Assembly (NCBI GenBank): GCA_964609095.1
Contig: CAZSQN010000004.1
Location: 14,663-78,281, forward strand
Direction: 5' to 3'
DNA: 63,619 bases
Source of the DNA: an uncultured Gammaproteobacteria bacterium
Lineage (GTDB): Bacteria; Patescibacteriota; Patescibacteriia; CAZSQN01
Part shown: one piece after another, positions 1 to 63,619 of the stretch
How positions within the stretch are numbered: position 1 is the first letter of the stretch
How the letters are laid out: each line of letters starts with the position of its first letter
The notes under the pieces: generated by a model
What the model saw: only the letters and a program-made list of their open reading frames with translations
Database searches by the model: none
What the model was told of the DNA's origin: nothing
Made by a program: the position numbers and the translations under genes

Positions 1-47
1 AAATTATGCAAACAAAAAACACGCTCAAGGTCTTGGCGTTGGCCTAC
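1..47. repeat. Exact direct duplicate of 124-170 (last 17 nt of the 5S gene plus 30 nt of its downstream flank)
   Basis: The string aaattatgcaaacaaaaaacacgctcaaggtcttggcgttggcctac occurs at 1-47 and 124-170. The copies bracket a 76-bp insert (48-123) with a ccccgcacc..ggtgcgggg hairpin. Confidence 0.9.
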
Positions 48-153
48 CCCGCACCAGAACAAGTTCGGTGCGGGGCTTCGTTCGCTTCCGCTCACTGCGC
101 TTTCCTTCATACTTTCTACCGATAAATTATGCAAACAAAAAACACGCTCAAGG

Positions 154-273
154 TCTTGGCGTTGGCCTACTTTCCCAGGACCGGGTTGGGTCCAAGTATC
201 ATCAGCGCTGGAGTGCTTAACTTCCGTGTTCGGAAAGGGAACGGGTGTGACCACTCCGCTCGAAACACCAAGA
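154..273 (-). rRNA. rrf: 5S rRNA
   Basis: Reverse complement reads tcttggtg...cccgttccctttccgaacacggaagttaagc...cgccaaga. It is 120 nt with paired termini. Confidence 0.9.
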
Positions 274-325
274 CTCTAAGCGTGTTTGGTTTTATTGCGG
301 TATTTTAAGGAAAAACAATGTAATT

Positions 326-540
326 GCCCAGCACATAAAACATTATGCGCTGAACTTTGTGTTCGTCCATACAAAGTTCACTAAGATTTTGTTTTACAAA
401 ACTTGGATAAATTTTAGTATGGAGAACGGCTTTGCCCAGCACATAAAACATTATGTGCTGGACTACGTGTTCGCCAACGCTTATCCACTAAATTTTGTTT
501 TATAAAACTCAGATGGATTTTAGCATGGAGAACGGCTTTG
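326..540. repeat. Two tandem ~107-bp units in the 23S-5S spacer, each starting with a gcccagcacataaaacattatg.gctg palindrome
   Basis: Units 326-433 and 434-540 align along their full length (both end ..atggagaacggcttt). They share the CAGCACATA/TATGTGCTG motif with elements elsewhere in the window. Confidence 0.85.
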
Positions 541-842
541 TGTTTCAGTGATAAGAAAGCACGACGGATCTATTAGTATGGCTCGGCTCAAACCATTGCT
601 GGCCTTACACCTGCCACCTATCAACCAGATATTCTCTCTGGGATCCATTAGACCTAATCTTGAAGACGGCTTCGCGCTTATATGCTTTCAGCGCTTATCC
701 GTGCCGAACGCTGCTACCGAGCGATGCCCTTGGTAGGACAACTCGTACACAGGAGGTTCGTCCTTCCCGGTCCTCTCGTACTAGGGAAGAGCCTTCTCAA
801 GTCTACGCGCCCACGACAGATAGGAGACCGAACTGTCTCACG

Positions 843-1572
843 CATGTTATTCCATTATTACTAATGGCATGGACTATATCTTCACCCTTTCTCACAGAAA
901 CTTATGAGAGGAGGGGCTGACGTATTATAGTTCTATAAGAACTATCCAGGTTTGATTTCTTATCAAACCTAAGTCTCTACGGGGAAAAGATTTATGTTTT
1001 TCAGAAAACTGATGATAGTTATACTCGTATTTGTCCGTTTTTTTGAATAATTGAATTTTGCCGTTTCATCAACAAGATAACTCAAGCGAATCAATTCCTT
1101 CGGACTCATCTTTTGAGGATGACTATCAATTATGGCTATCATTTTAATAGCCAGAGTTTTCTTTAAACGAAGAAATGGACAAAGAAGCTGTAATGTTTCT
1201 CGTACTTCTTTGAGGCCAACAATTGTATATTCAGTCATTCCGTCCTTTCGGTTGCGGATATAACCGAAGCGCAATTGTTTTTGTAGCCAAGAAAGGATAT
1301 CACGATGAATTGTTTTTTGATAGAACACAACGCTCGTGCGTATTTGGTATCCGTAAATATAATCTTTACGACGTACCAATTGAGCCATTATGCAACCATC
1401 TCCATCGAGAAATCCGGCTATATAAGCCTTATCTTCATTTGACATAAACCTATTCTTCCCTCGGTATTGCCCTCTTGACCAGTTGGTCTATATTTTTGAA
1501 ATCAAGTAGGGTTTCACCGATATTAGTCAGGTTTATTATATCGCATTTCTGCGATAGAACGCAATGTAACTT
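843..1572 (-). mobile_element. Group I-type intron in 23S carrying a LAGLIDADG ORF
   Basis: The conserved exon sequence gggttcagaacgt | cgtgagacagtt is split by 730 nt. The 5' exon ends in U and the insert ends in G. The site lies in the AACGTCGTGAGACAGTT segment targeted by I-CreI-type enzymes. Confidence 0.75.
969..1445 (-). CDS. LAGLIDADG homing endonuclease (single-motif, I-CreI-like size)
   Basis: The 158-aa ORF begins MSNEDKAYIAGFLDGDGCI (LAGLIDADG motif) and lies inside the 23S insert. Confidence 0.9.
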   Translation of the reverse strand: MSNEDKAYIAGFLDGDGCIMAQLVRRKDYIYGYQIRTSVVFYQKTIHRDILSWLQKQLRFGYIRNRKDGMTEYTIVGLKEVRETLQLLCPFLRLKKTLAIKMIAIIDSHPQKMSPKELIRLSYLVDETAKFNYSKKRTNTSITIISFLKNINLFPVET

Positions 1573-1605
<33 letters not shown>

Positions 1606-1885
1606 TGGCGAACAGCCAAACCCTTGGGAGCTTCTTCACCCCCAGGATGCGATGGGCCGACATCGAGGTGCCAAACCTCCTCGTCGATGTGGACTCTTGG
1701 AGGAGATCAGCCTGTTATCCCCGGAGTAGCTTTTGTCCGATGAGCTTCGACCCTCCTATGAGGAGTCGTCGGATCACTAGCTTCCGCTTTCGCGACTGCT
1801 CGACTTGTAGGTCTTGCAGTAAAGCCGGTTTATGCGCTTGCACGTCCCGCTCCGTTTCCATCGGAGCCAAACCGACCTTTGTAAA

Positions 1886-1931
<46 letters not shown>

Positions 1932-2225
1932 ACCAGATACTGTCTCCAAATCCCGATAAGGGACCCAGATAAGAATGAAAGTAACGCAAGGGTGGTGTCT
2001 CATTGGCGTCCCGCATTGCTGCGGAACTCCCACCTACGCTGAACATACGAAACCTTCACCCAATACCAAGTTGTAGTAAAGCTTCACGGGGTCTTTTCGT
2101 CTAGTCGTGGGTAATCCGCATCTTCACGGATCTTGCAATTTCGCCGAGTCCCTCGTTGAGACAGTCGCCGAGTCGTTATGCCATTCGTGCGGGTCGGAAC
2201 TCACCCGACAAGGAATTTCGCTACC

Positions 2226-2819
2226 TTAGGACGATTCTTTTGTGTTAGCTTCTGGTTTCCCAGAAGATCGGACTATATCTTCCGGCCGCTTTTTGCGCGG
2301 TCGCGGTCTAGCGTATAGTCTCTGAGGATTCTCTTTTAGCGATTGATAATAATCGCTAGCTGTATATTTTCTTTTTCTTCCTCTGCCTTCGTTAAGGTTT
2401 TCGCGCAGTGCAATAATATTTTCGAGCCCTTTGGCATTTAGATGCTGATTGGCAGTAACCAGTTCAGCAATCTGCTTGAAGATCGAAAAATTTATTTGTT
2501 TACGCTCTCCGAGGAAACGATACCGTTCAAAGAACGGGATAACCCGCTCTAAGATCGAACGTGGATTGGAAACCACATAGTAATGGATTCCGTCTGGTCG
2601 CGTCTGAAGCCGCCCGCATCCCAAATACCTTTTATAGTATGCCAGGACGCGTCGCTCTTTTTGCGACACATTAAAAGTTAAGACAACTTGCCAGCCCATT
2701 GCATGGTCGTTTCTTTGCCGAAGCGAGACATTGAAACTGCCTTCGCCATCTGCAAAACCGGCTAGATAGTAACCAATGGGTTTGGGAATTTGTTCTAACC
2801 ATGTAAGTTGCTTGCTCAT
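2226..2819 (-). CDS. LAGLIDADG homing endonuclease
   Basis: 197-aa ORF with YYLAGFADGEGSF. Its last codons and stop (..tcgtcctaa) run into the conserved exon sequence gtcctaaggtagcg. Confidence 0.9.
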   Translation of the reverse strand: MSKQLTWLEQIPKPIGYYLAGFADGEGSFNVSLRQRNDHAMGWQVVLTFNVSQKERRVLAYYKRYLGCGRLQTRPDGIHYYVVSNPRSILERVIPFFERYRFLGERKQINFSIFKQIAELVTANQHLNAKGLENIIALRENLNEGRGRKRKYTASDYYQSLKENPQRLYARPRPRKKRPEDIVRSSGKPEANTKESS

Positions 2820-2976
2820 ATTTTTAAGAGTCTTTCCTGCGGATTGTCCGTCACCCCGGTATTATCGGGGATTATTCATCTGATTGTTACTGCTTATTAT
2901 TAAAGCAAGTACAGATGACCTGGACGGAGTTTCCCGCATATAGCTAGATTTTTTTAGATAACTACAATCGTCTGGT
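2233..2976 (-). mobile_element. Second intervening sequence in 23S (intron-like, LAGLIDADG ORF)
   Basis: Exon segments ..ggcgataactataa and gtcctaaggtagcg (I-CeuI-type target region, E. coli ~1917-1931) are separated by ~745 nt. Junctions are uncertain by about 10 nt. Confidence 0.65.
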
Positions 2977-3888
2977 TTATAGTTATCGCCGGCGTTCATC
3001 AGCGCTTAGGTTCAAAGCTGCCTCCCGCATTGCTGCGGGAATGACCTCTCCCCTTAACGTTCTGACACTGGCCAGGCATCAGCCCCTATACATTGCCTTA
3101 CGGCTTCGCAGGGACCTGTGTTTTTGGTAAACAGTCGCTTGGCGTCTTTTGTTGCAACCCCGCTCTTTCCGCACTCCATAGAAAAATTCTTTCGTCTCAT
3201 TGGATTACTACCATTGAGTCGCATAGTAATTCTATGAGGGACAGAAAGAGCGGGGCGGGCCTTATTCCGAAGTTACGGCCGTTGTATTGCCGAGTTCCTA
3301 AACGAGGGTTCTCTCGTACACCTGAGCACACTTATGCCCGTCCACCTGTGTCGGTTTGCGGTACGGTTCCGGTCATGCGTGACCACGAGGTTTTTCTAGA
3401 CTCCACCTTTTTCCGCGTTGTCCGCCTTGCGGCAGACTGCCCGCGCCTTTTTGGTTTATGGCTTTGGGATTTACCTCAAAGCCGCCTTAAAGGCACGGAT
3501 GCATATAACCAAAATACATGCGGAATACGGTAAAGTGTCACCCCTTGGATAACATAATCGGAGTGCAGGAATATTAACCTGCTCTTCCATCGGCTACGCC
3601 TTTCGGCCTCGCCTTAGGATCGACTAACCCTGGGTCGATTTGCGTTGCCCAGGAAACCTTGGACTTGCGGTGGGGATGGTTCTCACATCCCTTTTTGCTA
3701 CTTATGCCAACATTCTCTCTTCCCAACGCTCCAGCGCGGCTTACGCCTTCGCCTTCAGCGCATTGGGAATGCTCTCCTACCAGTCATCCTGATAAATCAG
3801 AATGAATTCTCGTCTTCGGTATTCGGTTTATCCCCGGTTCATTTTCGGCGCGGAATAACTTGACCAGTGAGCTGTTACGCTTTCTTTA

Positions 3889-3926
<38 letters not shown>

Positions 3927-4627
3927 AGTCACTCCACCACCTTTTCAACTTAACCGAAATTTGGGGACCTTAGACGGAGATCTGGGCTGTTTCCCTTTTG
4001 AGCGATGGAGCTTAGCCCCCATGCTCTGACTGCCGGTATATATTCCGGTATTCGGAGTTTGGTTGGGGTAAGTAGGCTTTCGCCACCTCACCCCATTCAG
4101 TGCTCTACCCCCGGAATACTAAAACCGACGCTAGCCCTCAAGCTATTTCGGAGAGAACCAGCTATTACCCAGTTCGATTGGAATTTCTCCGCTATCCACA
4201 GCTCATCCCAAAGTGTTGCACGGCTCACGGGTTCGGACCTCCTCCCGCATTTCTGCGGGACTCATCCTGGCCATGGATAGATCACCGGGTTTCGGGTCTT
4301 GTGAATGCCGCTGGTCCTTGAAATATCAACGTCTCAAAAATTCAAGACGTCAATATTTCAAGGAAATCGCCGGTTAGGACTCGGTTTCCCTGTGCCTTCG
4401 TCCGGTTTGGACTTAGACTTGCGACATCCAACAAACTCGTTGGCTCATTCTTCAATAGGAACGCCATAACCGCTGCTTCGCAGCGGAAATCCGAAATCCC
4501 AAATCCGAAATCCGAATATGTTTCGGGTTTCGTGCTTCGAGTTTCGATATTCCCGGTGCGAAGCACCGGCGTTGACTCCTTGTAAGCATATGGTTTCAGA
4601 TACTATTTCATCGCCCTCACCGGGCTG

Positions 4628-4664
<37 letters not shown>

Positions 4665-5585
4665 ATCGTGGAGAGTATTTAGTCTTGGGACATAGTCGTC
4701 CCGGCTTCCCACAGGGTTTCACGTGACCCATGGTACTTGAGTAAACTGACCGTAGAAGCATAACCCCTTTCGCGTACGGGACTATCACCCGCTCTGGTAG
4801 GCCTTTCCAGGCCTTTCTGCTAGGGAAGTTATTTCCGCCGAAGCGGATTCTTCTACCTCGACTTTATAGGTGCCGAACGCCAATCGCTCGCAACACCCTC
4901 GCGCGCCATAGGGCCTATAACCTTTCTAACGCTTCCGTCCCGCATTGCTGCGGGACTTCCGCGAAAGAAACGCGCAAGAGTTTAGACTGTTCCCCGTTCG
5001 TTCGCCACTACTAAGGGAATACAGCAAACCAATAATCACTCATCCCGTAATTCGCGGGATGGGTGATTAAGATTTGCCATGTTTTTTTCTTTTCCTCTGG
5101 TTACTGAGATGTTTCACTTCACCAGGTGCCTTTCCTGACACTATGTGTTCATATCAGGATAGCCCGATCTTCCATCGGACTGGGTTTCCCCATTCGGAAA
5201 TCCCCGGATCAAAGCTTGCTTGGGAGCTCCCCGAGGCTTATCGCACCCTGCAACGTCCTTCATCAGCTCTCCATGTCGAGGCATCCACCATATGCTCTTA
5301 TGTGTGCTCTCGATCACTGAAACACAAAGACGTCCTCTGTGTTCAGAATTTATATTTTCCCGTTTAGAAGGTTTAGGACTTTTAAACGGGTTGCTAATTG
5401 CATTGTTTTTCCCACTTATGAAGTTAGTTAATAATTCTTGTCAGAATTTTTAGCTAACCTGTTTGTCAAAGTCCGGGCCTTGCTGCTCCTGGGCTTTGAT
5501 ATCCGATTTCCGAGAATCAGAGGCCAAAGGCATGAGCATTACTATGAATTTTGATTTAAAAAACCGCTTGGGACCAAGCGGACTA

Positions 5586-5614
5586 ACAGTACAAAAACCT
5601 TGCGAGTTTGTCAA
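5586..5614 (-). promoter_or_regulatory. Candidate sigma70-type promoter upstream of 23S
   Basis: Minus strand reads TTGACA-aactcgcaaggtttttg(17)-TACTGT, ~270 nt upstream of the 23S 5' end. Confidence 0.3.
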
Positions 5615-5650
5615 CCGCTTAGCTTATTAATAATAAGTGGTTTTTGCATA

Positions 5651-5753
5651 CCGGGTAGTAGAAATTTATTTAGCTGATTTTATCCCATTGACCAGTTAGT
5701 GAATCTTATAGACTCCGCCTTATTTGGGCAAGAGCCAAATTTTCACTACCCGG
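5651..5753. repeat. GGTAGTAGA..TCACTACC family element (long form)
   Basis: ccgggtagtagaaattt ... aaattttcactacccgg inverted termini around a ~70-bp interior. Confidence 0.75.
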
Positions 5754-5809
5754 CATATATCCTGGGGATAAATACGATTAAATATATTATATAGGAAGGC
5801 GGTAAATGT

Positions 5810-5935
5810 GTCAAGCCCAGCACATAACGGCAGTAATCTAATCTATTTTGTGTCGCAATTGGCCTAAAATACACCCCATTTTCAGTTTTGGGTAGATTTT
5901 AATTTAAGAATTATGTGCTGGGTCAAGCCCCGCCC
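5810..5935. repeat. CAGCACATA..TATGTGCTG family MITE-like element
   Basis: gtcaagcccagcacataa ... ttatgtgctgggtcaagccccgccc. GTCAAG occurs in direct orientation at both ends. Confidence 0.8.
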
Positions 5936-6114
5936 GTTTTATAAAAAAGACCCCTATTTTAGGGGCCGGAAAGGGCTATTTTATTATGATGCTCGTAATA
6001 CCCTGCTCTAAGCCACGGGGATGAAGAGCAAGCTGTAAATATTGTCGGCGGAGCCGACACCTTGCATAAAAAATCCGCCCAGATTGCCTGCGCCTTGGCG
6101 CAGGGACGGGTTTA

Positions 6115-6978
6115 TTATGATGGGATTTTATACTCTTTTCCGTTTATTCTAGTTAATAAATCTCCATCAGGATCTATCTCAATGGCAATACCTGCCCCAT
6201 AATCAACTCCTAGAGGAACTTTTTTATCGACACCTAAGATTTCTTGTTTAACATAAGGACTGATTGTATCGTAGTGCGTAGCCGCCCAAATAATCAACCT
6301 TTTTTCAGGATGCTTTTTATGATACATTCTGCTATAGCGATCTAAGACTTCCACCATAAATTTCAAACGGTTAGCTATTTCTCCGGGTCCCTCAGCTTTC
6401 ATCGCTTCTCTGGTTTCCTTCTCGACATCTTCTTCGAAAGCAATCCAGAAATCTTTACCCAAATCACCGTATTTATCTCTCAAGAATTGAACAAATTCCG
6501 GTGAATCGTCAAACATTTGTGGCTCCCGAAGTTTTGGAGCGGGTCTAGTCTTTCCTTCTCCAGCATACTTTTTAGATTTATTCAAAAGCTGATTTTCACT
6601 TAGCCCAAATGCGGTAAGCTCTTCTTTAATAGCTCGCATGACCATATCCGCAGTTTCCATTGACCGTCGACCGCCCTTTCTATACTGCGTGTCGCTTGCG
6701 ATAACTAGAATATCTACGTCTCCTCTTTCTTGTTCCGGAATGTTTGTGAATAAAATTTTGAAAAAATCTTTACTTGATTTATATATATCTTCCCCGCCCT
6801 CCGGTGTTAGACTGCCCGCATTCGGACTATCAATAGAGCGTTCATATTTACCGTGTCTTTGTAAGACAATTTCTGTTCCGCCGATTTCAATAGGCAGGGC
6901 TTCTATATCGCTCTTTTCAATCATTTTAGGCAGAGATTCTACGTCGCCATTAAACATTTTTGGGATTTCAGTACTCAT
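6115..6978 (-). CDS. Histidine phosphatase superfamily protein (phosphoglycerate-mutase-like)
   Basis: 287 aa. IVLQRHGKYE matches the RHG catalytic motif, with a later WAATHYDT histidine. Confidence 0.6.
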   Translation of the reverse strand: MSTEIPKMFNGDVESLPKMIEKSDIEALPIEIGGTEIVLQRHGKYERSIDSPNAGSLTPEGGEDIYKSSKDFFKILFTNIPEQERGDVDILVIASDTQYRKGGRRSMETADMVMRAIKEELTAFGLSENQLLNKSKKYAGEGKTRPAPKLREPQMFDDSPEFVQFLRDKYGDLGKDFWIAFEEDVEKETREAMKAEGPGEIANRLKFMVEVLDRYSRMYHKKHPEKRLIIWAATHYDTISPYVKQEILGVDKKVPLGVDYGAGIAIEIDPDGDLLTRINGKEYKIPS

Positions 6979-6983
6979 AAAAT

Positions 6984-7559
6984 TTATCTTATTTTATTTG
7001 CTAAAAATTTTGTAGCTTCCTCGACTGACTTAAAACTTGGCACCCCCTGCTTTTTCCATTTCGAAATCCAATTTCTATGGGCTTTAACTTGATTTAGTTT
7101 ACCACTCGTTGCGCCCCCATCATAATTAGTTGTTTCTCTGATTTTAATAAACTTTTTGTGCGTTTTCCAGTTGGGAATAACGATAGCATCAGGTTTCAAC
7201 CAGTAATTTGATGCGCCGATAATCCAGAAACCTAATTTTTTGGCTTCCGCCGTAATTATATCACTGCGTTGATCAATTTCGTTTATCACCTCGATAGGAT
7301 CAAGCCACCATTGACTATTTGGGTGAGCTTTGGCAGACATCCAAAGATGATCCCCATCGACCCAATGTGGTTTTATTTGCTTTTTCACATAATGTGTTTT
7401 ACCCGTACCAGATGGCGCTAGGATGAAGTACCCTACTTTATGGGTTATATATTTCTTTTTCAGCTTATTATATATAGATGTGCCGTCTGAAAAAACTAAA
7501 GGCATATCCGGACCCAAAAGATTATATGCATTCGTTTGGGATTTATTTTTCATAATCAT
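6984..7559 (-). CDS. P-loop NTPase/kinase-like protein
   Basis: 191 aa with Walker A LAPSGTGKTH. Sits 5 nt upstream of the preceding ORF. Confidence 0.6.
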   Translation of the reverse strand: MIMKNKSQTNAYNLLGPDMPLVFSDGTSIYNKLKKKYITHKVGYFILAPSGTGKTHYVKKQIKPHWVDGDHLWMSAKAHPNSQWWLDPIEVINEIDQRSDIITAEAKKLGFWIIGASNYWLKPDAIVIPNWKTHKKFIKIRETTNYDGGATSGKLNQVKAHRNWISKWKKQGVPSFKSVEEATKFLANKIR

Positions 7560-7752
7560 GAAATTATTATACCACCGATGTTTAGTTTAGAAAAAGCCAT
7601 TCTATCCGCTTATGCTCATATTCACTTATGATGAGCTATTATCTGGATTATAGTATTGGGCTCTATCCTGCCATCCATTCATATAACGCAAAGTTGGCGG
7701 GATCATTACATCGAGTAATGAAAAGACCCCTATTTTAGGGGTCGGAAAGGGC

Positions 7753-8442
7753 TTATTTTGCTGATTTTCCTCTGGTGGAGCGCATGCGGTCTTCTGCCAG
7801 CGCGGCCTCTTCTCTGGCTTGTACCCAGCTTTGCTCCGGTTCTTTGGGTGGCAGGAAATCATTTTCGTCTACATCTTTGTAGGCGCTGTCGGCGACCTTT
7901 TGGAAAAGCGCCTTCATGGCATTGAAGATGTTCTTGAAAAGACGTTTGACCGGATCATTCAGGATGGTCCAGACCAAAGACCATGGCCAGTAAATCATCC
8001 AGGTGAGAATCCGGCCTTTATTTTCGCGTACCTGCGGTTTCGCGTATCTGGCATAAGATGGCCTGCGCGCATTCCAGTCAGCTTTCAATCTGTCCGGAAC
8101 CGGTCCTTTTTCGGATTCGCCGTTATTTTTTAGAAATTCGGCTTTGACCTCGTTGTATTTTCTGAGTTGCCGGCGGACATAGAACCACCACTTGGCGAGC
8201 GACCAGAGGGCGCCAACGGCAAAGTATCCGGCTCCGAGACCAAGCGCGAGAAGCGGGTTCTCGGCGGCGAGCGCAAAGACGTTCACATTTCCAAAGAGCC
8301 AAAGGGCAAATCCCGTGACAATGAGCGAGAGCGTCGCTAAGCCGGGCTTTTCGTACTCAACCGCGGCGATGAGCAGAAGGAAAACGATGCCTGCGAAAAT
8401 CCAGAACCCCAAAGTGCCGAGAGCAAGGAAAGTAGCCCACAT
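7753..8442 (-). CDS. Membrane protein, unknown function
   Basis: 229 aa with several N-terminal hydrophobic helices and a GGAGGTG SD 5 nt upstream of the ATG. Confidence 0.65.
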   Translation of the reverse strand: MWATFLALGTLGFWIFAGIVFLLLIAAVEYEKPGLATLSLIVTGFALWLFGNVNVFALAAENPLLALGLGAGYFAVGALWSLAKWWFYVRRQLRKYNEVKAEFLKNNGESEKGPVPDRLKADWNARRPSYARYAKPQVRENKGRILTWMIYWPWSLVWTILNDPVKRLFKNIFNAMKALFQKVADSAYKDVDENDFLPPKEPEQSWVQAREEAALAEDRMRSTRGKSAK

Positions 8443-8515
8443 GGTTCACCTCCAAGCAACCCGAAATGAGTTGCGGAGTTAATTTACAGCAAATGGGGGT
8501 GGGTGTCAATTTTGA

Positions 8516-9316
8516 CTATATTTTGTCTAGGTTTTCTAAAGTGGCTTTTATGCCATAACGGAGCACATCAGATTTTGCTCCGTTTTTTTGTTCATCGCCT
8601 TGCATGACTTTGTAAATAAGTTCGCTCAAATCTTTTAAACTTATTTCTGTTCCGCGGATGTCATTAACAAAAGACGCATTTTCGGCGGTTAGGGCTTCTA
8701 TCATCTTTTTAGCTGTTTCATCGGCTAAGATTAACTCAATTTTGTTTTCACCATCAGTAATGTCGATTTTCTTTCCGTCCAAAGCCTGCCTACACCATCT
8801 TGGCACGAGCCGAGGAATTCTCTCTAAATCCGTATCGTAGCCTCCGAAAACAACCGGCACTCTGATGACGCCGGTATTCAACCCTTCTTTTTGAAGCTCA
8901 TAGAGTTTGGCTTCAAAATCCATTTTTTGTTTTTCATAAAGATTTTGCGGTGAGAATTCGGATATATTTTCGGGTTCTAATCCGAAAAGTTCGCGCGAAC
9001 TGACCATTATCAAACGCGCGCGCGATTTTTTGGCCAGAGACACGGCGTGTTCAAATGTCTGATAATTTTTAAGATTAGTTTCAGGACTGTCTTCTAACCG
9101 CTTCGCGCTCGGTTCAGTAGTCAGAAAAAGAATGTCGGTTATTCCCTCATTGGCATTAATTTCATAATTTAAAAAATCTGTTAAAACATCGGTAAAAGAA
9201 GCATCCCATTCATTTGGGCGCTGATCGATGCCGATTGTTTTTATAGACAAATCACGGCTGGCCGTTATTACGGCTGTGCCTATTTGTCCGCTAGAACCAA
9301 TGGTCAATAATTTCAT
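8516..9316 (-). CDS. NAD-dependent epimerase/dehydratase (extended SDR)
   Basis: 266 aa. N-terminal IGSSGQIG Rossmann motif and a YEKQK (YxxxK) motif. Confidence 0.7.
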   Translation of the reverse strand: MKLLTIGSSGQIGTAVITASRDLSIKTIGIDQRPNEWDASFTDVLTDFLNYEINANEGITDILFLTTEPSAKRLEDSPETNLKNYQTFEHAVSLAKKSRARLIMVSSRELFGLEPENISEFSPQNLYEKQKMDFEAKLYELQKEGLNTGVIRVPVVFGGYDTDLERIPRLVPRWCRQALDGKKIDITDGENKIELILADETAKKMIEALTAENASFVNDIRGTEISLKDLSELIYKVMQGDEQKNGAKSDVLRYGIKATLENLDKI

Positions 9317-9461
9317 ATTGAAACTTATTATACTTCAAAAATCGCGTTTAGTCCAGATGGTTTAAAATAAAAAAGCCCGAGGTTATCGGGCGTTTTGGTT
9401 CCTGTGTTCGCGGAGAAAGTTTTCCGTCGCGTTCCGCTGGCAGTCATTGTGAATGCCGCGT

Positions 9462-10094
9462 TCATTTTTTCTTTTCTCCCACGAGTTCCATCCCTATTCT
9501 GTATTTGGAGCGCATATTCAGTTTAAGATTATAGCGCGGCGCAAGGACGCGGCCGACCGTTTCGGAAACCCCCGGAATTTTATCGTATCTTTCTTCAATT
9601 TCCAAATCCAGCCGTTCAACTGCTCCATTCGGGCCGGCATAAACGACATAGCCAAAAACGACTTCGCAGGTGTTAATGGTTACCGCGTATAACATTTTGT
9701 AAACGCGGAGTGTTGGACGCACGGGACGATAGCCGGTTGCCTCATTTAAAGCGTCCATGGCAGCCGAAGGATAGGCAATATCCAGCGCGGCAAGCGCGTC
9801 TTTCGCCTTCAGGCAATCGGTAATCTCAATTCTTTCTTTGGGGTCGCCGGTTTCTTCCTTAAAAGAAATTCGCGTCTCTCTCGCGGATTTGCCGCCCATG
9901 CGGAAGCATCTGCCGGCGCGCAAAAGCGCCAGATCGTCAGTGTCATAATAAGTGTCGTTTCTGTTAAACGGGCCGTAAAACCAGGCGGCTTTGAGACCGG
10001 GGAAATGCAGCGCTCGAGCGTCGCTTATGAGGCGGTTGAGCTCGGCTTCGGACGGGACGATGTATTTAAGTTCTATTTCGCGGCCTTTGGGCAT
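9462..10094 (-). CDS. CYTH-domain protein (CyaB/thiamine-triphosphatase-like)
   Basis: 210 aa. N-terminal EIELKY matches the ExExK signature. Confidence 0.65.
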   Translation of the reverse strand: MPKGREIELKYIVPSEAELNRLISDARALHFPGLKAAWFYGPFNRNDTYYDTDDLALLRAGRCFRMGGKSARETRISFKEETGDPKERIEITDCLKAKDALAALDIAYPSAAMDALNEATGYRPVRPTLRVYKMLYAVTINTCEVVFGYVVYAGPNGAVERLDLEIEERYDKIPGVSETVGRVLAPRYNLKLNMRSKYRIGMELVGEKKK

Positions 10095-10140
10095 TTGTCT
10101 CTCCTTTGGTTTGTAAATGAACTTTTTATCCTCCTAAATT

Positions 10141-10314
10141 TGCCTCCGAGAGGATTTGAACCTCTAACCCCTTTCAGCGATCCCGATAGGGTGGGCGAGA
10201 GAGGACTCGAACCTCTAAGGCCTTTCAGCCACTGGGTCCTAAGCCCAGCGCGTCTGCCAATTTCGCCACTCGCCCACCTCATCGGGACGCTTTTACCAGT
10301 TCCGCCACGGAGGC
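10141..10314 (-). tRNA. Split type-II tRNA-like gene (halves 10276-10314 and 10141-10191) enclosing tRNA-Leu(TAG) where its anticodon loop should be
   Basis: Acceptor gcctccg/cggaggc (7 bp). D arm tg-gcg-gaactggtaaaag-cgt. T arm agagg-ttcaaat-cctct. Long variable arm similar to the inner Leu gene. The anticodon stem ccgat/atcgg is joined to the inner tRNA by gaggt and ccct linkers. Confidence 0.45.
10192..10275 (-). tRNA. tRNA-Leu (anticodon TAG)
   Basis: gggcgag-tg-gcg..cgc-g-ctggg-cttagga-cccag-long variable arm-agagg-ttcgagt-cctct-ctcgccc-a. No encoded CCA. Confidence 0.85.
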
Positions 10315-10432
10315 AGATTTAAGCTGACAACTTGAAAAAGTATAGCTGATTTTGCAATCAAAGTCCACCATTTGACTGCCGGGCTGAAAAATGGTAATCT
10401 TTCTTATAAAGAGATAATTATACTTTAATTTT

Positions 10433-10855
10433 ATGGGGGTTCAGAAATTAAATCCAACATGCAATCTTGCCACCGTCCGAGACGGGCGGGGAGGTATTTT
10501 TACCTTTTATCCCAAGGACCCGGTCGTGGAATTTAACTTTTTGTTTGTTAACAAGAACAGGATAAGAGGAAACCATTATCATCCGGAGTTTGATGAATAT
10601 TTTTTGGTGACTTCCGGCGAAGGAGTTATGGTGACCAAATCCGAAGACGGAAAAGAAGAATTTGTTTATTTAGGCAAAGGCGAATGCGCTTATTCGCCAA
10701 AAAACACAAAACATGTTTTTTACGCCATTACGGATTGCACTGTCGTCGCCCTCCTGACAAAAAAATGGGACGATTGCAACCCGCCGATTGTTCATGAGAA
10801 TTTGGGCATGGGCGCGGGCGATCATGGCGACCCAAATTATCAGGGACCAAAATAA
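10433..10855 (+). CDS. Cupin-fold sugar epimerase/isomerase-like protein
   Basis: 140 aa. RGNHYHPEFDEYFLVTSGEG is a cupin motif, and the gene sits in a sugar-modification neighbourhood. Confidence 0.55.
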   Translation: MGVQKLNPTCNLATVRDGRGGIFTFYPKDPVVEFNFLFVNKNRIRGNHYHPEFDEYFLVTSGEGVMVTKSEDGKEEFVYLGKGECAYSPKNTKHVFYAITDCTVVALLTKKWDDCNPPIVHENLGMGAGDHGDPNYQGPK

Positions 10856-11909
10856 TTTTTTTAAAGTGAATTCATCGTCTAAAAAAATAAGATTCGGAAT
10901 TATAGGATGTTCCAGAGTTGTTAAAAAATCCATGGTTCGCGCCATGGATAATTCTGTTTTGGCGGAGCTTGCCGCAATCGGAAGCAGAAGCGGGGAAAAA
11001 GCGCTTGAATTTTGCCTGACTGCGAGCGAATTAGCTCAGGCAGGCCGGCAGGCGCGGGGCGCCGTTTACGGAACTTACGACGAAGTCATAAATAATAATG
11101 AAGTTGACGCGGTTTACGTATCTTTGCCCAACGCGCTCCATGAAGAATGGGCAATCAAAGCGGCCAGAGCCGGCAAGCATGTTTTGTGCGAGAAATCGGC
11201 CGCGACTTCTTATGCCGCGGCTAAAAAGATGGTTGAGAGCTGCAAGCAAAACGATGTTCGCTTAATGGAAGGATTTATGTTCAGATATCATCCGCAGCAT
11301 CAGGAAATAAGAAGGATGATTGAAAGCGGAGTTTTGGGAGATTTGTTAAAATTTAACGGATGTTTTGCTTATCCAATGCCGGAAGACGGCAGCAATGTAA
11401 TGAATAAAGATTTGGGCGGAGGTTCATTAAACGATTCCGCTTGTTATCCCGTCTGCGCGAGCAGAATGATTTTTCGGGAAGAGCCGCTTAGCGCGGTCTG
11501 CAGTTTAAAGATTGACGCGCAAAAAGGAATTGACACGAAAGCGGATATTTTGCTCGTATATCCCGGGGGGAAATCCGCCTTCGTCTCTTCGGCTTTTGGC
11601 TCCTGTTTTCAGTCAACTTACAGCGTGCTGGGAAGCCGCGCCCGGGCGGAGGCAAAAAGAGCTTACGCCGTTCCTTTTGATATGGCCGTAAAAATTATTT
11701 TAGATACCGGGGACAGGAGCGATGAGGTAACGATAGGACCCGCAGACCATTTTAAGCTGATGGTTGATGATTTTTGCGGCGAGATATTAAAAGGAAAAAA
11801 GAGCGAAAAAAATTTTGAAGAGGATTTGCTTGCGCAGGCCAAGGTTCTTGAAGCGGCCAGAGTTTCTCACGGAGAAAAGCGCATAGTGAATATAGGCGAG
11901 ATAGAATAA
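10824..11909 (+). CDS. Gfo/Idh/MocA-family NAD(P)-dependent oxidoreductase
   Basis: IRFGIIGCSRV Rossmann start and an EKS motif (HVLCEKSAA). The start is uncertain (ATG 10824 or GTG 10863); the track ORF starts at 10788. Confidence 0.7.
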   Translation: MATQIIRDQNNFFKVNSSSKKIRFGIIGCSRVVKKSMVRAMDNSVLAELAAIGSRSGEKALEFCLTASELAQAGRQARGAVYGTYDEVINNNEVDAVYVSLPNALHEEWAIKAARAGKHVLCEKSAATSYAAAKKMVESCKQNDVRLMEGFMFRYHPQHQEIRRMIESGVLGDLLKFNGCFAYPMPEDGSNVMNKDLGGGSLNDSACYPVCASRMIFREEPLSAVCSLKIDAQKGIDTKADILLVYPGGKSAFVSSAFGSCFQSTYSVLGSRARAEAKRAYAVPFDMAVKIILDTGDRSDEVTIGPADHFKLMVDDFCGEILKGKKSEKNFEEDLLAQAKVLEAARVSHGEKRIVNIGEIE

Positions 11910-11934
11910 CGACCTTTCACAATAAGGAGGAGCG

Positions 11935-12654
11935 ATGAGAACGATTGTTTTTGGCGTGATGCTGTTTTCGGCTTGTATTTCGGAAGAGAGAATGTGCTGC
12001 CGCGGTGTTCCGCAAAAGGCCAGTCGCCGCAGTTCGGCTAGTTCCGTGGAAGAAATCGTCGTAAGGCAAAACAGCTTTGAAGATAATGCCGGAGCGACTG
12101 TTTCGTTAAATTCGGGATTTGTAAGGGGTTCCGGAATCTTCATAAACCGTGAAGGGGACATTCTCACTTCTTTGCATTTGGTGCCGGAAGGCGCTGATCC
12201 GATGCGTGTTGCCTGGCGCGTGAGCGGCAGAACCAGAAGTTTTGCCGCGGAAAGCCTGTACTGGCACGGGCAGCTGGATTTGCTGGTGCTCCGGAGCGGA
12301 GCGCAGCCGGAGCATTACGCGAGATTCGCGGACGGCAGAGCGTTGGGCAAGAGATGTCCGGCCTACGCAATCGGAAGAAGGCCGGGAAACGGCGTGGTGA
12401 AATTTCACGGAATATATTTGGGAGACGGGTTCCCTTACGCCGGCGCCGGCAGCAAGGTTTCAAACTATCTTTTGTCTCTGGCCATGTTTTCCTCCGGAGG
12501 AGGAATTTTTGCGAGCGAAGATAACTCGCTTATCGGCATAAGCCGTTTGAACATAAACGAGAGCCAAACGCCGGTTCCGGTTTACGGAGCGGCTGTCGGA
12601 GATATCAAGCTCTTTCTAAGATGCCATCGCATTAATTTTGAAGAAGTTGAATGA
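11935..12654 (+). CDS. Trypsin-like (S1/HtrA-type) serine protease-like lipoprotein
   Basis: 239 aa. Signal/lipobox MLFSAC, then GSGIFINREGDILTSLHLV, LDLLVL and SSGGGIF, which resemble the His/Asp/Ser regions. Confidence 0.55.
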   Translation: MRTIVFGVMLFSACISEERMCCRGVPQKASRRSSASSVEEIVVRQNSFEDNAGATVSLNSGFVRGSGIFINREGDILTSLHLVPEGADPMRVAWRVSGRTRSFAAESLYWHGQLDLLVLRSGAQPEHYARFADGRALGKRCPAYAIGRRPGNGVVKFHGIYLGDGFPYAGAGSKVSNYLLSLAMFSSGGGIFASEDNSLIGISRLNINESQTPVPVYGAAVGDIKLFLRCHRINFEEVE

Positions 12655-12735
12655 AAAAAACCTGTCTGCCGTGCTAACGGCACAGGCAGGCCGCCATCTC
12701 CATATGGCGGCTTTTGTTTTATGATGCTTGTAATC
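12612..12735. repeat. Direct repeat copy 1 (3' end of protease gene plus terminator), repeated at 13881-14037
   Basis: Both copies share ctttctaagatgcca.cgcattaattttgaaga, aaaaacctgtctgcc, aacggcacaggcaggccgc..tccatatggcggc and ttatgatgct.gtaa. Confidence 0.85.
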
Positions 12736-12739
12736 AAAT

Positions 12740-13030
12740 TTAAGATATTTTAAATTTAGATTTATTTATTTTTTCCAACATGGTTATGGTAAGAGAAACA
12801 GATGGATTTTTGGTGTTTTTTAATATTAAATGCTCCCCAAACTGTTTTAAGAGCGGAGTTAAGAATTCATCTCCCCAGGAGGGCGAAAAGGCGCTTACGC
12901 CGTCAAAATCAACAAACAATTCTTCGCCATTTTTAACAGTTGCCAGCGTGGGCAAAAAAGCCGCATAGGCCTCTTTGCCCGATTGGCGGGAAGTAAGCAC
13001 CGAGCCGAATTTGCTTAAATAAATATTCAT
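12740..13030 (-). CDS. STAS-like (DUF4325-type) small protein
   Basis: 96 aa. LTSRQSGKEAY...LFVDFDGVSAFSPSWGDEFL matches the pattern I recall for STAS-like DUF4325 partners of GHKL ATPases. Confidence 0.6.
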   Translation of the reverse strand: MNIYLSKFGSVLTSRQSGKEAYAAFLPTLATVKNGEELFVDFDGVSAFSPSWGDEFLTPLLKQFGEHLILKNTKNPSVSLTITMLEKINKSKFKIS

Positions 13031-13040
13031 AATATTCCAA

Positions 13041-13775
13041 TTAAAATTTTATAAAAGCTAAACAGCCGCGAATTGGGCTATCCGCTTTTTTGATTTTTAA
13101 TTTTGAATCGTTTTTTCGGATTTCCAGAATAGAATCGCCTGATTGAAATTTTAAATTCGCCCCCGCTTTCGCTATGGCCGCTTTTACGTACTTTAATCCA
13201 TTGCCCCTGTGCTCCGGCGCTCTGCCGGTGATAAATTCTGTAAAAGCCGCATTTAACGCTTCTTCATCATTTTTAAGATTAGGCCGTATTCGGCGCAGCG
13301 TGGCTAAAATGCCCACGCCGCGATCGGCAAGAACAATAATTCGCTTGCCTAAATCATAGGCAAACAAGATGCCCTTTGTATCCGGCCAATTTCCCAGGTT
13401 ATGATCAAAGGAGTTATTACCGATCTCTCCTGCGGCTGACGATATAAGCGACGCGATTTCTTGGAGATCGGGGTGGGCATCAATTTCGTGCGCCATTCTT
13501 TCGTGCCGCGCTTTAAAGACATCGCTGGTCGCGGAATAGAAGTCATGCTCCGGCAAATAAGGATGTTCTGCGCCAGCCCATTCTTCCGCAAGCCGAAAGA
13601 TACCCTTGGTTTTTTTATTCAGATCGGCCAGCGAGTAGTACCTATGGCCTCCGGGCGAAACAAAGGTTGCCTTAAAAGTTCCGCTATTATGCCAACGGCG
13701 GAGGGTAGTTTGGGTCACGCCAAGGTATTCAGCGGCCTTTTTGATAGAAATGAGGTTTTTGGGAGAATTGGCCAT
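13041..13775 (-). CDS. MerR/excisionase-type HTH fused to a GHKL (histidine-kinase-like) ATPase domain
   Basis: 244 aa. N-terminal ISIKKAAEYLGVTQTTLRRWHNSG, then the N-box EIGNNSFDHN, G1 DRGVGI and G2 GNGLKY. Confidence 0.7.
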   Translation of the reverse strand: MANSPKNLISIKKAAEYLGVTQTTLRRWHNSGTFKATFVSPGGHRYYSLADLNKKTKGIFRLAEEWAGAEHPYLPEHDFYSATSDVFKARHERMAHEIDAHPDLQEIASLISSAAGEIGNNSFDHNLGNWPDTKGILFAYDLGKRIIVLADRGVGILATLRRIRPNLKNDEEALNAAFTEFITGRAPEHRGNGLKYVKAAIAKAGANLKFQSGDSILEIRKNDSKLKIKKADSPIRGCLAFIKF

Positions 13776-13880
13776 ATCTGCTGATATTATACATTATTAT
13801 ACAGATCTGTCAAATCTATACAAAATTATACATTTTTTCGAAATCTATACATTAGGCAGCTCTGCCACCGGCAGGCAGGG

Positions 13881-14037
13881 CTTTCTAAGATGCCACCGCA
13901 TTAATTTTGAAGAGACAGAATAAAAAAACCTGTCTGCCCTGCCTGCATCGCGGACGCGACAGGCAGGCATGTCAACGGCACAGGCAGGCCGCTATTCCAT
14001 ATGGCGGCCTGTGTTTTTTTATTATGATGCTCGTAAC
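13881..14037. repeat. Direct repeat copy 2 (orphan copy of the protease 3' end plus terminator, with a ~35-bp extra insert)
   Basis: Encodes an orphan ..FLRCHRINFEETE* matching the protease C-terminus ..FLRCHRINFEEVE*. Confidence 0.85.
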
Positions 14038-14223
14038 ATTGTCTCTTAGTCGCACGACTGTGCGACAATCAATCCAACCATAGCCTAATTCGTACGAATA
14101 TGACTATGGTTTACAACCTCAAACTGTACCCCTTATTCGCGCGCATGCCCCGTAGTGAGCTTTGCTCTACTACTGGGGAATAAGAGAATAGTGTTTTGAA
14201 AAATGCTCCGCGCGGAGCATTTT

Positions 14224-14514
14224 TCATTCTTGTTTTTTAGGTTTCATCATGAGGCAGGCGGGGGTATCAAAATTTTGTTCGCCCCAAACAAAGGTACATT
14301 CTTGGCATATTCGTTTTAATGATCCTGAATTTATGAAAATGCAGCCGCCGGATTGTCTGCTCCGCTGCGCTTCGTCGTTATCCTTATCATTGCTGCTAAT
14401 CTGGATAGCTATTTTTGTAGAACGGCACATAGGGCAATGCTCTCTAACGCTTTGCTCGGAGGTTACATCCGGTTTTGTTTTTAAACCTAATAGGTTTTTG
14501 ATGAAGGACATCAT
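14224..14514 (-). CDS. Small Cys-rich (zinc-ribbon-like) protein
   Basis: 96 aa with CPMC ... CQEC pairs. No obvious SD. Confidence 0.4.
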   Translation of the reverse strand: MMSFIKNLLGLKTKPDVTSEQSVREHCPMCRSTKIAIQISSNDKDNDEAQRSRQSGGCIFINSGSLKRICQECTFVWGEQNFDTPACLMMKPKKQE

Positions 14515-14893
14515 AATGTTATTCTAAAATATAAATATTTTTTTAGCTAATTTATTGTAATAATTCACATTATCATTGTATTCCGAAACTTTTTTATTAT
14601 ACTGTGCCCCTAATTTCCCATAGCTCTCGACCAACTCATTATATTTTGGCACCAGTTCATTATACTTTTCGTATTCCTCATTATTTTTTTATCCATAAAT
14701 TATATATTCTTATTTATAAAACGGCGCCAAACATAGATGGTGATTATAGTAAAAGGTATAGGAGCAAAACGCCTGGTATGGCGATAGTCATCGCCGATAA
14801 TTATCTTCCAAGCAAAATATACCGATAAAATTAGAACAATTATTTTTAACCAATTATAAATATTCTTTTTGTCCATAATTATAGAATCGTTAT

Positions 14894-15304
14894 TTAAATG
14901 AATTGTCTTAGCTCTATTAAAAGTTTATTGCCCAATTTTAAAGCCAATTCACAATCCGCCTCTGTGAGTTTTTTTGCGGTATACATTTTATGAGCCAATA
15001 CAACGCGCTTTTCGTTATACTGTTTCAGATCTTCCGTTATTGATAATTCTATACTATTTTTAACACAGATTCTAAAATTATGTATTAATTCGCCCAATGT
15101 TTGTTTTTCTAAACACTCGATTAATTTTTTATTAGGTAAAATTATTCTTTTTAAAATTACGCATAATAAATATATTTGAACTTCATTCGTCTGAATAATA
15201 AATTGGCCATATTTACTATTGCGGCGAATGAGTTTTTGTTCAATCATCCGTTCAATCAATTTCTTTTTTATATTTTCTGTGCTAATTTCATTTTCAATTT
15301 TCAT
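14894..15304 (-). CDS. Hypothetical protein with HEPN-like Rx4H motif
   Basis: 136 aa, helical-looking, in a very AT-rich locus. RVVLAH sits in the C-terminal half. Confidence 0.45.
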   Translation of the reverse strand: MKIENEISTENIKKKLIERMIEQKLIRRNSKYGQFIIQTNEVQIYLLCVILKRIILPNKKLIECLEKQTLGELIHNFRICVKNSIELSITEDLKQYNEKRVVLAHKMYTAKKLTEADCELALKLGNKLLIELRQFI

Positions 15305-15560
15305 ATGTTGTTAATTCGTTGGTTTGAAAAATAATTTCATCATCAACGCGACAAACGTTACTATCAATAAGAATTCTCTTAACCCTACTTTTTTTATTTA
15401 ATAATTTTTTCATTAGATCTTCTATTTGTTTATTTGTTGGTAGTGAATCAAATTTCAATACAGAAATTGCTGTTTTGGAAATTTCCAAATCAATGACACC
15501 ATCAATTTTATATCTATATCCATCCTTGCCGTTATTTCTAGGTATGATTTTGATGTCCAT
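15294..15560 (-). CDS. Hypothetical small protein, overlaps the downstream ORF by 11 nt
   Basis: 88-aa ORF in the same AT-rich island. The overlap suggests translational coupling. Confidence 0.4.
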   Translation of the reverse strand: MDIKIIPRNNGKDGYRYKIDGVIDLEISKTAISVLKFDSLPTNKQIEDLMKKLLNKKSRVKRILIDSNVCRVDDEIIFQTNELTTYEN

Positions 15561-15823
15561 ATAAACGATTTTAAATTGATTTATATCTTAATTATATCAT
15601 AAATAACCCGCACCAAATGGGAGTGCTAAAAGGCAGTAAACATTTAAACACCCCCATCCTAATATAGGATTGTAAAAAATAGCCGGTTTGAGTAAGCCCC
15701 GCACTTATTTTGAGATAAGTACGGGGTAAAATTTGACCCCTTGGGGGGTAGTAGAGCTTTGCTTCACTACCCCCCTTGCAAGGCGGCTTTTGTTTATATA
15801 AGGTATATCGAGAATTATGAATT

Positions 15824-17755
15824 ATGAATAAGGAATTAATCACCGCTAAGCGAGATCCCGTTCGCGGGAGAATTAAGAATTTGAGAAGGGCTTTGTTTAT
15901 TTTTTTGTTGGCATTTCCGGCTGCGGTTTACGCAGGCGCGACTGATGTTCATATTACGGAAATAATGTATAACGCCGTCGGAACAGGTACAAGCCACGAA
16001 TGGGCGGAACTTTGGAATGGTGGAAGCGAACCTGTCACTATCGTTGGCGGGCGCAGTGCCATCGGTTGGAGATTTTATGATGGGGGCAATCATATATTCG
16101 GCACAACTCCCGTGCAAGGGTCGCTAACTCTTTTGCCTGGAGATTTTTTGATACTGTCAGTTGCGTCAAATATCTTTCTTGCTGATCACCCGGATTTTAC
16201 CGGCAACCTTGTGGAGGTTAGTCTTGATTTCAAAAAAACAAGTGGAACCCTCTTTTTGCGTATAGATACAGATGGAACGCCGTGGGGCGAGGCAACTTAC
16301 AGCAATGCTCAAGGCGCGAATGGCAACGGAAAAACTTTGGAGTGGAATCGCGCGACTAATGCCTGGAGCGAGAGCGCGAATGTCGGCGGAAGTCCGGGAA
16401 GTTTTGGCGCTACTCCTAATGTGCCAACGCCAGCTCCCGAACCTCAACCTGCGCCAGAGCCAAATCCGGCGCCTCCTCTGGAAGAACAGAGTCAGCAAAC
16501 TGCTAACAGCTTACAGCCTACAGCCGATAGCTTACAGCAAAGTTATGATTTAACTGCGGATTTGAAAATCTCCGAATTTCTGCCAAACCCGGCGGGAAGC
16601 GATATGGAAGAATGGATTGAGATTTACAATCCGATGGACCGAGTGGCGGATTTGACCGGCTGGAAGGTTGATGATAGTGAAGGCGGAAGTAATCCTTATG
16701 AATTTCCGTCCGGCAGTCAGATTCAGCCCGGCGCGTATGAGATTTTTTCAAGAAAACTGACCAGTTTGCAGTTGAATAATGATTTGGACTCGGTTCGTTT
16801 GATTCGTCCTGACGGCACAATCAAAGACGAAGTTGCCTATGGCGAAGCGCCGGAAGGACAAAGTTATGCCAAAGACGGAATTGTTTGGAAATGGACGGAA
16901 TCACTCACGCCGGGCGCAGAGAATGTGTTTCCGCAGCCAACGGCTGATAGCCAATCACCGCAAGGCGGGACCCCGTTCGCGGGGCAGCCAACGGCTGGGA
17001 GCGTGCAGCCAACAGACGGGAGTGAGAATCAGGAAGCAGTTGCGGAAAATCAGGAATCACCGAAAAAACAGACAAAATCCTCAAATAAAAATCAGAAATT
17101 TACATTTGAAGGAGTTGTAACCGTCTTGCCCGGCGTCTTTGGCACGCAATATTTTTACGCGCAAAATCAAAGCCGCGGTTTGCAGATTTACATGAACAAA
17201 AAAGATTTTCCGTCAATGGAAGTCGGAACAAAAATACGCGCGTCCGGAGTTATGGGCGCGGCCTATGGCGAAGACCGGCTGAAATTAAGCTCAAAAGACG
17301 ATATTGTTGTTTGGGGAGAAGGGGAAATCGCGCCGGAGGAACTCGCGCCGGAAGAATTAAATGATTCAAAAATAGGAAAATTGGTTCTTGTTTCCGGAGA
17401 AGCGGTTGATAGCGGCAAGAGCGGCTTTACCTTGGCTTCCGGCGATTCTGAATTTGAAATTGTTTGGAAAAAGGGAGCGGGTGATATGCCGGATGTTTTC
17501 CCCGGCGACGAAGTTAAAATCGCAGGCATAGTCCAGAAGAATAAAAAAACTTTTAAGATATTACCGCGCGGAGCGGAAGATGTTGAGACAATTAAAAAGG
17601 CCGGGAATGTTTCTTTGGAAAAAAGAAAAAAAGAAAAGCCGGGATTAAATCCTTTGGTTTATGTTTTTGCCCCCTTGTTTGCGGCCGGTATGGCCATGGG
17701 CGTAAAGAGATTGGGTAAAAAAAGAGAGCTTGGCGCGGAATCAGAAAAACTTTAA
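15824..17755 (+). CDS. Lamin-tail-domain (LTD) surface protein with C-terminal membrane anchor
   Basis: 643 aa with two LTD-like segments (HITEIMYNAVG..EWAELWN and KISEFLPNPAGSDMEEWIEIYN..LTGWKV). N-terminal signal/TM and a C-terminal hydrophobic helix. Confidence 0.7.
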   Translation: MNKELITAKRDPVRGRIKNLRRALFIFLLAFPAAVYAGATDVHITEIMYNAVGTGTSHEWAELWNGGSEPVTIVGGRSAIGWRFYDGGNHIFGTTPVQGSLTLLPGDFLILSVASNIFLADHPDFTGNLVEVSLDFKKTSGTLFLRIDTDGTPWGEATYSNAQGANGNGKTLEWNRATNAWSESANVGGSPGSFGATPNVPTPAPEPQPAPEPNPAPPLEEQSQQTANSLQPTADSLQQSYDLTADLKISEFLPNPAGSDMEEWIEIYNPMDRVADLTGWKVDDSEGGSNPYEFPSGSQIQPGAYEIFSRKLTSLQLNNDLDSVRLIRPDGTIKDEVAYGEAPEGQSYAKDGIVWKWTESLTPGAENVFPQPTADSQSPQGGTPFAGQPTAGSVQPTDGSENQEAVAENQESPKKQTKSSNKNQKFTFEGVVTVLPGVFGTQYFYAQNQSRGLQIYMNKKDFPSMEVGTKIRASGVMGAAYGEDRLKLSSKDDIVVWGEGEIAPEELAPEELNDSKIGKLVLVSGEAVDSGKSGFTLASGDSEFEIVWKKGAGDMPDVFPGDEVKIAGIVQKNKKTFKILPRGAEDVETIKKAGNVSLEKRKKEKPGLNPLVYVFAPLFAAGMAMGVKRLGKKRELGAESEKL

Positions 17756-19270
17756 CCATCCTTTATTTTTAAGCGCCAATTTAAATATTTTTACATATTC
17801 CTCGGCCGAATGCTCCCAGGAGAAATTCGTTTCCATGGCTCTTTTTTGAAGCGCGCGCCAGGCGTCTTTGTGCCGCCAGTTTGTATAGGCCCTGGTGAGG
17901 GCGAATAAGAAAGAATTCGCCTCAAATTCGTCAAAAAGAAATCCCGTGCCGCTATTTTTCTTCGGATTAAAATCTTCAATTGAGTCGGCCAGCCCGCCCA
18001 CGCGGCGCGCCACCGGTATGGCCCCGAAACGCATTGCTTCCATTTGCGTGAGCCCCGAAGGCTCAAATTTTGAAGGAATCAAAACAACGTCGGCTCCGGC
18101 AAATATCAAATGCGGGAGCGTTGCGTCAAATTGGAGTTTGGCGCGCACCTGGCCGGGAAACGCCTCTTCCAGCCGGCGGAAGTAGTCCATAAACGCGGTA
18201 TCTCCCTCTCCCACTAAAATGAGCTGTCCGCCGCTTTCTTTTAAAAAGCTTTCCATTATCGGCTCAAAAAGGCCAATGCCCTTTTGGCCGGTTAAGCGCG
18301 AAACAAGCCCGCAGACAAAGACGTCTTTATTTTGAGGCAGGCCCATTTTTTCCTGAAGCGCGAGCTTGTTTTTATCCCGGGCTTCAATATTTTTTGAAGA
18401 GAATTTTTCGGCAAGGCCGGGGTCGGATTGCGGATTATTTGTTTCGTAATCAATTCCGTTAAGTATTCCGTAAACCTGCTTTTTTCGCGCGCGGAGCAGG
18501 CCATCCAGTCCGGCGCCGAACTCCGGCGTCATTATCTCTTTGGCGTAGGTTGGAGAAACGGTAATAATGAGGTCGGCATATTTTATGCCCCGCTTTAGGG
18601 AATTGATATTATTTAATTTCGGATCAAGGAAATCGGGAATGGGCCCATTCCCGTCGTCATCGTCTTCCGGGGGAATGAATTTATAGTTTCTGGTCATTCC
18701 CTGGGAGGCGAGATTGTGTATCGTCAGCACGGAAGCTATATTTTTAAGCTTTTTTGATTTTTTATATTCGTGTTTAAGGTAATTGGGAACGTATCCGGTC
18801 ATCCAGTCGGTGGAAACAATAATATCCGGCAGCCAGTCGTTTGTTTTTTCCAAAAACTCAAGACAGCCGCGCGAGAGCAGGGCAAAGCGGATGGCGTCGT
18901 CGGCATAGCCGTAGACGTTGGAACGGAGCTCGTAATACTCCCGGTTTTCCAGAAAATAGGTAGTGACCGGAGAAAACTTGTCTTTTGTGGCATCAAGCTT
19001 GCGCACGTTGCAGATAAGTTTTTTGCTTTTGGGATCGGGTCCGCTTGGAACGCCCAGGGATTCCATTATATATGGGGCCCAGTGCGCCGTCTTGTCTATG
19101 GTTCCATAGTGGGGCAGCATGACGCGGGCGTCGTGGCCGAGGAGCTTTAGAGCCCGCGGCAGGGAAAACATCACCTCGCCCAATCCCCCTACTTTGGCAA
19201 AAGGGGCCCTTTCAGATGTAATAAAAAGGATTTTTAATCCTTTTTTAAGTCCCAAAGTCATATTATTCAT
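17741..19270 (-). CDS. glgA: Glycogen/starch synthase (GT5)
   Basis: 509 aa with N-terminal KILFITSERAPFAKVGGLGEV, the KxGGL motif. Confidence 0.9.
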   Translation of the reverse strand: MNNMTLGLKKGLKILFITSERAPFAKVGGLGEVMFSLPRALKLLGHDARVMLPHYGTIDKTAHWAPYIMESLGVPSGPDPKSKKLICNVRKLDATKDKFSPVTTYFLENREYYELRSNVYGYADDAIRFALLSRGCLEFLEKTNDWLPDIIVSTDWMTGYVPNYLKHEYKKSKKLKNIASVLTIHNLASQGMTRNYKFIPPEDDDDGNGPIPDFLDPKLNNINSLKRGIKYADLIITVSPTYAKEIMTPEFGAGLDGLLRARKKQVYGILNGIDYETNNPQSDPGLAEKFSSKNIEARDKNKLALQEKMGLPQNKDVFVCGLVSRLTGQKGIGLFEPIMESFLKESGGQLILVGEGDTAFMDYFRRLEEAFPGQVRAKLQFDATLPHLIFAGADVVLIPSKFEPSGLTQMEAMRFGAIPVARRVGGLADSIEDFNPKKNSGTGFLFDEFEANSFLFALTRAYTNWRHKDAWRALQKRAMETNFSWEHSAEEYVKIFKLALKNKGWLKFF

Positions 19271-19317
19271 ATGATAACATGTTACGAAGCGGTTTTCTAT
19301 CTTTTGTGTAATTGTAC

Positions 19318-19450
19318 GGGGGTTGACCCCAGCACATAGTTTTAGCCTAAAACATCTATTTGGAATTGCAGAGGTAGATTATCAAAGCGCAATTTCATTT
19401 CGCATTACAATAAAACCTCTTTCGCGCCAAAACTATGTGCTGGGTTGACA
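19318..19450. repeat. CAGCACATA family MITE-like element, reverse complement of the copy at 47306-47447
   Basis: ttgaccccagcacatagttttagcc ... aaaactatgtgctgggttgaca. Its reverse complement aligns with 47306-47447 over the full length (roughly 85-90 percent by hand). Confidence 0.85.
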
Positions 19451-19545
19451 TAGATAATGCTTAGAGTTAAATTATCCTCGCGTTCCTTTAACCGAAAACT
19501 GGACAAGGAGCCCTTCAACTGTGTTCAGGGCAGGAGGAAGAGAAA

Positions 19546-19902
19546 ATGACCGTAGCAATCGCGATTGTCGGCGGTTTGGCCATTCTTTTTACTTTGCCGA
19601 TGCCGTTTATTGCTTGGCTTGAAGCAGCAGAGGCAGATAATAATGAAGGTATCGTGTATGGGTTTGCCGTAGGCGCGACGCTTGGTTGGCTTTTGACCAT
19701 TACGCTTTTCATACTCGCTCTGGCAACACAAGCAATCGTTGTCATTTCCATTGTGGGAGCGGCGGCATTGCTCTGCGGCTTAGTGGGAGTATTTCTTTGC
19801 TTTGTGAATGCGGACAAGAATAACACAGGAGGAGTGTTGGCGGTTGTTTTGTTTGGTTTCTGTTTGACTATCGCGCTTCTTGTCCTCGCGCTGGTGAAGT
19901 AG
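19546..19902 (+). CDS. Small hydrophobic membrane protein (paralog of next ORF)
   Basis: 118 aa. Starts MTVAIAIVGGLA, ends LLVLALVK. SD ggaggaag upstream. Confidence 0.6.
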   Translation: MTVAIAIVGGLAILFTLPMPFIAWLEAAEADNNEGIVYGFAVGATLGWLLTITLFILALATQAIVVISIVGAAALLCGLVGVFLCFVNADKNNTGGVLAVVLFGFCLTIALLVLALVK

Positions 19903-19917
19903 AAAGATGAAACTAAG

Positions 19918-20115
19918 ATGACTTTAGCCATCGCGATTGTCGGCGGTTTGGCCTTAGCCGGAAGTTTGTTTATGGTGGTCCTGTGTTGCTCGGCGGCGAT
20001 AGACGCCGTTGCAGAAGATTCCGAAGAAGGCCGCAATATGTTTTGGATAGCCTCAATTTCTGTATTGGTCTTTTTGATGACAGTCACCCTCCTTGTTCTC
20101 GCGTTGGTGAAGTAA
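19918..20115 (+). CDS. Small hydrophobic membrane protein (paralog of previous ORF)
   Basis: 65 aa. Starts MTLAIAIVGGLA, ends LLVLALVK. Confidence 0.55.
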   Translation: MTLAIAIVGGLALAGSLFMVVLCCSAAIDAVAEDSEEGRNMFWIASISVLVFLMTVTLLVLALVK

Positions 20116-20123
20116 TCTTTATA

Positions 20124-20147
20124 TCCCGATAAAATCGGGATTTTTTT
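20124..20147 (+). terminator. Intrinsic terminator
   Basis: tcccgat-aaa-atcggga followed by a T-run. Confidence 0.7.
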
Positions 20148-20597
20148 GTTGCCAGATTTTCGCATTTATTTTACCAAAGAAAAAACCTCCGGTTGTTCCG
20201 GAGATTTTTTCTGGAGTATATTTACAACAAAGCTCGAACTCATTTTACCGAAAATCGCTGAAAAAATCCAATCGCTCCGCCCCGCCGCCAGCCGCCGCAG
20301 AGCGGCGGCCTGCCTCGCAGAAAAATTGTCTTCCCCTTTTAAGAAAAAAATCGGGCGCGCGCAAAATCAAAAAATGTAAAGGCAATTTTTCTGCTCGGCT
20401 CCGCGCTCAATCGCGCGGGGCGGCGGGTGCGGCCTCTATTTTATTTCGCTCGCGGGCAAAAAGTTTCCCTCCCCCTTCAACCCCCTTCCACTTTTTGCCC
20501 GCGAGTTGGAAGATTTGTTTGGAAATTATTTTTCTGGCAGTGCCAGGATTTCGGTGTTGCTATGCAAAATCAAAGGGAAATGATAAAATTGTAAATA

Positions 20598-21044
20598 ATG
20601 AAATTCCAGGGACCAAAATCACACATTCATTCAATTGCCCGTGGTCTTCTTGTGCGCGGAGAGGAAATTATATTGTGCCGAGTCAAAGACGCAGAATGGT
20701 TTTTTCTTCCCGGAGGTCATATAGAGGATAGGGAATCGGCACGAGCGGCGCTTTTGCGAGAATTGCGTGAAGAAATAGGCGTCAGTGATTATAAAATCAC
20801 TTCTTTTGTTGGTGTCTGCGAAAATATTTTTTTACTCAAAGAAGGTGTTTCCCAGCACGAAATAAATATCTTATTTAAGGTTGATGTTCCGCAAGAAGTA
20901 CAAATAAATACTAAAGAAGATCATATTGAATTTGTGAGCGTTGCTGTAAACAATCTGAAAGATTGTAAGATTTTGCCCGTCACTCTTAAAGACGGGCTCC
21001 TAGAATGGCTAAAAAATGGGAAGCCGTTTTTGAAGGAAATTTAA
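20598..21044 (+). CDS. NUDIX hydrolase
   Basis: GGHIEDRESARAALLRELREEIGV fits the Nudix box GX5EX7REUXEEXGU. Confidence 0.85.
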   Translation: MKFQGPKSHIHSIARGLLVRGEEIILCRVKDAEWFFLPGGHIEDRESARAALLRELREEIGVSDYKITSFVGVCENIFLLKEGVSQHEINILFKVDVPQEVQINTKEDHIEFVSVAVNNLKDCKILPVTLKDGLLEWLKNGKPFLKEI

Positions 21045-21050
21045 TATGCT

Positions 21051-21662
21051 ATGTTTATTTGCTTTGAAGGTATTGCCGGTAGTGGAAAAACTACACAAAC
21101 AAAACTGCTTGCTGATTACCTGAAAAGTGTAAAGAAGAAAGAAGTTTTCATAAGTGCCGCCTATGAAAGTGATCGCCGTAAAGCGGTCTCTGACTTTATG
21201 AACACTTCGGGAATCAAACCTGATCAGAATGCGGTTATGTTTCTATTCCAGGCTTTGCATGCGGCACAGTACCACGAAGTTAATCAAGCTCTCACGAATG
21301 GCAAAGTGGTTATTGCGGATCGATGGCGGCATTCCTTCTTTGCGCATCATCTGCAACAAAATACATTCAGCCGAGATGAAATTTTCATGCGCCAGCTAGA
21401 CCTACTGGCCTATAGGACGCTAGAGCCGGATATTTACTTTCTTCTTGATATACCCCCGTTGATTGCATACGAGCGATATTTGAAGCGAGAACACTCTATC
21501 AACGATAGCGGTTTAGAGTTAATGAGCAATGAATACTTTCATTCTGTCTCTAACTACTATAATCAACTCGCGCACAGAAATGGCTGGTGTGTAATTGATG
21601 GAACACGAGACCCTCAAGCCGTATTTTGTGAGATACGGAACATCATTAACCAAAAGTTATGA
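21051..21662 (+). CDS. tmk: Thymidylate (dTMP) kinase-like protein
   Basis: MFICFEGIAGSGKTTQ P-loop and an IADRW (DR[YW]) motif. 203 aa. Confidence 0.7.
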   Translation: MFICFEGIAGSGKTTQTKLLADYLKSVKKKEVFISAAYESDRRKAVSDFMNTSGIKPDQNAVMFLFQALHAAQYHEVNQALTNGKVVIADRWRHSFFAHHLQQNTFSRDEIFMRQLDLLAYRTLEPDIYFLLDIPPLIAYERYLKREHSINDSGLELMSNEYFHSVSNYYNQLAHRNGWCVIDGTRDPQAVFCEIRNIINQKL

Positions 21663-22411
21663 TAACGACTTTATACATTGTCGGCTTCTTGCTTCTCCTT
21701 CATGGAGCTTATCAGCTTCTAAAATACCTGATCGTATTATCAGAAGTTAAAGAGAAATCTCATACTAAATCAGCACAGACCGCAATAAGGAAACCACATA
21801 AATTTTTCATTCTCGTTCCGGTTCTACACGAAGAAAAAACAATCGAGAAATTTCTAGTCGATCTTTCTTTGCAAGATTATCCTAACAATTCTTTTGAAGT
21901 TTGTGTGATAACTACACAAAAAGAATATTTAAACAGAGTTCAGCCAAATACCATTGATATCCTAAACCGATTGGTATCCGAGAAAAAATTTTCGAAACTC
22001 CAACTCACTATTATTCATTATCCTAATACTGAAGGATTTAAAGCTCATCAACTGGATTATGCTTTTAAGCAAATTAGAAAAATACGCAGTGATAATGCCG
22101 TTTCAAATACATTCTTTCTTTTTCTTGACGCAGATTCTGAAGTAGAACCAAGTACGCTCGCAAGATTCAATAGCTCAATTGAAGAAAATATCGAAATATA
22201 CCAACAACCACTTCTTTGGTTCAAGAACATCGGGGACATCAAAAATCCATTCATGCAGAGTTTTGCATTTTCGCAATCATTTTTCTCCATATCTTACGAG
22301 ATCCCTATGTTTATAGGAAAATTTTTTCCTTGGAGATTAAAATATCTTGTCGGGCACGGACTTTGCGCGAAGGGATCGTTAAAGAGTATTTTGCTTGGCG
22401 GCGAGCGTTAG
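21659..22411 (+). CDS. Family-2 glycosyltransferase, possibly C-terminally truncated
   Basis: N-terminal TM helix, FILVPVLHEE and FLFLDADS (DxD). Only 250 aa, ends next to the tRNA-Gly locus. ATGA overlap with tmk. Confidence 0.6.
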   Translation: MITTLYIVGFLLLLHGAYQLLKYLIVLSEVKEKSHTKSAQTAIRKPHKFFILVPVLHEEKTIEKFLVDLSLQDYPNNSFEVCVITTQKEYLNRVQPNTIDILNRLVSEKKFSKLQLTIIHYPNTEGFKAHQLDYAFKQIRKIRSDNAVSNTFFLFLDADSEVEPSTLARFNSSIEENIEIYQQPLLWFKNIGDIKNPFMQSFAFSQSFFSISYEIPMFIGKFFPWRLKYLVGHGLCAKGSLKSILLGGER

Positions 22412-22548
22412 CGAGCGGAGGCGGGGCGGCTTCCTTTGGTCAGGAATTTTTGATAAAATAGGTTCGATCGTAATCGTATAAATACTCCAAAAAACACTCT
22501 CTTCGCGAGGGTGTTTTTTGTCCTGTCATTCGGAACTTTAGTGAAGAA

Positions 22549-22662
22549 TGGAGCGGGTAGGGGGAATCCTTTCGCTCCGACTCAAGCCTGGGCGCTCCGC
22601 ACGCGAGCCGACGCCCGTCGGCTCTACTCGCGCCCTTCGATTCCCGTATAATCTTATAATTT
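22549..22662 (-). repeat. tRNA-Gly-linked 94-nt element plus 20-nt duplicate of the tRNA 3' end
   Basis: tggagcgggtagggggaatc occurs at 22549-22568 and inside the tRNA at 22663-22682. The intervening 94 nt is homologous to 62377-62471. Confidence 0.85.
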
Positions 22663-22736
22663 TGGAGCGGGTAGGGGGAATCGAACCCCCGTCATTTGAT
22701 TGGCAACCAAATGTTCTACCATTGAACCATACCCGC
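22663..22736 (-). tRNA. tRNA-Gly (anticodon GCC), CCA encoded
   Basis: gcgggta-tg-gttcaatggtagaac-atttggttgccaatcaaat-gacg-ggggttcgattccccc-tacccgc-tcca. Confidence 0.9.
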
Positions 22737-22814
22737 ATGACAGTTATCTTTTTATCATTTCTTTTGAAAAATATCAAGTTTCTTTTATATTATATGGTAA
22801 AATAAATGTGTATG

Positions 22815-22945
22815 CCAGGTAGTAGAAATTCGACTGCTCTCGACCGCGGTCGGGAGCGAAGAGTGTGATTAGACATTATTTCTGGCAAAAGCTTATAAAT
22901 TCGTAAAACATCAAATTATACTTAAGTCGAATTTTCACTACCTGG
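22815..22945. repeat. GGTAGTAGA..TCACTACC family element (long form), ends 1 nt before the polX start codon
   Basis: ccaggtagtagaaattcgac ... gtcgaattttcactacctgg, ~20-bp inverted termini. Confidence 0.8.
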
Positions 22946-22946
22946 T

Positions 22947-24695
22947 ATGACGATAGGTAAAACCAACGCGGAAATAGCCAAAGTCCTCGCCGATATGTCC
23001 ATCCTTTATGAAATGGCAGGTGTTGATTTTAAGCCGCGCGCTTACGAGCGGGCGGCGGAATCAATCCGGACTTTGGACGAAGAGCTTCGCGATTTGTGGA
23101 AGCGCGAGGGCAAAAAAGGACTGGATAAAGTTCCGTGGGTCGGGCCCGGCATCGCGGCGCATATAGAAGAGATTTTAAAAACCGGACATTTTAAGGAATA
23201 CGAACAAATGAAGAAAAAGTTTCCTATTGAGCTTGAAGAACTGATTGCGATTGAAGGCGTGGGGCCGATGGCGGTCAAAGAGCTTTGGCAAAAGCTTAAA
23301 ATTAAGAATTTAAAACAATTGGAGGCCGCGGCCAAGGCGGGCAAAGTCAGAAAGTTGCCGCGGTTCGGAGTAAAGAGCGAAGAGAAGATATTAAAGGGAA
23401 TAGAGTTTTTGAAAAAAAGCCGCGGGCGGTTTAACCTTGGCGAAATGTTTCCGATTGTAAAAAATATGGAGGAGCGGATTAGGCGTATTCCCGGAATCGG
23501 GCGCATCACCACCTGCGGTTCTTTCCGCCGGATGCAGGAGACAATCGGAGACATTGATATTTTGGTAACGGCGAAACAACCGGAAAAAGTAATTGATGCG
23601 TTTTTAAAGTTTCCGGAAATTGGCGATGTGTACGGCAAAGGCCCGACAAAAGTTAATGTGCGATTAAAAAACGGCATAGACGCCGATATCCGCGTCCTGC
23701 CGGAGAATGCGTATGGGAGCGCCATCCAGTATTTTACCGGCGACAGGTCGCACAATATTCAGTTGCGCACATTGGCGATTAAAAAAGGATACAAACTTTC
23801 GGAATACGGTCTATTCAAAGGAAAAAAGCTGGTGGCAGGCAAGACCGAGGAGGAAATTTATAAAAAATTAGGAATGGATACTCCGCCGCCGGAAATTCGC
23901 ACCGCAAGCGGAGAAATAGAAGCGGCGCGAGCGCACAAACTTCCCAAATTGATTCCTTACGGAAGCGTTCGCGGCGATTTGCAAGTGCAGACATCATGGA
24001 CAGACGGAGCCGCGAGCATAGAAGAAATGGCTAAAGCCGCAATAAAAGCGGGTTTGGAGTACATCGCCATTACAGACCACACTAAATCACTTGCCATGAC
24101 CGGAGGACTTGATGAAAAAGGATTGGAGCGGCAGGGGCGGGAGATAGATAAAATAAACAAAGGGTTTAGGGTAAAGGGTTTAGGGTTTAGGATTCTGAAA
24201 GGCGCGGAAGTTAATATCTTAAAAGACGGAACATTGGATATTAAAGACGAAGCGTTAAAAAAATTGGATGTGGTGGGGGTTTCCGTCCATTCCCACTTTA
24301 ATATGAGCGAGAACGAGATGACGGCACGGATTATACGGGCATTAAAAAATCCTTATGTTAATATCTTATTTCATCCAACGGGCAGGATAATTGGCAAACG
24401 CGAACCGTATAAATTGGATATTTTAAAAGTTCTTCGCGCGGCAAAAGAGTTTGGCGCGGCTATGGAAGTTAACGCGTCTCCGGACAGATTGGATTTGCGC
24501 GACGCGCATATTAAAGACGCTATCCGGCTTGGGGTAAAACTGGTGGTGGACTCGGACGCGCACGCTCCGGCGCATTTTGAGTGGCTCAACTTTGGCGTGG
24601 CGCAGGTGCGCCGAGGGTGGGGGGAGGCAAAAGACGTGCTGAACACTAAATCGCTTGAGCAATTTTTAATGTCTTTGCGCGGACTCAAACATTAG
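22947..24695 (+). CDS. Family X DNA polymerase with C-terminal PHP domain
   Basis: 582 aa. HhH-rich N-terminus, GDIDILVT nucleotidyltransferase motif, and a PHP-type region with HT..H..H histidines. Confidence 0.85.
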   Translation: MTIGKTNAEIAKVLADMSILYEMAGVDFKPRAYERAAESIRTLDEELRDLWKREGKKGLDKVPWVGPGIAAHIEEILKTGHFKEYEQMKKKFPIELEELIAIEGVGPMAVKELWQKLKIKNLKQLEAAAKAGKVRKLPRFGVKSEEKILKGIEFLKKSRGRFNLGEMFPIVKNMEERIRRIPGIGRITTCGSFRRMQETIGDIDILVTAKQPEKVIDAFLKFPEIGDVYGKGPTKVNVRLKNGIDADIRVLPENAYGSAIQYFTGDRSHNIQLRTLAIKKGYKLSEYGLFKGKKLVAGKTEEEIYKKLGMDTPPPEIRTASGEIEAARAHKLPKLIPYGSVRGDLQVQTSWTDGAASIEEMAKAAIKAGLEYIAITDHTKSLAMTGGLDEKGLERQGREIDKINKGFRVKGLGFRILKGAEVNILKDGTLDIKDEALKKLDVVGVSVHSHFNMSENEMTARIIRALKNPYVNILFHPTGRIIGKREPYKLDILKVLRAAKEFGAAMEVNASPDRLDLRDAHIKDAIRLGVKLVVDSDAHAPAHFEWLNFGVAQVRRGWGEAKDVLNTKSLEQFLMSLRGLKH

Positions 24696-24726
24696 TTTAA
24701 TTTTTTTGTCCTTTTATGGAGGATAG

Positions 24727-25335
24727 TTATCGCGTCAGTGATTCAGGCGATTTATTTTTGTTTCTTTTGATGAATTCTATAACGCGAGTTTCGTCAAAAG
24801 ATGATAGTTTTTCAAGCCGCCCCCAGGAAGCAAGCGCGATTGGCGAATCATTGGCGGAACGCGGAGACACAATTACGCTGCCGGGGTATCTTTTCCCGAT
24901 TGTTTCCAGCTTTTCTTTTGCGTCATTATCAATACTTGGCTGGTAGGAAATCCAAATGCCGCCATGTTCCAAGCTGTGCACCACATTTTCGTCTTTGAGT
25001 TCTTGTTGGTAAACGCCCCAATCCGTATCTTGGGCATAATGCCAGCCGGAAGTCGGCGGGTTTGAGTTATATTCCGGGTGCGCCGCGCCAACCGGAATGT
25101 GTTCCCGTCCTTGGATGGAAACGGGTTGTCCCGGCCTTGAAGCGGTTGTTTTGGAATTGAATAAAAAAATGATATAGCCGATGAAGACCAAAATAAGCAG
25201 AATGCCTAAACGTTTCATCGCTTTTTTTTGAAATAATATTTTTTGTTCTTTCCGCTGCGTCGCTTTTTGCTCCTCGCGGCGCATCTCGCGCCGCTCTTTT
25301 TTTGTCATTGGCTGGCTGGATTGTTCCGGCTGCAT
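24727..25335 (-). CDS. DUF3105-like membrane-anchored protein
   Basis: 202 aa. TM helix, then YNSNPPTSGWHY ... HSLEHGGIWISY. Confidence 0.6.
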   Translation of the reverse strand: MQPEQSSQPMTKKERREMRREEQKATQRKEQKILFQKKAMKRLGILLILVFIGYIIFLFNSKTTASRPGQPVSIQGREHIPVGAAHPEYNSNPPTSGWHYAQDTDWGVYQQELKDENVVHSLEHGGIWISYQPSIDNDAKEKLETIGKRYPGSVIVSPRSANDSPIALASWGRLEKLSSFDETRVIEFIKRNKNKSPESLTR

Positions 25336-25445
25336 AGTTAGAATGTTTAAAAAGTTAGTTTTTTAAGCCGCAGAATTTTACCTGCCCCGTAGTGAATGCG
25401 GAGCATTCTACTATCGGGGAGTCCTGCGCGATCCCGTACAAGTGG

Positions 25446-25528
25446 TGGGCGAGGAGGGAGTCGAACCCTCACGGTCTTACGACCAACGAATTTTAAGTCC
25501 GTCGTGTATACCATTCCACCACTCGCCC
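25446..25528 (-). tRNA. tRNA-Leu (anticodon TAA)
   Basis: gggcgag-tg-gtggaatggtatacac..gacggacttaaaattcgtt..long variable arm..agggttcgactccct-ctcgccc-a. Confidence 0.85.
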
Positions 25529-25708
25529 ACCATCTGCACGGGGTAAATATATTATTTCGCTACTCGGATCTTATTGCGCATATTGTAGCAAAAAATATAA
25601 AAACACAATAGTCGCATCTGCATAAGGCCAGGCACCACTTCTTGACCCGAAGATTCTTTTTTGTTAGGTTTGATTTAGGTTCTTTTAAAAACGAAAGGAG
25701 AGCAAAAC

Positions 25709-26014
25709 ATGACGCGGGAAGAAATTCGCAGTAGATATCAGCGTTTGTTTGCACGCAGGGAGGCCTTGGAAAAAGGCATTAAAGCAAGCCGCGGAACTGT
25801 TAGAGCGGCGTTAGATAAGTTTGATGATGTTTGCCGCAATATAGAAAAATTGCAGAGCCGATGTTCGCATCCGGAAGTAATCAATAAGCCCGTGTTTCCC
25901 ACGCCCGACTGCAAGCAGGAAGCTTGCGCGGATTGCGGCAGAGTGTTTAAGGAATGCGAGTGTCTGCTCTGCAGAGCAACGGAGGAATTCAGTGATCCTT
26001 TTAGGCCCGGATAA
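25709..26014 (+). CDS. Hypothetical Cys-rich small protein
   Basis: 101 aa with an AAAGGAGAG SD upstream and C-terminal CxxC/CxC clusters. Confidence 0.55.
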   Translation: MTREEIRSRYQRLFARREALEKGIKASRGTVRAALDKFDDVCRNIEKLQSRCSHPEVINKPVFPTPDCKQEACADCGRVFKECECLLCRATEEFSDPFRPG

Positions 26015-26089
26015 ATTCGGGCTTTTTATTTTTTGTTATTCGTGTTATCTTTAGAAATTAGTAATTAGGAATTAGAAATTTAAACGGAT

Positions 26090-27172
26090 ATGTCTTTTTC
26101 CATAGGAATCGTCGGTTTGCCGAATGTGGGGAAATCAACCCTCTTTAAGGCGCTGACCAAAAAACAAGTTCATATTGCCAACTATCCTTTTGCCACCATT
26201 GACCCTAATGTGGGCGTGGTTACCGTTCCTGACCGCCGGCTTGAGGAGCTGGCCAAACTTTCCAAGTCGGAAAAAATCGTGCCGACTTATGTTGAGTTTT
26301 ACGATATCGCGGGACTAGTGGCCGGCGCGCATAAAGGCGAAGGGCTGGGAAATAAATTTTTGTCTCATATCCGCGAAGTTGACGCCATCGCCATGGTGGT
26401 GCGGGCTTTTGCCGACCCGAACATTATTCACGTTGCCGGGCGCGTTGACCCCAATAGCGATGTGGAGGTAATCCACTACGAACTTATTTTTGCCGACGAG
26501 GAAACAGTCAGGCGCAGGATTTCCGATATCAGGGCCCGGATTAAGTCCGGCTCCACCGGCGCGCTGGAGCATGAGCTTGCGGCCGTAGAAAAAGTCCACC
26601 GCGCGCTGGAGGCCGGGGAGCTGGCCCGGAGCGTTCCACTTTCCGCGGATGAAAAAGTGTTTTTGCGCGACTTGCATCTTCTCACAATGAAGCCGATGCT
26701 TTATGTGCTGAACGTTGATGAAGAATCCTTGAAAGAAGGCGGTTGGAAAGGGGTTTTGAATGAGAAACATTCTCCGCAAGTGGCTATGAACGCCCGTATT
26801 GAGGCGGAGCTCGCCGACTTAACCCCCGAAGACGCCGAAGAAATGATTAAAGAATTGAATCTGTCAAAAAGCGGGCTGGATGAGCTCATTGCCAGAAGCT
26901 ATGAGGCCTTGGGGCTTATTACTTTTATAACCACCGGACCTATGGAAACCAAGGCCTGGACTGTTGCGAAAGGAGCAAAAGCGCCGCGCGCGGCCGGAGT
27001 GATTCATACCGATTTTGAAAAAGGATTTATTAGGGCGGAAGTGATCAATTGGAAAGATTTTTTGGATGCCGGAGGAGAAGTCGGCGCGAAAGAAAAAGGT
27101 CTGATTCGATTAGAGGGCAAGGAATATATTATGCAAGATGGCGATGTGTGTCATTTTCGTTTTTCTAATTAA
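26090..27172 (+). CDS. ychF: Ribosome-binding ATPase YchF
   Basis: MSFSIGIVGLPNVGKSTLFKALT, a TGS-like C-terminus, 360 aa. Confidence 0.92.
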   Translation: MSFSIGIVGLPNVGKSTLFKALTKKQVHIANYPFATIDPNVGVVTVPDRRLEELAKLSKSEKIVPTYVEFYDIAGLVAGAHKGEGLGNKFLSHIREVDAIAMVVRAFADPNIIHVAGRVDPNSDVEVIHYELIFADEETVRRRISDIRARIKSGSTGALEHELAAVEKVHRALEAGELARSVPLSADEKVFLRDLHLLTMKPMLYVLNVDEESLKEGGWKGVLNEKHSPQVAMNARIEAELADLTPEDAEEMIKELNLSKSGLDELIARSYEALGLITFITTGPMETKAWTVAKGAKAPRAAGVIHTDFEKGFIRAEVINWKDFLDAGGEVGAKEKGLIRLEGKEYIMQDGDVCHFRFSN

Positions 27173-27219
27173 GTTGGAAGATGCCTGATAAAAAATTGGA
27201 GAATAAAAAATCTGGCTGT

Positions 27220-27693
27220 TTAGGCCAGTTTTTTGATTTGGTGCGAGTAATACACGGCTGAATGGTTGCCGGTTTGCTCGCCGCAATTGATGGTAACTCC
27301 AAAGGTCGGATTTTTATTTCCTCGGTCCTGTTTCCAAGCCGCTTCGAGCAAATCCCGAACAACTTTTTTTATGGTTTTTGCAACCAAGCCGATACTGGGT
27401 ATGTCGGGTTCAAAACGGCCTTCCTGCTTGTGGCCCGTTATTTCCGCATAAAGAAATCGGCAATATGTGCCGGAGGTTCGTTCCAGAAATTTCCTTATCT
27501 TTTCTTTGTTACCGGTGCTGGTTGTTATCTGCACGCAGACGATCGGCAGGATATCCCGTCCATCCATTTTGACAATCTGGAAGTCGGTCTTAAGGCGGTG
27601 GTCAAGCACCCGGTCCGAAATTATCTGGCAGCCCCACCTCGTCCGGAGCGATTGGATAACTCCGCGCTCAACTTCAAGGCCGTATTTTATCAT
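27220..27693 (-). CDS. Hypothetical protein
   Basis: 157 aa with a GAGGAGG SD upstream. No motif recognised. Confidence 0.55.
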   Translation of the reverse strand: MIKYGLEVERGVIQSLRTRWGCQIISDRVLDHRLKTDFQIVKMDGRDILPIVCVQITTSTGNKEKIRKFLERTSGTYCRFLYAEITGHKQEGRFEPDIPSIGLVAKTIKKVVRDLLEAAWKQDRGNKNPTFGVTINCGEQTGNHSAVYYSHQIKKLA

Positions 27694-27806
27694 CGGGCCT
27701 CCTCGTGGTTCGGTGTCAGCGTCTCGCTAGCCGCGCTTATATAAGTGAAATAGCGGGATACCCCGGGAGTATAAAGAACTTTGTTAAGAACACTATCAGT
27801 TTTAAC

Positions 27807-29042
27807 TTATTTTGTCAAGCTTAACAGATAAATCTGCCTAATAACTTTTTGCCCCGGTCGTTCATAGATTAGTCCGCCAGACGGACTCACCTTTATATAT
27901 GGAAGGCGGGTAGCGTCTGCCGGAAGAGGCGGGAGGATAACATAAGGAAAGTTTTTTATCTTTTCGGCAACGGGAATTGATATAATTCCGTTCCTGCTCG
28001 CAAATGACGGGAAAATCATAACTGCTTTTCCGCCCGGCTTTAGGATTTTTTCCCAGTCGCGAAGCGCGGCAAAGTAAATTTTTTCAAGCTCTTCCAGCCG
28101 GCGCCGCGCTTCTTCTTCGGACAAAAGCGATTTTTGAATCGGGCCCAGATACGGCTCGGTAATGATGGCGTCAATTTCTCTTTTTTTAAAATGTTTGGAA
28201 ATTTCTTGCGCTGGGGATTGAAAGACCTTGGTTTTCGCCCCGCTTGTTTCGGGAAAGAATCTTTTTACCCAGCTTATATTTTTTTCCGTTCCCTCCGCCG
28301 CGAATTTTTCCAAGTCCGTTGCAAAGATATTTTTATATCCCATGATCATGGCCTCTGTCGCGATTGTGCCAAATCCGCAAAACGGGTCTAAAATCTCGGC
28401 GGATTTATCCGTTCCGGCAAGATTGATCATTATTCTCGCGACTTTTGGCGGCAGGAGCCCTACTTCCATTTCGCGCGCGGGGCGTCCAAAATCGCGGTAA
28501 GAAAATTCTTCAAATTCCTGCACGGCAGTTGTTTTGCCGACATGAATTTTTGGGCCGTCAAAGATTAATAAAAACTCCGCGCCCCGCGTCAATAATTTGT
28601 TTTTGGCAACCACCACCGAGGAAAGAGTCGGCTCACGGCTTATAACATGCCGGGAAGATATGCCCGCTTTTTTTAACCTTGATTTAATGGCTCCGCCAAG
28701 GCCGCGTGTGTTGATTTTTCTGTTGCAGTATGATGAGATGCCGAAAAATATTTTTTTTGCCCCGTACCGAACTTGTTCTGGTGCGGGGTTTCCCGCAAAG
28801 TATCTTTCAAGATAAGAAAAAATAGAATTTTCCAGTTCCATCGCGCCGCTCTCGCCGATATGTTCGCCAATTTTAATCGCGCCGCCAAGCTCATGCATCA
28901 GCCGTTTGGGATCCAGCGGCTCTTTTGTTTCCGCTATTAACGCTTCGGCGCAAGGATAACTGAAATGCGCTTCAGGCATTTTTGCGTAAAGCTCGGCAAT
29001 GGAAAGCGCCGGGCTGCGGCCGAGGATAAAGATATATTTCAT
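27807..29042 (-). CDS. SAM-dependent RNA methyltransferase (Trm11/UPF0020-like)
   Basis: 411 aa. DPFCGFGTIA (motif I) and ITEPYLGP (a (D/N)PPY-like motif IV). Confidence 0.6.
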   Translation of the reverse strand: MKYIFILGRSPALSIAELYAKMPEAHFSYPCAEALIAETKEPLDPKRLMHELGGAIKIGEHIGESGAMELENSIFSYLERYFAGNPAPEQVRYGAKKIFFGISSYCNRKINTRGLGGAIKSRLKKAGISSRHVISREPTLSSVVVAKNKLLTRGAEFLLIFDGPKIHVGKTTAVQEFEEFSYRDFGRPAREMEVGLLPPKVARIMINLAGTDKSAEILDPFCGFGTIATEAMIMGYKNIFATDLEKFAAEGTEKNISWVKRFFPETSGAKTKVFQSPAQEISKHFKKREIDAIITEPYLGPIQKSLLSEEEARRRLEELEKIYFAALRDWEKILKPGGKAVMIFPSFASRNGIISIPVAEKIKNFPYVILPPLPADATRLPYIKVSPSGGLIYERPGQKVIRQIYLLSLTK

Positions 29043-29111
29043 ACCTCGTTATTATCGCCTAAAAGGCATTACTTGCCAAATCTGCGGCGTTATGTTAATC
29101 TTCGCTGTGAT

Positions 29112-29558
29112 ATGAAGTATGAGCTTTTAGCCATTATTCCGGCCCAATACAGCGAAACCGAATTACCCGGTATTTTTAGCAATCTCTCGGACGCGGTAAA
29201 AGAAGCCGGCGCGGAGGTTATCTCGCAAGAAGATAAGGGAAAAGAAAAACTGGCTTATTCCGTGGGACAAGTAAAATTCGGGCATTTATCGCTTATTAGA
29301 TTTGAAGCCGAACCGGCAGTTGCCAAAAAATTAGGCGAACAATTGCGGCTTAGGAATGACCTGATAAGATATATGATCACCAAAGTTGTTTCTCGGGCGG
29401 CGCCAAAGCCGCGCATTGGTGGTGAAACGGCCAGAAAGGAGCCGGTATTTGCTCCGGTTTCCGGAGAAGAGACGGCAACCGCCAAGAAAGAGGAAAAAGT
29501 TACTTTGGAAGATTTGGACAGAAAGTTAGATGAAATTTTGGGAAAAGAAACCATTTAG
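29112..29558 (+). CDS. rpsF: 30S ribosomal protein S6 (long C-terminal tail)
   Basis: MKYELLAIIP...KLAYSVGQVKFGHLSLIRFEA. Sits in an rpsF-ssb-rpsR arrangement. Confidence 0.85.
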   Translation: MKYELLAIIPAQYSETELPGIFSNLSDAVKEAGAEVISQEDKGKEKLAYSVGQVKFGHLSLIRFEAEPAVAKKLGEQLRLRNDLIRYMITKVVSRAAPKPRIGGETARKEPVFAPVSGEETATAKKEEKVTLEDLDRKLDEILGKETI

Positions 29559-29621
29559 GGTTTAGCGTTTAGGGTTTAGAAAAACTAAACGCTAATCGCT
29601 AAACGCTAATCGCTTAATATT

Positions 29622-30080
29622 ATGAACTTAAACCGCGCCATGATTATTGGAAATTTAACCCGCGATCCGGAAGTCAGGACAACCGGAACCGGGCAGTCGG
29701 TGTGTACGCTCGGCGTTGCCACTAACAGGTCCTGGACCGACGCCAAAGGCATTAAGCAGGATGAAGTTGAATTTCATAGCGTGGTTGTTTGGGGCAAATT
29801 AGCCGAAATCTGCGGGCAATATCTGGGCAAGGGCCGCAAAGTTTATCTTGAGGGACGGCTTAAAACCCGCGAATGGCAGGGACAAGACGGAGTCAAACGG
29901 CAAAAAACAGAAATCATTGCCGAAAATATGATTATGCTGGACCGTGGGCAGGCAAGGGAAGGAAGTCCGTTTAATCCCGTCGGCGCCAACGCTAATAATC
30001 AAGTTCAACCCGCCGTTTCCGCGAGCGCGCTCGCGGCAGCCGCGGATCAGGAGATTAAAGTAGAAGATATTCCTTTTTAG
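29622..30080 (+). CDS. ssb: Single-stranded DNA-binding protein
   Basis: MNLNRAMIIGNLTRDPEVR OB-fold start and an acidic C-terminus ending DIPF. Confidence 0.92.
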   Translation: MNLNRAMIIGNLTRDPEVRTTGTGQSVCTLGVATNRSWTDAKGIKQDEVEFHSVVVWGKLAEICGQYLGKGRKVYLEGRLKTREWQGQDGVKRQKTEIIAENMIMLDRGQAREGSPFNPVGANANNQVQPAVSASALAAAADQEIKVEDIPF

Positions 30081-30150
30081 GGTATAGGGTTTAGCGTTTA
30101 GGGTTTAGAAAAACTAAACGCTATACGCTAATCGCTAAACGCTTAATATT

Positions 30151-30381
30151 ATGCCGAGACCGGAACAAAGACAGCAGAAAGAGGGCGCGTGCCACTTTTG
30201 CGTCAATAATATCAATGAAATTGATTACAAAAATACCGAGCTTTTGCGAAGGTTTGTTTCTTCGTACGGAAAAATTATGCCGCGCAAAAGAAGCAATCTT
30301 TGCGCTTGGCATCAGAGAAAACTGGCCAACGCCATAAAGCGCGCCCGCGTGGCCGCTTTAATGCCTTTTGCGGTTAAATAA
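30151..30381 (+). CDS. rpsR: 30S ribosomal protein S18
   Basis: CHFCVNNINEIDYKNTELLRRFVSSYGKIMPRK. Confidence 0.92.
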   Translation: MPRPEQRQQKEGACHFCVNNINEIDYKNTELLRRFVSSYGKIMPRKRSNLCAWHQRKLANAIKRARVAALMPFAVK

Positions 30382-30442
30382 AATACGAATTTGCGAATGA
30401 TATGCGAATTCCGCGAATACGCGGATTCGTTTTTATTTTTAT

Positions 30443-31435
30443 ATGAATACTTTAGAACGGCTGCGGAGCGATAAATTTTATCGGGAAAATATTGAAGAAC
30501 GTTCAAGAATTATCAGGTCCATCCGGGATTTTTTTTATGCCCGCGGGTTTTTGGAAGTTTCAACCCCGACGCTCTGCCGGCATCCGGGAATGGAGCCGTA
30601 TCTTAATCCGCTGGAGGCCGAAGTTTTTGATGACGAAAAAAATAAAAAAACAGCCGGACTTATCACCTCGCCCGAATACGCGTTAAAGAAATTATTGGGA
30701 GCCGGATTTCCTAAACTGTTTGAACTGGCCCGCGTTTACAGAAACGGCGAGCCGCAAGGCGGGCTGCACAATGCGGAGTTCACCATGCTTGAATGGTACC
30801 GCGCCGGCGCGAATTATATTGATATTATGAATGATTGCGATGAGCTGCTTCAAGAAGTGTCGGAAAATAAATTCGGTAAAAGCGAAAGAATAAAGGTCCG
30901 AGACATATTTTTGGAACGGGCCAAGATTGATTTGGATGAGATCGGCGGCGCGGCTGAGCTTATCCGGTTGGGAAAAGAAAAAGGGTTCCAGACGAAAGAC
31001 GGAGAAGGTTTCGACGATGCCTTTTTTCGCATCTTTATTTCCGCGGTTGAACCGGCATTAGCCGAATATAAAAATCCGGTTATTCTTCACGAATATCCGA
31101 TTGAGTTGGCCGCGCTCTCCATACCGGCCGCAAATCCTCGTTATGCCGAACGGTTTGAGCTTTATGTAAAAGGAGTGGAAATGGCCAACGCCTTTTCCGA
31201 GCTGACAGATCCGGTGGAGCAAAGAAAACGTTTTGAGGAGGAAGCGTTGAAGAGAAAATCGTTAGGTAAAAAGATTTTTTCTGTTGATGAAGAACTTTTA
31301 GAATCATTGCCCAAGATTGGACGAGCCGGAGGAATCGCGCTCGGAGTTGACCGGCTGGCGATGGTTATTTTAGGAGCGGAAAAACTGGAGGATGTCACGC
31401 TTTTCCCGTCAAAAGAATTATTTGATAAGATATAA
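30443..31435 (+). CDS. epmA: EF-P lysine aminoacylase (truncated class II LysRS paralog, EpmA/GenX/PoxA)
   Basis: 330 aa. ITSPEYALKKLL, FTMLEWY, RFELYVKGVEMANAFSELTD and GIALGVDRLAM match class II motifs of EpmA. Confidence 0.85.
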   Translation: MNTLERLRSDKFYRENIEERSRIIRSIRDFFYARGFLEVSTPTLCRHPGMEPYLNPLEAEVFDDEKNKKTAGLITSPEYALKKLLGAGFPKLFELARVYRNGEPQGGLHNAEFTMLEWYRAGANYIDIMNDCDELLQEVSENKFGKSERIKVRDIFLERAKIDLDEIGGAAELIRLGKEKGFQTKDGEGFDDAFFRIFISAVEPALAEYKNPVILHEYPIELAALSIPAANPRYAERFELYVKGVEMANAFSELTDPVEQRKRFEEEALKRKSLGKKIFSVDEELLESLPKIGRAGGIALGVDRLAMVILGAEKLEDVTLFPSKELFDKI

Positions 31436-31437
31436 AA

Positions 31438-33696
31438 ATGATTACCGCGCCCCAAAAAAGAAAACTCGCGTTAACTTTTACCGCTATTTTTTCGGCTCTC
31501 GTTTTGGCAATGGGATTTTATGTTTTTGTTTTGCCGCCTCTTGTGGCGGCCGCGGCCGTTAATTCGGGCAATCTTATCAAGGCCTCGCGGCCGTCGGTTT
31601 ATTATTACGGGGAAGACGGCAAACGTTACGTGTTCCCCAATGAAATGACATACAAAAGCTGGTATGTTGATTTTTCCGCGGTGAAAAAAATTACCGACGC
31701 GGAGCTTGCTTCAATCCCCATCGGCGGCAATGTCACCTATAGGCCGGGCGTTAAAATGGTAAAAATAACCACTGATCCGAAAGTGTACGCGGTGGCCAAA
31801 GGCGGAGTCCTTCGCTGGATTAGGACAGAAGCGGCGGCGCGTTCGCTTTACGGCGCGAATTGGAATCATCTGATTGAGGATGTGCCGGATGAATTTTTTA
31901 CAAATTATTCCGTCGGTTCGCCCGTTAATTCATTTTCAGATTTTGACAGAACCGGCCAAATGGCGGCGGCACCGACTATCAATACTGACAAAAATATTAA
32001 AGCGCTTACGAGCGCGCCTGCTTCGGTTACGCAGCCAAATTCAGAATCAAGTCCGTCCCCGACACCCGCGCCAGAGGCGGCGCCAACTCCCGTTTCAACC
32101 CCCGCGCCCGAGCCGGCTTCAACTCCGGAACCGGTTCCGCCGTCAGGCGAGACGAGAGAGGAAAACGTTCTTGCGCCGCGAATTTTCTTTACTGATATTA
32201 TTAGCGGTCCGAATACCGGCGGACAGGATAACTTAGGCGCTTTTATCACGATTTGGGGCAAGGGATTTGGCGCGAGCAAAGGCAGTTCAACGGTAACAAT
32301 CGGCGGCCAAGAAGCGGCCAAATATGTGATTTGGGGAGAGAATAACGGCATTGCCCGCGATTTGGATATGATTGTGGTTCAGCCGGGGCCAAACGCGAGG
32401 AACGGAAATATAGTTGTTACGGTTAACGGGCGCGCGAGCAACTTCCTGCCTTTTACCGTACGAAGCGGACAGATTTATTTTGTCATTCCCGGCGCGGCCA
32501 ATGCCAGCGATTCAAATTCCGGCGCTTATGCCGCTCCTTTCAAAACGATTTATCAGCCGCGCAAAGTGATGCGCTCCGGCGACATTGTTTACGTTAAAGG
32601 CGGAACATTTAATTCTCCGGATCCGGAGCATCCCGACTGGGACGCTGTTTTACTGTTGGAGCCCGAAGGCGACCCCAACGGAACACCGTCGTCCCCGATC
32701 GCTTATATCGGATATCCGGGCTCTCGTCCGGTCATTGATGGGCGGGGTTCAATGCGCCGGGGAATTATGATGGATCAGGGAATGTCTTATTATGTCATTG
32801 CCAATCTCGGGTTTACCGGCAACGCCGCCACATTGGGGTTGGCTGGCACTGGCCATCGCGCCGTCGGCAATTATTCTTATGATAGCCTTAATTATTCCGA
32901 AGGGGCCGTGATTGGAGTTACCGGGAACAGTTCCAATTTGAAAATATACGGCAACTTTATGCGCAATAACGGCGGAACAGATGAGGGCTTAGCCGGACAT
33001 GGTTTGTACATTCAGGGCTTTGGAACCAACAGGGATATTGATTTTGGCTGGAATCAGATTAAAGACCAGCGCGGCCGGCGCGCCATTCAGCTTTTCGGCC
33101 ACATGGCCGGAGACCGCATGGACAATATCCGCCTTCACGACAATTTGATTACCGGTTCCGTGCGGAACAACATTATTTTGGGAGGCAGCGATGGCGGCAC
33201 GGAAGTGCTTGGCACTATTTATGTTTACAACAACATCATCGCCATTGGCGATGATCAGGGCTTGCGCATTAATGACTCGCAGGGAACAGTTTATATCCAA
33301 AATAATACGTTCTATAACAATGGCTCGTTGGGATACGACGGGGTCGCGCAGATTTACATTGAACGCGCCGGCGTCGGCAAAATCACCGCGCAAAATAATA
33401 TCTTGTATGCCGAAGCCGGGCAAACATATTATCAGCTTGAGCCAGGTGTTAATTCTTCAGTATTAAAGGCCGGCAATAATCTTATTTATAATGCCGGCGG
33501 ATGTCCCGCTTGGGAGTCGGGATGCGTTAACGCCGACCCGCAATTTACGGATAAAAATAAAATGGATTTCCGCCTTAAAGCGGGGAGTCCGTCCATAGGC
33601 GCCGGAGCAAACACGGCTATCAGCGTTGATTATCTTGGCGTAGCCCGGCCGCAGGGCGCGGCCTATGACATCGGCGCCTTTGAGTTTGCTCCTTAA
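31438..33696 (+). CDS. Secreted/anchored protein with IPT/TIG-like and right-handed beta-helix regions
   Basis: 752 aa. N-terminal TM, P/T-rich linker, ITIWGKGFG..VTIGGQ (IPT-like), then repetitive N/G-rich beta-helix-like turns. Confidence 0.6.
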   Translation: MITAPQKRKLALTFTAIFSALVLAMGFYVFVLPPLVAAAAVNSGNLIKASRPSVYYYGEDGKRYVFPNEMTYKSWYVDFSAVKKITDAELASIPIGGNVTYRPGVKMVKITTDPKVYAVAKGGVLRWIRTEAAARSLYGANWNHLIEDVPDEFFTNYSVGSPVNSFSDFDRTGQMAAAPTINTDKNIKALTSAPASVTQPNSESSPSPTPAPEAAPTPVSTPAPEPASTPEPVPPSGETREENVLAPRIFFTDIISGPNTGGQDNLGAFITIWGKGFGASKGSSTVTIGGQEAAKYVIWGENNGIARDLDMIVVQPGPNARNGNIVVTVNGRASNFLPFTVRSGQIYFVIPGAANASDSNSGAYAAPFKTIYQPRKVMRSGDIVYVKGGTFNSPDPEHPDWDAVLLLEPEGDPNGTPSSPIAYIGYPGSRPVIDGRGSMRRGIMMDQGMSYYVIANLGFTGNAATLGLAGTGHRAVGNYSYDSLNYSEGAVIGVTGNSSNLKIYGNFMRNNGGTDEGLAGHGLYIQGFGTNRDIDFGWNQIKDQRGRRAIQLFGHMAGDRMDNIRLHDNLITGSVRNNIILGGSDGGTEVLGTIYVYNNIIAIGDDQGLRINDSQGTVYIQNNTFYNNGSLGYDGVAQIYIERAGVGKITAQNNILYAEAGQTYYQLEPGVNSSVLKAGNNLIYNAGGCPAWESGCVNADPQFTDKNKMDFRLKAGSPSIGAGANTAISVDYLGVARPQGAAYDIGAFEFAP

Positions 33697-33842
33697 GGCG
33701 CGTCTTCTCAAGAATAGAATTATTTGGTACAACACAGTTAACATGAAATATGGAATATGCGGCATGTAACCTGGAATGAGTAGAATAAATTTTAAATTTT
33801 GAACCATGGTTCATGATTCATGCTCCATGACTTGTGAAAAGT

Positions 33843-34403
33843 ATGGAAACGACAGCCGACATCAGCAAAGACATAGTTATCCGTTTTAAGGACGATTTAT
33901 ATATCGTTACGGATTTTCAAAAAATAAGCCCGGGCAAAGGGTCCGCTTTCGTGCGCACGAAATTAAAAAATATCAGCACGGGAAAGGTTTTGGAAACCAC
34001 TTTTAAAGACGGGGAAACGATAGAAATCGCGGAAATTGAAAAAAAGAAAATGCAATATCTTTATAAAGACGCTCACGGCTACGCCTTTATGGACGGCGCG
34101 ACCTACGAGCAGGTAACGGTTCCGGAGAGTTTGGTTGGAGAAAAGGCCGCTTATCTTAAAGATGGGCTGGAAGTTACGATAGTCACTCATGAATCCGTGC
34201 CCATGAACATAGAATTGCCCAAAAAAGTAGTAATGAAAGTGGCCGAAGCGCCGCCCGGCGTTAAGGGCGATACCGCCAGCGGCAATGTGACCAAAGAAGC
34301 GATATTGGAAAACGGCACCAAAGTCCGCGTCCCCTTATTTATAAAAGAAGGCGAAGAAATCGTGATAAATACCGAAACCGGAGCTTATGTGGAAAGGGCT
34401 TAA
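33843..34403 (+). CDS. efp: Elongation factor P
   Basis: VIRFKDDLYIVTDFQKISPGKGSAFVRTKLKN carries the conserved PGKG loop lysine. A GTG at 33834 is an alternative start. Confidence 0.9.
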   Translation: METTADISKDIVIRFKDDLYIVTDFQKISPGKGSAFVRTKLKNISTGKVLETTFKDGETIEIAEIEKKKMQYLYKDAHGYAFMDGATYEQVTVPESLVGEKAAYLKDGLEVTIVTHESVPMNIELPKKVVMKVAEAPPGVKGDTASGNVTKEAILENGTKVRVPLFIKEGEEIVINTETGAYVERA

Positions 34404-34482
34404 AGCCATAGAGCCGTAAAGCTTTGCAGCTAAAAATCACCTCGCAATACTGCGGGGTGATTTTGTTCAATGCTTAGATTTA

Positions 34483-34665
34483 ACTGATATTAGGTTTCCA
34501 TTGTCATTCCCGCCCCCGGTCGCAGCCGAGGGCAAGCTCCAGCGGGAATCCAGAATTTGAACCCGTAGATTCCCGCTTTCGCGGGAATGACAGATAACTG
34601 GCAAAGTTTAAACCTAAATTTTTGGCTAAATTTATAAACAATTTTTTATAAACCTAATACCAGCT
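34483..34665. repeat. ~185-bp TIR/hairpin element, copy 1
   Basis: Termini tgatattaggttt / aaacctaatac. 89-bp core 34503-34591 is gtcattcccgc..gcgggaatgac. The central 17 nt (34551-34567) is the reverse complement of the same segment in copies 2 and 3. Confidence 0.85.
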
Positions 34666-34670
34666 AATTC

Positions 34671-35744
34671 TTATGAAGCTTGGGCGACGGTTCCTTCATG
34701 CTGCGTGGGGAGAATATCCAGCTTGTCTTTTTCGCGCGCGGCCGCGAGCGCCCTGACGCGCACTTCTTTCATCAGTTTTGGATTTTCTCGCAAGAATTGT
34801 TTGGCCGCTTCTCTGCCCACGCCAAATTTAACGTCGCCTTCTCCGTCGGAGAAAGAATAAGTATTGCCGGATTTTAATACCACTCCCAGCGCGACTCCGG
34901 TATCCAGCAGGTCGCCGGGAACGGAAATCCCCTCGTTGTACATAATGTCAAATTCCGTGGCGCGGAAAGGCGGGGCGACTTTGTTTTTGACGATTTTGGC
35001 CTTAACGCGGTTGCCGATAATTTTTTCTCCTTGTTTTATCTGCGCGGCGCGGCGCACCTCAACTCTTACCGAAGCGTAAAATTTTAGCGCCATGCCGCCG
35101 GTGGTGGTCTCCGGATTTCCGAAGACGATGCCGATTTTCATTCTTGTCTGGTTTATAAAGATAAGCACGGTTTTTGATTTGGAGATAATACCGGTAAGTT
35201 TGCGCAAGGCCTGGCTCATCAGCCGCGCGTGAAGCCCCATATGGGATTCTCCCATTTCGCCTTCAATTTCCGCTTTGGGCACGAGCGCGGCCACGGAGTC
35301 CACCACGATTACATCAACCGCGTTTGAACGCACCAATGTTTCCACGATATCCAGCGCTTGCTCTCCGGTGTCCGGCTGGGAGATAAGAAGTTCGTTTATG
35401 TTTACTCCGATTTTGCGCGCGTAATCGGGATCAAGCGCGTGTTCCGCGTCAACAAAGGCGGCCAGGCCGCCGGCTTTTTGCACCTCGGCCACGATGTGCT
35501 GGGCAAGAGTGGTTTTGCCCGAGGCCTCGGGGCCGTATATTTCTATAATCCTGCCGCGGGGAACGCCGTTTACTCCCAAGGCAATATCCAGCGATAAACA
35601 CCCGGTTGGGACGGCATCTACGATCATTCTTCTGGCTTCGCCCAGCTTCATTATGGAGCCATCGCCGAATCGCTCCTTGATTTGTAAAATCGCTTCCTGC
35701 GCGGCTTTAAATTTTCCCGTCTCCTCCTTTTTTTCTTTAGACAT
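34671..35744 (-). CDS. recA: Recombinase RecA
   Basis: [18 protein letters not shown] Walker A. 357 aa with typical RecA sequence throughout. Confidence 0.95.
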
Positions 35745-35870
35745 AATATAAGCTGTTAGCTGTTAGCTTTTAGCTGTTAGAAGTTGAATTTCTAAAAGCT
35801 ATAAGCTACAAGCTGAAAGCTACAAGCTGAAAGCTGAAAATATCTCACCACAAACCATGGAAACGCGCAA

Positions 35871-36560
35871 CTAACGCACGGCCACTGGCTCCTCATAGAG
35901 CACGCGGCGAAAGATGGTTCTCTCCCTGCTTCTCCGTTTTGAAGCTGAAATTTTAATCAGATTCACTCCGCGTTCCAACCGCACTGTTTCTTTGAACTTG
36001 CCCTGCGTGTCGGAGATAACGTCTTCGCCGTTAATTTGGATGCGCGTTTCCGGCTCGGCGCCGCCGCGGACGATTATCTCTCCTCCTCTGGCCACGGCGT
36101 CTTCGGCCGGTTCAAGTATATAAAGTTCCGGAGGCGAGGTTATTTTTTTCGCTTCCAATCCCAAATAAACAAGAAGCGCCAGGCCAAGAAGGCCGAGCAT
36201 TGTCAGGCGCGTGATAAACACGGTGGGCAAAAGATAGGTTTTTAGAACTCCCGCGCTGGGCGCCAGCCGTTCCGGCGGTTTTGTTTTTTTTGTATTGCTG
36301 GTTTCAAGCTCGTAAAGATCCAAAAAAAATCCGCTGTCTCTGCCAAAGGCGCGGGCATAGGCGCGGATAAAATTTTTTATATAAATTTCTTCGGGAAGAT
36401 TTTCATAGCGTCCGGCTTCCAGTTCCGCAAGGTGGCGTTCGGGAATATGCAAAATCGAGGCCATGGCGGAAAGTTTTACGCGCTTCTCTTCGCGCAGCTC
36501 TTGTAGCCGTTCGCCTAGCTTCTTTTCACGGATTAGTTTTTTGGAAAAAAAACCTATCAT
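35871..36560 (-). CDS. HTH-domain membrane protein (RodZ-like)
   Basis: 229 aa. N-terminal XRE-type HTH (LGERLQELREEKRVKLSAMASILHIPERHLAELE), then a TM helix. Confidence 0.55.
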   Translation of the reverse strand: MIGFFSKKLIREKKLGERLQELREEKRVKLSAMASILHIPERHLAELEAGRYENLPEEIYIKNFIRAYARAFGRDSGFFLDLYELETSNTKKTKPPERLAPSAGVLKTYLLPTVFITRLTMLGLLGLALLVYLGLEAKKITSPPELYILEPAEDAVARGGEIIVRGGAEPETRIQINGEDVISDTQGKFKETVRLERGVNLIKISASKRRSRERTIFRRVLYEEPVAVR

Positions 36561-36615
36561 TCTTTAGCGTATAGCGTATAGCGTATAGACGACCTAAACG
36601 CTAATCGCTAAACCC

Positions 36616-38835
36616 TTATAGGGGGTTTTCTTCATCCTGCTCATTATTTTCCGGTTCGTCAACCATTTCCATTTCCGCCGGGCGCGCGACTAAAATTTCT
36701 CTTGGCTTTGCTCCGTCGCCCGGGCCGATGATACAGTGCTCTTCCATAATATCCAAGAGGCGCGCGGCCCGCGCGTAGCCGACTTTGAGCCGCCGCTGAA
36801 GAAGCGAGGCCGAGGCCTTGCCGGCCATAATAACCAGCGACTGCGCCTCGGGCAAAAGCGGGTCGCCATCGGAGAGGTTTTCTTCAAAAGCGGTAAAGCT
36901 TCTTTGCTGTTTTTCGGTAATGTCTTGATTGTATTCCGGAGCTCCCTGCGTCTTCCAGAATTCCACGACTTTGCTTATTTCATCATCAGCCACATAAGCT
37001 CCTTGCAGCCGTTTTGGTTTGGAGAGTTCGGCGGAAAGGTAAAGCATGTCGCCGCGGCCCAGGAGCTTGTCCGCGCCGGAGGTATCAAGAATCGTGCGCG
37101 AGTCGGTTTGCGAAGCAACGGCAAAAGCAATGCGCGAAGTGATGTTGGCCTTGATAAGGCCGGTGATAATGTCAACGGATGGCCGCTGGGTGGCGAGGAT
37201 GAGATGGATGCCCACGGCGCGGGACATTTGCGCGAGGCGAATAATGGAGCCCTCCACTTCGGACGCCGCCGCCACCATTAGGTCTGCCAGTTCGTCTATG
37301 ACGATAACAAGATACGGCATTGGCTCCTCGGCCGCGTGATTGTAAGAAAGAATGTCGCGCGCCCCGGCTCGCTGAAGCAGGTCAAAGCGGTGGTCCATTT
37401 CGGAGATCGCCCATTTTAAGGCATTAACTGTTTTAGGCACTTCGGTTATCACCGGCGTTATCAAATGAGGAATGTCATTGTAATTGGTAAGTTCCACCCG
37501 TTTGGGGTCAACTAAAATCAGCTTTAGGGTGTCCGGCCCGTTTTCGTAAAGCAGGGACATGATAATGGCGTTAAGAGAAACAGTTTTCCCGGAACCGGTC
37601 GCGCCGGCAACAAGCAGGTGCGGCATTCGGCCGAGGTCGGCAAGCCAAGGATGGCCGGCAACATCTTTGCCCAAAGCCACCATCAGCGAATTTTTCCTCT
37701 CTCGAAACGCCGGCGCTTCCAGCAGTTCGCGCAGTCCCACCGTGGCGATGGTATGGTTAGGCACTTCAATGCCGACCAATGATTTTCCCGGAATCGGCGC
37801 CTCTATCCTTATGGGATGCGCCGCGAGCGCCAGCGCCAGGTCGTTGGAAAGCCCGGTGATGCGCGCGAGCTTGATGCCTTCGGCTGGCTTTAAGGTGTAT
37901 TGCGTGACGGTCGGACCGACAGACACATCGCCCATCTCAACGCTGATGCCGAAATTTTCCAGGGTTTTTCTGATTCTCTCCATGGCCGCGTCAATGTCTC
38001 CGGCCGAGGGTTTGTTTTTTCGCTCGTGCAGGAATTCAAGCGGAACACTGACCGGCAGCCGTTTTGTTTTTTGCGGAGCCGGGCTTGCCGTTGGCCTGCC
38101 CGGCCCGGCTAATACGTTTGTTTTGGCCTGCGGAGCCCGTTCGGTTCTCTCGCCAAGAGAGCGAAAAGAAAAATCCTGATGCCGCTGAAGCTCGTCCGTT
38201 TCCATCCGCGGATATTTTTTAAAAATAAAAGCAAACGAACGGAGCATTTTGAAAATGGACCGCGGAAGCGCCATGAGAACGGAGAAATTTTTAAGCGAAA
38301 GGGAAAAAGTAAGAAAGAGTCCGGCGCAGAGCAGGGTGATAATAACAAGCAAAGCCGCCCAATAGCCCATAATCTTGACCATGGGATAAGCGGTAAGGAT
38401 GCCGAGGTATCCGCCGCCGTCGCCCAGCACGCCCTCCAAGGGATTTGCCTTTTTTTCAATCAGATGAATGGTCCCGTTAACTGACAAAAATAAAATCGCC
38501 AAACCAATCTTACCCTGCGCCCTAGTGGTGATTTTTTCCGGAATGGCGATAATGCCGGAGAGAAGCAGGAAAAAGAGCGGAGTGGCGGCGCGGGTGCGGC
38601 CAAAAAGCGCGGCCGTGGCCTCGTTCCAGATTTCTCCGGCATCTCCGGCAAGCCCCAAGAGCGCGAGCAGGGAAAAGGCGGCGGCGGCAAAAAGAAAAAT
38701 AACGGCAATGCCGCGGCGGGTTTCTCCCGGAACGTTATTCCAGACGCTTTCTCTTTGCCGATGGCGGCCTCCTCCGTCGCGAAAGTTTCGGAGAGCCGGC
38801 CTTTTTTCTCTGGTTTGGAATCTGCGGTTCCTCAT
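36616..38835 (-). CDS. ftsK: DNA translocase FtsK
   Basis: 739 aa. N-terminal TM helices, HLLVAGATGSGKTVSLN Walker A, and a C-terminal winged-helix gamma-like domain. Confidence 0.92.
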   Translation of the reverse strand: MRNRRFQTREKRPALRNFRDGGGRHRQRESVWNNVPGETRRGIAVIFLFAAAAFSLLALLGLAGDAGEIWNEATAALFGRTRAATPLFFLLLSGIIAIPEKITTRAQGKIGLAILFLSVNGTIHLIEKKANPLEGVLGDGGGYLGILTAYPMVKIMGYWAALLVIITLLCAGLFLTFSLSLKNFSVLMALPRSIFKMLRSFAFIFKKYPRMETDELQRHQDFSFRSLGERTERAPQAKTNVLAGPGRPTASPAPQKTKRLPVSVPLEFLHERKNKPSAGDIDAAMERIRKTLENFGISVEMGDVSVGPTVTQYTLKPAEGIKLARITGLSNDLALALAAHPIRIEAPIPGKSLVGIEVPNHTIATVGLRELLEAPAFRERKNSLMVALGKDVAGHPWLADLGRMPHLLVAGATGSGKTVSLNAIIMSLLYENGPDTLKLILVDPKRVELTNYNDIPHLITPVITEVPKTVNALKWAISEMDHRFDLLQRAGARDILSYNHAAEEPMPYLVIVIDELADLMVAAASEVEGSIIRLAQMSRAVGIHLILATQRPSVDIITGLIKANITSRIAFAVASQTDSRTILDTSGADKLLGRGDMLYLSAELSKPKRLQGAYVADDEISKVVEFWKTQGAPEYNQDITEKQQRSFTAFEENLSDGDPLLPEAQSLVIMAGKASASLLQRRLKVGYARAARLLDIMEEHCIIGPGDGAKPREILVARPAEMEMVDEPENNEQDEENPL

Positions 38836-38896
38836 AAATCTTTTCTATTTTAACATAAAAAAAACCTCGGCGCCAGCCTAGCCCGGTTAAAATTCA

Positions 38897-39055
38897 TCCC
38901 AAAAGGGCTGCAAAGGAAGCACCAACGATTATTGCGGTTTTGAACCAGCTGCGCTTTTTCTGCGGAGCTTTGCTCCGCGAGACCCCGACCGTAATCGGAG
39001 AATAGGCGCGCTGGTTTTTGCCGCAAACGTTATGCTCCTCCGCAGCCCTTTGGGG
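38897..39055. ncRNA. Candidate structured RNA / long rod-like imperfect hairpin (strand unknown)
   Basis: cccaaaagggctgc pairs with gcagccctttgggg. Inner helices are aacg/cgtt, ttgcgg/ccgcaa, aaccagc/gctggtt and gcgc/gcgc, with an apex of two small hairpins. No ORF. Confidence 0.3.
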
Positions 39056-39073
39056 ACACAACTTAATTATATA

Positions 39074-39255
39074 ACTGATATTAGGTTTATGAAAAATTGT
39101 TTATAAATTTAGTCGAAAATTTAGGTTTAAATCCTGCTAATTATTTGTCATTCCCGCCCCCGGTCGCAGCCGAGGGCAAGCTCCAGCGGGAATCTACGGG
39201 TTCAAATTCTGGATTCCCGCTTTCGCGGGAATGACATGAGAAACCTAATATGAGT
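39074..39255. repeat. ~185-bp TIR/hairpin element, copy 2 (arms inverted relative to copies 1 and 3)
   Basis: tgatattaggttt ... aaacctaatatga. Core at 39147-39235. Confidence 0.85.
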
Positions 39256-39280
39256 TCATATTTAAAAATTAGAGAAATAG

Positions 39281-39328
39281 AAAAGCCCCCACACCGGTTC
39301 CGCCTTTGGCGGATTGGTATGGGGGCTT
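39281..39328 (-). terminator. Terminator hairpin ending the GC-rich module
   Basis: aagccccca...tgggggctt stem followed by a T-run on the minus strand, just downstream of the stop at 39351. Confidence 0.55.
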
Positions 39329-39350
39329 GTTGCGGGAGAGCGGGTCGGCC

Positions 39351-39494
39351 TTACTTCCAGAGCTCGGCGTGGTCCCCCTTGTGGCGGACCTCATAGCCCT
39401 TGGCCTCGGCGTCGGCGATCGCCTGCTTCTCGTTCAGGCCGCCTCCGAAGACGATGACTCCGACCCTCTTCGGCTCCTTCTTCTTCTCGGCCAT
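39351..39494 (-). CDS. GC-rich module ORF 1 (47 aa), unknown
   Basis: MAEKKKEPKRVGVIVFGGGLNEKQAIADAEAKGYEVRHKGDHAELWK. AAAGGAGAAG SD 5 nt upstream. The longer track ORF is an Arg/Gln-rich out-of-frame extension. Confidence 0.55.
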   Translation of the reverse strand: MAEKKKEPKRVGVIVFGGGLNEKQAIADAEAKGYEVRHKGDHAELWK

Positions 39495-39508
39495 CTTTCT
39501 TCTCCTTT

Positions 39509-39766
39509 CTAGATGTTGGCCTGCTTGTTGAGGCGGTTGATGTGGCTGCGGATTCTCATCACGCGTTCGGGGTGGCCGGTGAGGTCTCCCCTGCGGCCGA
39601 GCTTCTTGAACTTGCGTTCGGCGCGGTTCGCCTCCGTGAGGAGGTTGCGCCGCTTGTTCGCTCGGCGCGTCGTCTCGCTGTACCTGCTCGGGCCGCGGAC
39701 CTTGACCTTCTCGCCGTCGCCCTTCTTCTTGCCTCCGCCGCCCTGTCCTCTGTTCCTCTGTCCCAT
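39509..39766 (-). CDS. GC-rich module ORF 2 (85 aa), very basic, unknown
   Basis: MGQRNRGQGGGGKKKGDGEK...KFKKLGRRGDLTGHPERVMRIRSHINRLNKQANI. GGGAG SD upstream. The stop is 14 nt before ORF 1. Confidence 0.6.
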   Translation of the reverse strand: MGQRNRGQGGGGKKKGDGEKVKVRGPSRYSETTRRANKRRNLLTEANRAERKFKKLGRRGDLTGHPERVMRIRSHINRLNKQANI

Positions 39767-40125
39767 GTCTTTGTCTCCCTTCTTTGCTGGTTGATTGTTG
39801 TCCCGACATGAAGTCGGGATCCCGACCGAAGTGTCGGGAAAAGATCCATGTTCCAGACCCGTCCCGCAGAATTGCAGGACAGATTCAGAATAAGGATGGG
39901 GAGTAGTAGAGCAGAGCTCACTACTCCCCGAGGGAAGGAGGCGCTATTTTTGTTTGCGTCCCCTCCCCGGTAGAGCTGATTTCGGCTCGAGGACGCTCAA
40001 GCACCTCGCCGTCTTTTTAGTATGTGCTCCCGATCGCGGTATAGACGGAAACTCCCGCGTCGGGTTTATCTGATCGAACATTTCTTGCCTTTCTCGGCCA
40101 TCTCACAAGAGAAAGCCGCCAGGGG

Positions 40126-40533
40126 TTAGAAGTCGCTCATGATCTCGTGCGTAGAGTCCGACCAGGAGAGAACTTCGTCGGAGGCAAGAAGATGGTCTTG
40201 CCACTCCTCCGCGATCTCACGCTCTTGCCGTACCGCTTCGGGTTCGTAAAGTTCGATATCGTTGCCAATTCGAATTACGAGTGTCAGCTGCGGGATTTCG
40301 AAGTCAGAAGAGGCAAGCCGCATGAACGGACGCATATTTCGCATGCGCCTAGTGCGCTCGGCCTTGGCACGCTTCTTTTCGGCTCGACGCAGAAGGTGCA
40401 AGACGCGCCTCTGCATGCGACTGGTGCCCCAGACGAGCTTTACCGCCTGACTTGAAGTGAGTGTCCTCTTACTGCTCGCGGTGCAACACACCTCTTCGTA
40501 GATTTGAAACGCTTGATTTTCCGAGAGTCGCAT
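40126..40533 (-). CDS. GC-rich module ORF 3 (135 aa), unknown
   Basis: Single long ORF with balanced composition, preceded by the conserved box at 40563-40579. Confidence 0.55.
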   Translation of the reverse strand: MRLSENQAFQIYEEVCCTASSKRTLTSSQAVKLVWGTSRMQRRVLHLLRRAEKKRAKAERTRRMRNMRPFMRLASSDFEIPQLTLVIRIGNDIELYEPEAVRQEREIAEEWQDHLLASDEVLSWSDSTHEIMSDF

Positions 40534-40562
40534 TATTGGCCCTTTCTTTGTTTGGCCATTTT

Positions 40563-40610
40563 TTGAATGTCCGTCTTAACGCGCGAATTTTTGCTCGTGC
40601 GTTCAGATGG
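40563..40610 (-). promoter_or_regulatory. Conserved upstream box pair (copy B)
   Basis: ttgaatgtccgtcttaa (40563-40579) and ttcagatgg (40602-40610) recur at 43531-43547 and 43576-43584. Both lie between a terminator hairpin and the next start codon. Confidence 0.45.
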
Positions 40611-40720
40611 AAGCCCCTCTGTGAGAACCACAGAGGGGCAAAGGAACTAGGTGGGAACACCCACCCGTCGCCCAAGGAAACGAAATTGCAAGCAATTTCG
40701 TGACCACGGGTCGGGGCAGG

Positions 40721-41713
40721 CTACTTCTTGAGCGAGTCGGCCTTGGCGGCCGCCGCGATGAGGAGACCGACCCTGAGCGGCTGGCGCTCGGGTTCGGGCT
40801 CGGGAGGCGGCACGAAGTCGTCCGTCTCCTCCGAGAGCCCGGCCGCGAGGGCGAGTCCCTCGTCGACCGCCTCGCGTTCGCTCGGGACATCCTCGTGCTT
40901 GGTCGGGGGAGCGGAACGCTCGGGCTTGTCCTTGGGCTTGGAACCCTTGGGCTTGCCGTTGTTCCGCTGGGGCGCCGGGGCCGTCTCGGGAGCGAGGTAC
41001 TTGGCGTAGCGGTTCCTGGCGGACTGCCTGGCCGTATCCTCGGCGGCCTGGCGGCCCATCTCGCTCGCCTTGCGCTGGGCGCTGACCAGGTCACCCTTCT
41101 GGAGGTACAACCCCCGGAAGAGCTCCTTGTTCTTGCCCTGCGCGCGCAGATACGCGGTGGCGTCCTTCTCCGGAACCGAGCCGATGATCTGGCCGTTCCG
41201 GATGAGGAACCAGTTCGCGCCCTTGGCGTCGGTGGGGCCGACGCAGCCGAGCTCCTGACCTTCGGTGAGCTCCGCCTCGTTCTTGGCGAACGAAACGAAG
41301 AAGTCCTCCACCGTGCGCCGGCGCTCGTTTTCGGAGATGAGGCGAGCGAGGTGTTCGATGTTCTGCTGGAGCGGGAAGCTCCTGAACTCGAGCCTCTCGA
41401 GACCCTTGACCTCCTCGCTGTTCGCGCGTTCGTGCTGGAAGCAGAGCACCCTCCGCTCCAGCACCTCGCGCCGCTGCGTCTCCTCGCCGCGGTAGTTGAC
41501 CACCGGGGCGAAGCGAGACACCTCGACCATGTACAGCGCCGAGATGATCTTGCCGCTCTTGAGCTGGATCTTGTCGCCGGCCTTGGCGACTCGCGTGCAC
41601 TTGAGGCCTTCCTCACAGTACTCGCAGTGAAAGACGTGCTCCTTCCACGTCTCCGGGTCGCGCGGGTTGATGCCCTCGAGCGCCTTGGTGATGTTCTTCT
41701 CGTTCTGGTCCAT
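40721..41713 (-). CDS. GC-rich module ORF 4 (330 aa), unknown; disordered Pro/Lys/Glu-rich C-terminal third
   Basis: Starts MDQNEKNITKALEG after gaaaggaaataaaa. This frame has a protein-like composition, whereas the other long overlapping frames are Arg/Ser- or Leu/Gly/Arg-rich. Confidence 0.7.
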   Translation of the reverse strand: MDQNEKNITKALEGINPRDPETWKEHVFHCEYCEEGLKCTRVAKAGDKIQLKSGKIISALYMVEVSRFAPVVNYRGEETQRREVLERRVLCFQHERANSEEVKGLERLEFRSFPLQQNIEHLARLISENERRRTVEDFFVSFAKNEAELTEGQELGCVGPTDAKGANWFLIRNGQIIGSVPEKDATAYLRAQGKNKELFRGLYLQKGDLVSAQRKASEMGRQAAEDTARQSARNRYAKYLAPETAPAPQRNNGKPKGSKPKDKPERSAPPTKHEDVPSEREAVDEGLALAAGLSEETDDFVPPPEPEPERQPLRVGLLIAAAAKADSLKK

Positions 41714-42147
41714 TTTTATTTCCTTTCGTTCTGTTTTCGGTTGACTTGCCAGAGCACCATGCCCGGGCAAAATTTCCCGCCAAGTCAAAGAGCATGCCTC
41801 TCTCCGCAATGGAGAGGGGCTCGCGTGAAGCAACAATTTAGAAAGAACAATGCATCCTATTATCTATCAATTCATCCGATAGCTAGTGATACTGTCTGAT
41901 TCAGAAGTTGTCGCCTCGCGTGAAATTTTTTTTTGTTCCAGCAGATTTCATATCTGAAGGGAGAATTTGGGCGCTAAGTGTTGTAAAAGGAACACTATAA
42001 TTTGCCCCTCCTGCCCTCCAGGTATGAAATCTGCAGTTCTTTTACTTTGTAATGTCCGATCTCATTTCAGATGACAATTTTGATTCATCATTTCAAATGA
42101 AATCCTATTTATGAGCCCAATAGGAAGGGATTGAAAGAGCGGGCGAG

Positions 42148-42537
42148 TTAATCGATCTCGTCGAAGTCGGGATCGGAGTCGGAAGGGACCGGCTGCTCCT
42201 GCGCGCCCGGGTCCGTCTCGTCGTGGAGCTCGAGCTCGGTGGGGACCTCGGCGGCGGCCTCGGCTCGCGCCATCTCGTGGTTCGGGCAGTCCGGGTTGCC
42301 GCAGTCCGGCAGTTCGCCGCCGAGCAGCTGCTCGATCGCGTCGTCTCGGACCCCCGCGGCGATCTCGTTTCTGACATCGGTGAGACCCGCGATGATCTCG
42401 TCCAGCGTGGAGAGCGTGGAGATCGGCCCATGGGGAACGGCCTCGGACACCATCTCCTCGCCTTGGCGCATCAAGCCGACCAATGCTTGGGTGATTTCCT
42501 TGATGACCTGGTCCTCGGCGGTCTTCTGCTCGTCCAT
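42148..42537 (-). CDS. GC-rich module ORF 5 (129 aa), strongly acidic, unknown
   Basis: Starts MDEQKTAEDQVIKE after an AAAGGAGAAG SD. Has a CGNPDC motif and ends DPDFDEID. Confidence 0.6.
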   Translation of the reverse strand: MDEQKTAEDQVIKEITQALVGLMRQGEEMVSEAVPHGPISTLSTLDEIIAGLTDVRNEIAAGVRDDAIEQLLGGELPDCGNPDCPNHEMARAEAAAEVPTELELHDETDPGAQEQPVPSDSDPDFDEID

Positions 42538-43206
42538 CTCTCTTCTCCTTTTCAAAGGTCTTGAACCAATAGTCGCGCGCCTTATTGCCCGCAACCTCGA
42601 TTCAATAAATTTGGAGGCGAATTGCTGTTCTGCAAAATGCGGAACAGTTTTTAACATCGCTTCGCGGATAGAATCAGTATCACCCCGCACTTTTTCCATT
42701 GATATTTTTGTTTTTAGTACGGCAGAAGGCGAAGTTGACTTCGTCTGCGTCTGTACAATAAAAAGTTAAATATCCTTAGAAAAAGTGCGGGGTAAACCGG
42801 TTTTATCTGCCTTTGATGCCGTCCCAAGCCCCTCCAATTTTGGATTTAACTTGGGTCTCCCCTCCATACTTATTGTTACGAATCATGAAGCTTGTCCCGC
42901 CGCTTCTTTAATTTAAAACGGAATAGGCGGGATCCCGCCGTGGCGGGAAATCATGAATCATGGATGTTGAATTTTTTATGAACTTTTCAGTATAGGGCAG
43001 AAACTTAAAAAAGTCAAGCTCCCGCCCTTTTCTCAAAACACCTTCTTGAATGAAGCTGTTTTCAGAAAACTTGCTCGGATTCCAGCCTTACCGAGCATGG
43101 CTACTCCGTTAATAGCCCAACGGAGTCAAAAGGATTCTTCGTAGTTGTAGGAACTAACGTTTACGCCGAAACCCCATCGTGTCCTCCTTGTTTGGCATTT
43201 GCCGAG

Positions 43207-43506
43207 CTACTTGCCGTCCGGCCGAGTGAACTCGTCCATGATGGCGTACTCGGCTGCTCCCTGACCGTTGTCGCGGTCGTAGAGGCGCATGTCGAGCGCG
43301 TCGCTCGTGATGTCCACCTTCATGACCCTGCCCTTGAGGTAGTCGAAGTAGATGCGCCGACCCTTCTGGAACGAGTCCAGAATCTTCTGTGCTTCTTCCA
43401 CGGTCATTGGGGTGGGGTCGAAGTGTAGGAACCCCACGCCCTGACAGCGCGCCCGGTTGTAGAGCGCCATGAGCACGCGCGCCTTGTCCATTCCCGCGAT
43501 ATTCAT
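43207..43506 (-). CDS. GC-rich module ORF 6 (99 aa), unknown globular protein
   Basis: Starts MNIAGMDKARVLMALYNRARCQGVGFLHFDP after an AAAGGAGAA SD. Confidence 0.65.
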   Translation of the reverse strand: MNIAGMDKARVLMALYNRARCQGVGFLHFDPTPMTVEEAQKILDSFQKGRRIYFDYLKGRVMKVDITSDALDMRLYDRDNGQGAAEYAIMDEFTRPDGK

Positions 43507-43530
43507 GAGTTTCTCCTTTGTCAGTTGTTG

Positions 43531-43584
43531 TTGAATGTCCGTCTTAATTTCCCTCCGTAGAATTGCGGAGAGAGATTCAGATGG
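43531..43584 (-). promoter_or_regulatory. Conserved upstream box pair (copy A)
   Basis: Same ttgaatgtccgtcttaa and ttcagatgg boxes as at 40563-40610. Preceded on the minus strand by the hairpin cccgaatgagttcttcattcggg. Confidence 0.45.
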
Positions 43585-43623
43585 GAACCCGAATGAAGAA
43601 CTCATTCGGGTGAAAGGGGCTGG

Positions 43624-43890
43624 CTACTGATCCATGTCGGTGAACTCGGCGAGGAGCCGGTTCAGTCGAGCGACACCGGGGTCCGAAAGCCGCGAGATGC
43701 GGTCCCCGTCCCGGAACCATCGGCCGGTGACCTCATCCTCGTCGCGGAGGCGGGCGACCTCGTTCTCGAGTTCGTTGCCGGCGAACGCATTGAGCGAGAT
43801 CATGACCGGAACGATGTCCGGCTCCGTGACCTCGTCATCGATGTCGGGGACGAGCCCGAGCTTCCGGGCCAACATCGTGTGAAAGAGCAT
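43624..43890 (-). CDS. GC-rich module ORF 7 (88 aa), acidic, unknown
   Basis: Starts MLFHTMLARKLG after gaaaggaaaaaag. An alternative start at 43941 is possible. Confidence 0.5.
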   Translation of the reverse strand: MLFHTMLARKLGLVPDIDDEVTEPDIVPVMISLNAFAGNELENEVARLRDEDEVTGRWFRDGDRISRLSDPGVARLNRLLAEFTDMDQ

Positions 43891-44078
43891 CTTTTTTCCT
43901 TTCTGTTGTGCTTTTGGGCCGCGGATTATTTTTTTATCCACAGCTTATTGTAGCCATACTATAACACATATCTAAAATCCTGTCAAGTGTTTTGGGTCAG
44001 TTTCCTATATTTTTGGCCTGTTTTAGCCATTTTATAGCGTCAGAAATGGACAACAAATGGCATTTTTTAAGAATGAAT

Positions 44079-44216
44079 TCATATTAGGTTTTTCATGTCA
44101 TTCCCGCCCCCGGTCGCAGCCGAGGGCAAGCTCCAGCGGGAATCTACGGGTTCAAATTCTGGATTCCCGCTTTCGCGGGAATGACAAATAATTGGCAGAA
44201 TTTAAACCTGTATTTA
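44079..44216. repeat. ~185-bp TIR/hairpin element, copy 3 (long arm truncated)
   Basis: tcatattaggttt. Core 44097-44185 is identical in plus-strand orientation to the copy 2 core, but the arms are in the opposite order and orientation. Confidence 0.85.
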
Positions 44217-44335
44217 GAAAACCTGCCCGAATCCAGCAATGCTGCGGGATTCGGGCAGGATGTCGGCATTGAGGCGGCAAAAAACAAAACCCCGATTGTG
44301 GTCGGGGTTAAAAAAGATCAAAACTTTCTAAAAAA

Positions 44336-45193
44336 TCAGCAGCCGGAGTAGGTTTCTACCGCCGCCGCTCCCGCAACCGGAGTGACTCCGTAAAGTTCGT
44401 ACTTGAACATGGTCTGGCCAAGAGCGGTGGAGATGGCAGTGTATTTCACCCGTTCTCCGGCCGCGAGATAGGCAAAAGCGGTGTTTGGCCGCTTGATCTG
44501 GCTCATATGAACGCGCGCCTCGGTCAGCTCTCCATTTTGGAGAACGTACACGCTGCCCCAATGCTGGGATGGGTTGTAGTACTTGACCACGCCTTCTTCC
44601 GGCCAGACATCGGGCTGCTCTTCTTCGTCGGGAACATACTCCGAGCTGTTTGCGAGCTTTGCTCCGGCCAATACCTTGTTTAGAATCGCGTTCAGATCCG
44701 CCCATCTGAAGTAGACAGGTTCAATCACCGAGCCATTTTCGGCGCGGCAAGCGCGGCCTGTGTAAAGCCGGGTGTTACAAACCAGATAGAAGCTGCCTTT
44801 CTGGCAGACGATGGAAATTTCTTCAATCCGCCAGTTGCCGTCTTTGCTCCAGTAAAGCAAGCGGACGACATTTTGGGGAAACTTGGTGTACAGTTCGCCG
44901 CTCTCGTTGGCAAAGATGTACACGCTCTTTCCATAGAGCGCGTAAAGAGGATTTTCCGGCGCCATGTCGCGGCGGCGCGCGATGTTCTTCTTTCCGTCTT
45001 GCTCAAAGACAACCGGCGCGCCATCAGGGCTTCTGGGCGCGACAATCGCCAGCTCAAAGGACTTGCCAACATGCCGATGAAGATGATTGCCGATGCAAGC
45101 GGCAGAAAGATTCTCTGCCGTCACGCCGTTTCCTCTATCCGGCACGATTTCTTCGTTATCGTAGAAAACGCGAATGTCGAGCGGCTGTTCCAT
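44336..45193 (-). CDS. Hypothetical protein with cold-shock-domain-like C-terminus
   Basis: 285 aa with a GGGAGAGG SD. GVVKYYNPSQHWGSVYVLQNGELTEARVHMSQI resembles the CSD pattern G.VKWFN..KGFGFI...DVFVH.S.I. Confidence 0.6.
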   Translation of the reverse strand: MEQPLDIRVFYDNEEIVPDRGNGVTAENLSAACIGNHLHRHVGKSFELAIVAPRSPDGAPVVFEQDGKKNIARRRDMAPENPLYALYGKSVYIFANESGELYTKFPQNVVRLLYWSKDGNWRIEEISIVCQKGSFYLVCNTRLYTGRACRAENGSVIEPVYFRWADLNAILNKVLAGAKLANSSEYVPDEEEQPDVWPEEGVVKYYNPSQHWGSVYVLQNGELTEARVHMSQIKRPNTAFAYLAAGERVKYTAISTALGQTMFKYELYGVTPVAGAAAVETYSGC

Positions 45194-45360
45194 TTTTCCT
45201 CTCCCTGCCCCGAACGAAGTTGAGGGGCTTTGTTGTGTTTGTCCGCCAAAATTTTCGTTTCACGAAAACTTGGGCGGGGTTGGTTGTGCAAAGACCGCAC
45301 TTGCTTCTGTTTAAGGCAAGAGCAAATGAATACTAAACAATAACACGATTTTACTATTCG

Positions 45361-45403
45361 GTCAAGCCCAGCACATAATGTTTTTTATGTGCTGGATTAT
45401 GTG
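45361..45403. repeat. CAGCACATA family, minimal palindrome form
   Basis: gtcaagcccagcacataatgttttttatgtgctgg, immediately downstream of the typA stop. Confidence 0.7.
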
Positions 45404-45408
45404 CGGGG

Positions 45409-47238
45409 TTAGCGGTCGCTTCTTTTGCGCTCTAAAGCGTTAAGGATGGTTTTGCGGATTCTGATGTTTTTTGGCGTTACTTCCACCAGTTCGTCATCGC
45501 CGATATATTCAAGCGCGTTCTCAAGCCCCATAACACGGGACACATCAAGCGCTTCGGCCACGCCATCGCCCTTGGAGCGCATATTGGAAAGCTTTTTTTC
45601 TTTGCAGACATTTACGGCCAAATCCTCGGGTTTGGCATTTTCCCCAACCACCATTCCTTCATAAACGGTCGTGTTTGGGCCGATAAAAAGAGTTCCTCGC
45701 TCTTGCGCCGCGAGCAATCCATAGTTGTTGGAAATGCCGGATTCAAAAGCAATAAGCGAACCGTGAGGAGAGGCCTCAAAGTCGCCTTTGTATTGCTCAT
45801 AACCCAAAAACAAGCTGTTCATTATGCCCAGTCCCTTGGTATCGGTGATGAACTCATTGCGGTAGCCGATGAGTCCGCGGGTTGGAATGACAAATTCCAT
45901 AAAGGCGGTTTTGCCTTCCACTTTCATATCTTTCATCTCGCCTTTGCGAATGCCCATTTTGGCAATGACAGAACCGGAAAATTCTTCCGGACATTCTATG
46001 GTTAACTGTTCGACCGGCTCCATTTTTTTGCCGCCTATCTCCTTATATATAACTTGCGGACGAGATACCTGAAGCTCGTAGCCCTCGCGGCGCATTTTTT
46101 CTATTAAAATGGAAAGATGCAACTCGCCTCTGCCGGCAACAACCCATTTGTCGCCGGAGTCGCCGGGCAGAACTTTTAGGGCAATATCCGTTTCCAGTTC
46201 GCGCTCCAGCCGTTCTTTAAGATTGCGCGAAGTGGCGTATTGCCCTTCGCCTCCGGCAAAAGGAGAAGTATTGACGCCGAAGGTCATTTTAACCGTCGGT
46301 TCTTCAATGGCGATTGTCGGAAGAGCAATCGGGTCAGACAAATCCGCAAGCGTTTCACCGATGGAAATATCAGGGATGCCGGCCACCGCGACAATGTCGC
46401 CGGCTTCGGCTTCATCAACCTCAATTTTGTTCAAGCCGTCAAAGGTCATAACGGAAGCGAGTTTGGCCTTGCTGATTTTCCCTTCGCGGTTTATATGCGC
46501 CAATTCCGCGCCCTTTTTAAGAGTGCCGGAATACAGGCGGCCGATGGCGATTTTTCCTTTGAAGTTGTCATAAGCCAAATTTACGGTAAGCATTTGCAAA
46601 GGAGCGGTTTTATCAGCTTTAGGCGCGGGAATAACTTTAAGAATGGTTTCAAATAACGGCGTTACATCTTTCATCTCCGAAAGCGCCGGCGCCAGCCCCG
46701 CCTTTCCGGCGATAGCCGAGGCGTAAATGACGGGAAAATTTGTCTGCTCGTCGGAAGCGCCAAGGCCAACAAAGAGATCAAACGTCTGGTTAAGCACCCA
46801 ATCGGGCCTGGCGTCGTGTTTGTCTATTTTGTTTATGACGACGATTATTTTGTGTCCGGCGGCAATGGCCTTTTTAAGCACGAATTTGGTTTGCGGCATC
46901 GGGCCCTCTTTGGCGTCAACGAGCAATAGTACGCCGTCAACCATGCGCATAATCCGTTCAACTTCTCCGCCAAAATCAGCGTGGCCGGGAGTGTCCACGA
47001 TATTTATTTTGATATCTTTATAAATTATGGAAGCGTTTTTGGAAAAAATGGTAATGCCGCGTTCGCGCTCCAGCTCGTTACTATCCATAATCAGTTCGTC
47101 AAATTGAAGTTTTCCGCCTAAGGCGGATCCGCCTCTGGCGGAGAAATTTTGCGATTGCTTCAATAGAGAATCAACCAAGGTGGTTTTACCATGGTCAACG
47201 TGGGCGATAATGGCGATGTTTCTGATTTCTCTGGTCAT
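45409..47238 (-). CDS. typA: Translational GTPase TypA/BipA
   Basis: 609 aa. [31 protein letters not shown] and NKID motifs. Confidence 0.93.
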
Positions 47239-47305
47239 GTTCTTAACTTAAAATCCCGCTAAGCGGGACCTACGAATAGTCATCATAGCTGATTTTAGGA
47301 ATAAA

Positions 47306-47447
47306 GTCAACCCAGCACATAGTTTTGGCGCAAAAGCAGTTTTATTGTCATGCAATCTAAAATTGCGCTTTGATAATCTGTCTCTGTGATTCTAAATAAA
47401 TGTTTTAGGCTAAAACTATGTGCTGGGGTCAATCCCGCCCCCCCCCA
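47306..47447. repeat. CAGCACATA family MITE-like element
   Basis: gtcaacccagcacatagttttgg ... ctaaaactatgtgctggggtcaatcccgccc. Confidence 0.85.
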
Positions 47448-47636
47448 TTAATTTTAAATTTCAGATTTATGATTTTAGATTTTAAATTTTAAATCCGCAA
47501 CCCGCAATCTGAAATCTAGAGAGATGTGGATAATTTGTTGAGAATACATGGTTTTTAACCAAAATTAGGCGCGATTTGGCTTATAATGAATAAAATTTGC
47601 AGCTGATTTGACAAACCCCATCTTTTCGTTAGGCCC

Positions 47637-47665
47637 TTGACAGGTTTGGGGGTAATGTGTAATAT
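47637..47665 (+). promoter_or_regulatory. Strong sigma70-type promoter for rpoBC
   Basis: TTGACA-ggtttgggggtaatgtg(17)-TAATAT, ~225 nt upstream of the rpoB ATG. Confidence 0.55.
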
Positions 47666-47808
47666 CTATATATAAATGGTGGGTACCCATTGCGGGGCCC
47701 TATTGTTTTTCTCGGTTTCTTTTTGAATGGATATCGAGATTTTGTCTAAAATTAGCTATTTTTCCGTGGGTCTATTTTTAAATCAAAACCAAATCCCACG
47801 TTCTTAGA

Positions 47809-47845
47809 ACTCACCCCCCACCTATGGGGAGGGAGTTTTTATTTT
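47809..47845 (+). terminator. Terminator-like hairpin inside the rpoB leader (possible attenuator)
   Basis: actcacccccc-acctat-ggggagggagt followed by tttttatttt, ~45 nt before the rpoB start. Confidence 0.4.
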
Positions 47846-47888
47846 ATAAAAACTTAAAATTAAAAAATAATTTGAATTATTTTTTTTT

Positions 47889-50800
47889 ATGACCATGCAG
47901 TTCAAAAGGCGCGAGATACTAACGCCCGAACGCCGTTATTTTGATTGGGCGCCGGACGCCATGAATCTGCCCGATTTGATAGAAGTGCAGAAACGTTCTT
48001 ATAAATGGTTTTTTGAACAGGGGCTGGGAGAGCTTTTCCGCGAAACATCCCCCATCAAGGATTTTATCGGCCGCGATCTGGAATTGTATCTTGACGATTA
48101 TTATCTGGACGAGCCCAAATTTGACGAGGTGACAAGCAAGGCCAAAAACATTACCTTTGAATCGCCGCTTCGCGTTAAGGCGCGATTAGTTAATAAAAGA
48201 ATCAACGAAACCAAAGAGCAGGAGATTTATTTGGGCGACATTCCGATGATGACCGACCGCGGAACTTTTATCATCAACGGCATTGAGCGCGTAGTTGTCT
48301 CCCAGCTTATCCGTTCCGCCGGCGTCTTTTTTACTTCGGAATTTAACCGTGGCAGAAAATTTTACGGCTCCAAAATTATTCCCAACCGCGGCGCCTGGCT
48401 GGAAATGGAAACAGACACCTCCGGCGCCATTTGGGTTAAAATTGACAGGAAGAGAAAAGTGGCCGTCACTTCTCTTTTAAGGTCATTCGGCTACGGAACA
48501 GACGAGAAGATTTTATCTCTTTTTGCCGACGCGGACACGCATCCGACAACTAAATACATAGAAGCAACTTTGGCCAAAGACACCGCCAAAAACGAAGACG
48601 AAGGCCTGATTGAAGTATATAGGCGCATCCGTCCGGGGGATCTGGCGACGGTTGACAATGCCCGCTCGCTTATCCACTCAATGTTTTTTAATTTTGACCG
48701 CTATGATTTGGGCGTAGTCGGACGCTATAAATTTTTCCAGAGATTCCATTTGCCGGCGACCAAAGACCAGATTGAACTGCCGGAAAACAGAATTTTAAAG
48801 CCGGAAGATTTGGTGGTCATCATCAAAGAGCTTATTCGCCTAAATAACACGCAGGAAGAGCCGGATGATGTTGACCATCTTGGCAATCGCCGCGTGCGCG
48901 CCATCGGCGAGCTTATCCAGAATCGTTTCAGGGTCGGCCTTGCCCGCATGGAAAGAATAGTTAAGGACAGGATGTCAACTTTGGACGTAAATAATCTCAC
49001 GCCGGGAAAACTGATAAACGCGCGGCCGGTCATTGGCAGCGTGCGTGAGTTCTTTATGAGCTCCCAGCTTTCCCAGTTTATGGACCAAACCAATCCTTTG
49101 GCCGAGCTTGAGCATAAGCGCCGCCTTTCCGCCATGGGCCCGGGCGGGCTCTCGCGGGAGCGCGCCGGCTTTGACGTGCGCGACGTGCATCCTACCCATT
49201 ATGGCCGCATCTGCCCGATTGCCTCTCCGGAAGGCCCGAACATTGGGCTGGTGGGGCACTTGGCAAGCTATTCTCGCATCAATGAATACGGTTTTATTGA
49301 AACGCCTTACCGCAAAGCGGTGAAAGATAAAAACGGCCGCGCCAAAGTCACGAATGAAATTGAATGGCTTAACGCTTTTGCCGAAGAAAAGGCCATTACC
49401 ACCGCGGCTACAACGCCGATTGACGAAGATGGATATTTTATAAATGAAAAGGCGCCGGTGCGCAAATTCGGCGCGCCTTCCACGGAACTCACATCCAATA
49501 TTGAATATATGGATGTTTCTTCAAAGCAGATTCTTTCCATTTCCACCTCGCTGATTCCGTTTGTGGAACACGATGACGGAGCAAGAGCGCTCATGGGCAC
49601 GAACATGCAGAGACAGGCCGTGCCTTGCATTAAAGCGGACGCGCCTTTAATCGGCACGGGAGTTGAGGGCCGGGCGGCCCGCGATTCCGGACATGTGGTT
49701 CTTGCCGAAAAGGCGGGCGTGGTTGCCGGCGTGCAAGGAGACAAAATAGAAATTGAGAGCGATGAGGGCAAAACATATTCATACCGTTTAAATAAATTCG
49801 TCCGTTCCAACGCCTCAACCTGCCTTAACCAGCGGCCATTGATTAAAAAAGGCCAGAAGGTTAAAAAGGGCGATGTTCTGGCTGACGGGCCGTCAACGCA
49901 AAACGGAGAACTGGCGCTTGGCCAAAATTTGCTGGTTTCGTTTCTCTCCTGGGACGGATACAATTATGAGGACGCGGTGATTTTGTCCGAACGGCTGGTG
50001 CATGACGACAGGTTTACCTCAATTCATATTGAAAATTATCAAGTGGAAGTTCGGGATACGAAATTGGGAGCTGAAGTGGTGACCTCCGACATCCCCAATG
50101 TTTCCGAAGAAAAACTTAAAAATCTTGATGTTGACGGCATTGTGCGCATCGGAGCCGAGGTTAACTCCGGAGATATTTTAGTCGGCAAAATCACGCCGAA
50201 AGGAGAAACCGAACTTTCTGCGGAAGAGCGATTGCTGCGCGCCATTTTTGGCGAAAAGGCGCGCGATGTGCGCGACTCTTCGCTTTATCTGGAGCACGGC
50301 GAGCATGGAAAAGTCGTTGATATAAAGGTTTTTTCGCGCGAAGAGGGCGACAAGCTTTCTCCCGGCGTCATTAAAATGATTCAGATTTCGGTTGCCGACC
50401 TGCGCAAGATTCAGGTGGGAGACAAAGTTGCCGGCCGTCACGGGAACAAGGGAGTTATTTCAAAAATCGTGCCTTTGCAGGATATGCCTTATCTTCCTGA
50501 TGGAACTCCGATTGACGTTATTCTTTCCCCTTTAGGAGTTGTGTCGCGCATGAACTTAGGACAGATTTTGGAAACGCATCTGGGACTGGCGGCAAACAAG
50601 CTTGGCTATCGCGTGGCCACTCCGGTTCTAAACGGGGTTACCGAAAAGCAGATTAAAAGCGAACTTGTCGCCGCCGGCTATCCGGAGGACGGACAGACCA
50701 CTCTCTATGATGGCAGAACCGGAGAGTCGTATGACCGCAAAGTCACAGTAGGTTATGTTTATATGCTGAAGCTCAATCACATGGTGGAAGACAAAATCCA

Positions 50801-51158
50801 TCAGCGCTCCATCGGCCCGTATTCGCTTATCACCCAGCAGCCGCTCGGAGGCAAAGCGCAATCAGGCGGCCAAAGATTTGGAGAAATGGAAGTGTGGGCG
50901 CTTGAGGCCTACGGAGCGGCGCATATGCTGCAGGAGATTTTGACCATTAAATCAGACGATGTGCCGGGCAGGAGCAAGGCCTATGAGTCAATTATAAAAG
51001 GAGAGCCGATCAGAAAGCTTAATGTTCCGGAATCGTTTAATGTTTTGGTGCGCGAACTTAAGGGGCTGTGTTTGGATGTGGAACTTTTAAAAGACGGTCG
51101 AAAAGTTTCCGCGGATAAAGAAGTAAGCGCGCCGCCAACGCGGACAAGGAGAACTTAA
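47889..51158 (+). CDS. rpoB: DNA-directed RNA polymerase subunit beta
   Basis: 1089 aa with canonical beta-subunit segments (e.g. [25 protein letters not shown]). Confidence 0.97.
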
Positions 51159-51179
51159 AAAATAATTCTTTAATGTGGT

Positions 51180-51274
51180 AACTGCCGTTGTACGGCAGTT
51201 AAGCGCAGCGAGACACAGCCGAAAGTGAGGGCGAGTAGATGAGCCCGAACGGGAGGATGTGTCGGAAGCGAGCA
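51180..51274 (+). promoter_or_regulatory. Conserved structured leader, copy 1 (abuts the rpoC ATG)
   Basis: 9-bp hairpin aactgccgt-tgt-acggcagtt, then AAGCGC..CGAGACAC..CGAAAGTGAGGGC..GCCCGAACGGGAG..GTGTCGGAAGCGAGCA-ATG. A homologous element lies at 59144-59232. Confidence 0.6.
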
Positions 51275-54200
51275 ATGCCCGAATTTAATCGCGAAGCCCC
51301 GGTAATTGATTTTGACGCCATCCGTCTGCGGCTGGCCTCGCCCGAGGTTATTCATGCCTGGTCTTACGGCGAAGTCACCAAGCCGGAGACGATAAATTAT
51401 CGCACGCATAAGCCGGAAAAAGACGGCCTTTTTGACGAACGGATTTTCGGTCCCACCAAGGATTGGGAGTGTTATTGCGGAAAATATAAAAAAATAAGAT
51501 ACAAGGGAATTGTCTGCGACAAGTGCGGAGTGGAAGTGACGCATTCTCTTGTCCGCCGCGAGCGTATGGGGCACATTGATTTGGCCGCCCCCACCTCGCA
51601 TATCTGGTTTTTGCGCGGGGTTCCTTCCAAAATCGGATTGGCGCTGGATTTGTCAGTGCAGAGTTTGGAAAAAATTATTTATTTTGCCAATTTTGTAATC
51701 ACGCGCGTGGACGAGGCGGCTAAGGCCGAAGCGCATGAAGCCATCCGCGAAGAATTCGCGCAGAAGAAGAAAGCCATAGAAGGAGAGTACAAGCGGGAGA
51801 TTGAGCGTTTGGAGGCAAAGGGAGCTAAAGAAACGGAAAAAGAAAAAGCCGGCAAGCTCCGCGATTCCAAAATTAAGGAGCTGACGGAGGATTTTGAAGC
51901 GGCGGATAAAGAATTAAAAGAAATCGTTCCGCTGGCCATTATTTCCGAAAACGCTTATCAAGAATATTCTTTGCGCTACGGCCATATTTTTGACGCCGGC
52001 ATCGGAGCGGAAGCGGTTCGGGCTTTGCTTTCCAGAATTGATGTTCCCAAGACCATCGCCGGACTTGAAGCCGAGCTTAAAGAGTCCCGCGGCGGCGCTA
52101 AAAGCGAACGCATTGTGCGCCGCCTTAAACTTTTGAAATCGCTTCACGCCAACGGATTGCGTCCGGATTTTATGATTTTGACCGCCGTGCCGGTGATTCC
52201 GCCGGATCTGCGCCCGATGGTTCCTTTGGATGGAGGGCGCTTTGCCACCTCTGACTTAAATGATCTTTACCGCCGCATTATAAATAGGAATAACCGTTTA
52301 AAGAGATTAGTTGAGTTAAACGCGCCGGAAGTCATAAGCAGAAACGAAAAGCGCATGCTGCAGGAGGCCTGCGACGCGTTAATTGACAACAGCGCCAGGC
52401 AGGCCAAAACGGTGGTGGCGCCGGCAGGCAAAAAACGGCAGCTAAAATCATTGGCGGATATCTTAAAAGGAAAACAAGGGCGGTTCCGCCAGAACCTTTT
52501 AGGCAAGAGAATTGATTATTCCGGCAGAAGCGTCATTGTGGTCGGGCCGAATTTGAAATTGCATCAATGCGGTCTGCCCAAACGGATGGCTTTGGAGCTT
52601 TTCCGGCCGTTTGTCATCAGCCGGCTGATTGCCGCCGGACTCGTGCATAATATAAGAAGCGCCAACCGTTTTATTGAACTTGATAAAAGCGAGGTTTGGG
52701 ACATGTTGGAGGACATTACCAAAGGCGCACATGTGCTCTTAAATCGCGCGCCGACTTTGCACCGTCTGGGCATCCAGGCCTTTCAGCCGATTTTAATAGA
52801 AGGCAAGGCGATTCAGATCCATCCGATGGTTTGTACCGCCTATAACGCCGACTTTGACGGCGACCAGATGGCCGTGCACGTGCCTCTGACGGAGGAGGCC
52901 AAGCGCGAAGCGGCCGAGCGCATGCTTTCTGTCCGCAATCTTTTGAAGCCGGCAACCGGCTCTCCTGTCGCCACGCCAAACAAGGATGTGGCCTGGGGCT
53001 GTTATTATATGACCTTGGCCACCGGCGCGGAAAAGAAAGATAAAAAGGCCTTTGCCTCGCCGGAAGAAGCGATTTACGCGTATGAGACAAAACATCTTTC
53101 ATTGCATGAATTGATTAGAGTCCGTTTGAGGGAAGCTCATGAGGCGGGATTGTTTGAAACCACAGTGGGCAGAATCGTATTTAACCGGGTGCTTCCGGAC
53201 GAAATACCTTATGTAAACGAAGTGACTGACACAAAGCGTCTGGGAGAAATCATCCGCCTTTCGCTTGAAATTTTTGGAAACGATATTACGGCGCGGCTTT
53301 TGGACGATATTAAGGCAATCGGATTTAAATACGCGACTCGTTCCGGCTACTCGTGGGGCATGGGCGACCTGCCCGACCTGCCGGAAAAGTCCGCGCTTAT
53401 AGACGAAGGCAACCGCCAGATTGATTTGGTTGAGGAGCAGTTTAGCGAGGGGCTGCTTACGGCGTCCGAACGGCACGCGAAAATAATTGAGACCTGGACG
53501 GAAATAAAAGACCGCATCACCAAGCTTTCCAAAAGCAAGCTTGATCCGGCCAGTTCCGTCGCCAGTATGATTAACTCCGGCGCCAGAGGCTCGCTGGGGC
53601 AGCTTACGCAGATGATGGCAATGAAGGGGCTTGTGACCAACCCGGCCGGAGACATTATTGAACTTCCGGTTAAGGCCGGATTTAGGGAGGGGCTGGATGT
53701 GCTGGAATATTTTATTTCCACTCACGGCACCAGAAAAGGACTTTCCGATACCGCGCTCCGCACCGCCAACGCCGGCTATCTCACCAGGCGTTTGGTTGAC
53801 GTGGCGCAGGACGTGATTGTCTCCGAGAATGATTGCGGCGATAGCGAAGGAATGCAAATCGGCCTGGAAGAGAGCGAGGAAATGGGCGAAACCGTGGCGC
53901 ACAGAGCCTTGGGCAGATACCTTTTGGCCGATATCAAAGACCCCAAAACCGGCAGGATTTTTGCCAAAGCCGATACTTTGATTACTGAAAAAATTGCCAG
54001 AGAAATTGAAAAAAGGGAAATAATCGAAGTGCGCGTAAGAAGCGTTTTGCATTGCCGTTTGCGCAAAGGAACCTGCCAGAAATGTTATGGCTACGACCTG
54101 GCTTACAACAAGCCGGTGGAGATCGGCACGGCGGTGGGCATTGTGGCGGCGCAGTCAATCGGAGAGCCGGGCACCCAGCTTACAATGAGAACGTTTCATA

Positions 54201-55141
54201 CCGGAGGCGTGGCCGGGCTTGACATTACCCAGGGTCTGCCGCGGGTTGAAGAGCTTTTTGAAGCGCGTCCGCCAAAGCGCCGCGCGTTTATCAGCGATAC
54301 GGCCGGTGCGGTTCTAATAGAAGAAGGCGGCAGGGAAACAGTTGACGCTTCGGGCAAAAAAGTCGCGATTCCGCCCGGACACCGCGTTATTAGAGTTGTC
54401 GGCAAAGGCGTTGAAGAAGACGTTTATAAGCTGGGAAGAGGCGAGAAGCCAAAGATGGACGACGGCGCGCCAGTCGCGGTCGGGGATGTTCTGTTTGTAA
54501 AGAAAAATAATATTGAAGTTAAGGCCGAACATAACGGAACTGTTTCGCTTGACGGCAAAACGCTCAAAGTAATCTGGGAAGGCCCGAAGGTAAAAGAATT
54601 TTTGATTCCGCCGGGCTATGTGCTTTGGGTCAAGCCGGGAGATTTGGTCGCGCCGGGAACCCAGCTCACGGAAGGAGACATTGATTTGCAGGAACTTTAC
54701 GCGCTTTCCGGCAAAGCGGCCGTGAAACGTTATATTCTCCGCGAGATTCAATCAATCTATTCCTCGCAGGGGCAAAAGCTTAACGACAAGCATATTGAGG
54801 TTATCGTCAAGCAGATGTTCTCCCGCGTGCTGGTGCGCGATGCCGGAGACACTAATTTGCTTCCGAGCGAAATTGCGGAAAAGGCGGAGTTTGAAGCTGA
54901 AAATGAAATGTCGCGCAAAGGCAAAAAGAAAGAAGCGACCGCGGACGAGCTCCTGCTCGGAATCTCAAGGGTCGCGCTCTCAACCCAATCTTTCCTTTCG
55001 GCGGCATCCTTCCAGGAAACAGCCAAGGTACTTATAAACGCGGCCGTGACCGGAAAAGTAGACCGCTTGGAAGGCCTTAAAGAGAACGTCATCATCGGCA
55101 GATTGATTCCTGCCGGAAGTGGCTTCGGCGTAGAACGTTAG
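51275..55141 (+). CDS. rpoC: DNA-directed RNA polymerase subunit beta'
   Basis: Starts MPEFNREAPVIDFDAIRLRLASPE. Has the NADFDGDQM catalytic motif. The track ORF starts 36 nt earlier, inside the leader. Confidence 0.97.
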   Translation: MPEFNREAPVIDFDAIRLRLASPEVIHAWSYGEVTKPETINYRTHKPEKDGLFDERIFGPTKDWECYCGKYKKIRYKGIVCDKCGVEVTHSLVRRERMGHIDLAAPTSHIWFLRGVPSKIGLALDLSVQSLEKIIYFANFVITRVDEAAKAEAHEAIREEFAQKKKAIEGEYKREIERLEAKGAKETEKEKAGKLRDSKIKELTEDFEAADKELKEIVPLAIISENAYQEYSLRYGHIFDAGIGAEAVRALLSRIDVPKTIAGLEAELKESRGGAKSERIVRRLKLLKSLHANGLRPDFMILTAVPVIPPDLRPMVPLDGGRFATSDLNDLYRRIINRNNRLKRLVELNAPEVISRNEKRMLQEACDALIDNSARQAKTVVAPAGKKRQLKSLADILKGKQGRFRQNLLGKRIDYSGRSVIVVGPNLKLHQCGLPKRMALELFRPFVISRLIAAGLVHNIRSANRFIELDKSEVWDMLEDITKGAHVLLNRAPTLHRLGIQAFQPILIEGKAIQIHPMVCTAYNADFDGDQMAVHVPLTEEAKREAAERMLSVRNLLKPATGSPVATPNKDVAWGCYYMTLATGAEKKDKKAFASPEEAIYAYETKHLSLHELIRVRLREAHEAGLFETTVGRIVFNRVLPDEIPYVNEVTDTKRLGEIIRLSLEIFGNDITARLLDDIKAIGFKYATRSGYSWGMGDLPDLPEKSALIDEGNRQIDLVEEQFSEGLLTASERHAKIIETWTEIKDRITKLSKSKLDPASSVASMINSGARGSLGQLTQMMAMKGLVTNPAGDIIELPVKAGFREGLDVLEYFISTHGTRKGLSDTALRTANAGYLTRRLVDVAQDVIVSENDCGDSEGMQIGLEESEEMGETVAHRALGRYLLADIKDPKTGRIFAKADTLITEKIAREIEKREIIEVRVRSVLHCRLRKGTCQKCYGYDLAYNKPVEIGTAVGIVAAQSIGEPGTQLTMRTFHTGGVAGLDITQGLPRVEELFEARPPKRRAFISDTAGAVLIEEGGRETVDASGKKVAIPPGHRVIRVVGKGVEEDVYKLGRGEKPKMDDGAPVAVGDVLFVKKNNIEVKAEHNGTVSLDGKTLKVIWEGPKVKEFLIPPGYVLWVKPGDLVAPGTQLTEGDIDLQELYALSGKAAVKRYILREIQSIYSSQGQKLNDKHIEVIVKQMFSRVLVRDAGDTNLLPSEIAEKAEFEAENEMSRKGKKKEATADELLLGISRVALSTQSFLSAASFQETAKVLINAAVTGKVDRLEGLKENVIIGRLIPAGSGFGVER

Positions 55142-55248
55142 AGGCGTAGCGAAGCGAAGTCCGCCGAGTTTTACGGTGCCCCTAAACCGAATGGTATTTG
55201 CGGCGCTCCGAGAGGCGGAGAGTAGAACGGTAATCGCAGTAAAATCAA

Positions 55249-55279
55249 AACATCCCGACAATGCCGTCGGGATGTTTTA
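55249..55279 (+). terminator. Intrinsic terminator after rpoC
   Basis: aacatcccgac-aatgcc-gtcgggatgtt followed by tt. Confidence 0.7.
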
Positions 55280-55359
55280 GTTAACGGCAGGTTCCCCCTT
55301 GCCTGTTTATCTGATTTTTGATAATATCTTTTTAGCTCATTTCAGAAAGGAGATGAGAA

Positions 55360-55914
55360 ATGCCCGAAGAAGAGCAGAAAGATTTAGAAATCAGTTTTCC
55401 CGAAGACATCCTCAAGATGGCGCAGGAGTTCAAAATGCGAAGATTGGAAAAGGAAATTCGTAAAATACGAGAAGAGTTTTTAAGAAGGCAAGAAGCCGCG
55501 CGCCTCAAAACCGAGAGGGTAAAGACGGGCTTGGCGTTCGCGAAAAAGGTATTTGCCTGGGCAAAGTCCTTTAGAGAAAGCGAAGCCGGCAAGGAGCTGA
55601 TGCGAGTATCCCATATTCCCACGGATTATCAGAACATTTTCTTTTTTGACGGACACGTTGCGGGAACTGAATGGGTTGAATTGGTGGTTACGCCTCAAGG
55701 ATTGTTTTTGGATAATGACGGGAAGATGTCTTGTTTGTTCCGCAAAGAGATTAATTCCCCTCGGGAATTAGCGGCTTCTCTTGATACGAGAATCCTTAAA
55801 GAATCCTGCGAATGGATTGATGACGGCCGAGTTTGGGAATGCATCAAGCGCCGCTTTGCCTATTTGGACGAGAGAGAAAGTAAGAGACGAGAAAGGAAAA
55901 GTAAGACCGACTAA
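55360..55914 (+). CDS. Hypothetical protein (coiled-coil-like N-terminus)
   Basis: 184 aa with SD gaaaggagatgag. Bracketed by a 14-bp direct repeat (55177-55190 and 55945-55958). Confidence 0.6.
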   Translation: MPEEEQKDLEISFPEDILKMAQEFKMRRLEKEIRKIREEFLRRQEAARLKTERVKTGLAFAKKVFAWAKSFRESEAGKELMRVSHIPTDYQNIFFFDGHVAGTEWVELVVTPQGLFLDNDGKMSCLFRKEINSPRELAASLDTRILKESCEWIDDGRVWECIKRRFAYLDERESKRRERKSKTD

Positions 55915-55958
55915 TCAGTCGGTTTTTTAATTTTAACGTTCAATTGCCCCTAAACCGA

Positions 55959-56267
55959 TTATTTAATAATAAAAAATAGCCAAGTACCAACTGTGACGAC
56001 TTCTAATATTATTCTGACAAAGATTCTTTTACCTCCTTTTAAATTGATTTCATCAAAAGTTCTAAATATAATATGCCCTATAAGTCCATATGTGAAAGTG
56101 ATAAAACCGACATAAAGATAAGTCGGATTAGGATCGTATTTTAATGCAAAAATGGAGAATGTTGCAGCAATTACAACTATCCATAAATACGAACTAATCT
56201 CTTTAACATCTGCTTTAATATTATTAAACATATATTTTGTAATTAGATAAATAAGAACGTGCCTCAA
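55959..56267 (-). CDS. Small membrane protein, AT-rich; start uncertain
   Basis: 102 aa with 3 hydrophobic helices. The track start is a TTG codon, and an internal ATG (MFNNIK) is an alternative. Confidence 0.45.
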   Translation of the reverse strand: MRHVLIYLITKYMFNNIKADVKEISSYLWIVVIAATFSIFALKYDPNPTYLYVGFITFTYGLIGHIIFRTFDEINLKGGKRIFVRIILEVVTVGTWLFFIIK

Positions 56268-56301
56268 GTTTAGCCGTAAAACAGCGATTTGCGCAAGAAT
56301 G
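56266..56301. repeat. 36-bp perfect direct repeat, copy 1
   Basis: aagtttagccgtaaaacagcgatttgcgcaagaatg recurs exactly at 58986-59021. Confidence 0.9.
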
Positions 56302-56318
56302 GAGCGAAGGTTTTGTGC

Positions 56319-56347
56319 TTGACATAATCATCAATTTTTGATAAGGT
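56319..56347 (+). promoter_or_regulatory. Candidate promoter for the 438-aa ORF
   Basis: TTGACA-taatcatcaatttttga(17)-TAAGGT. Confidence 0.4.
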
Positions 56348-56421
56348 TTAATGCCAAGTTTGCTATAGTGGCCGGCTTGGTGCGTAATCCCAAAACCCTA
56401 AAAAGGGAAGGGAGTTTCACA

Positions 56422-57735
56422 ATGGAACAAGAGAAGAAGAACCACCCGAACGCGATGGCTTTTTATAATCCGCAGGGTTTCGTCCCTGCCTTCAAGCATG
56501 CCAGGGCGTTTGCCGGCAAAGATGGTCGTGTGGCTACGCTCCCCGACATCATTGCGGCCAGGCTCACGACAGCTCCCGGAGATTACCCGTGGGAGGCCTA
56601 TTTCACGACTATGTCGGCGGAGTATGTCGGTCTTTCCGCAGATGGCAACCCGATTGCGATCGTGACGCACGGCATTGGACCGATGGTCACGCTCGACGGA
56701 GTTCTTAAGGCCTATAGCCACGAGTTCAATGACAAGGAGCGCAACCGCCGCGGCGGCCGCATTTCTACAGATGAGTTCCGTAAGCTTGAGAGCGGCGCGT
56801 ACGGCGAGGTCGTTGTCGTTGATCTTTCTGCCATGTGGAGCCGTCGCCGTTATCAGTTCAGCGGTCATGCGATCACCGCCAAGGAGATTATGGAAGAATT
56901 GCTCTGGCAGGCCCGTCTTGGTAAGCAGTGGGAGGCCTACGTCGAGCACCATTCCAAGTTCGCCAATGACTTCCACCGCGAACGGCACGAGGGCCCCTAT
57001 GCCCGGCCGTGCATCATCGCGATGGACGGTGCGGCCAACTGTAGCTACTATAACCGCGAAATGTTTGATCACTGGATGAAGACGACGCCAAATACGGCCA
57101 TCGCGCACCTTCTTTCTATCGGCGGACTCATGAATTCGCACCACCAGTACGACGACGAGTGCGAGGAAAATCGCACCAGCCTGGCTTCTGATGTAAGCTG
57201 CCACGAATGGTGGAACGGCACGCGCTTGCTTGGCGTACGGCCGGGCGATGAGCTCGTTGTCCATCCGGGACTCCCGGACTATGAAGAGCTGGTGAAGAAA
57301 CATCTTGAGAATCTTTGGGGCTCGAACCCTTGGGGAAGCAAGGGAACAAGCAGCGGCTTCTGGCACCTCGTGCGGGTGGGCAAACAGTATTTTACTGACT
57401 ACCCGAAGCAGGGTGAACGATTGGATAACAGCGAGCCCGAGTTTCTTGTCACGAAGATTGAAAAGATCGCCGAAGGCCCGAAGCGTTTTCGCACGACCGT
57501 CGGCGGTTATCACGGCTTCTTCAAATATGGAATCGACGAGGTGAGGCGCATTGCTCCTCTGGGGGCTAATGCCTACACGGTCGGCGATATACAGATTGAG
57601 TGGAAGGACGGAAATCCGACGCACCACGTCGCGTCCGTTACTTTCTACAAGGTAGAGGCAGATACTTCCCGGCGGCTGGTTCGCATGGATGATATCTATC
57701 GCGACTTTGACCTCATGATGTCGCTCGTCGACTAA
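56422..57735 (+). CDS. Hypothetical 438-aa protein, G+C-richer than its neighbours
   Basis: Starts MEQEKKNHPNAMAFYN after GGGAAGGGAG. Composition looks globular and no motif was recognised. The antisense 409-aa ORF is Arg-rich and rejected. Confidence 0.7.
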   Translation: MEQEKKNHPNAMAFYNPQGFVPAFKHARAFAGKDGRVATLPDIIAARLTTAPGDYPWEAYFTTMSAEYVGLSADGNPIAIVTHGIGPMVTLDGVLKAYSHEFNDKERNRRGGRISTDEFRKLESGAYGEVVVVDLSAMWSRRRYQFSGHAITAKEIMEELLWQARLGKQWEAYVEHHSKFANDFHRERHEGPYARPCIIAMDGAANCSYYNREMFDHWMKTTPNTAIAHLLSIGGLMNSHHQYDDECEENRTSLASDVSCHEWWNGTRLLGVRPGDELVVHPGLPDYEELVKKHLENLWGSNPWGSKGTSSGFWHLVRVGKQYFTDYPKQGERLDNSEPEFLVTKIEKIAEGPKRFRTTVGGYHGFFKYGIDEVRRIAPLGANAYTVGDIQIEWKDGNPTHHVASVTFYKVEADTSRRLVRMDDIYRDFDLMMSLVD

Positions 57736-57872
57736 AAAGTTAGAAAATATTTAATCGTTCTTTATTTCACTGCGCCGCTTTAACCTTAGGGTTGAGGCGG
57801 TTTTTTTTATTAAACAAATATATTTTAAAAAAGAGGAGACATGGTGTCTCCTCATTGAATTGGAAGCTGGTT

Positions 57873-58106
57873 TTATGGCAGGTTTTTCGCCGCTCTTATT
57901 TTTCGAACAATCTCCCGCATGTGCTTGACCGCTTCGCTTGAAGATTTAAAGATCGGTTTTGAAGAAACCAGCATGGTATGAAAAGAGCCATCATGATACA
58001 GATTTATCGCCCCCGCCCACTTGCCGGTCTTTTTGTCCCGGCCGATGGATTCGCAGCGGATGTTGTTGCCTTGATTCTGAATAACAAGCGCGGTATAGAG
58101 CGTCAT
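57873..58106 (-). CDS. Hypothetical small protein
   Basis: 77 aa with an AAGGAGG SD 6 nt upstream. Confidence 0.6.
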   Translation of the reverse strand: MTLYTALVIQNQGNNIRCESIGRDKKTGKWAGAINLYHDGSFHTMLVSSKPIFKSSSEAVKHMREIVRKIRAAKNLP

Positions 58107-58190
58107 GGCACGCCTCCTTTTGCCGGTTGAATGTAGCTTCCTCGGTTAAGTTTAGACTTAAAATGGTCGTTTGCGCAATAAGCCGGGCGT

Positions 58191-58922
58191 TCAGATATGT
58201 AAGTCTTTTCCAATATATTTTTTAAATGATTTAGTGAGCAATTTTTTACTTTTTTCAGTAATTTTTACAGACAAGAATTTTAATTCTTTATTTTTTAAAG
58301 TATCAATGGTTCTGAGCATATGGGTTGTTAAGATATATCTATCGGAGTTTAAAAGATCAATCAAACAATTTACTCCGTTTTTCTTATAATAATAGTCATT
58401 AGCCTCTGATTCTCGGTACTTGCCGCCTTTTAAATTTATAACCGAGAAGAAATTAACTTTGTTCGTAATATCTTTTAAGATCTTTAAAGACGCTTTTAAT
58501 GTTGTTTTGGTAACTATTGAGTCGTCAATCATTAAAAACGTATATTTTTTAAATTTTAATTTGTCTTCATTTTTCACCTCGGGTAAAAAGTAGGACGGTA
58601 TATTTCTGTCGCGATTAAGGTCGTAGAATGTTTTTTTGTTATAACAATATCTATATTCTCCGATAACTAAGGGCAGCTTTAATTTTTCGGCAATTTTTTC
58701 AGCTAATATTAAGGAATTTTTCTTATAAAAATTTTTTGTTGGAAATTTATTTGTTGTATATATAACGTAATTTTGTTTTTTTGATATTTGCCCAAGAATA
58801 AGTTCAGCCATTTCTTCTGCTAAATAATCTATGAGGCTTACGCATCCAAATTTAAATTTTGAATATTCTTCAATTACGCGGTCGCCCGAGTTTTTATAAA
58901 GGGATGTTATCTTAGCTCTCAT
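58191..58922 (-). CDS. Phosphoribosyltransferase (PRTase)-like protein
   Basis: 243 aa, very AT-rich. KYTFLMIDDSIVTKTTLKAS resembles the PRPP-binding loop (hydrophobic run-DD-x-x-T-x-x-T). Confidence 0.45.
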   Translation of the reverse strand: MRAKITSLYKNSGDRVIEEYSKFKFGCVSLIDYLAEEMAELILGQISKKQNYVIYTTNKFPTKNFYKKNSLILAEKIAEKLKLPLVIGEYRYCYNKKTFYDLNRDRNIPSYFLPEVKNEDKLKFKKYTFLMIDDSIVTKTTLKASLKILKDITNKVNFFSVINLKGGKYRESEANDYYYKKNGVNCLIDLLNSDRYILTTHMLRTIDTLKNKELKFLSVKITEKSKKLLTKSFKKYIGKDLHI

Positions 58923-58985
58923 AAATTTAATTATTTATAATCTTGAATTTCATTAGGATTGCCATCTGGGTTGGCGCAATGTTTT

Positions 58986-59021
58986 AAGTTTAGCCGTAAA
59001 ACAGCGATTTGCGCAAGAATG
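58986..59021. repeat. 36-bp perfect direct repeat, copy 2
   Basis: Identical to 56266-56301. Confidence 0.9.
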
Positions 59022-59143
59022 AGACTGGACGCTTAAAGCTACAAGCTATAAGCCAGGTAGTAGAACTTTGTTTCACTACCTGGTAAGCTGAAAGCGTTAA
59101 TATCTAAACGCTGAACGCTAATAAGAAATCACTTTATTATAGT

Positions 59144-59232
59144 AATGCCTATTGTATAGGCATTAAGCGCGAACGAGACACGCGCGAAAGTGAGGGCAAA
59201 GCCCGAACGGGAGCGGCGTGTCGGAAGTGAGC
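59144..59232 (+). promoter_or_regulatory. Conserved structured leader, copy 2 (abuts the yebC-type ATG)
   Basis: 9-bp hairpin aatgcctat-tgt-ataggcatt, then AAGCGC..CGAGACACGCGCGAAAGTGAGGGCAAAGCCCGAACGGGAGCGGCGTGTCGGAAGTGAGC-ATG. Confidence 0.6.
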
Positions 59233-59964
59233 ATGAGCAGGCATTCTAAGTGGAGCAAGATTAAGCGTCAAAAGGGCATGGCAGATGTTGCCAAGGGCAA
59301 AGTTTTTACCAAGCTGGGCAAAGCTATAACTATTACGGCGCGCGAGCGCGGCGGCGACCCGGGAACAAACTTTGGTTTGCGTTTGGCCATAGACAAGGCG
59401 CGCGAAGCCAATATGCCCAAAGATAATATAGAGAAAGCAATTGCGCGCGGCACGGGCGTTGGCGCGGATGTCTCTATGATAGAAGAAGTGGTTTACGAGG
59501 GTTATTTGCCGGGTGGAGCTGCTCTTATGGTTTCCGCGCTTACAGACAGCCGCAATCGGACCACCTCCAACATCAAGCATGTCTTGTCCAAATACGGCGG
59601 AAACCTGGGCGGCATGGGCTCGGTTTCCTGGATGTTTGAGAAGAAAGGAGTCATTAAAATAAAATTGGAATCAATTGCCAATAAGGGTAAAGAAACAGCC
59701 GAATTTGAGCTCATTGATGCCGGAGCTGATGACATAAAAGAAGAGGACGGAGCAGTGGTTGTATATATAGGAGCGGATAAGCTTCAATCTGGCCGCGAGG
59801 CGATATTCGCCCTTGGCTACGAAATAGAGTCAGCCGAGCTGGAGCAGGTTCCCAAAAATCTTGTTAAGATAGAAGACGAAGCCAGTCGAAGCGGTATAGA
59901 AAATATTTTTGAAGCGCTGGACGAAGACGAGGATGTTAATGATTTTTATACCAACATTGAATAG
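59233..59964 (+). CDS. yebC: YebC/PmpR-family transcriptional regulator
   Basis: [38 protein letters not shown]-like N-terminus. 243 aa. Confidence 0.9.
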   Translation: [243 protein letters not shown]

Positions 59965-60038
59965 GGTAGAGGGGCCAGGGTAAAGGGTATAGTTTTAAAA
60001 ACTATTACCTAAACCCTAAACCCTAAACCCTAAACCCT

Positions 60039-60521
60039 ATGGTTATATTGGGCATTGACCCGGGAGTGGAAAGAATGGGCTATGGCATTATTGAATACTC
60101 CGGCGGTACGCATAATCCGCTTTCGCACGGGCTTATAAGCACCTCGCGAAAATTGGAGCATGGCGAGCGTCTGGCAGAGCTTCATACCGCTCTTAAGGAG
60201 CTTATAACCAAGCATAAGCCGGATTTGGTCGCGGTAGAGAAATTATTTTTTTCCAAAAATATAAAAACGGCGATGAGGGTGGGGGAGGCGCGCGGAGTAG
60301 TCATTTTGTCCGCCGCGGAGCAGGGCATTCCGATTGTGGAGCTTACGCCAAACGAGGTTAAGGTGTCAGTTGCCGGATACGGCAAGGCGGACAAGCGCCA
60401 GGTTCAAAAAATGATTACGACTCTTTTGAATTTAAAAGAAACGCCAAAGCCGGATGATGTTTCCGATGCTCTGGCTATTGCGTTTACGGGCGCATTTTAT
60501 AAAAAAATAAAATTATCATGA
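60039..60521 (+). CDS. ruvC: Holliday junction resolvase RuvC
   Basis: MVILGIDPGVERMGYGIIE and a C-terminal DDVSDALAIA. 160 aa. Confidence 0.9.
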   Translation: MVILGIDPGVERMGYGIIEYSGGTHNPLSHGLISTSRKLEHGERLAELHTALKELITKHKPDLVAVEKLFFSKNIKTAMRVGEARGVVILSAAEQGIPIVELTPNEVKVSVAGYGKADKRQVQKMITTLLNLKETPKPDDVSDALAIAFTGAFYKKIKLS

Positions 60522-61501
60522 GCGTTGATATTTTTGAACATATTGCCAAATCCAATGCTCCTCCCAAGCGGTCCGAGATAAGAAAGGACTATATACAGGA
60601 GAAGTACGTGATTATCGCCCCGCTCCGCGCAAAGAGGCCGGATGCGAATAATATTTTGGCGCGTCCCAAGGCGGAGGCAAGCGAAAGCAAAACCTGCGTT
60701 TTTTGCCCCGATAGCGTGAATAAAAGAAAGGACGCTATTTTGCGCGTTCCGTTTGGCGCGGGAGCTGATTGGGATGCGATTGTGCTCCCTAATATCTTTT
60801 CGGCAGTATCCTTGGACAACAAGCGCGCTTACGGCAAGCAGGAAGTGGTGGTGGAGAGTCCCAAGCACGACCGGGATTTTGAAGATTTGACCAAGGAAGA
60901 AATATCCAAGATTTTTGAAATCTATTCCAAAAGGACGGAAGTCCTTTCTAAACTTAAGAAGATACAGTACGTCCTGATTTTTAAAAACAGCGGAGGCAAG
61001 GCCGGCGCTACAATCCGGCACGTCCATTCGCAGATTTTCGCGACCTCGTTTTTGCCGCCGCATATTTTGGACAAGTCCGCCCGCGCGATGGCCTTCCGCT
61101 TTAAATACAAAACCTGCCCTTATTGCGAGGTGGTCGCGCTGGAGCGCGAGGGCGCCAGGTTTATAGCCGAAAGCCGGGGAGTGGCGGCCTTTGCTCCTTA
61201 TGCCTCTATGCATAATTACGAGGTCTGGATAATGCCTAAGCGCCACTTGGACAGCATTGTGGACTTGAATGAAGACGAGAGGCTTGGCATGGCCGAGCTT
61301 TTGAAGCGGGTAGTGGGTAAGATAACGGATTTGAAGATGGCTTATAACTATTACTTCCACCAGATAGTCTCCGATGCCGACCAGCACCTTTACCTTAAGG
61401 TTACCCCGCGCGGGAGCGTTTGGGCCGGGGTGGAGATAGGCTCGGGGCTAATCATTAACCCGGTTTCTCCCGAAGACGCGGCGGAATATTTCAGGTCTTG
61501 A
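60518..61501 (+). CDS. GalT/HIT-superfamily nucleotidyltransferase (galactose-1-phosphate uridylyltransferase-like)
   Basis: 327 aa. CVFCPDS zinc motif and HVHSQIF (HxHxQ). ATGA overlap with ruvC. Confidence 0.65.
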   Translation: MSVDIFEHIAKSNAPPKRSEIRKDYIQEKYVIIAPLRAKRPDANNILARPKAEASESKTCVFCPDSVNKRKDAILRVPFGAGADWDAIVLPNIFSAVSLDNKRAYGKQEVVVESPKHDRDFEDLTKEEISKIFEIYSKRTEVLSKLKKIQYVLIFKNSGGKAGATIRHVHSQIFATSFLPPHILDKSARAMAFRFKYKTCPYCEVVALEREGARFIAESRGVAAFAPYASMHNYEVWIMPKRHLDSIVDLNEDERLGMAELLKRVVGKITDLKMAYNYYFHQIVSDADQHLYLKVTPRGSVWAGVEIGSGLIINPVSPEDAAEYFRS

Positions 61502-61709
61502 AATAATTTTATATTCGTGTAAACTATCCATAGTTGGAGGCATTTTTTATTTAGGGCGATTAGCTCCCGCCTCTCTTCCCGCCGCAGATACCATTCGGGA
61601 ATTTAAGCACTTTATGTTCGGCGGGCAGGCAGTCGGTTACCCCAGTACACGAACAAGTTCTGTACGGGGCATGGAGCGCTCGTCTGTACAACCTATGCAA
61701 TGCTCTGGT

Positions 61710-61786
61710 GGGCGATTAGCTCAGTCGGTTAGAGCGCGTCACTGATAATGACGAGGTCCCTGGTTCGATTCCAGGATCGCCCACCA
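61710..61786 (+). tRNA. tRNA-Ile (anticodon GAT), CCA encoded
   Basis: gggcgattagctcagtcggttagagcgcgtcactgataatgacgaggtccctggttcgattccaggatcgcccacca. The leader gctctggt and trailer accagagc are complementary. Confidence 0.9.
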
Positions 61787-61831
61787 GAGCATTGGGGTAG
61801 CTCAGTGGTAGAGTCCCGCACAAATGCCAGG

Positions 61832-61903
61832 GCCAGGGTAGCTCAGTGGTAGAGCGAAGGACTGAAAATCCTTGCGTCGAGAGTTCAATTCTCTCCCCTG
61901 GCA
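61832..61903 (+). tRNA. tRNA-Phe (anticodon GAA)
   Basis: gccaggg-ta-gctcagtggtagagc-g-aaggactgaaaatcctt-gcgtc-gagagttcaattctctc-ccctggc-a. Bracketed by the 10-bp helix cccgcacaaa / tttgtgcggg. Confidence 0.88.
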
Positions 61904-62005
61904 TTTGTGCGGGATAAACTCCGGACTGAAAATTTTACCCCGTACTTCACGAAGTGATAGTATGGGGCCTTGCGTAGCCAGTCCGATTCTGGCCTCCGGC
62001 ACCAT

Positions 62006-62080
62006 CGGGGTGTGGCCTAATGGTAAGGCACTTGCTTTGGGAGCAAGGGATTCCGAGTTCGAGTCTCGGCACCCCGACCA
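62006..62080 (+). tRNA. tRNA-Pro (anticodon TGG), CCA encoded
   Basis: cggggtgtggcctaatggtaaggcacttgctttgggagcaagggattccgagttcgagtctcggcaccccgacca. Confidence 0.9.
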
Positions 62081-62243
62081 TAGATGGAAAAAGCTAAAGC
62101 AGGCCAACTGCTTGGCCTGCGTCGAGACGAGAACGCCGGAGCGATGTTTGGCGAGCTTATGGCGAGTCAAACAGCAAGGCGGTGGCTAGGCCGAGGAGGC
62201 GGAAGCCGACGAGAGCTAAAGCCGAGTCTCGGCACCCCGACCA
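62081..62243 (+). repeat. 142-nt insert plus 21-nt duplicate of the tRNA-Pro 3' end
   Basis: cgagtctcggcaccccgacca occurs at 62060-62080 and again at 62223-62243. Confidence 0.85.
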
Positions 62244-62302
62244 TTCGACTTCGTTCGGCATTTTAGGCCTCACTTCGCTCATGGTCTACGACCAATTTAG
62301 AG

Positions 62303-62376
62303 GCGGGCATAGTATAATGGTAATACTACAGGTTTCCAACCTGTTGCTGAGGGTTCGATTCCCTCTGCCCGCTCCA
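62303..62376 (+). tRNA. tRNA-Gly (anticodon TCC), CCA encoded
   Basis: gcgggcatagtataatggtaatactacaggtttccaacctgttgctgagggttcgattccctctgcccgctcca. Confidence 0.9.
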
Positions 62377-62490
62377 AAATTATAAGATTATACGGGAATC
62401 GAATGGCGCGAGTAGAGCCGATGGGCGTCGGCTCGCGTGCGGAGCGCCCAGGCTCGAATCGGAGTGAGAGGATTCCCTCTGCCCGCTCCA
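62377..62490 (+). repeat. tRNA-Gly-linked 95-nt element plus 19-nt duplicate of the tRNA 3' end
   Basis: attccctctgcccgctcca occurs at 62358-62376 and 62472-62490. The insert is homologous to the reverse complement of 22569-22662 (about 7 differences by hand alignment). Confidence 0.85.
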
Positions 62491-62493
62491 AAA

Positions 62494-62519
62494 AATCCCT
62501 GTTTAGTCAGGGATTTTTT
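62494..62519 (+). terminator. Intrinsic terminator closing the tRNA cluster
   Basis: aatccctg-tttagt-cagggatt followed by a T-run, directly after the duplicated tRNA-Gly end. Confidence 0.75.
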
Positions 62520-62545
62520 GTTTGCGAAAAAATAAAAAAAGGCGA

Positions 62546-62728
62546 TTACTCGCCTAATTGCTGTTTTACAAATCTAATAATCAGTTTTTCCAATCGCGGA
62601 GACGGCCTGGATACGCCAGTCGCCCAACGCTCTACTGTTGAATTAGCAACCTCGAACGCGTTCGCGATTTTATTTTGCAATTCAGAATTTTTTTTCAAAG
62701 AACCGGCGATGAAATCCTTAAAAACCAT
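62546..62728 (-). CDS. Small XRE/Cro-type HTH protein
   Basis: 60 aa. ELQNKIANAFEVANSTVERWATGVSRPS looks like an HTH. Confidence 0.5.
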   Translation of the reverse strand: MVFKDFIAGSLKKNSELQNKIANAFEVANSTVERWATGVSRPSPRLEKLIIRFVKQQLGE

Positions 62729-62959
62729 TTTTATCCTCCTTTGTACGTAGTGTAAGCGAATTATAAAGTCTAGTCAATTATAGCAATCTAAAAACCGCCC
62801 TAAAAAAGGCGGTTTTTGGTTTTATTTTGAGATCCACCAAAGGCAGAGTTCCAATTTGTGTATCCTCTATTGTTAGGTTCGGATATCCCAGAACCTAACT
62901 CGACCGGAGATAAAAATTAAAGAAGTGTGAGACCTCTGAAATTTTATGTTTCTCCCTAG

Positions 62960-63619
<660 letters not shown>

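Follow-up and report, generated by a model that had tools for sequence, protein, structure and literature searches.

An intact tRNA-Leu gene within the apparent relic of its predecessor, one of many nested tRNA genes in Patescibacteria

How does one tRNA gene come to lie inside another, and which of the two does the work? The question is raised by a locus on the minus strand (10141–10367) of a 63,619-nt stretch of DNA, hereafter the window, in which a complete tRNA-Leu(TAG) gene is framed by two sequences that together resemble a second type-II tRNA. A preliminary description of the locus had weighed a tRNA gene destroyed by the insertion of another, a co-matured or split tRNA, and a very unusual intron, and knew of no described bacterial example; the literature searched here likewise yielded no published description of tRNA genes nested in tRNA genes.

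Read along the minus strand, the nest is preceded by a promoter-like site (TGGACT-17 nt-TATACT, 10339–10367; 9/12 matches in a consensus scan), which lies ~25 nt upstream of the outer 5′ end and presumably drives the whole nest. There follow the 5′ part of the outer tRNA-Leu (positions 1–26; 10288–10314), with the acceptor 5′ strand GCCTCCG, TG, and a D arm with a weakened stem; a left arm, TCCCGATGAGGT (10276–10287), whose pairing partners are the right arm and the A73-C-C of the inner tRNA; the intact inner tRNA-Leu(TAG) (10192–10275); the right arm, CCCTATCGGGA (10181–10191); and the 3′ part of the outer gene (positions 44–76; 10141–10180), with the variable arm, the T arm, CGGAGGC, and the discriminator A. 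The inner gene is the canonical tRNA-Leu(TAG) that had been described: ARAGORN calls tRNA-Leu(tag) at 10189–10276(−), and the Rfam tRNA model gives 57.2 bits (E 1e-09) at 10192–10275(−), for a gathering score of 29. Its 7-nt anticodon loop, CTTAGGA, includes U33, and the remaining type-II features can be read from the sequence (variable arm TGGCTGAAAGGCCT, discriminator A73, and G18G19 in a D loop ..TTGG..). The 3′ end is followed by CCC, not CCA. This is presumably the working gene.

The nest is real DNA and no assembly chimera. It was found in four separate metagenome runs, where one Logan contig covers 10144–10600 with 0 differences and is abutted by a second (9900–10170) at depths of 68/67, 38/38, 12.6/13.2, and, for the fourth run, 77/47. 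The contigs break at 10144–10170, a repeat common to other tRNAs. No alternative allele was seen in the lower-identity runs X5–X7, and none of the RNA runs searched for the locus holds it.

Much of a tRNA is still recognizable in the outer halves. The 7-bp acceptor stem (GCCTCCG at 10314–10308 with CGGAGGC at 10148–10142; discriminator A at 10141) and the perfect T arm (AGAGG-TTCAAAT-CCTCT) reported earlier were recovered with 7/7 and 5/5 pairs, respectively. The D arm, GCGGAACTGGTAAAAGCG, does contain the reported GG (G18G19), but its stem is imperfect, with 2 pairs and a G.A mismatch; similarly, the variable arm, TCGCTGAAAGGGGT, has GCTGAAAGG in common with the inner gene, as its proposed paralogy implied, but includes one G.G mismatch. 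Most of the T arm is also common to the two genes, and a helix, TCCCGAT/ATCGGGA, is present between the outer halves. The 174-nt strand folds into a nested structure at −85.8 kcal/mol (z = −5.08; 0/200 shuffles fold as well), in which a predicted arm helix of ~11–12 positions, with one mismatch, is continuous with the inner acceptor stem. With the inner gene excised in silico, ARAGORN (90% threshold) calls a tRNA from the outer halves in nearly all excision registers tried. In place, the relaxed-intron check suggested in the preliminary description called the inner gene but gave the outer one no significant score, either by ARAGORN with intron options or by cmscan at E ≤ 10 (over 10050–10420). 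The outer gene is without positions 27–43 (17 nt), and hence has no anticodon stem, loop, or anticodon of its own.

What stood at this site before is indicated by orthologous loci, obtained by exact-protein look-ups of homologues. In the relative L133, the same locus carries an uninterrupted tRNA-Leu(TAG) with acceptor GCCTCCG/CGGAGGC, to which the outer halves are identical at 56/67 positions (22/27 in the 5′ part, including all of the first 15 nt, and 34/40 in the 3′ part; both acceptor strands 7/7). The downstream flank, AAATTTAGGAGGA, equals that of L133, AAATTTGGAGGAG, save for one extra A, and a motif TGGACT.. N16–17 ..TATAYT then (T/C)TTTCAAG lies upstream of the tRNA at the orthologous loci of L124, L127, L128, and L133. 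Among these, L128 has a plain tRNA gene, and L124 is nested, but neither its inner tRNA nor its arms are those of the window. A search for relatives in GTDB species genomes through the neighbouring CYTH protein returned none, and the promoter pattern gave only 3 chance matches in GTDB genomes. The uninterrupted orthologue, with its anticodon TAG, bears out the earlier suggestion that one tRNA gene was destroyed when another inserted into it, and the 56/67 identity disposes of the possibility that the flanks are unrelated sequence with chance complementarity. On this comparison, the outer halves are evidently the dead remnant of a resident tRNA-Leu(TAG) into which the cassette was inserted. Since positions 27–43 are missing, no splicing would restore the outer gene, which makes it a relic and leaves the inner gene to do the work. 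The perfect outer acceptor stem and T arm could reflect a recent event or some unseen constraint. The possibility that ATGAGGT represents an intact outer anticodon loop, of Leu(GAG) type, was rejected, because the resident gene in L133 is Leu(TAG) and the same TCCCGATGAGGT adjoins a tRNA-Tyr elsewhere.

The latter observation also bears on the TCCCGAT/ATCGGGA helix, which had been taken for the outer anticodon stem and consists instead of the inverted-repeat arms of a 107-nt insert. In L335, the identical 12-mer left and 11-mer right arms surround a tRNA-Tyr nested in a tRNA-Tyr, with the geometry of the window (outer 1–26, cassette, outer 44–76). Variant arms flank tRNA-Val(GAC), with the left arm TCCCGATAAGGT in L243, L338, and L339, and with the same TCCCGAT stem joined to a different inner half, TCCCGATAGAAAAA, in L187; overall, arm families recur across many tRNA isotypes. 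The cassette has no ORF in its 107 nt, neither outer half repeats the other, and no direct repeats flank the insert. Cargo-free hairpins with the same stem were found in intergenic DNA (L335:2179–2198 and L177), related GC-rich hairpins without cargo occur in the window (47–75, 15697–15726, 28760–28788, and 44222–44259), and a further GC-rich-armed hairpin lies inside the window 23S gene (3158–3255). Traits of the MITE/REP type, i.e., terminal inverted repeats, multiple copies, and copies without cargo, are thus present. The window arm pattern had 0 matches in viral contigs and six in metagenomes, 3/6 of which are chance matches in coding DNA.

Nested tRNA genes are not confined to this locus. 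Two pattern scans of GTDB species genomes (≥120 loci each) returned at least 35 and at least 108 matches with an intact inner tRNA at the second motif; for the Leu D-loop pattern, glycine-/alanine-rich coding repeats, simple tandem 5′ duplications, and N-gaps were set aside. Clean nests number at least 52 among the matches listed; of these, at least 33 come from genomes that bear the label of a Patescibacteria lineage, and the inner and outer anticodons agree in 39/39 assessable nests. A search for outer 3′ ends complementary to the outer 5′ acceptor strand gave at least 43 candidates with 7/7 pairing; it yields some chance matches as well. The nests include long-read and closed genomes (L037 and L119, the latter in the complete genome CP066682), and, among the matches listed, insertions concentrate in the D loop and the anticodon loop. 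Across nests, the target has mostly lost nucleotides (−1 to −16 nt), and overlaps (+2, +4, and +7) were seen in a few true nests; a target-site duplication of fixed length is absent as a rule, and at the window there is a deletion instead, of 17 nt. In the bacterial nests examined, the interval from the inner tRNA to the outer 3′ part contained no ORF, even where the latter is distant. Judged by these patterns, the nest is one member of a large and widespread nested-tRNA family in CPR/Patescibacteria, and not a one-off.

Comparisons between nests show that outer copies decay while inner copies stay conserved. For instance, the inner tRNAs of L037 and L100 are identical at 83/83 positions, and their outers show an A7.C66 mismatch, a G1.T72 pair, and T-stem mismatches; those of L235 and L242 are identical at 73/73 positions, inside outers with different acceptors. 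The arms of this second pair differ by one base per side, each change turning a G-C into a G.T with pairing kept. Some outers have acquired extra insertions or uncompensated mismatches, or have no 3′ half (window Leu(TAA) and Ile; L155), and in L238 the anticodon of a Val-type outer has changed from GAC to GAT by a point mutation. The most elaborate case, L243, is a four-layer tRNA-Val nest in which 5′ and 3′ units are equally numerous, and two further assemblies show it as well; every outer layer is without CATCG (5 nt), and the junctions do not vary from layer to layer and recur in L187. RNA runs listed for this nest share only generic tRNA words (8%). Both an empty allele (L133) and the same insert and junctions in different host alleles (L235/L242, L243, L187), the pattern by which homing is recognized, are on record. 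Within the window itself, 7/7 tRNA genes carry the relic of an earlier copy, and in the Gly and Pro tRNA genes 20-nt direct repeats flank 94–143 nt. No nuclease, integrase, transposase, or reverse transcriptase was found in the cassette or in the 30 window ORFs scanned.

Phage contigs contain the same arrangement with an added gene. In L341, L350, and L353, the order is outer 1–19 or 1–26, a spacer, an intact tRNA, an HNH ORF of 110–147 aa, and outer 44–76, with the outer acceptor matching 7/7. The HNH ORFs of these nests and of L344 are mutual homologues with a shared HNH-like motif; the Pfam HNH model matches L350 at E 2.5e-4 and L341 at 2.9e-3 (below the curated cut-off), with no hit for L344 and L353. 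By tblastn, no homologue was detected in the window or in the bacterial loci compared, all matches being to phages. Homologues lie in tRNA clusters of cultured phages, e.g., Cronobacter phage CR3, where no split tRNA surrounds the gene. The HNH endonuclease of the phage nests, which may be the autonomous counterpart of the bacterial cassettes, points to homing-type spread, in bacteria as a putative mechanism.

We consider it probable, all in all, that the outer gene is a relic in which a 107-nt, ORF-less cassette, consisting of the arms and tRNA-Leu(TAG), replaced positions 27–43, and that this cassette belongs to a selfish family for which homing-type spread is the most likely route. At the RNA level, we infer that the old promoter would yield a single precursor of ~200 nt, in which the outer halves would pair together and an arm helix of ~12 bp would extend the inner acceptor stem. 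RNase P and 3′-end processing, followed by CCA addition, would then release the inner tRNA and leave the outer halves as by-products, the addition step being invoked because the gene encodes CCC, not CCA. At the DNA level, the cassette would be a member of a family of selfish 'replacement cassettes': because it brings a working copy of the same isoacceptor, it can enter an essential single-copy tRNA gene with no intron needed. Homing-type gene conversion would most likely proceed by a nuclease cutting an intact tRNA gene and repair copying the nested allele, with homology supplied by the conserved D-arm and T-arm/acceptor sequences. Among bacterial cassettes, the gene for the nuclease may have been lost or may act from elsewhere, and recutting of the new inner copy would produce a further layer. 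Homing has to contend with the lack of a nuclease gene in the cassette, the window ORFs scanned, and the bacterial nests examined. Neither homing nor transposition accounts for identical arms around different cargo (Leu here, Tyr in L335) that in each case corresponds to the host gene, and cargo-free GC-rich hairpins (intergenic and 23S) fit REP/MITE-like transposition as well. A bolder reading, which we put forward tentatively, is that these 'tRNA replacement cassettes' form a distinct, undescribed selfish class: hairpin-armed, ~100–130 nt, ORF-less, comprising hardly anything beyond a tRNA gene, invading the gene of the same isoacceptor, and driving constant tRNA turnover. Their target would possibly be chosen via homology or pairing of the cargo itself, layers would be added matryoshka-like, tRNAs would be replaced horizontally across Patescibacteria and some other phyla, and the class would be an evolutionary alternative to self-splicing introns for colonizing essential RNA genes.

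The main competitor accepts the same relic and cassette and has the latter moved as a REP/MITE-like palindrome by an enzyme encoded elsewhere (HUH/RAYT-type or other transposase). Hairpin-bounded DNA would insert into the loops of structured-RNA genes and, since a mismatched insertion would be lethal wherever tRNA genes are single-copy, the same-isoacceptor rule would be only a survival filter. The presence of hairpins with the same stems but no cargo, both between genes and within the 23S gene, the association of the same arm families with many isotypes (with identical arms around different cargo), and the clustering of insertions in the D and anticodon loops all fit such a process. Its expected target-site duplications are, however, absent as a rule and replaced by small target deletions, the junctions are identical in every layer of L243, no transposase was found among the window ORFs scanned, the phage versions come with a homing endonuclease and not a transposase, and a pure filter would waste most insertions. 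We therefore regard this explanation as possible but rather unlikely.

The other explanations deny that the outer gene is dead, or that a mobile element is involved. An outer scaffold that is functional, either as a split or co-matured tRNA or by stabilizing the inner tRNA and guiding its processing, could draw on the perfect acceptor stem and T arm here, the candidate 3′ ends with 7/7 acceptor pairing elsewhere, the strongly stable nested fold, and the G-C to G.T changes of the L235/L242 arms, which hint at an RNA-level constraint on the arms. It is nonetheless improbable: the D stem and variable arm are mismatched, the outer gene cannot decode because it has no anticodon arm, and the relatives L128 and L133 do well with a plain gene at the locus. 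The co-maturation proposed in the preliminary description is not supported, given the same missing arm and equivalent outers elsewhere that are without nucleotides splicing could not supply or that have gained uncompensated mismatches, further insertions, lost 3′ halves, or, in L238, an anticodon point mutation. TyrRS and ValRS require the anticodon, yet Tyr and Val nests have the same architecture. Even less can be said for an RNA-level intron (group I, or protein-spliced with a bulge-helix-bulge) that contains a tRNA and regenerates the outer gene on splicing. The insert does sit in the anticodon region with a stable helix at its base, and the multiple intervening sequences of some outers recall archaeal multi-intron tRNAs; but the unusual intron suggested earlier finds no match to group I or any other Rfam intron family in the cmscan at E ≤ 10 over 10050–10420, no bulge-helix-bulge was seen by eye at the junctions, and 107 nt are too short for a group I catalytic core. 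Neither a splicing endonuclease nor RtcB was found among the 30 ORFs scanned in the 63-kb window, and because exon nucleotides are missing (27–43 here, CATCG in L243), no excision would yield a tRNA, which makes this reading very improbable. Finally, a one-off local accident, such as template switching from one paralogous tRNA-Leu gene to another during replication, or a chimeric assembly, would account for GCTGAAAGG and most of the T arm being common to inner and outer genes and for the Logan contig breaks at 10144–10170. We give it almost no credence, as the same DNA is contiguous across both junctions in four runs, identical arms recur in an unrelated tRNA-Tyr nest, and >50 nests show recurrent arm families, including in the long-read and closed genomes.

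Several known systems share features with the nests. Free-standing homing endonucleases of phages, i.e., T4 SegB and HNH enzymes in T5-like and Vequintavirinae tRNA clusters, target tRNA genes in what is called 'intronless homing'; SegB, a precedent for the homing step, recognizes a motif conserved in tRNA genes, and neighbouring tRNA genes are co-converted during repair (PMC2330249). In these systems the endonuclease gene lies between intact tRNA genes, whereas here a tRNA gene is itself interrupted by the insert, which brings a complete replacement tRNA, and the bacterial nests are without an ORF. Integrative elements also insert into tRNA genes, leaving one working copy and a displaced fragment (Reiter 1989; Williams 2002; van der Gulik et al. 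2023, PMC9897764), a layout seen in miniature in the window Gly and Pro genes. Those known span kilobases, have an integrase gene, and include no more of the tRNA than its 3′ part, giving a tandem and not a nested arrangement (PMC9897764), in contrast to the 107 nt, absence of an integrase, whole tRNA, retention of both outer halves, and lack of direct repeats observed here. Archaeal tRNA genes can be interrupted in the D, anticodon, and T regions, by introns proposed to transpose between tRNAs (PMC4090602, PMC4390854, PMC10714607). Like the nests, these disrupted genes (non-canonical or multiple introns, split, permuted; mobile BHB introns) have complementary flanks that hold the pieces together, but an endonuclease and a ligase splice one functional tRNA from them, whereas the interrupted copy here is unrestorable, the inserted copy takes over the function, no BHB motif was observed, and the host is bacterial. 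Group I introns in the anticodon loops of bacterial tRNAs, e.g., tRNA-Leu(UAA), offer both an anticodon-region insert in a bacterial tRNA-Leu and spread by homing; they splice, whereas this insert has no ribozyme core, is itself a tRNA, and replaces instead of splicing. REP and MITE palindromes resemble the cassettes in their short GC-rich inverted-repeat ends, lack of an ORF, many copies per genome, and empty intergenic versions, and differ from them in target-site duplication, which the nests as a rule do not have. To our knowledge, REPs and MITEs do not carry a tRNA gene or sit inside the gene of the same tRNA. The same geometry is found in a laboratory construct, the 'tRNA scaffold' reportedly engineered by Ponchon and Dardel in 2007 for recombinant RNA expression, in which a foreign RNA replaces the anticodon arm and the acceptor, D, and T arms are kept, as in the outer 1–26 and 44–76 here; the nest is natural. 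An RNA in place of a tRNA anticodon arm thus mirrors the engineered design and makes the nests a natural system for studying how such precursors are processed.

Mobile DNA is known to enter essential genes by splicing itself out, as introns and inteins do, or by rebuilding the 3′ end of the gene, as integrative islands do; the nests would add a third way, namely to arrive with a complete spare copy. A link to homing endonucleases that recognize tRNA genes comes from the phage contigs, in which the same architecture is combined with an HNH gene. For genome annotation, tRNA finders call only the inner gene, and the outer fragments may be miscalled or may break assemblies, as the Logan contigs do here. 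For the organisms themselves, the nests imply that tRNA genes have been replaced repeatedly in CPR genomes, probably across strain and species borders, and, with every one of the 7/7 tRNA genes of the window scarred, they bear on the stability of the translation apparatus in these reduced genomes.

The nest at 10141-10314 (minus strand) reads, in order, as outer tRNA positions 1-26 (GCCTCCG TG GCGGAACTGGTAAAAGCG), a left arm (TCCCGATGAGGT), an 84-nt inner tRNA (GGGCGAG...CTCGCCCA; ARAGORN and Rfam), a right arm (CCCTATCGGGA), and outer positions 44-76 (TCGCTGAAAGGGGT TAGAGG TTCAAAT CCTCT CGGAGGC A). The inner gene is an ordinary tRNA-Leu(TAG), called by ARAGORN and scored at 57.2 bits by Rfam. 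The outer gene pairs at 7/7 acceptor and 5/5 T-arm positions, while its D-arm stem is weakened and its variable arm carries one mismatch. The predicted fold of the full 174 nt takes the nested shape (-85.8 kcal/mol, z = -5.08). In situ, tRNA finders report the inner gene only; after its in-silico removal, ARAGORN detects a tRNA spanning the outer halves in almost all registers. A contig spanning 10144-10600 was recovered with 0 differences from 4 groundwater-metagenome runs, at a depth equal to that of the neighbouring contig in 3 of them. The nest is real DNA, and the nested tRNA noticed in the preliminary description holds on all these counts. A promoter-like TGGACT-17-TATACT precedes the outer 5' end by ~25 nt. 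In all 4 runs, Logan contigs end within the outer T arm and acceptor (10141-10170), the break point being a 27-nt overlap common to other tRNAs of the community.

Orthologous loci with the same promoter motif, reached through genes 52-63% identical to the CYTH gene downstream of the nest, indicate what the outer gene once was. At one of these (L133), an uninterrupted tRNA-Leu(TAG) has the acceptor GCCTCCG/CGGAGGC, followed by AAATTTGGAGGAG, and is identical to the window's outer gene at 56/67 retained positions; it represents that gene before interruption. A second locus (L128) also has a plain Leu(TAG), and two more (L127 and L132) have an intact gene with another acceptor; the L127 gene has on its flanks a leader and a trailer that pair with each other, plus extra hairpins. 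A fifth (L124) is likewise nested, but with a different inner tRNA-Leu(TAG) and different arms (TTTA-CCCCG...CGGGG), and its D loop holds a second hairpin insertion. A single locus thus exists in a plain, a flanked, and a nested form, the inserts being independent, and the window's outer gene is the old resident, whose anticodon was TAG. Reading ATGAGGT as a Leu(GAG) anticodon loop of the outer gene proved wrong, as the orthologous loci give TAG. The window organism is a groundwater bacterium of the Patescibacteria (CPR), its RecA being 75-82% identical to those of MAGs from that group.

The helix TCCCGAT/ATCGGGA had been taken for a 5-7-bp anticodon stem of the outer gene. A metagenome scan with the window's arms as query retrieved a tRNA-Tyr(GTA) nested in a tRNA-Tyr (L335), with 12-nt and 11-nt arms exactly as in the window and likewise laid out as outer 1-26, cassette, outer 44-76. 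Variant arms (TCCCGATAAGGT / GGTATCGGGA) bound a tRNA-Val(GAC) in three contigs (L243, L338, and L339), and at another tRNA-Val(GAC) locus (L187) the stem and the outer-gene junction are shared while the inner parts of the arms differ. Cargo-free hairpins with this stem also occur in intergenic DNA (L335:2179-2198 and contig L177). The helix is thus not the outer anticodon stem but the inverted-repeat ends of an insert that replaced outer positions 27-43.

Nesting is general. Pairs of tRNA D-loop motifs only 15-45 nt apart, a spacing impossible for tandem genes, were sought in GTDB genomes, one per species. The Leu D-loop motif gave at least 35 matches with an intact inner tRNA-Leu, amid many coding repeats, and the common motif TAGCTCAGYTGG gave at least 130, with the inner tRNA intact in at least 108; isotypes among the matches listed for the latter were Lys, His, Val, Thr, Ala, Arg, Met, Phe, Asn, Ile, and Gly. 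At least 52 loci are clean nests, defined by an outer 3' end with a T arm and with pairing to the 5' acceptor strand of the outer gene. At least 33 of those listed carry Patescibacteria lineage labels, and the remaining clean nests include Ignavibacteriota, Bacteroidota, Elusimicrobia, Lentisphaerae, and Planctomycetota; long-read and closed genomes (L037, L119) are represented. Inner and outer anticodons agree in 39/39 clean nests with a readable outer among the matches listed; in the remaining 13 listed the outer anticodon has been deleted or split, or differs at one base, and a Val-type outer (L238) reads GAT. No clear case joining two amino-acid families was found among the matches listed. 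In the clean nests listed, cargo sits mostly at the D loop/3' D stem (~19-27) or anticodon loop (~32-37), and many outers have further hairpin insertions in the anticodon or T loop. Arm sequences recur in families shared between isotypes and between phyla: CCTGCCCGCC..GGCAGGCGGG, CCCCG..CGGGGTAAATGCCGCA, TCACCCCGTTA..TAACGGGGCAAG, and TCCCG(AT)..(AT)CGGGA. Nesting can be deep: in a Patescibacteria MAG (L243:6431-6795), a four-layer tRNA-Val(GAC) nest comprises three units of outer 5' part plus left arm, one intact tRNA-Val, and three units of right arm plus outer 3' part, with an outermost layer whose acceptor and T stem differ from the others. Two further JGI assemblies (L338 and L339) hold the identical nest. 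Multiple-insert outers were noted in L225, L250, L069, L016, and L067; two separate tRNA-bearing inserts share one outer in L225 (two extra tRNA-Val(TAC)) and L250 (two tRNA-Thr(TGT)), and L069 has up to three insertions, in D arm, anticodon loop, and T loop. Across 35 CPR loci, a stringent self-similarity test found a fragment of its own sequence adjoining 42/92 tRNAs.

In the window itself, every tRNA gene (7/7) has a relic, and Leu(TAA), Ile, and Phe are nested. The tRNA-Leu(TAA) nest (25371-25569, minus; inner 25446-25528) has inner flanks TTTACCCCGTGCAGATGGT on the left and, past CCA, CTTGTACGGGA on the right; its outer retains a 5' part (25548-25569) and an anticodon arm, CAGGA-CT/TAAAA-TTCTG, with a 39-nt hairpin (25381-25419) inserted at the slash (T33/T34); the outer 3' part is absent. 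The tRNA-Ile(GAT) and tRNA-Phe(GAA) nests occupy 61554-62004 (plus). The outer Ile 5' part is in three pieces (61554-61566, 61631-61639, and 61674-61679) with two hairpin insertions between, which when joined equal the first 28 nt of the inner gene. The outer Phe (61795-61813 and 61923-62004, plus; arms TCCCGCACAAATGCCAGG / TTTGTGCGGGATAAACTCC) has an additional hairpin at 61934-61967. Behind Pro, Gly(TCC), and Gly(GCC) come 94-143 nt and then a perfect 20-nt copy of the 3' end of the gene concerned (62006-62243 and 62303-62490, plus; 22549-22736, minus), the 94-nt segment behind both Gly genes being one element at ~90% identity; this arrangement looks like a miniature of an integrative-island layout.

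Hairpins are not confined to tRNA genes. The rRNA regions lie at 154-5311 and 62960-63619 (both minus), with the 16S gene unlinked, ~57 kb away. At 3816 nt the 23S gene exceeds its 2925-nt model, the insertions (~900 nt) including a LAGLIDADG ORF (2226-2819) and a hairpin with ends CCCCGC..GCGGGG (3158-3255); a second LAGLIDADG ORF (969-1445) separates the 5S and 23S genes. Small palindromic REP/MITE-like elements of several families occur at 47-75, 15697-15726, 28760-28788, 61640-61669, 44222-44259, and 42683-42797, and also at 328-461, 19328-19444, and 47311-47427. They comprise ~29-nt hairpins CCCCG[CT]AC..GT[GA]CGGGG, one CCTGCCCG..CGGGCAGG hairpin, a ~110-nt element CACCCCGCAC..GTGCGGGGTAAACC with no tRNA inside, and three copies of CCCAGCACATAG..CTATGTGCTGGG. 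The ends of the window palindromes match arm families of the tRNA-bearing cassettes. Some right ends (..GTGCGGGGTAAACCG, ..GCGGGATAAAC..; window 42783-42797 and 61904-61922, arms in L235 and L242) resemble the 3' half of type I-E CRISPR repeats (..CGGGGATAAACCG), a likeness that may have arisen by chance, the hairpins being GC-rich and their tails A-rich.

As a rule, nests show small deletions of the target. A complete anticodon arm is missing from the outers of the window, L335, L162, L100, L037, L059, and L050, and CATCG from each outer layer of L243; no excision can repair the outer copies. Inner genes stay fixed while outers decay: between L037 and L100 the inner genes are identical (83/83) and the outers show A7.C66, G1.T72, and T-stem mismatches, and between L235 and L242 (inner 73/73 identical, arms differing by one base per side) the outers have different acceptors, one with uncompensated changes. 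The outer 3' half is wholly lost in the window's Leu(TAA) and Ile nests and in L155. The outer is thus very probably a relic that a cargo-bearing cassette has split, with the inner as the working gene. Among the explanations offered in the preliminary description, destruction by insertion of another tRNA gene was right, given the uninterrupted Leu(TAG) of L133; a split tRNA or unusual intron is unsupported, as the outer has no anticodon arm and no excision restores it. For every inner tRNA the leader pairs with the trailer, often taking in the ACCA end, and probably forms a processing stem.

How cassettes spread is the weakest part of this account. Homing rather than transposition is a tentative choice to which we give slightly less than an even chance. 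It accounts for identical junctions in every layer, 5' and 3' units in equal number, relatives with empty alleles, one cassette in different resident alleles, and restriction to the same tRNA, since the homology arms would be the tRNA itself. A precedent is the homing endonuclease T4 SegB, whose recognition motif is conserved in tRNA genes (PMC2330249). Viral contigs (IMG/VR) show the bacterial architecture plus an ORF: in L341 (Val), L350 (Arg), and L353 (Phe), outer 1-19 or 1-26 is followed by a spacer, an intact tRNA, a 110-147 aa ORF, and outer 44-76, with acceptors matching 7/7. In these and L344, an intact tRNA and HNH-type ORF replace the outer's anticodon arm (and in L350 the 3' part of the D arm); L344 has the ORF, but an outer 3' part was not detected there. 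The four ORFs are mutual homologues with an HNH-like motif (C..CGYDK..LEFHH.D..LC.NCH); Pfam HNH matches are weak (L350, E 2.5e-4; L341, 2.9e-3, below the curated cut-off; L344 and L353, no match). The L350 ORF has homologues in 386 cultured-phage records; they are common in the tRNA clusters of such phages, where they are free-standing between intact tRNA genes, as is Cronobacter phage CR3 gp262.

Against homing, no nuclease gene was found in or near any bacterial nest (window ORFs scanned; loci compared), and both intergenic DNA and the 23S gene contain dispersed hairpins of these families without cargo. The latter suits a REP/MITE-like mechanism with a lethality filter. Neither model explains how identical arms can bear different cargo, Leu or Tyr, in different genomes.

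The main nest departs from each of the nearest known systems: from intronless homing (free-standing endonucleases, phage tRNA clusters) in having no nuclease gene, from tRNA-targeting integrative elements that leave fragments (PMC9897764) in having no integrase gene, from archaeal disrupted tRNA genes in having no restoring splice, from group I introns in tRNA-Leu in having no ribozyme core, and from REP/MITE repeats in having no target-site duplication. With the first two it shares a logic, in that a tRNA gene is entered and one functional copy is left. Full-text literature searches turned up no account of one tRNA gene nested within another, and the class as a whole appears to be undescribed. 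Such nests will tend to fragment short-read assemblies and escape tRNA annotation. Overall, the nest is ordinary for the window genome and its class is widespread in CPR bacteria.

Follow-up and report, generated by a model that had tools for sequence, protein, structure and literature searches.

Hotspots of horizontal gene transfer are reportedly found between core genes as a general concept, and most genomic islands are AT-richer than their host. A block of seven small genes located upstream of ftsK in a 63.6-kb stretch of patescibacterial DNA (hereafter the window) resembles such hotspots and islets in its fixed place beside conserved core genes, lineage-variable content, atypical composition, predominance of ORFans and lack of internal mobility genes. 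It differs from them in that its backbone persists across lineages with saturated synonymous sites, and in being GC-richer than the host, an excess that has not been ameliorated. Prophage remnants and phage moron genes are also comparable, since the block consists of small genes that each come with a hairpin terminator and with a promoter or Shine-Dalgarno sequence to themselves, encodes small acidic and basic proteins, and includes a gene, ORF6, whose family is characteristic of the early regions of phages. However, apart from ORF6 it contains no integrase, repressor, capsid, terminase or other gene recognisable by PHROGs, and its remaining genes were not found in phage records. Integron cassette arrays share with the block co-oriented, small and mostly orphan ORFs, hairpin-bearing spacers and single-ORF gains by lineage. 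By contrast, the block has neither an IntI-type integrase nor a recurring family of attC-like repeats; its hairpins are mutually unrelated, its spacers are long and partly made of conserved regulatory sequence, and its ORFs have their own promoters. Finally, as in composite transposons or MITE-flanked segments, two copies of a small element with terminal inverted repeats flank the block with inverted arms, but one copy lacks the outer repeat, there is no transposase, and in relatives the segment is element-free.

With a probability of roughly one half, we consider the block to be a clade-specific accessory islet, or gene-influx hotspot, at a fixed site directly upstream of ftsK, a RodZ-like HTH gene and recA in a restricted set of Patescibacteria from groundwater.

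Composition and gene content of the block

The 100-nt GC profile reached 0.62–0.76 within the ORFs of the block and 0.30–0.46 between them, the mean of the window being 0.476. GC3 was 0.86–0.92 in six of the ORFs and 0.64 in ORF3, versus 0.28–0.67 in the 36 other genes. A scan of all window ORFs of at least 45 aa for GC3 ≥ 0.72 with coding periodicity retrieved the block alone, and the anomaly is thus confined to it within the 63.6 kb. These values bear out a preliminary description of the locus, which had set the G+C-rich ORFs apart from the rest of the window and correctly reported seven of them, of 47–330 aa, all on the minus strand. Among the spacer lengths it gave, 434 and 669 nt were reproduced and 316 nt was not, the measured spacers being of 359, 187, 434, 669 and 117 nt. 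Spacer GC was 0.36–0.54 versus 0.415 in background intergenic DNA, indicating that the spacers are host-like, and the codon usage of the block is foreign to the remainder of the window. The block is genuinely coding: ORF6 has more than 1000 homologous clusters, the ORF4 family has a confident fold and ORF2 is conserved. A purine-rich Shine-Dalgarno sequence of the AAAGGAGAA, AAAGGAAA or AAGGGAGA type precedes all seven.

ORF7 (43624..43890; 88 aa, acidic, GC3 0.87) was found only in the lineage of the window. Upstream of it lie a near-consensus promoter, TTGACA-17-(TG)TATAGT (43958..43986, minus strand), and a perfect DnaA box, TTATCCACA (43934-43942), in its presumed 5' UTR. ORF6 (43207..43506; 99 aa, GC3 0.86) matches phrog_12532, and is followed downstream by a conserved non-coding segment (42973..43195, minus strand) that includes a near-invariant sigma-70 promoter, TTGACT-17-TATACT (43017 to 42989, minus strand). 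This segment showed 87.5% identity over 64 nt with locus L023 and 68.7% over 246 nt with L029, both from related lineages. Between conserved segments sits a long imperfect hairpin (42682..42793) with 35-nt arms that are 83% complementary; it was not conserved in the relatives. Spurious matches to miRNA precursors were obtained with this hairpin on both strands.

ORF5 (42148..42537; 129 aa, acidic, GC3 0.88, motif DCGNPDCPNHE) lies on a segment of ~0.5 kb that is missing from the homologous leader in L023 and L029, and is consequently regarded as a lineage-specific gain. The structured leader directly upstream of ORF4 (41714..42045, minus strand) holds a hairpin, CTGGAGGGCAGGAGGGGCAA...GCGCCCAaAT.C.CCCTTCAG, two TCACGCGAG boxes and CACTAGCTATCGGATGAATTGATAGATAATAGGAT, and is conserved in DNA with L023, L029, L031 and L032. 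Its predicted RNA fold scored z = -5.9 in the window and -8.1 in L029. Promoter and leader are more conserved than ftsK DNA and fold far better than shuffled sequences.

ORF4 (40721..41713; 330 aa, GC3 0.92) is the signature gene of the block, its family having five representatives among 1.84 billion. Conserved H/C/C/H residues lie near the N-terminus, and a folded domain (residues 20-240, AlphaFold pLDDT about 90) precedes a disordered tail rich in Pro, Lys and Glu, with a helix at the C-terminus; comparison of the model with PDB and BFVD gave no fold match. Directly after the ORF4 stop, three successive hairpins form a terminator region (40613..40710, minus strand) with 77% identity over 79 nt to L023. 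ORF3 (40126..40533; 135 aa, GC3 0.64), of which the NCBI annotation has only the last 69 codons, is restricted to the lineage of the window, its position being occupied in relatives by an unrelated Cys-rich gene of 140, 176 or 177 aa. The spacer that follows contains the GTAGTAGAGC hairpin (39897..39929; GGGGAGTAGTAGAGC...GCTCACTACTCCCC). Its earlier assignment as a host-type repeat holds on a thin count of two further copies, one at 15744 of the window and one in a module spacer of a relative. ORF2 (39509..39766; 85 aa, very basic, GC3 0.90) had no match in Pfam or PDB. It is kept in L023 and L028 with 41-42% identity when aligned over its full length and 47-51% in the best-matching local segment, and is degenerate in L029. 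ORF1 (39351..39494; 47 aa, GC3 0.92), likewise found only in the lineage of the window, is replaced in L023 and L028 by an unrelated 63-aa ORF. The terminator hairpin 3' of ORF1 (39283..39328, minus strand; AAGCCCCCACACC...GGTATGGGGGCTT) has an aligned homologue ahead of the ftsK promoter in these two loci.

The locus in related lineages

At least three other lineages of Patescibacteria, whose FtsK is about 75-79% identical, have a core of ORF6, the conserved promoter with its structured leader, ORF4 and ORF2 immediately upstream of ftsK-HTH-recA, with order and orientation unchanged. Synteny was observed in independent assemblies (L023/L028 and L029/L030). L023 carries homologues of ORF6 and ORF4 separated by a 0.9-kb spacer, the 176-aa gene, the ORF2 homologue, the 63-aa ORF and ftsK, and L028 carries the ORF4 homologue, the 177-aa gene, the ORF2 homologue, ftsK and the HTH gene. 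In L029, a 33.8-kb ENA contig, the ORF4 homologue, the 140-aa gene and the degenerate ORF2 are followed by ftsK, HTH, recA and efp onward, in the order of the window. The contigs of L023 and L029 each begin inside another GC3-rich ORF, which places the upstream end of the module in these relatives beyond the contigs.

The compositional anomaly is also shared. GC3 of the module was 0.72-0.95 versus 0.45 for ftsK in L023, 0.74-0.75 versus 0.45 for ftsK in L028, and 0.61-0.79 versus 0.37-0.46 in L029, which puts the module ORFs of the relatives about 0.25-0.45 above adjacent housekeeping genes. High GC3 extends to lineage-specific ORFs, including ORF5, inserted in the conserved leader. The presence of ORF6, ORF4, ORF2 and the leader in syntenic positions, with the same composition, contradicts the capture proposed in the preliminary description; rather than a newly acquired mobile unit, the cluster is an old neighbour of ftsK common to related lineages.

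Shared position and composition could also reflect a vertically inherited, operon-like cluster specific to these lineages, in which GC-rich synonymous sites are not re-imported but kept by an active force, be it biased gene conversion or selection acting on mRNA properties or codon usage. A link to cell division or the nucleoid would be conceivable, as the cluster adjoins ftsK and a rodZ-like gene. Position, order and orientation are fixed in all known lineages, the terminator by the ftsK promoter is homologous, and no mobility genes were found in the module. Moreover, the GC3 offset is roughly constant (about +0.3) over differing hosts (0.5-0.6 in the window, 0.45 in L023, 0.37-0.46 in L029), as expected if host mutation bias were balanced by a force specific to these genes. 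However, gene content varies by lineage and the lineage-specific ORFs are biased as well. Among conserved or expression-linked genes, rpoB, rpoC, recA, and those for SSB, S6 and EF-P are unbiased in these loci (GC3 0.37-0.59), making strong translational selection unlikely. Biased gene conversion should also have enriched the spacers outside their conserved parts, yet GC there is 0.36-0.47, and the ORF6 family has no GC requirement of its own. Such maintenance under vertical descent is thus a tentative alternative, clearly less probable than gene influx. The three to five lineages known to carry the module form a star-like trichotomy, which fits vertical descent with kept codon bias and recurrent replacement alike. 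Synonymous sites of housekeeping genes have reached saturation between lineages (pS 0.68-0.78), so that genes imported once in the distant past would be expected to have ameliorated.

In the gene-influx reading, the backbone consists of an ORF6-family gene, a strong sigma-70 promoter driving the long, structured, conserved leader, an ORF4-family gene and the small basic ORF2, with hairpin terminators parting the units. Around this backbone each lineage carries small ORFans of its own, whether acidic, basic or Zn-ribbon, here ORF1, ORF3, ORF5 and ORF7. The host cell would probably express the units as independent small genes, given that none lacks a host-type Shine-Dalgarno sequence and that several also have a promoter or terminator to themselves.

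The flanking hairpin elements

The block is bracketed, as previously described, by copies 2 and 3 of a ~185-bp element with their short arms facing inward. Copy 2 (39073..39256) consists of a long arm, a 91-bp core (GTCATTCCCGC...GCGGGAATGAC) and a short arm, is MITE-like and has 16-nt terminal inverted repeats (AACTGATATTAGGTTT / AAACCTAATATGAGTT). Copy 3 (44064..44215) consists of a short arm, the core and a truncated long arm, and lacks the outer terminal inverted repeat. The two cores are 100% identical and in direct orientation, the arms being inverted; copies of the element differ in the direction in which the entire 67-nt inner core lies between the arms, and in copy 1 a 17-nt inner segment is flipped. 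Terminal inverted repeats of 16 nt, multiple intergenic copies and insertion polymorphism with respect to related genomes liken the element to MITEs with internal hairpins, from which its nested invertible architecture differs. It may also resemble the ATTCCC-N8-GGGAAT repeats of Neisseria.

One copy occupies the -35 position of the ftsK promoter. At the site of copy 2, L023 and L028 are element-free and the terminator abuts the ftsK -10 box GTTATATAAT; no copy was present at the locus of any relative, and no target-site duplication of the element was established. Because relatives have the segment at the same site without them, the elements are secondary insertions. Judging from these alignments, copy 2 is a later MITE-like insertion between the terminator of ORF1, the last gene of the module, and the ftsK promoter, which places it outside the ancestral module. 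As insertions of this lineage alone, the elements neither define nor mobilise the block, contrary to the proposal that they delimit a captured or composite unit.

A version of that proposal, in which an operon or small mobile or viral genome was recently captured from a high-GC donor, possibly the host of an episymbiont, and perhaps moved as a composite unit by the inverted elements, agrees with the foreign-looking composition, the identical bracketing cores and a Logan contig of 4918 bp that spans the block from core to core. The ends of this contig are, however, de Bruijn breaks at a repeat. With element-free modules at the same site in relatives, the truncation of copy 3, the lack of transposase and integrase, and a codon dialect of the CTC type found in a GC-rich patescibacterial relative, unlike the CTG type of most GC-rich loci sampled, recent capture is improbable.

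An assembly artefact, in which a circular replicon of ~4.9 kb with one core, or DNA of another organism, was joined through the 91-bp core, is less probable still. Since the cores are direct and identical, the short-read graph is also compatible with a circle made of core, short arm, module and short arm, together with an 'empty' site of long arm, core and long arm. These products would, however, be non-canonical forms of the element. In relatives, unitig-level Logan contigs and the 33.8-kb ENA contig join the module to ftsK with no repeat between. Logan assemblies from several runs within one project contain the identical block, as does a second NCBI contig of 78 kb, in line with the earlier view that it is not a chimera.

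Codon dialect, phage links and the source of the genes

The module is characterised by CTC>CTG, AAG, ATC and GTC>GTG. The modules of relatives share this signature, and so do a phage-like contig of high GC (L025) and a GC-rich relative within Patescibacteria (L004), the match to L004 being based on two genes and a crude filter of ORFs. Among the other GC-rich loci that were sampled, CTG dominated in most, unlike in the module. On this codon evidence, a donor pool inside Patescibacteria or their phages is no less likely than a cellular host, and the suggestion that the host of an episymbiont was the donor is not supported.

ORF6 is the only gene of the module with relatives outside it. Its family is large (more than 1000 clusters), uncharacterised and common in phage early regions; the AlphaFold model of ORF6 (pLDDT 86) had no match in PDB. 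Across 80 viral loci, GC3 of the family genes tracked contig GC (r = 0.85, mean difference 0.005), showing that the family has no intrinsic GC bias, and none of these loci had other module genes beside the ORF6 homologue. Family copies at other loci of low-GC Patescibacteria-like contigs (L024, L026, L027) were nevertheless GC3-elevated. For the remaining module proteins of the window, L023 and L029, no phage, plasmid, PHROG, Pfam, NCBIfam or PADLOC match was obtained. Searches with Pfam, PHROGs, NCBIfam and PADLOC agreed with the preliminary description in detecting no integrase, transposase, Rep or capsid in the module. Nor was an att repeat, a dif-like site or an integrase found at the module, leaving no visible mechanism for repeated site-specific influx. 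From the capture or viral origin first envisaged, the coding nature, the foreign codon usage and the membership of ORF6 in a phage-common family stand; the idea of a self-contained operon that was captured, or of a small mobile or viral genome, bounded by the two hairpin elements is not supported.

The locus is most likely either a hotspot of gene influx that has persisted for long or what remains of an integrated phage-like element, with ORFs that would come from, and continue to be replaced or supplemented by, a GC-rich gene pool with a CTC/AAG/ATC dialect. Recurrent influx of this kind would keep coding sequences GC3-rich while regulatory spacers stay host-like. A phage-related role in host take-over, exclusion or counter-defence might be the most plausible function. 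In the early region of Dulem virus 39, for example, genes for SSB and SMC-like/RecT proteins flank the ORF6 homologue, with CI/Cro upstream.

Composition and position of the block

The window comes from a metagenome-assembled genome (MAG) of the Patescibacteria (candidate phyla radiation). It has a G+C content of 47.6%, and its segment 34911-51713 matched NCBI contig JACOZF010000008.1 (GCA_016181485.1) at 99.99%; all FtsK relatives recovered belong to Patescibacteria MAGs. On the minus strand the gene order is typA, a 285-aa orphan, the block of seven ORFs (ORF1, 39351-39494, to ORF7, 43624-43890), ftsK, an HTH_25 gene (RodZ-like), recA, copy 1 of a hairpin element and efp. The G+C-rich character assigned to the seven-ORF block in a preliminary description was confirmed by a 100-nt profile, by GC3 values per gene and by a scan of the 63.6 kb. 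G+C was 0.62-0.76 within the seven ORFs and 0.30-0.46 between them, and GC3 was 0.92, 0.90, 0.64, 0.92, 0.88, 0.86 and 0.87 in ORF1 to ORF7, respectively, with GC1 of ~0.6-0.7 and GC2 of ~0.33-0.48. The 36 other genes of the window showed a GC3 of 0.28-0.67, and no ORF of at least 45 aa outside the module carried its GC3 signature in the 63.6 kb. Within the module, lysine was encoded by AAG in 53 of 53 cases, isoleucine by ATC in 32 of 33, and leucine by CTC (0.74) rather than CTG (0.16), third-position A+T amounting to just 10%. Every module ORF has a purine-rich Shine-Dalgarno sequence of host type, and the spacers (359, 187, 434, 669 and 117 nt) have a G+C of 0.36-0.54, compared with 0.415 for ordinary intergenic DNA. 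In composition and codon usage, the block deviates from its host as a genomic island does.

The 285-aa orphan, located between typA and copy 3 of the element (44336-45193), has a GC3 of 0.65, the second highest of the 36 background genes after that of gene 56338-57735 (0.67). Homologues are lacking in all the relatives' loci, as are matches in Pfam, PHROGs, NCBIfam and PADLOC, and the orphan may be part of the variable region. A compositional anomaly opposite to that of the block is presented by AT-rich islands at 14001-16000 and 58001-59000 (G+C 0.32-0.36), the latter holding a 243-aa ORF (58191-58922; G+C 0.28) without a Pfam match.

Parts of the module were recovered from related loci. The 6.6-kb Logan contig L023 encodes, in order, a 155-aa protein, an ORF6 homologue (74% identical), an ORF4 homologue after a 0.9-kb spacer, proteins of 176 and 49 aa, an ORF2 homologue, a 63-aa protein and FtsK. 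Locus L028 comprises an ORF4 homologue, a 177-aa ORF, an ORF2 homologue, a 63-aa ORF, ftsK (75% identical, full length) and HTH_25. In the 33.8-kb ENA contig L029, three small ORFs and a 1-kb spacer precede an ORF4 homologue, a 140-aa ORF and a degenerate ORF2, followed by ftsK (75%), the HTH gene (64%), recA (88%), efp (87%) and further genes in the order of the window; Logan contig L030 carries the same protein as L029. Two short contigs, L031 and L032, add two ORF4 lineages with the same leader upstream. The synteny in L023, L028 and L029/L030 indicates that, within a narrow clade, the module has been conserved next to ftsK. The preliminary description had suggested looking for an empty site; among GTDB representatives, which do not include the source genome, the 19 more distant ftsK loci (FtsK at most 58% identical), too distant for this purpose, have neither the module nor the element.

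A recently acquired genomic island would be absent from the homologous site in relatives, where core genes and leader are instead present in L023, L028 and L029/L030. Two traits of a hotspot were observed. The ftsK-HTH-recA(-efp) flank is kept in L023, L028 and L029, the upstream module flank being not conserved or not recoverable in relatives, and gene content turns over: ORF1, ORF3, ORF5 and ORF7 are specific to the window, and L023 (155/176/63/46/49 aa) and L029 (132/81/93/140 aa) have ORFs of their own. We consider the block a clade-conserved syntenic locus to which the bracketing elements are incidental, with a probability of about 0.9, and it is best classed as an accessory islet or hotspot that the clade conserves next to ftsK. 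The locus has been kept there through synonymous-saturating divergence, yet its composition appears foreign and it turns over small ORFans. Candidate-phyla-radiation genomes are tiny, so that every retained accessory locus is informative. A literature search found no paper on the accession; a paper on horizontal transfer in Patescibacteria provided general background alone (PMC12455944).

Both L023 (1-115) and L029 (1-111) start inside a further plus-strand GC3-rich ORF, and the assemblies break at the same place. The truncated ORFs have a homologous Trp-rich C-terminus (...WSLSWHWLGDGWSRRARLVRVSE and ...WSLYWDRLELGWSRSGRLVRLSNPT, respectively) followed by a terminator hairpin, and this shared ORF indicates that the module reaches further upstream in the two lineages.

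Bracketing elements and other repeats

The ~185-bp hairpin element (copy 1, 34476-34666; copy 2, 39073-39256; copy 3, 44064-44215) is MITE-like: a short and a long arm enclose a 91-bp core with 12-nt perfect inverted repeats at its edges, and the whole has 16-nt terminal inverted repeats that are 94% complementary. As expected of a MITE it is short, non-coding and multi-copy, with three copies in the window; its flanks are AT-rich (..ATATG / ATATA..) and show no unambiguous target-site duplication. Elements with inverted arms do bracket the block, as first described, but copies 2 and 3 have identical 91-bp cores in direct orientation, and copy 3 lacks the outer terminal repeat, stopping at a repeat inside the long arm. 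Alignment of the ORF1-ftsK interval with L023 and L028 showed copy 2 to be a clean insertion between the last terminator of the module and the -10 box of ftsK, whose -35 region it now supplies. Copy 1, between recA and efp, is unrelated to the block. No copies were found in the relatives' loci, and an exact-pattern scan of GTDB representatives with the element core gave no match.

The element is built of nested, invertible segments. Relative to the arms, the orientation of the 67-nt core interior enclosed by the 12-nt repeats TGTCATTCCCGC and GCGGGAATGACA in copy 2 is opposite to that in copies 1 and 3, and copy 1 has an inverted 17-nt inner segment, TACGGGTTCAAATTCTG, enclosed by GCGGGAATC and GATTCCCGC. 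Apart from this, the three copies have cores that are 100% identical, and the arms are only ~90% alike.

A 4918-bp Logan contig is equal to the block because the de Bruijn graph breaks within the repeated cores. Because these cores are direct and identical, the short-read graph alone is compatible with a circular form. The contiguity of module and ftsK in relatives is repeat-free, which makes the assembled order natural and bears out the earlier judgement that the block is not a chimera. The same relatives hold the core of the module at the same site without the elements, and the proposal of a composite, recently captured unit from a high-GC host is not supported. Of the traits of a composite transposon, two complete end elements are lacking, given the truncated copy 3, the segment occurs in relatives without the elements, and no second genomic location of it was found. 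As to genomic-island borders, searches of Pfam, PHROGs and NCBIfam revealed no integrase or transposase, and no dif-like site was present. Prophage hallmark genes (integrase, capsid, terminase, portal, Rep) were likewise absent from the significant PHROG and Pfam matches, which consist of ORF6 alone. As regards an integron cassette array, there is no tyrosine recombinase in or beside the block, and the inverted repeats of the spacers form no repeated family, hence no recurrent attC-like sites. An IMEX (Xer/dif) was rejected: a relaxed dif pattern matched only once, at chance level and at a position (6246) remote from the block. Flanking repeats, even combined with atypical composition, do not make a mobile element.

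Other repeats were observed in the window. Heptamer hairpins, made of opposed TTTAGGG/TTTAGCG-like arrays resembling telomere repeats, lie at 29556-29624, 30085-30153, 36565-36633, 24150-24191 and 60008-60049; they are found repeatedly at the ends of genes, in one case immediately following the HTH gene beside ftsK, and probably represent terminators or REP-like repeats of one family. An inverted repeat pair of 131 nt (19319-19449 / 47306-47436; 89% complementary) has one copy in the typA-rpoB spacer, and may be a related small mobile element because a near-match to the motif GTCATTCCCGC occurs in its region, at 47428-47438. The very start of the window (1-540) contains near-perfect direct repeats with a period of 106-123 nt (1-47 = 124-170, 100%; 324-365/432-473; 386-434/492-540). 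Two perfect DnaA boxes, TTATCCACA, are located at 43934-43942 (+), in the presumed 5' UTR of ORF7, and at 47525-47533 (-), between typA and rpoB; 0.24 were expected, and two were reached in one of 100 shuffles. The cumulative GC-skew minimum lies elsewhere, near 9-10 kb.

Module proteins and the predicted structured leader of ORF4

Three module proteins were found to be conserved. Homologues of ORF6 form more than 1000 clusters, and 14 alignment columns are invariant; ORF2 is conserved in two relatives. For ORF4, a word-indexed search of 5.8 billion proteins gave no relative and an exhaustive HMMER search of 1.84 billion representatives gave four, with which the alignment spans the first ~240 residues and His/Cys positions are conserved. 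AlphaFold models reached a pLDDT of ~90 for residues 20-240 of ORF4 and of 86 for ORF6. Like the 285-aa neighbour, the seven module proteins gave nothing significant in Pfam, PHROGs, NCBIfam or PADLOC except for ORF6, whose match to phrog_12532, of unknown function, was the sole significant one; nine proteins of the relatives likewise gave nothing significant in these databases. No match at E <= 0.001 was obtained by Foldseek for the ORF4 and ORF6 models against the PDB or for the ORF4 model against BFVD, and profile searches with alignments of ORF4, ORF6 and ORF2 found nothing among PDB sequences. Judged from its model, ORF4 is a protein with a predicted new fold.

Gene sharing with sequenced phages is limited to ORF6, with 15 phage records and 166 IMG/VR hits. 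In a tblastn search of the concatenated module proteins against phages and plasmids, it alone matched and the six other window proteins did not, and ten proteins of the relatives gave no match to phages. Since the ORF6 family is typical of phage early regions, several module products are small and either acidic with Cys motifs or very basic, and the units have a moron-like promoter-gene-terminator architecture, our best guess, held with low confidence, is a role in phage interaction (exclusion, counter-defence or host take-over).

At the DNA level, the spacer that separates ORF6 from ORF4 is as well conserved across lineages as ftsK itself (about 70%), or better. Its promoter, TTGACT-17-TATACT (43017 to 42989), is almost invariant, with 87.5% identity over the 64 nt around it, and identity downstream of ORF6 is 69% over 246 nt. 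Two further blocks show 81% over 67 nt (42809-42875) and 75-77% over about 200 nt (41821-42021), the second containing a long hairpin (CTGGAGGGCAGGAGGGGCAA ... CCCTTCAG), two TCACGCGAG boxes and the palindrome CTATC-N9-GATAG. The leader and promoter loci lie at 41714-42045 and 42973-43195 (minus strand) in the window, 1780-2700 in L023, 1430-2430 in L029, 150-535 in L031 and 1-240 in L032. Promoter and leader are more strongly conserved than ORF4 itself (27-38% amino-acid identity). RNA folding gave z = -5.9 for the 332-nt leader and z = -8.1 for its 387-nt counterpart in L029; covariation amounted to one to three compensatory pairs, a figure that is nearly uninformative because the sequences are few and very similar.

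With Rfam, cmscan of 34000-46000 (E <= 1) returned no real family, the matches being spurious ones of miRNA/sRNA models to long hairpins alone. Exact scanning with a leader 20-mer found no match in GTDB representatives or IMG/VR, and three in JGI metagenomes, which fell on GC-rich brine contigs and were ascribed to chance. From sequence conservation and predicted folding, we read this region as a conserved promoter and structured 5' leader, or possibly a non-coding RNA, that would control ORF4; it is a candidate new cis-regulatory or non-coding RNA. A conserved structured leader before a protein of putative new fold is a point of real interest, and together with the two protein families, ORF4 and ORF6, of confident but unmatched folds, it offers concrete experimental targets. 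Between the two conserved leader blocks, a long imperfect hairpin with 35-nt arms (42682-42793) is absent from the relatives and is probably another small inserted element; it produced spurious matches to plant miRNA precursors in Rfam on both strands.

Persistence and origin of the GC3 excess

The modules of relatives were also GC3-rich compared with adjacent housekeeping genes, with values of 0.72-0.95 versus 0.45 in L023, 0.74-0.75 versus 0.45 in L028 and 0.61-0.79 versus 0.37-0.46 in L029, and they use the codon dialect of the window (CTC>CTG, AAG, ATC). Between lineages, ftsK, HTH, recA and efp have reached synonymous saturation or come close to it (pS 0.57-0.78). Under a two-state model of amelioration in which each lineage has undergone one or more substitutions per synonymous site, an imported GC3 excess should decay to ~14% of its start or less, that is, to <0.07, whereas 0.25-0.45 was observed. 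These figures do not fit one ancient import that then ameliorated neutrally, and either the excess would be actively maintained or the coding sequences would be younger than the locus. That it remains undecayed across saturated divergence is of real interest.

An intrinsic GC bias of the ORF6 family was rejected, since in 80 IMG/VR loci gene GC3 tracks contig GC (r = 0.85; mean gene-minus-contig difference 0.005), falling to 0.12-0.3 in AT-rich phages. Translational selection is disfavoured because conserved or expression-linked genes in the window and in L029 are without GC3 bias, and regional biased conversion because there is no GC enrichment in those spacer segments that are not conserved.

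The composition may stem from repeated gene influx out of a GC-rich pool, of Patescibacteria or phages, a reading to which we give odds slightly short of even. Lone ORF6 homologues in unrelated loci on low-GC Patescibacteria-like contigs are GC3-elevated relative to their surroundings too (0.74 versus 0.35-0.48 in L024, 0.70 versus 0.45-0.52 in L026 and 0.60 versus 0.25-0.32 in L027), compatible with repeated delivery from a GC-richer pool. Lineage-specific module genes are likewise GC3-rich, and ORF5 sits on a ~0.5-kb insertion in the otherwise conserved leader. The closest GTDB representative, the Patescibacteria genome L004 (JAHFIW010000016.1, MAG nzgw371; RpoB 77% identical), has 58% G+C, a housekeeping GC3 of 0.74-0.79 and the CTC/AAG/ATC dialect of the module. 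A CTC-type dialect is also found in L025, a phage-like contig of 63% G+C with a close ORF6 homologue; the other GC-rich viral loci sampled are mostly of CTG type. Against influx, no recombinase, att or dif site is visible, and ORF6 alone was found in phage and plasmid records. If continuing influx maintains the GC3 excess, the locus marks an integration hotspot and would imply that these uncultured organisms draw on a mobile gene pool of high G+C that has so far gone unseen, probably one of phages. Should selection maintain the excess instead, the locus would exemplify gene-specific selection on synonymous sites, a rarity in a reduced, slow-growing genome.

It appears improbable, by comparison, that the genes form a novel type of conserved 'foreign-dialect' set in which a coding GC3 of ~0.9 is held against the genome equilibrium for function, for example because products or transcripts are adapted to a GC-rich partner. 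Such a partner might be a host cell or a resident GC-rich phage continually overwriting the locus, and an undescribed, strongly conserved and structured leader RNA of ~300-600 nt, located upstream of the new-fold ORF4, would govern expression.

Two minor observations concern the loci compared here. The rpoB-ftsK interval of L004 measures just 1.6 kb and holds a Cys-rich 168-aa orphan. In the IMG/VR loci 3300025875_000007 and 3300004213_000012 (55-56% G+C), the ORF6 homologue (match 8001-8318) has a GC3 of 0.90, well above its surroundings, and these are the only clear outliers from an otherwise tight relation of gene to contig GC.

Follow-up and report, generated by a model that had tools for sequence, protein, structure and literature searches.

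A previously uncatalogued structured leader RNA abutting the start codons of rpoC and yebC in Patescibacteria

Protein-binding translational operators are known from ribosomal-protein leaders, and in Escherichia coli both rpoB and rpoC are under autogenous control at the level of translation. Other structured RNAs lie between genes, such as the intergenic repeats of operons (MIRU, ERIC/IRU, BOX and Correia elements) and the RNase III sites that separate phage T7 genes or lie in the rplL-rpoB spacer of E. coli. For the CPR/Patescibacteria, which are uncultured and have tiny genomes, almost nothing is known, to our knowledge, about how the core expression machinery is controlled. [quoted passage not shown] Here, we report a structured element that abuts the starts of rpoC and yebC in one Patescibacteria genome and of rpoB in a relative, and that represents a new, previously uncatalogued family of a known kind, the cis-acting structured leader RNAs.

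In the window, the whole stretch of 63,619 nt of DNA that was analysed, two copies of an element of about 95 nt were found on the + strand, at 51177-51274 before rpoC (copy 1) and at 59141-59232 before yebC (copy 2), each with its 3′ end at the ATG. They are about 80% identical over a stretch that begins some 20 nt before the hairpin and runs to the ATG, and the similarity ends at the start codon. This is the shared architecture that a sequence-only reading had described at both loci, each copy ending at the start codon; the same reading had called the loci unlinked, which is not strictly so, as 8 kb separates them and both are on the same strand. The core pattern CGAAAGTGAGGGC-N-GCCCGAACGGGAG had two matches in the window compared with none in 100 shuffles. 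A covariance model applied to every window position matched copies 1 and 2 alone (E 1e-22 to 1e-23), the next match having E = 0.24, and the covariance-model score of copy 2 was 106 bits (E = 4e-22). With this approach, no further copy was detected in the other ~55 kb of the window or in the 7.9 kb past its right end.

By alignment with orthologues, the true starts were placed at ATG 51275 for rpoC and ATG 59233 for yebC; in the gene starting at 59233, Pfam TACO1/YebC is matched from residue 5 on, and the N-terminus MSRHSKW fits the homologues. The starts inside the motif that appear in the ORF list (ATG 51239 for rpoC and GTG 59218 for yebC) were rejected by the orthologue alignment as artefacts of mechanical calling. 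The public gene call for the relative L128 contains the same start error, a GTG inside the motif. With the rpoB stop codon ending at 51158 and the rpoC ATG at 51275, the rpoB-rpoC spacer measures 116 nt, the length given in the earlier reading.

From 5′ to 3′, the element consists of a flank of the form [AG]ATAAT-t/a-CCTTA-N4-6, an AGU, a 10-bp hairpin (P0) whose loop is usually UGU, an AAG and a rod-like hairpin. In copy 1, the conserved A/U-rich flank (aATAATTCTTTAATGTgg, 51160-51178), identified by an 11-12-mer and by the orthologous rpoC site of the relative L136, precedes P0 at 51179-51201, in which 51179-51188 pairs with 51192-51201 around a UGU loop at 51189-51191. The rod spans 51203-51273 (MFE −27.5 kcal/mol, z = −4.66; same pairs in RNAalifold) and proceeds from P1 (51205-06 paired with 51272-73) through a tandem G.A, P2a (51208-09 with 51268-69), a GA/GGAA loop, P2 (51212-20 with 51255-63), a GAAA/GGGA 4x4 purine loop, P3 (51225-26 with 51249-50) and a second tandem G.A to P4 (GGGC 51229-32 with GCCC 51243-46), which is capped by the variable apical loop 51233-42. 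The SD-like GGAAG at 51264-68 is followed by the spacer CGAGCA and the rpoC ATG at 51275-77, the start assigned by the RpoC orthologue alignment.

Copy 2, likewise on the + strand, has a diverged form of the copy 1 flank (gaaatcactttattatag, 59124-59142), orthologous to gatataccttattatag in L128, and a 10-bp P0 at 59143-59165 (59143-52 paired with 59156-65, UGU loop 59153-55). Its rod at 59167-59232 (MFE −29.1 kcal/mol, z = −4.19) contains P1 (59169-70 with 59231-32) followed by GA/GA, P2a (59173-74 with 59227-28) followed by GA/GGAA, P2 (59177-85 with 59213-22, G59215 bulged) followed by GAAA/GGGA, P3 (59190-91 with 59207-08) followed by GA/GA, and P4 (59194-97 with 59201-04) with the apical loop AAA. 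Here GGAAG lies at 59223-27, ahead of the spacer TGAGC and the yebC ATG at 59233-35, a start placed by the Pfam TACO1/YebC match and the homologue N-termini. Across the known copies, the apical loop measures 3, 10 or 19 nt, with an extra hairpin within the 19-nt loop.

The blocks AAGCGC..CGAGACAC, CGAAAGTGA and GAACGGGAG listed in the sequence-only reading were all found in both copies, as were its GGGC-loop-GCCC hairpin with loops of 10 nt versus 3 nt, its covarying strand (gacaca/tgtgtc versus gacacgc/gcgtgtc) and its 3′ end GGAAG(C/T)GAGC(A)ATG. Its 5′ hairpin needed partial correction: the UGU loop and the maintained pairing held, while the proposed 9 bp with six stem differences became 10 bp with five differences per arm, all compensated (taactgccgt/acggcagtta in copy 1 and taatgcctat/ataggcatta in copy 2).

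The basal helices P1 and P2a hold GGAAGYGAGC, the GGAAG of which, 5-6 nt before the AUG, is the only SD-like sequence; the SD-like sequence, which the earlier reading had placed within or next to the structure, sits in weak helices. P1 and P2a together contribute about −3 to −5 kcal/mol (copy 1 −5.3, copy 2 −4.5) compared with −23 to −47 for the upper rod. In the canonical copies, these basal helices stop 0-1 nt before the AUG, which is itself unpaired. GGAAG is a weak SD-like sequence and reads GUAAG in L128. In the source genome, the leader of most genes is A/U-rich and lacks an SD; GGAGG is present in a few, and TATAAT stands 7-10 nt ahead of the ATG in several. A GC-rich fold abutting the AUG is therefore exceptional there.

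The flank 11-12-mer ATAAT[TA]C[CT]TTA is confined, in the sequence searched, to motif copies, with one match at window position 51162 and three in L136. The flank hardly differs between the orthologous rpoC sites of the window and L136, where neutral spacer DNA has diverged beyond alignment, and in four of the six copies [AG]ATAAT stands at a fixed distance from the hairpin, 10-12 nt before AGU.

The distribution of the element among relatives was then considered. The window falls within contig JACOZF010000008.1 of the Patescibacteria/CPR assembly GCA_016181485.1. RpoC of this source genome has at most 69% identity to that of a GTDB species representative, of which the best-matching one carries the label Candidatus Magasanikbacteria, and closer relatives (YebC 61-84% and RpoC 83-85% identical) were found only in Logan, ENA and NCBI metagenome assemblies. 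Three more canonical copies were obtained from related Patescibacteria: before yebC in L128 (Logan ERR7015365; 116 bits), and before rpoB (81 bits; 94 with a second model) and rpoC (54 bits; 90 with the second model) in L136 (ENA ERZ21828386). L136 also carries a variant before tRNA-Phe (E about 0.015-0.09), which keeps the 12-nt flank AATAATTCCTTA, the 5′ hairpin, AAGCGCAG and the closing AAGCCGAGCAC and has a different interior hairpin; its last base adjoins position +1 of a tRNA-Phe gene with a group I intron (Rfam Intron_gpI, 84 bits).

All five canonical copies are in coding-strand orientation with the 3′ end 0-1 nt before a verified ATG, so that the wider search among related genomes added copies in the same orientation only, ending at start codons of rpoB, rpoC and yebC. 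All six copies belong to one co-oriented neighbourhood, rpoB-rpoC-yebC-ruvC-galT-tRNAs. The sequence-only reading had named many copies in random orientations as the mark of a dispersed repeat; what was found is two copies in ~71 kb of the source genome and three in 14.5 kb of L136, all sense and at gene starts.

The motif was absent from the yebC site in L129, L132, L133, L134 and L135, from the rpoC site in L129, L137, L138 and L142, which have A/T-rich spacers of 11-129 nt there, and from the rpoB site in L137 and the window. None was found in the rpoB-rpoC spacers of the 20 closest relatives among 80 RpoC-linked GTDB loci, and the covariance model gave no match at E < 0.1 on the 22 nearest relative loci. 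An exact scan of GTDB representative genomes for the core pattern returned no match, and a relaxed pattern scan of JGI metagenomes returned 47, all chance or coding on inspection; these absences are weak evidence, because both patterns would miss the L136 rpoB copy, which reads CAAAAG and CCCUAAC. The family may thus be wider than its three carrier assemblies suggest. Viral contigs, phage records and plasmid records contained no match to the element.

Covariation among the copies was evaluated in several ways. In the five canonical copies, standard pairing occurred in 97% of cells and double (compensatory) changes in 16 of 29 pairs, as counted on an alignment fitted to the covariance model. 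This level of pairing and covariation was reached by 0 of 500 shuffles, and slid 3′ partners paired at 24-42%. P0 alone showed double changes in 7 of 10 pairs, with 100% of cells paired. Because the alignment used for the count had been fitted to the model, the comparison was repeated with RNAalifold on a structure-blind MAFFT alignment including the flanks, which returned the same 29 pairs and, in 13 of these, compensatory changes. Furthermore, it is on the coding strand that the G.U wobbles lie, and folding of the sense strand is favoured over that of the antisense strand by 5-15 kcal/mol. The earlier proposal of a conserved structured leader with compensatory changes is thereby upheld, also in the larger alignment of five copies.

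Orthologous copies were also compared. Between the yebC copies of the window and L128, the hairpin changes from A-U to G-C and from U-A to U.G, and between the rpoC copies of the window and L136, 7 of 10 hairpin pairs are replaced; the pairing has therefore been selected in place since the genomes diverged, beyond mere inheritance from a master copy. The element is a real, statistically robust and selected sense-strand structured RNA. Unpaired loop nucleotides are 85-92% identical in four canonical copies, above the helices, compared with 30-57% for the 5′ hairpin of non-orthologues; on these alignments, loops more conserved than the 5′ hairpin are a signature expected of loops that are recognised in a sequence-specific manner. 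The orthologous L136 rpoC copy, 59% identical to its counterpart, has changed in this respect: it keeps the rod, has gained new tandem G.A steps and has lost the canonical loop sequences.

Comparison with Rfam 15 at the gathering threshold gave no match for either window locus, Lacto-rpoB, Rhodo-rpoB, the L10 leader, riboswitches, ribozymes, SRP and 6S included. At E ≤ 10, only two models scored on the window loci, one for a plant miRNA, at the 5′ hairpin (19 bits versus a threshold of 60), and sroD (11.6 versus 50), and no family was matched by the L136 copies; the earlier reading, likewise, had not recognised a known family.

Several other identities of the element or its parts were tried and rejected. 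A kink-turn of the L7Ae type does not fit, as the tandem GA/GA lies in symmetric 2x2 or 2x4 (GA/GGAA) loops with no 3-nt bulge in register. The 5′ hairpin is not an intrinsic terminator, being followed by AAGCGC and no U-tract, and a terminator scan reports none there; nor does the 5′ flank form a sigma-70 promoter, for which −35 and −10 hexamers 16-18 nt apart would be expected, as no promoter-like + strand site was found upstream of either copy and only [AG]ATAAT resembles a −10 box. Mimicry of rRNA was limited to one 10-mer shared with 23S rRNA, which is within chance. On the minus strand, two 143-aa ORFs, which overlap the copies, are unrelated to each other, which disposes of an antisense ORF, and the AUGs in the flank and hairpin differ between copies, which disposes of a conserved upstream mini-ORF. 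A protein partner encoded by a shared neighbour was likewise dropped: upstream of yebC, the window and L128 have divergent genes that are not homologous to each other and match no family. Finally, the ends GATAAT.../...GAGCA are not inverted repeats, and no target-site duplication was seen against empty sites, so the element lacks these hallmarks of a MITE.

Sister genomes without the element have short A/U-rich leaders instead. At yebC of L132 and L135, the flank is absent and aacgctaataaat runs straight into the ATG; the L132 leader reads aacgctaataaatATG, and that of the window reads aacgctaataa followed by gaaatcactttattat, the motif and the ATG. As these motif-less orthologous leaders run into the ATG, the element behaves like an insertion of ~110 nt, and from such comparisons it seems to have been inserted or duplicated. 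RpoC identity is 83-87% for every pair of relatives, which gives a star phylogeny, and the presence of the element is therefore patchy. Its absence from the same sites in most sister genomes (L129, L132-L135, L137, L138 and L142) means that its role is dispensable. The source genome also carries a separate, clearly MITE-like repeat family.

The element probably controls the translation or processing of the downstream messages. The reading that we tentatively prefer is that of a lineage-restricted leader family acting as a translational operator bound by a putative trans-acting factor. The leader would be transcribed together with the downstream gene. In the free state, the basal helices would breathe and leave GGAAG and the AUG open to the 30S subunit, while the stable upper rod, which starts at about −13, could sit outside the mRNA channel. 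A putative trans-acting ligand would recognise the invariant purine loops, and its binding would clamp the basal helices shut and block initiation. Copies at rpoB, rpoC and yebC would then define a small co-regulated set of expression-machinery genes, in the manner of the autogenous control of RNA polymerase, and would have arisen by duplication or insertion before pre-existing start codons within one genomic neighbourhood. A protein is more likely than a metabolite as the ligand, because the gene set suggests no metabolite, the rod is simple and G.A-rich, and the element is dispensable in sisters; the neighbouring hypothetical proteins offered no lead on a binding partner. The operator reading draws on five to six examples, and two of them fit it poorly: the L136 rpoC rod without canonical loops fits a structure-only role better than a specific operator, and translational control is meaningless at tRNA-Phe, which is directly preceded by the variant that shares the flank, the 5′ hairpin and the basal frame.

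These two examples are instead what would be expected of a processing or "punctuation" and stability module, the main, if rather unlikely, alternative. The rod would then be a site for a structure-specific endonuclease (RNase III-like or another enzyme), cleavage near its base would free a downstream unit with a short leader or a tRNA 5′ end, and the 5′ hairpin together with the A/U-rich flank would determine how stable the products are or serve as a second cleavage site. The element ends 0-2 nt before the downstream unit, either the AUG or tRNA-Phe +1; the L136 rpoC copy and the tRNA variant keep the shape and frame of the rod and not its loop sequences; and all known copies lie within one co-oriented gene array. 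The 0-2 nt boundary, the L136 rod that has lost the canonical loops and the punctuation of one array together point to a role exerted by shape and position, not by a binding pocket. Moreover, this genome seems to prefer messages that are leaderless or have short A/U-rich leaders, TATAAT lying 7-10 nt ahead of several ATGs, so that a processed, near-leaderless mRNA would be translatable. However, the loops are more conserved than the helices in four copies, unlike typical RNase III sites, and many non-Watson-Crick pairs break up the rod. The gene upstream of the window yebC is divergent, so no polycistron would need a cut there, and no nuclease candidate emerged.

The conserved loops could, by analogy, also be the pocket of a rod-type metabolite or ion riboswitch, in which a ligand would stabilise P1 and thereby sequester the ribosome-binding site; we consider this unlikely. 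Highly conserved internal loops between covarying helices, an apical extension of 3, 10 or 19 nt (length variation of a kind common in aptamers) and a marginally stable P1 that contains the SD-like sequence beside the AUG are all consistent with it. On the other hand, no metabolite is suggested by rpoB, rpoC and yebC, the element is extremely narrow and patchy in its phyletic distribution and is lost or absent in sister genomes, and the orthologous L136 rpoC copy has an altered putative pocket. The rod also has no multi-helix junction or pseudoknot, and no Rfam riboswitch was matched even at E ≤ 10.

A selfish or neutral dispersed repeat, MITE-like or locally duplicating and without a host role, is distinctly doubtful. 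It would account for the insertion-like relation to motif-less orthologous leaders and for the patchy presence on a star-like phylogeny, and it agrees with the greater similarity of canonical copies across genes and genomes than between the positional rpoC orthologues and with the MITE-like family in the same genome. Yet the element has neither terminal inverted repeats nor target-site duplications, its copy number is low (two in ~71 kb), and every copy is sense-oriented and exactly at a gene start. Compensatory evolution with G.U intermediates has continued at orthologous sites after insertion, and the flank is conserved where neutral DNA has diverged beyond alignment.

That the element is a portable expression cassette, with the flank [AG]ATAAT as a −10 box, transcription beginning immediately ahead of the 5′ hairpin, the hairpin as a 5′-terminal stabiliser and the rod supplying a ribosome-binding site or acting as a ribosome-recruiting enhancer, is very doubtful. 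Four of six copies conserve the hexamer, with constant spacing to the hairpin, and an internal promoter would be sensible both for the L136 rpoB copy, just downstream of a strong terminator, and for the tRNA variant, just after another tRNA. The consensus scan, however, found no sigma-70-type promoter, and no −35 box or TGn was seen; the hexamer is degenerate in both yebC copies (GAAATC and GATATA), and the conserved purine loops would be left unexplained.

Scarcely probable, though of consequence if true, is a portable "plug-in" punctuation leader that would have copied itself before several genes and, as a variant, before a tRNA, and whose fold would direct cleavage, autocatalytic or by a dedicated nuclease, exactly at its 3′ boundary and so yield leaderless cistrons and tRNA 5′ ends. 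Internal cistrons would then become leaderless mRNAs in a CPR lineage that largely lacks Shine-Dalgarno leaders. The specific case of a self-cleaving ribozyme that cuts at its own 3′ boundary to give leaderless mRNAs and a mature tRNA 5′ end is extremely improbable. In every copy, the tRNA variant among them, the payload does begin 0-2 nt past the final helix, and small ribozyme cores often contain purine-rich conserved loops with sheared G.A pairs. However, no Rfam ribozyme family was matched at E ≤ 10, the canonical loops are missing from the tRNA variant, the distance to the payload is not constant (0 to 2 nt), and we know of no class of small ribozymes in which cleavage occurs at the very 3′ end without downstream pairing.

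Whichever role applies, a covariation-supported structure that abuts the starts of the genes for the two large RNA-polymerase subunits and for translation factor YebC is a concrete object that can be synthesised and studied. Its patchy, insertion-like spread also provides a small natural case of a cis-acting RNA module being gained, copied and remodelled.

Among the known systems, the MIRU, ERIC, BOX and Correia elements and the phage T7 sites are, like the element, short, multi-copy, transcribed and operon-oriented sequences that fold in the mRNA and can alter the processing or translation of the next gene. The element differs from them in being of very low copy number and local and in having no terminal inverted repeats, and by its strong compensatory evolution at orthologous sites and loops that are more conserved than the stems. 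With rod-type riboswitches (THF-II/folE, NMT1/xanthine and the NAD+-I domain), it shares one long hairpin with conserved internal loops and covarying helices and a ribosome-binding site in the 3′ strand of the basal helix, whereas it has no family match and no ligand hint from its genes, occurs in three assemblies only, and adds to the unit a 5′ hairpin and a conserved A/U-rich flank.

In protein-binding operators, as here, a leader structure overlaps the initiation region of expression-machinery genes, and purine-rich non-canonical loops are the likely recognition surface; the element, by contrast, stands before functionally different genes, shows no rRNA mimicry, and has a partner that is only hypothetical. 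[quoted passage not shown] The element matches neither Rfam model at E ≤ 10; unlike them, it is also found ahead of rpoC and yebC, extends right up to the start codon, has several copies per genome and is patchy in sisters. Beside these orphan "rpoB leader" motifs, it constitutes a third, unrelated structure, which strengthens the case for the repeated evolution of RNA-level control of RNA polymerase.

In-frame ATG or GTG codons were found within the structured leader motif that ends at the start codons of rpoC and yebC, at 51239 and 59218 in the window and at 3001 in L128, a related Patescibacteria locus carrying a copy. Owing to these codons, ORF finders and one public gene call begin rpoC or yebC inside the leader, and spurious extra N-terminal residues are thereby assigned to the encoded proteins. 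The majority of genes in the window have A/U-rich leaders without a Shine-Dalgarno sequence, as exemplified by those at 6984-7559, 8516-9316, 13041-13775 and 27807-29042 (all minus strand), and in several a TATAAT-like box is located just 7-10 nt upstream of the ATG. Such proximity of the box to the start codon suggests leaderless or near-leaderless mRNAs.

Short tandem repeats were also observed immediately upstream of start codons at several window genes: before ruvC (60009-60038), where the unit is (CTAAACC)n, before yebC (59040-59120), and upstream of the minus-strand genes at 35871-36560 and 34671-35744. Other repeats of this kind include (CGCTATA)n and (AGCTAAC)n, and yebC leaders of both the window and its relatives contain AAGCT/ACGCT-type repeats. 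A second repeat family, unrelated to the leader motif, is intergenic and MITE-like, with ~97-nt copies at 34497-34593, 39141-39237 and 44091-44187 (all minus strand). It has the core GTCATTCCCGCGAAAGCGGGAAT...GCGACCGGGGGCGGGAATGAC and the inverted flanks aggtttaaa / aacctaatat; one 23-mer occurs in three exact copies, and a ~27-nt central segment is flipped in the 34.5-kb copy compared with the other two.

Between yebC and ruvC, two relatives have an inserted gene of the bAvd/23S_rRNA_IVP family (L133, 1070-1462; L134, 991-1341), and a third, L129, carries part of a Y1 (IS200/IS605-type) transposase, a fragment of 52 aa, upstream of rpoB (1590-1748). Together, these insertions and the transposase fragment point to mobile-element traffic in the motif neighbourhood. 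The rRNA genes of the window (154-5311 and 62960-63619, minus strand) are unlinked, because 16S is ~57 kb away from 23S and 5S; the 23S gene contains several long insertions, and a LAGLIDADG homing-endonuclease ORF (969-1445) is situated between the 5S and 23S genes. Unusual tRNA gene architecture was observed in the window (61787-62005, plus strand) and in the motif-carrying relative L136 (12437-13000). The window tRNA-Phe (61832-61903) is enclosed by 11-bp inverted repeats and lies inside what seems to be another tRNA split in two, GGGGTAGCTCAGTGGTAGAG ... GGCCTCCGGCACCA. In L136, the anticodon loop of tRNA-Phe is interrupted by a group I intron (Rfam, 84 bits), and an insertion is present in a neighbouring tRNA-like gene.

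Upstream of rpoB (47638-47845, plus strand), the window has a strong promoter, TTGACA-17-TAATAT, and after it a ~170-nt leader that is highly conserved. This leader includes several hairpins that covary, and at its end is a clear intrinsic terminator, CTCACCCC..GGGGAGGGAGTTTTTATTT. Its counterparts are found in L136 (~2280-2480), L129 (~1830-2010) and a further relative, L137 (~520-740). The ~170-nt element has the look of an rpoB attenuator or riboswitch-like RNA, and no significant match to it was obtained in Rfam, Lacto-rpoB and Rhodo-rpoB included.
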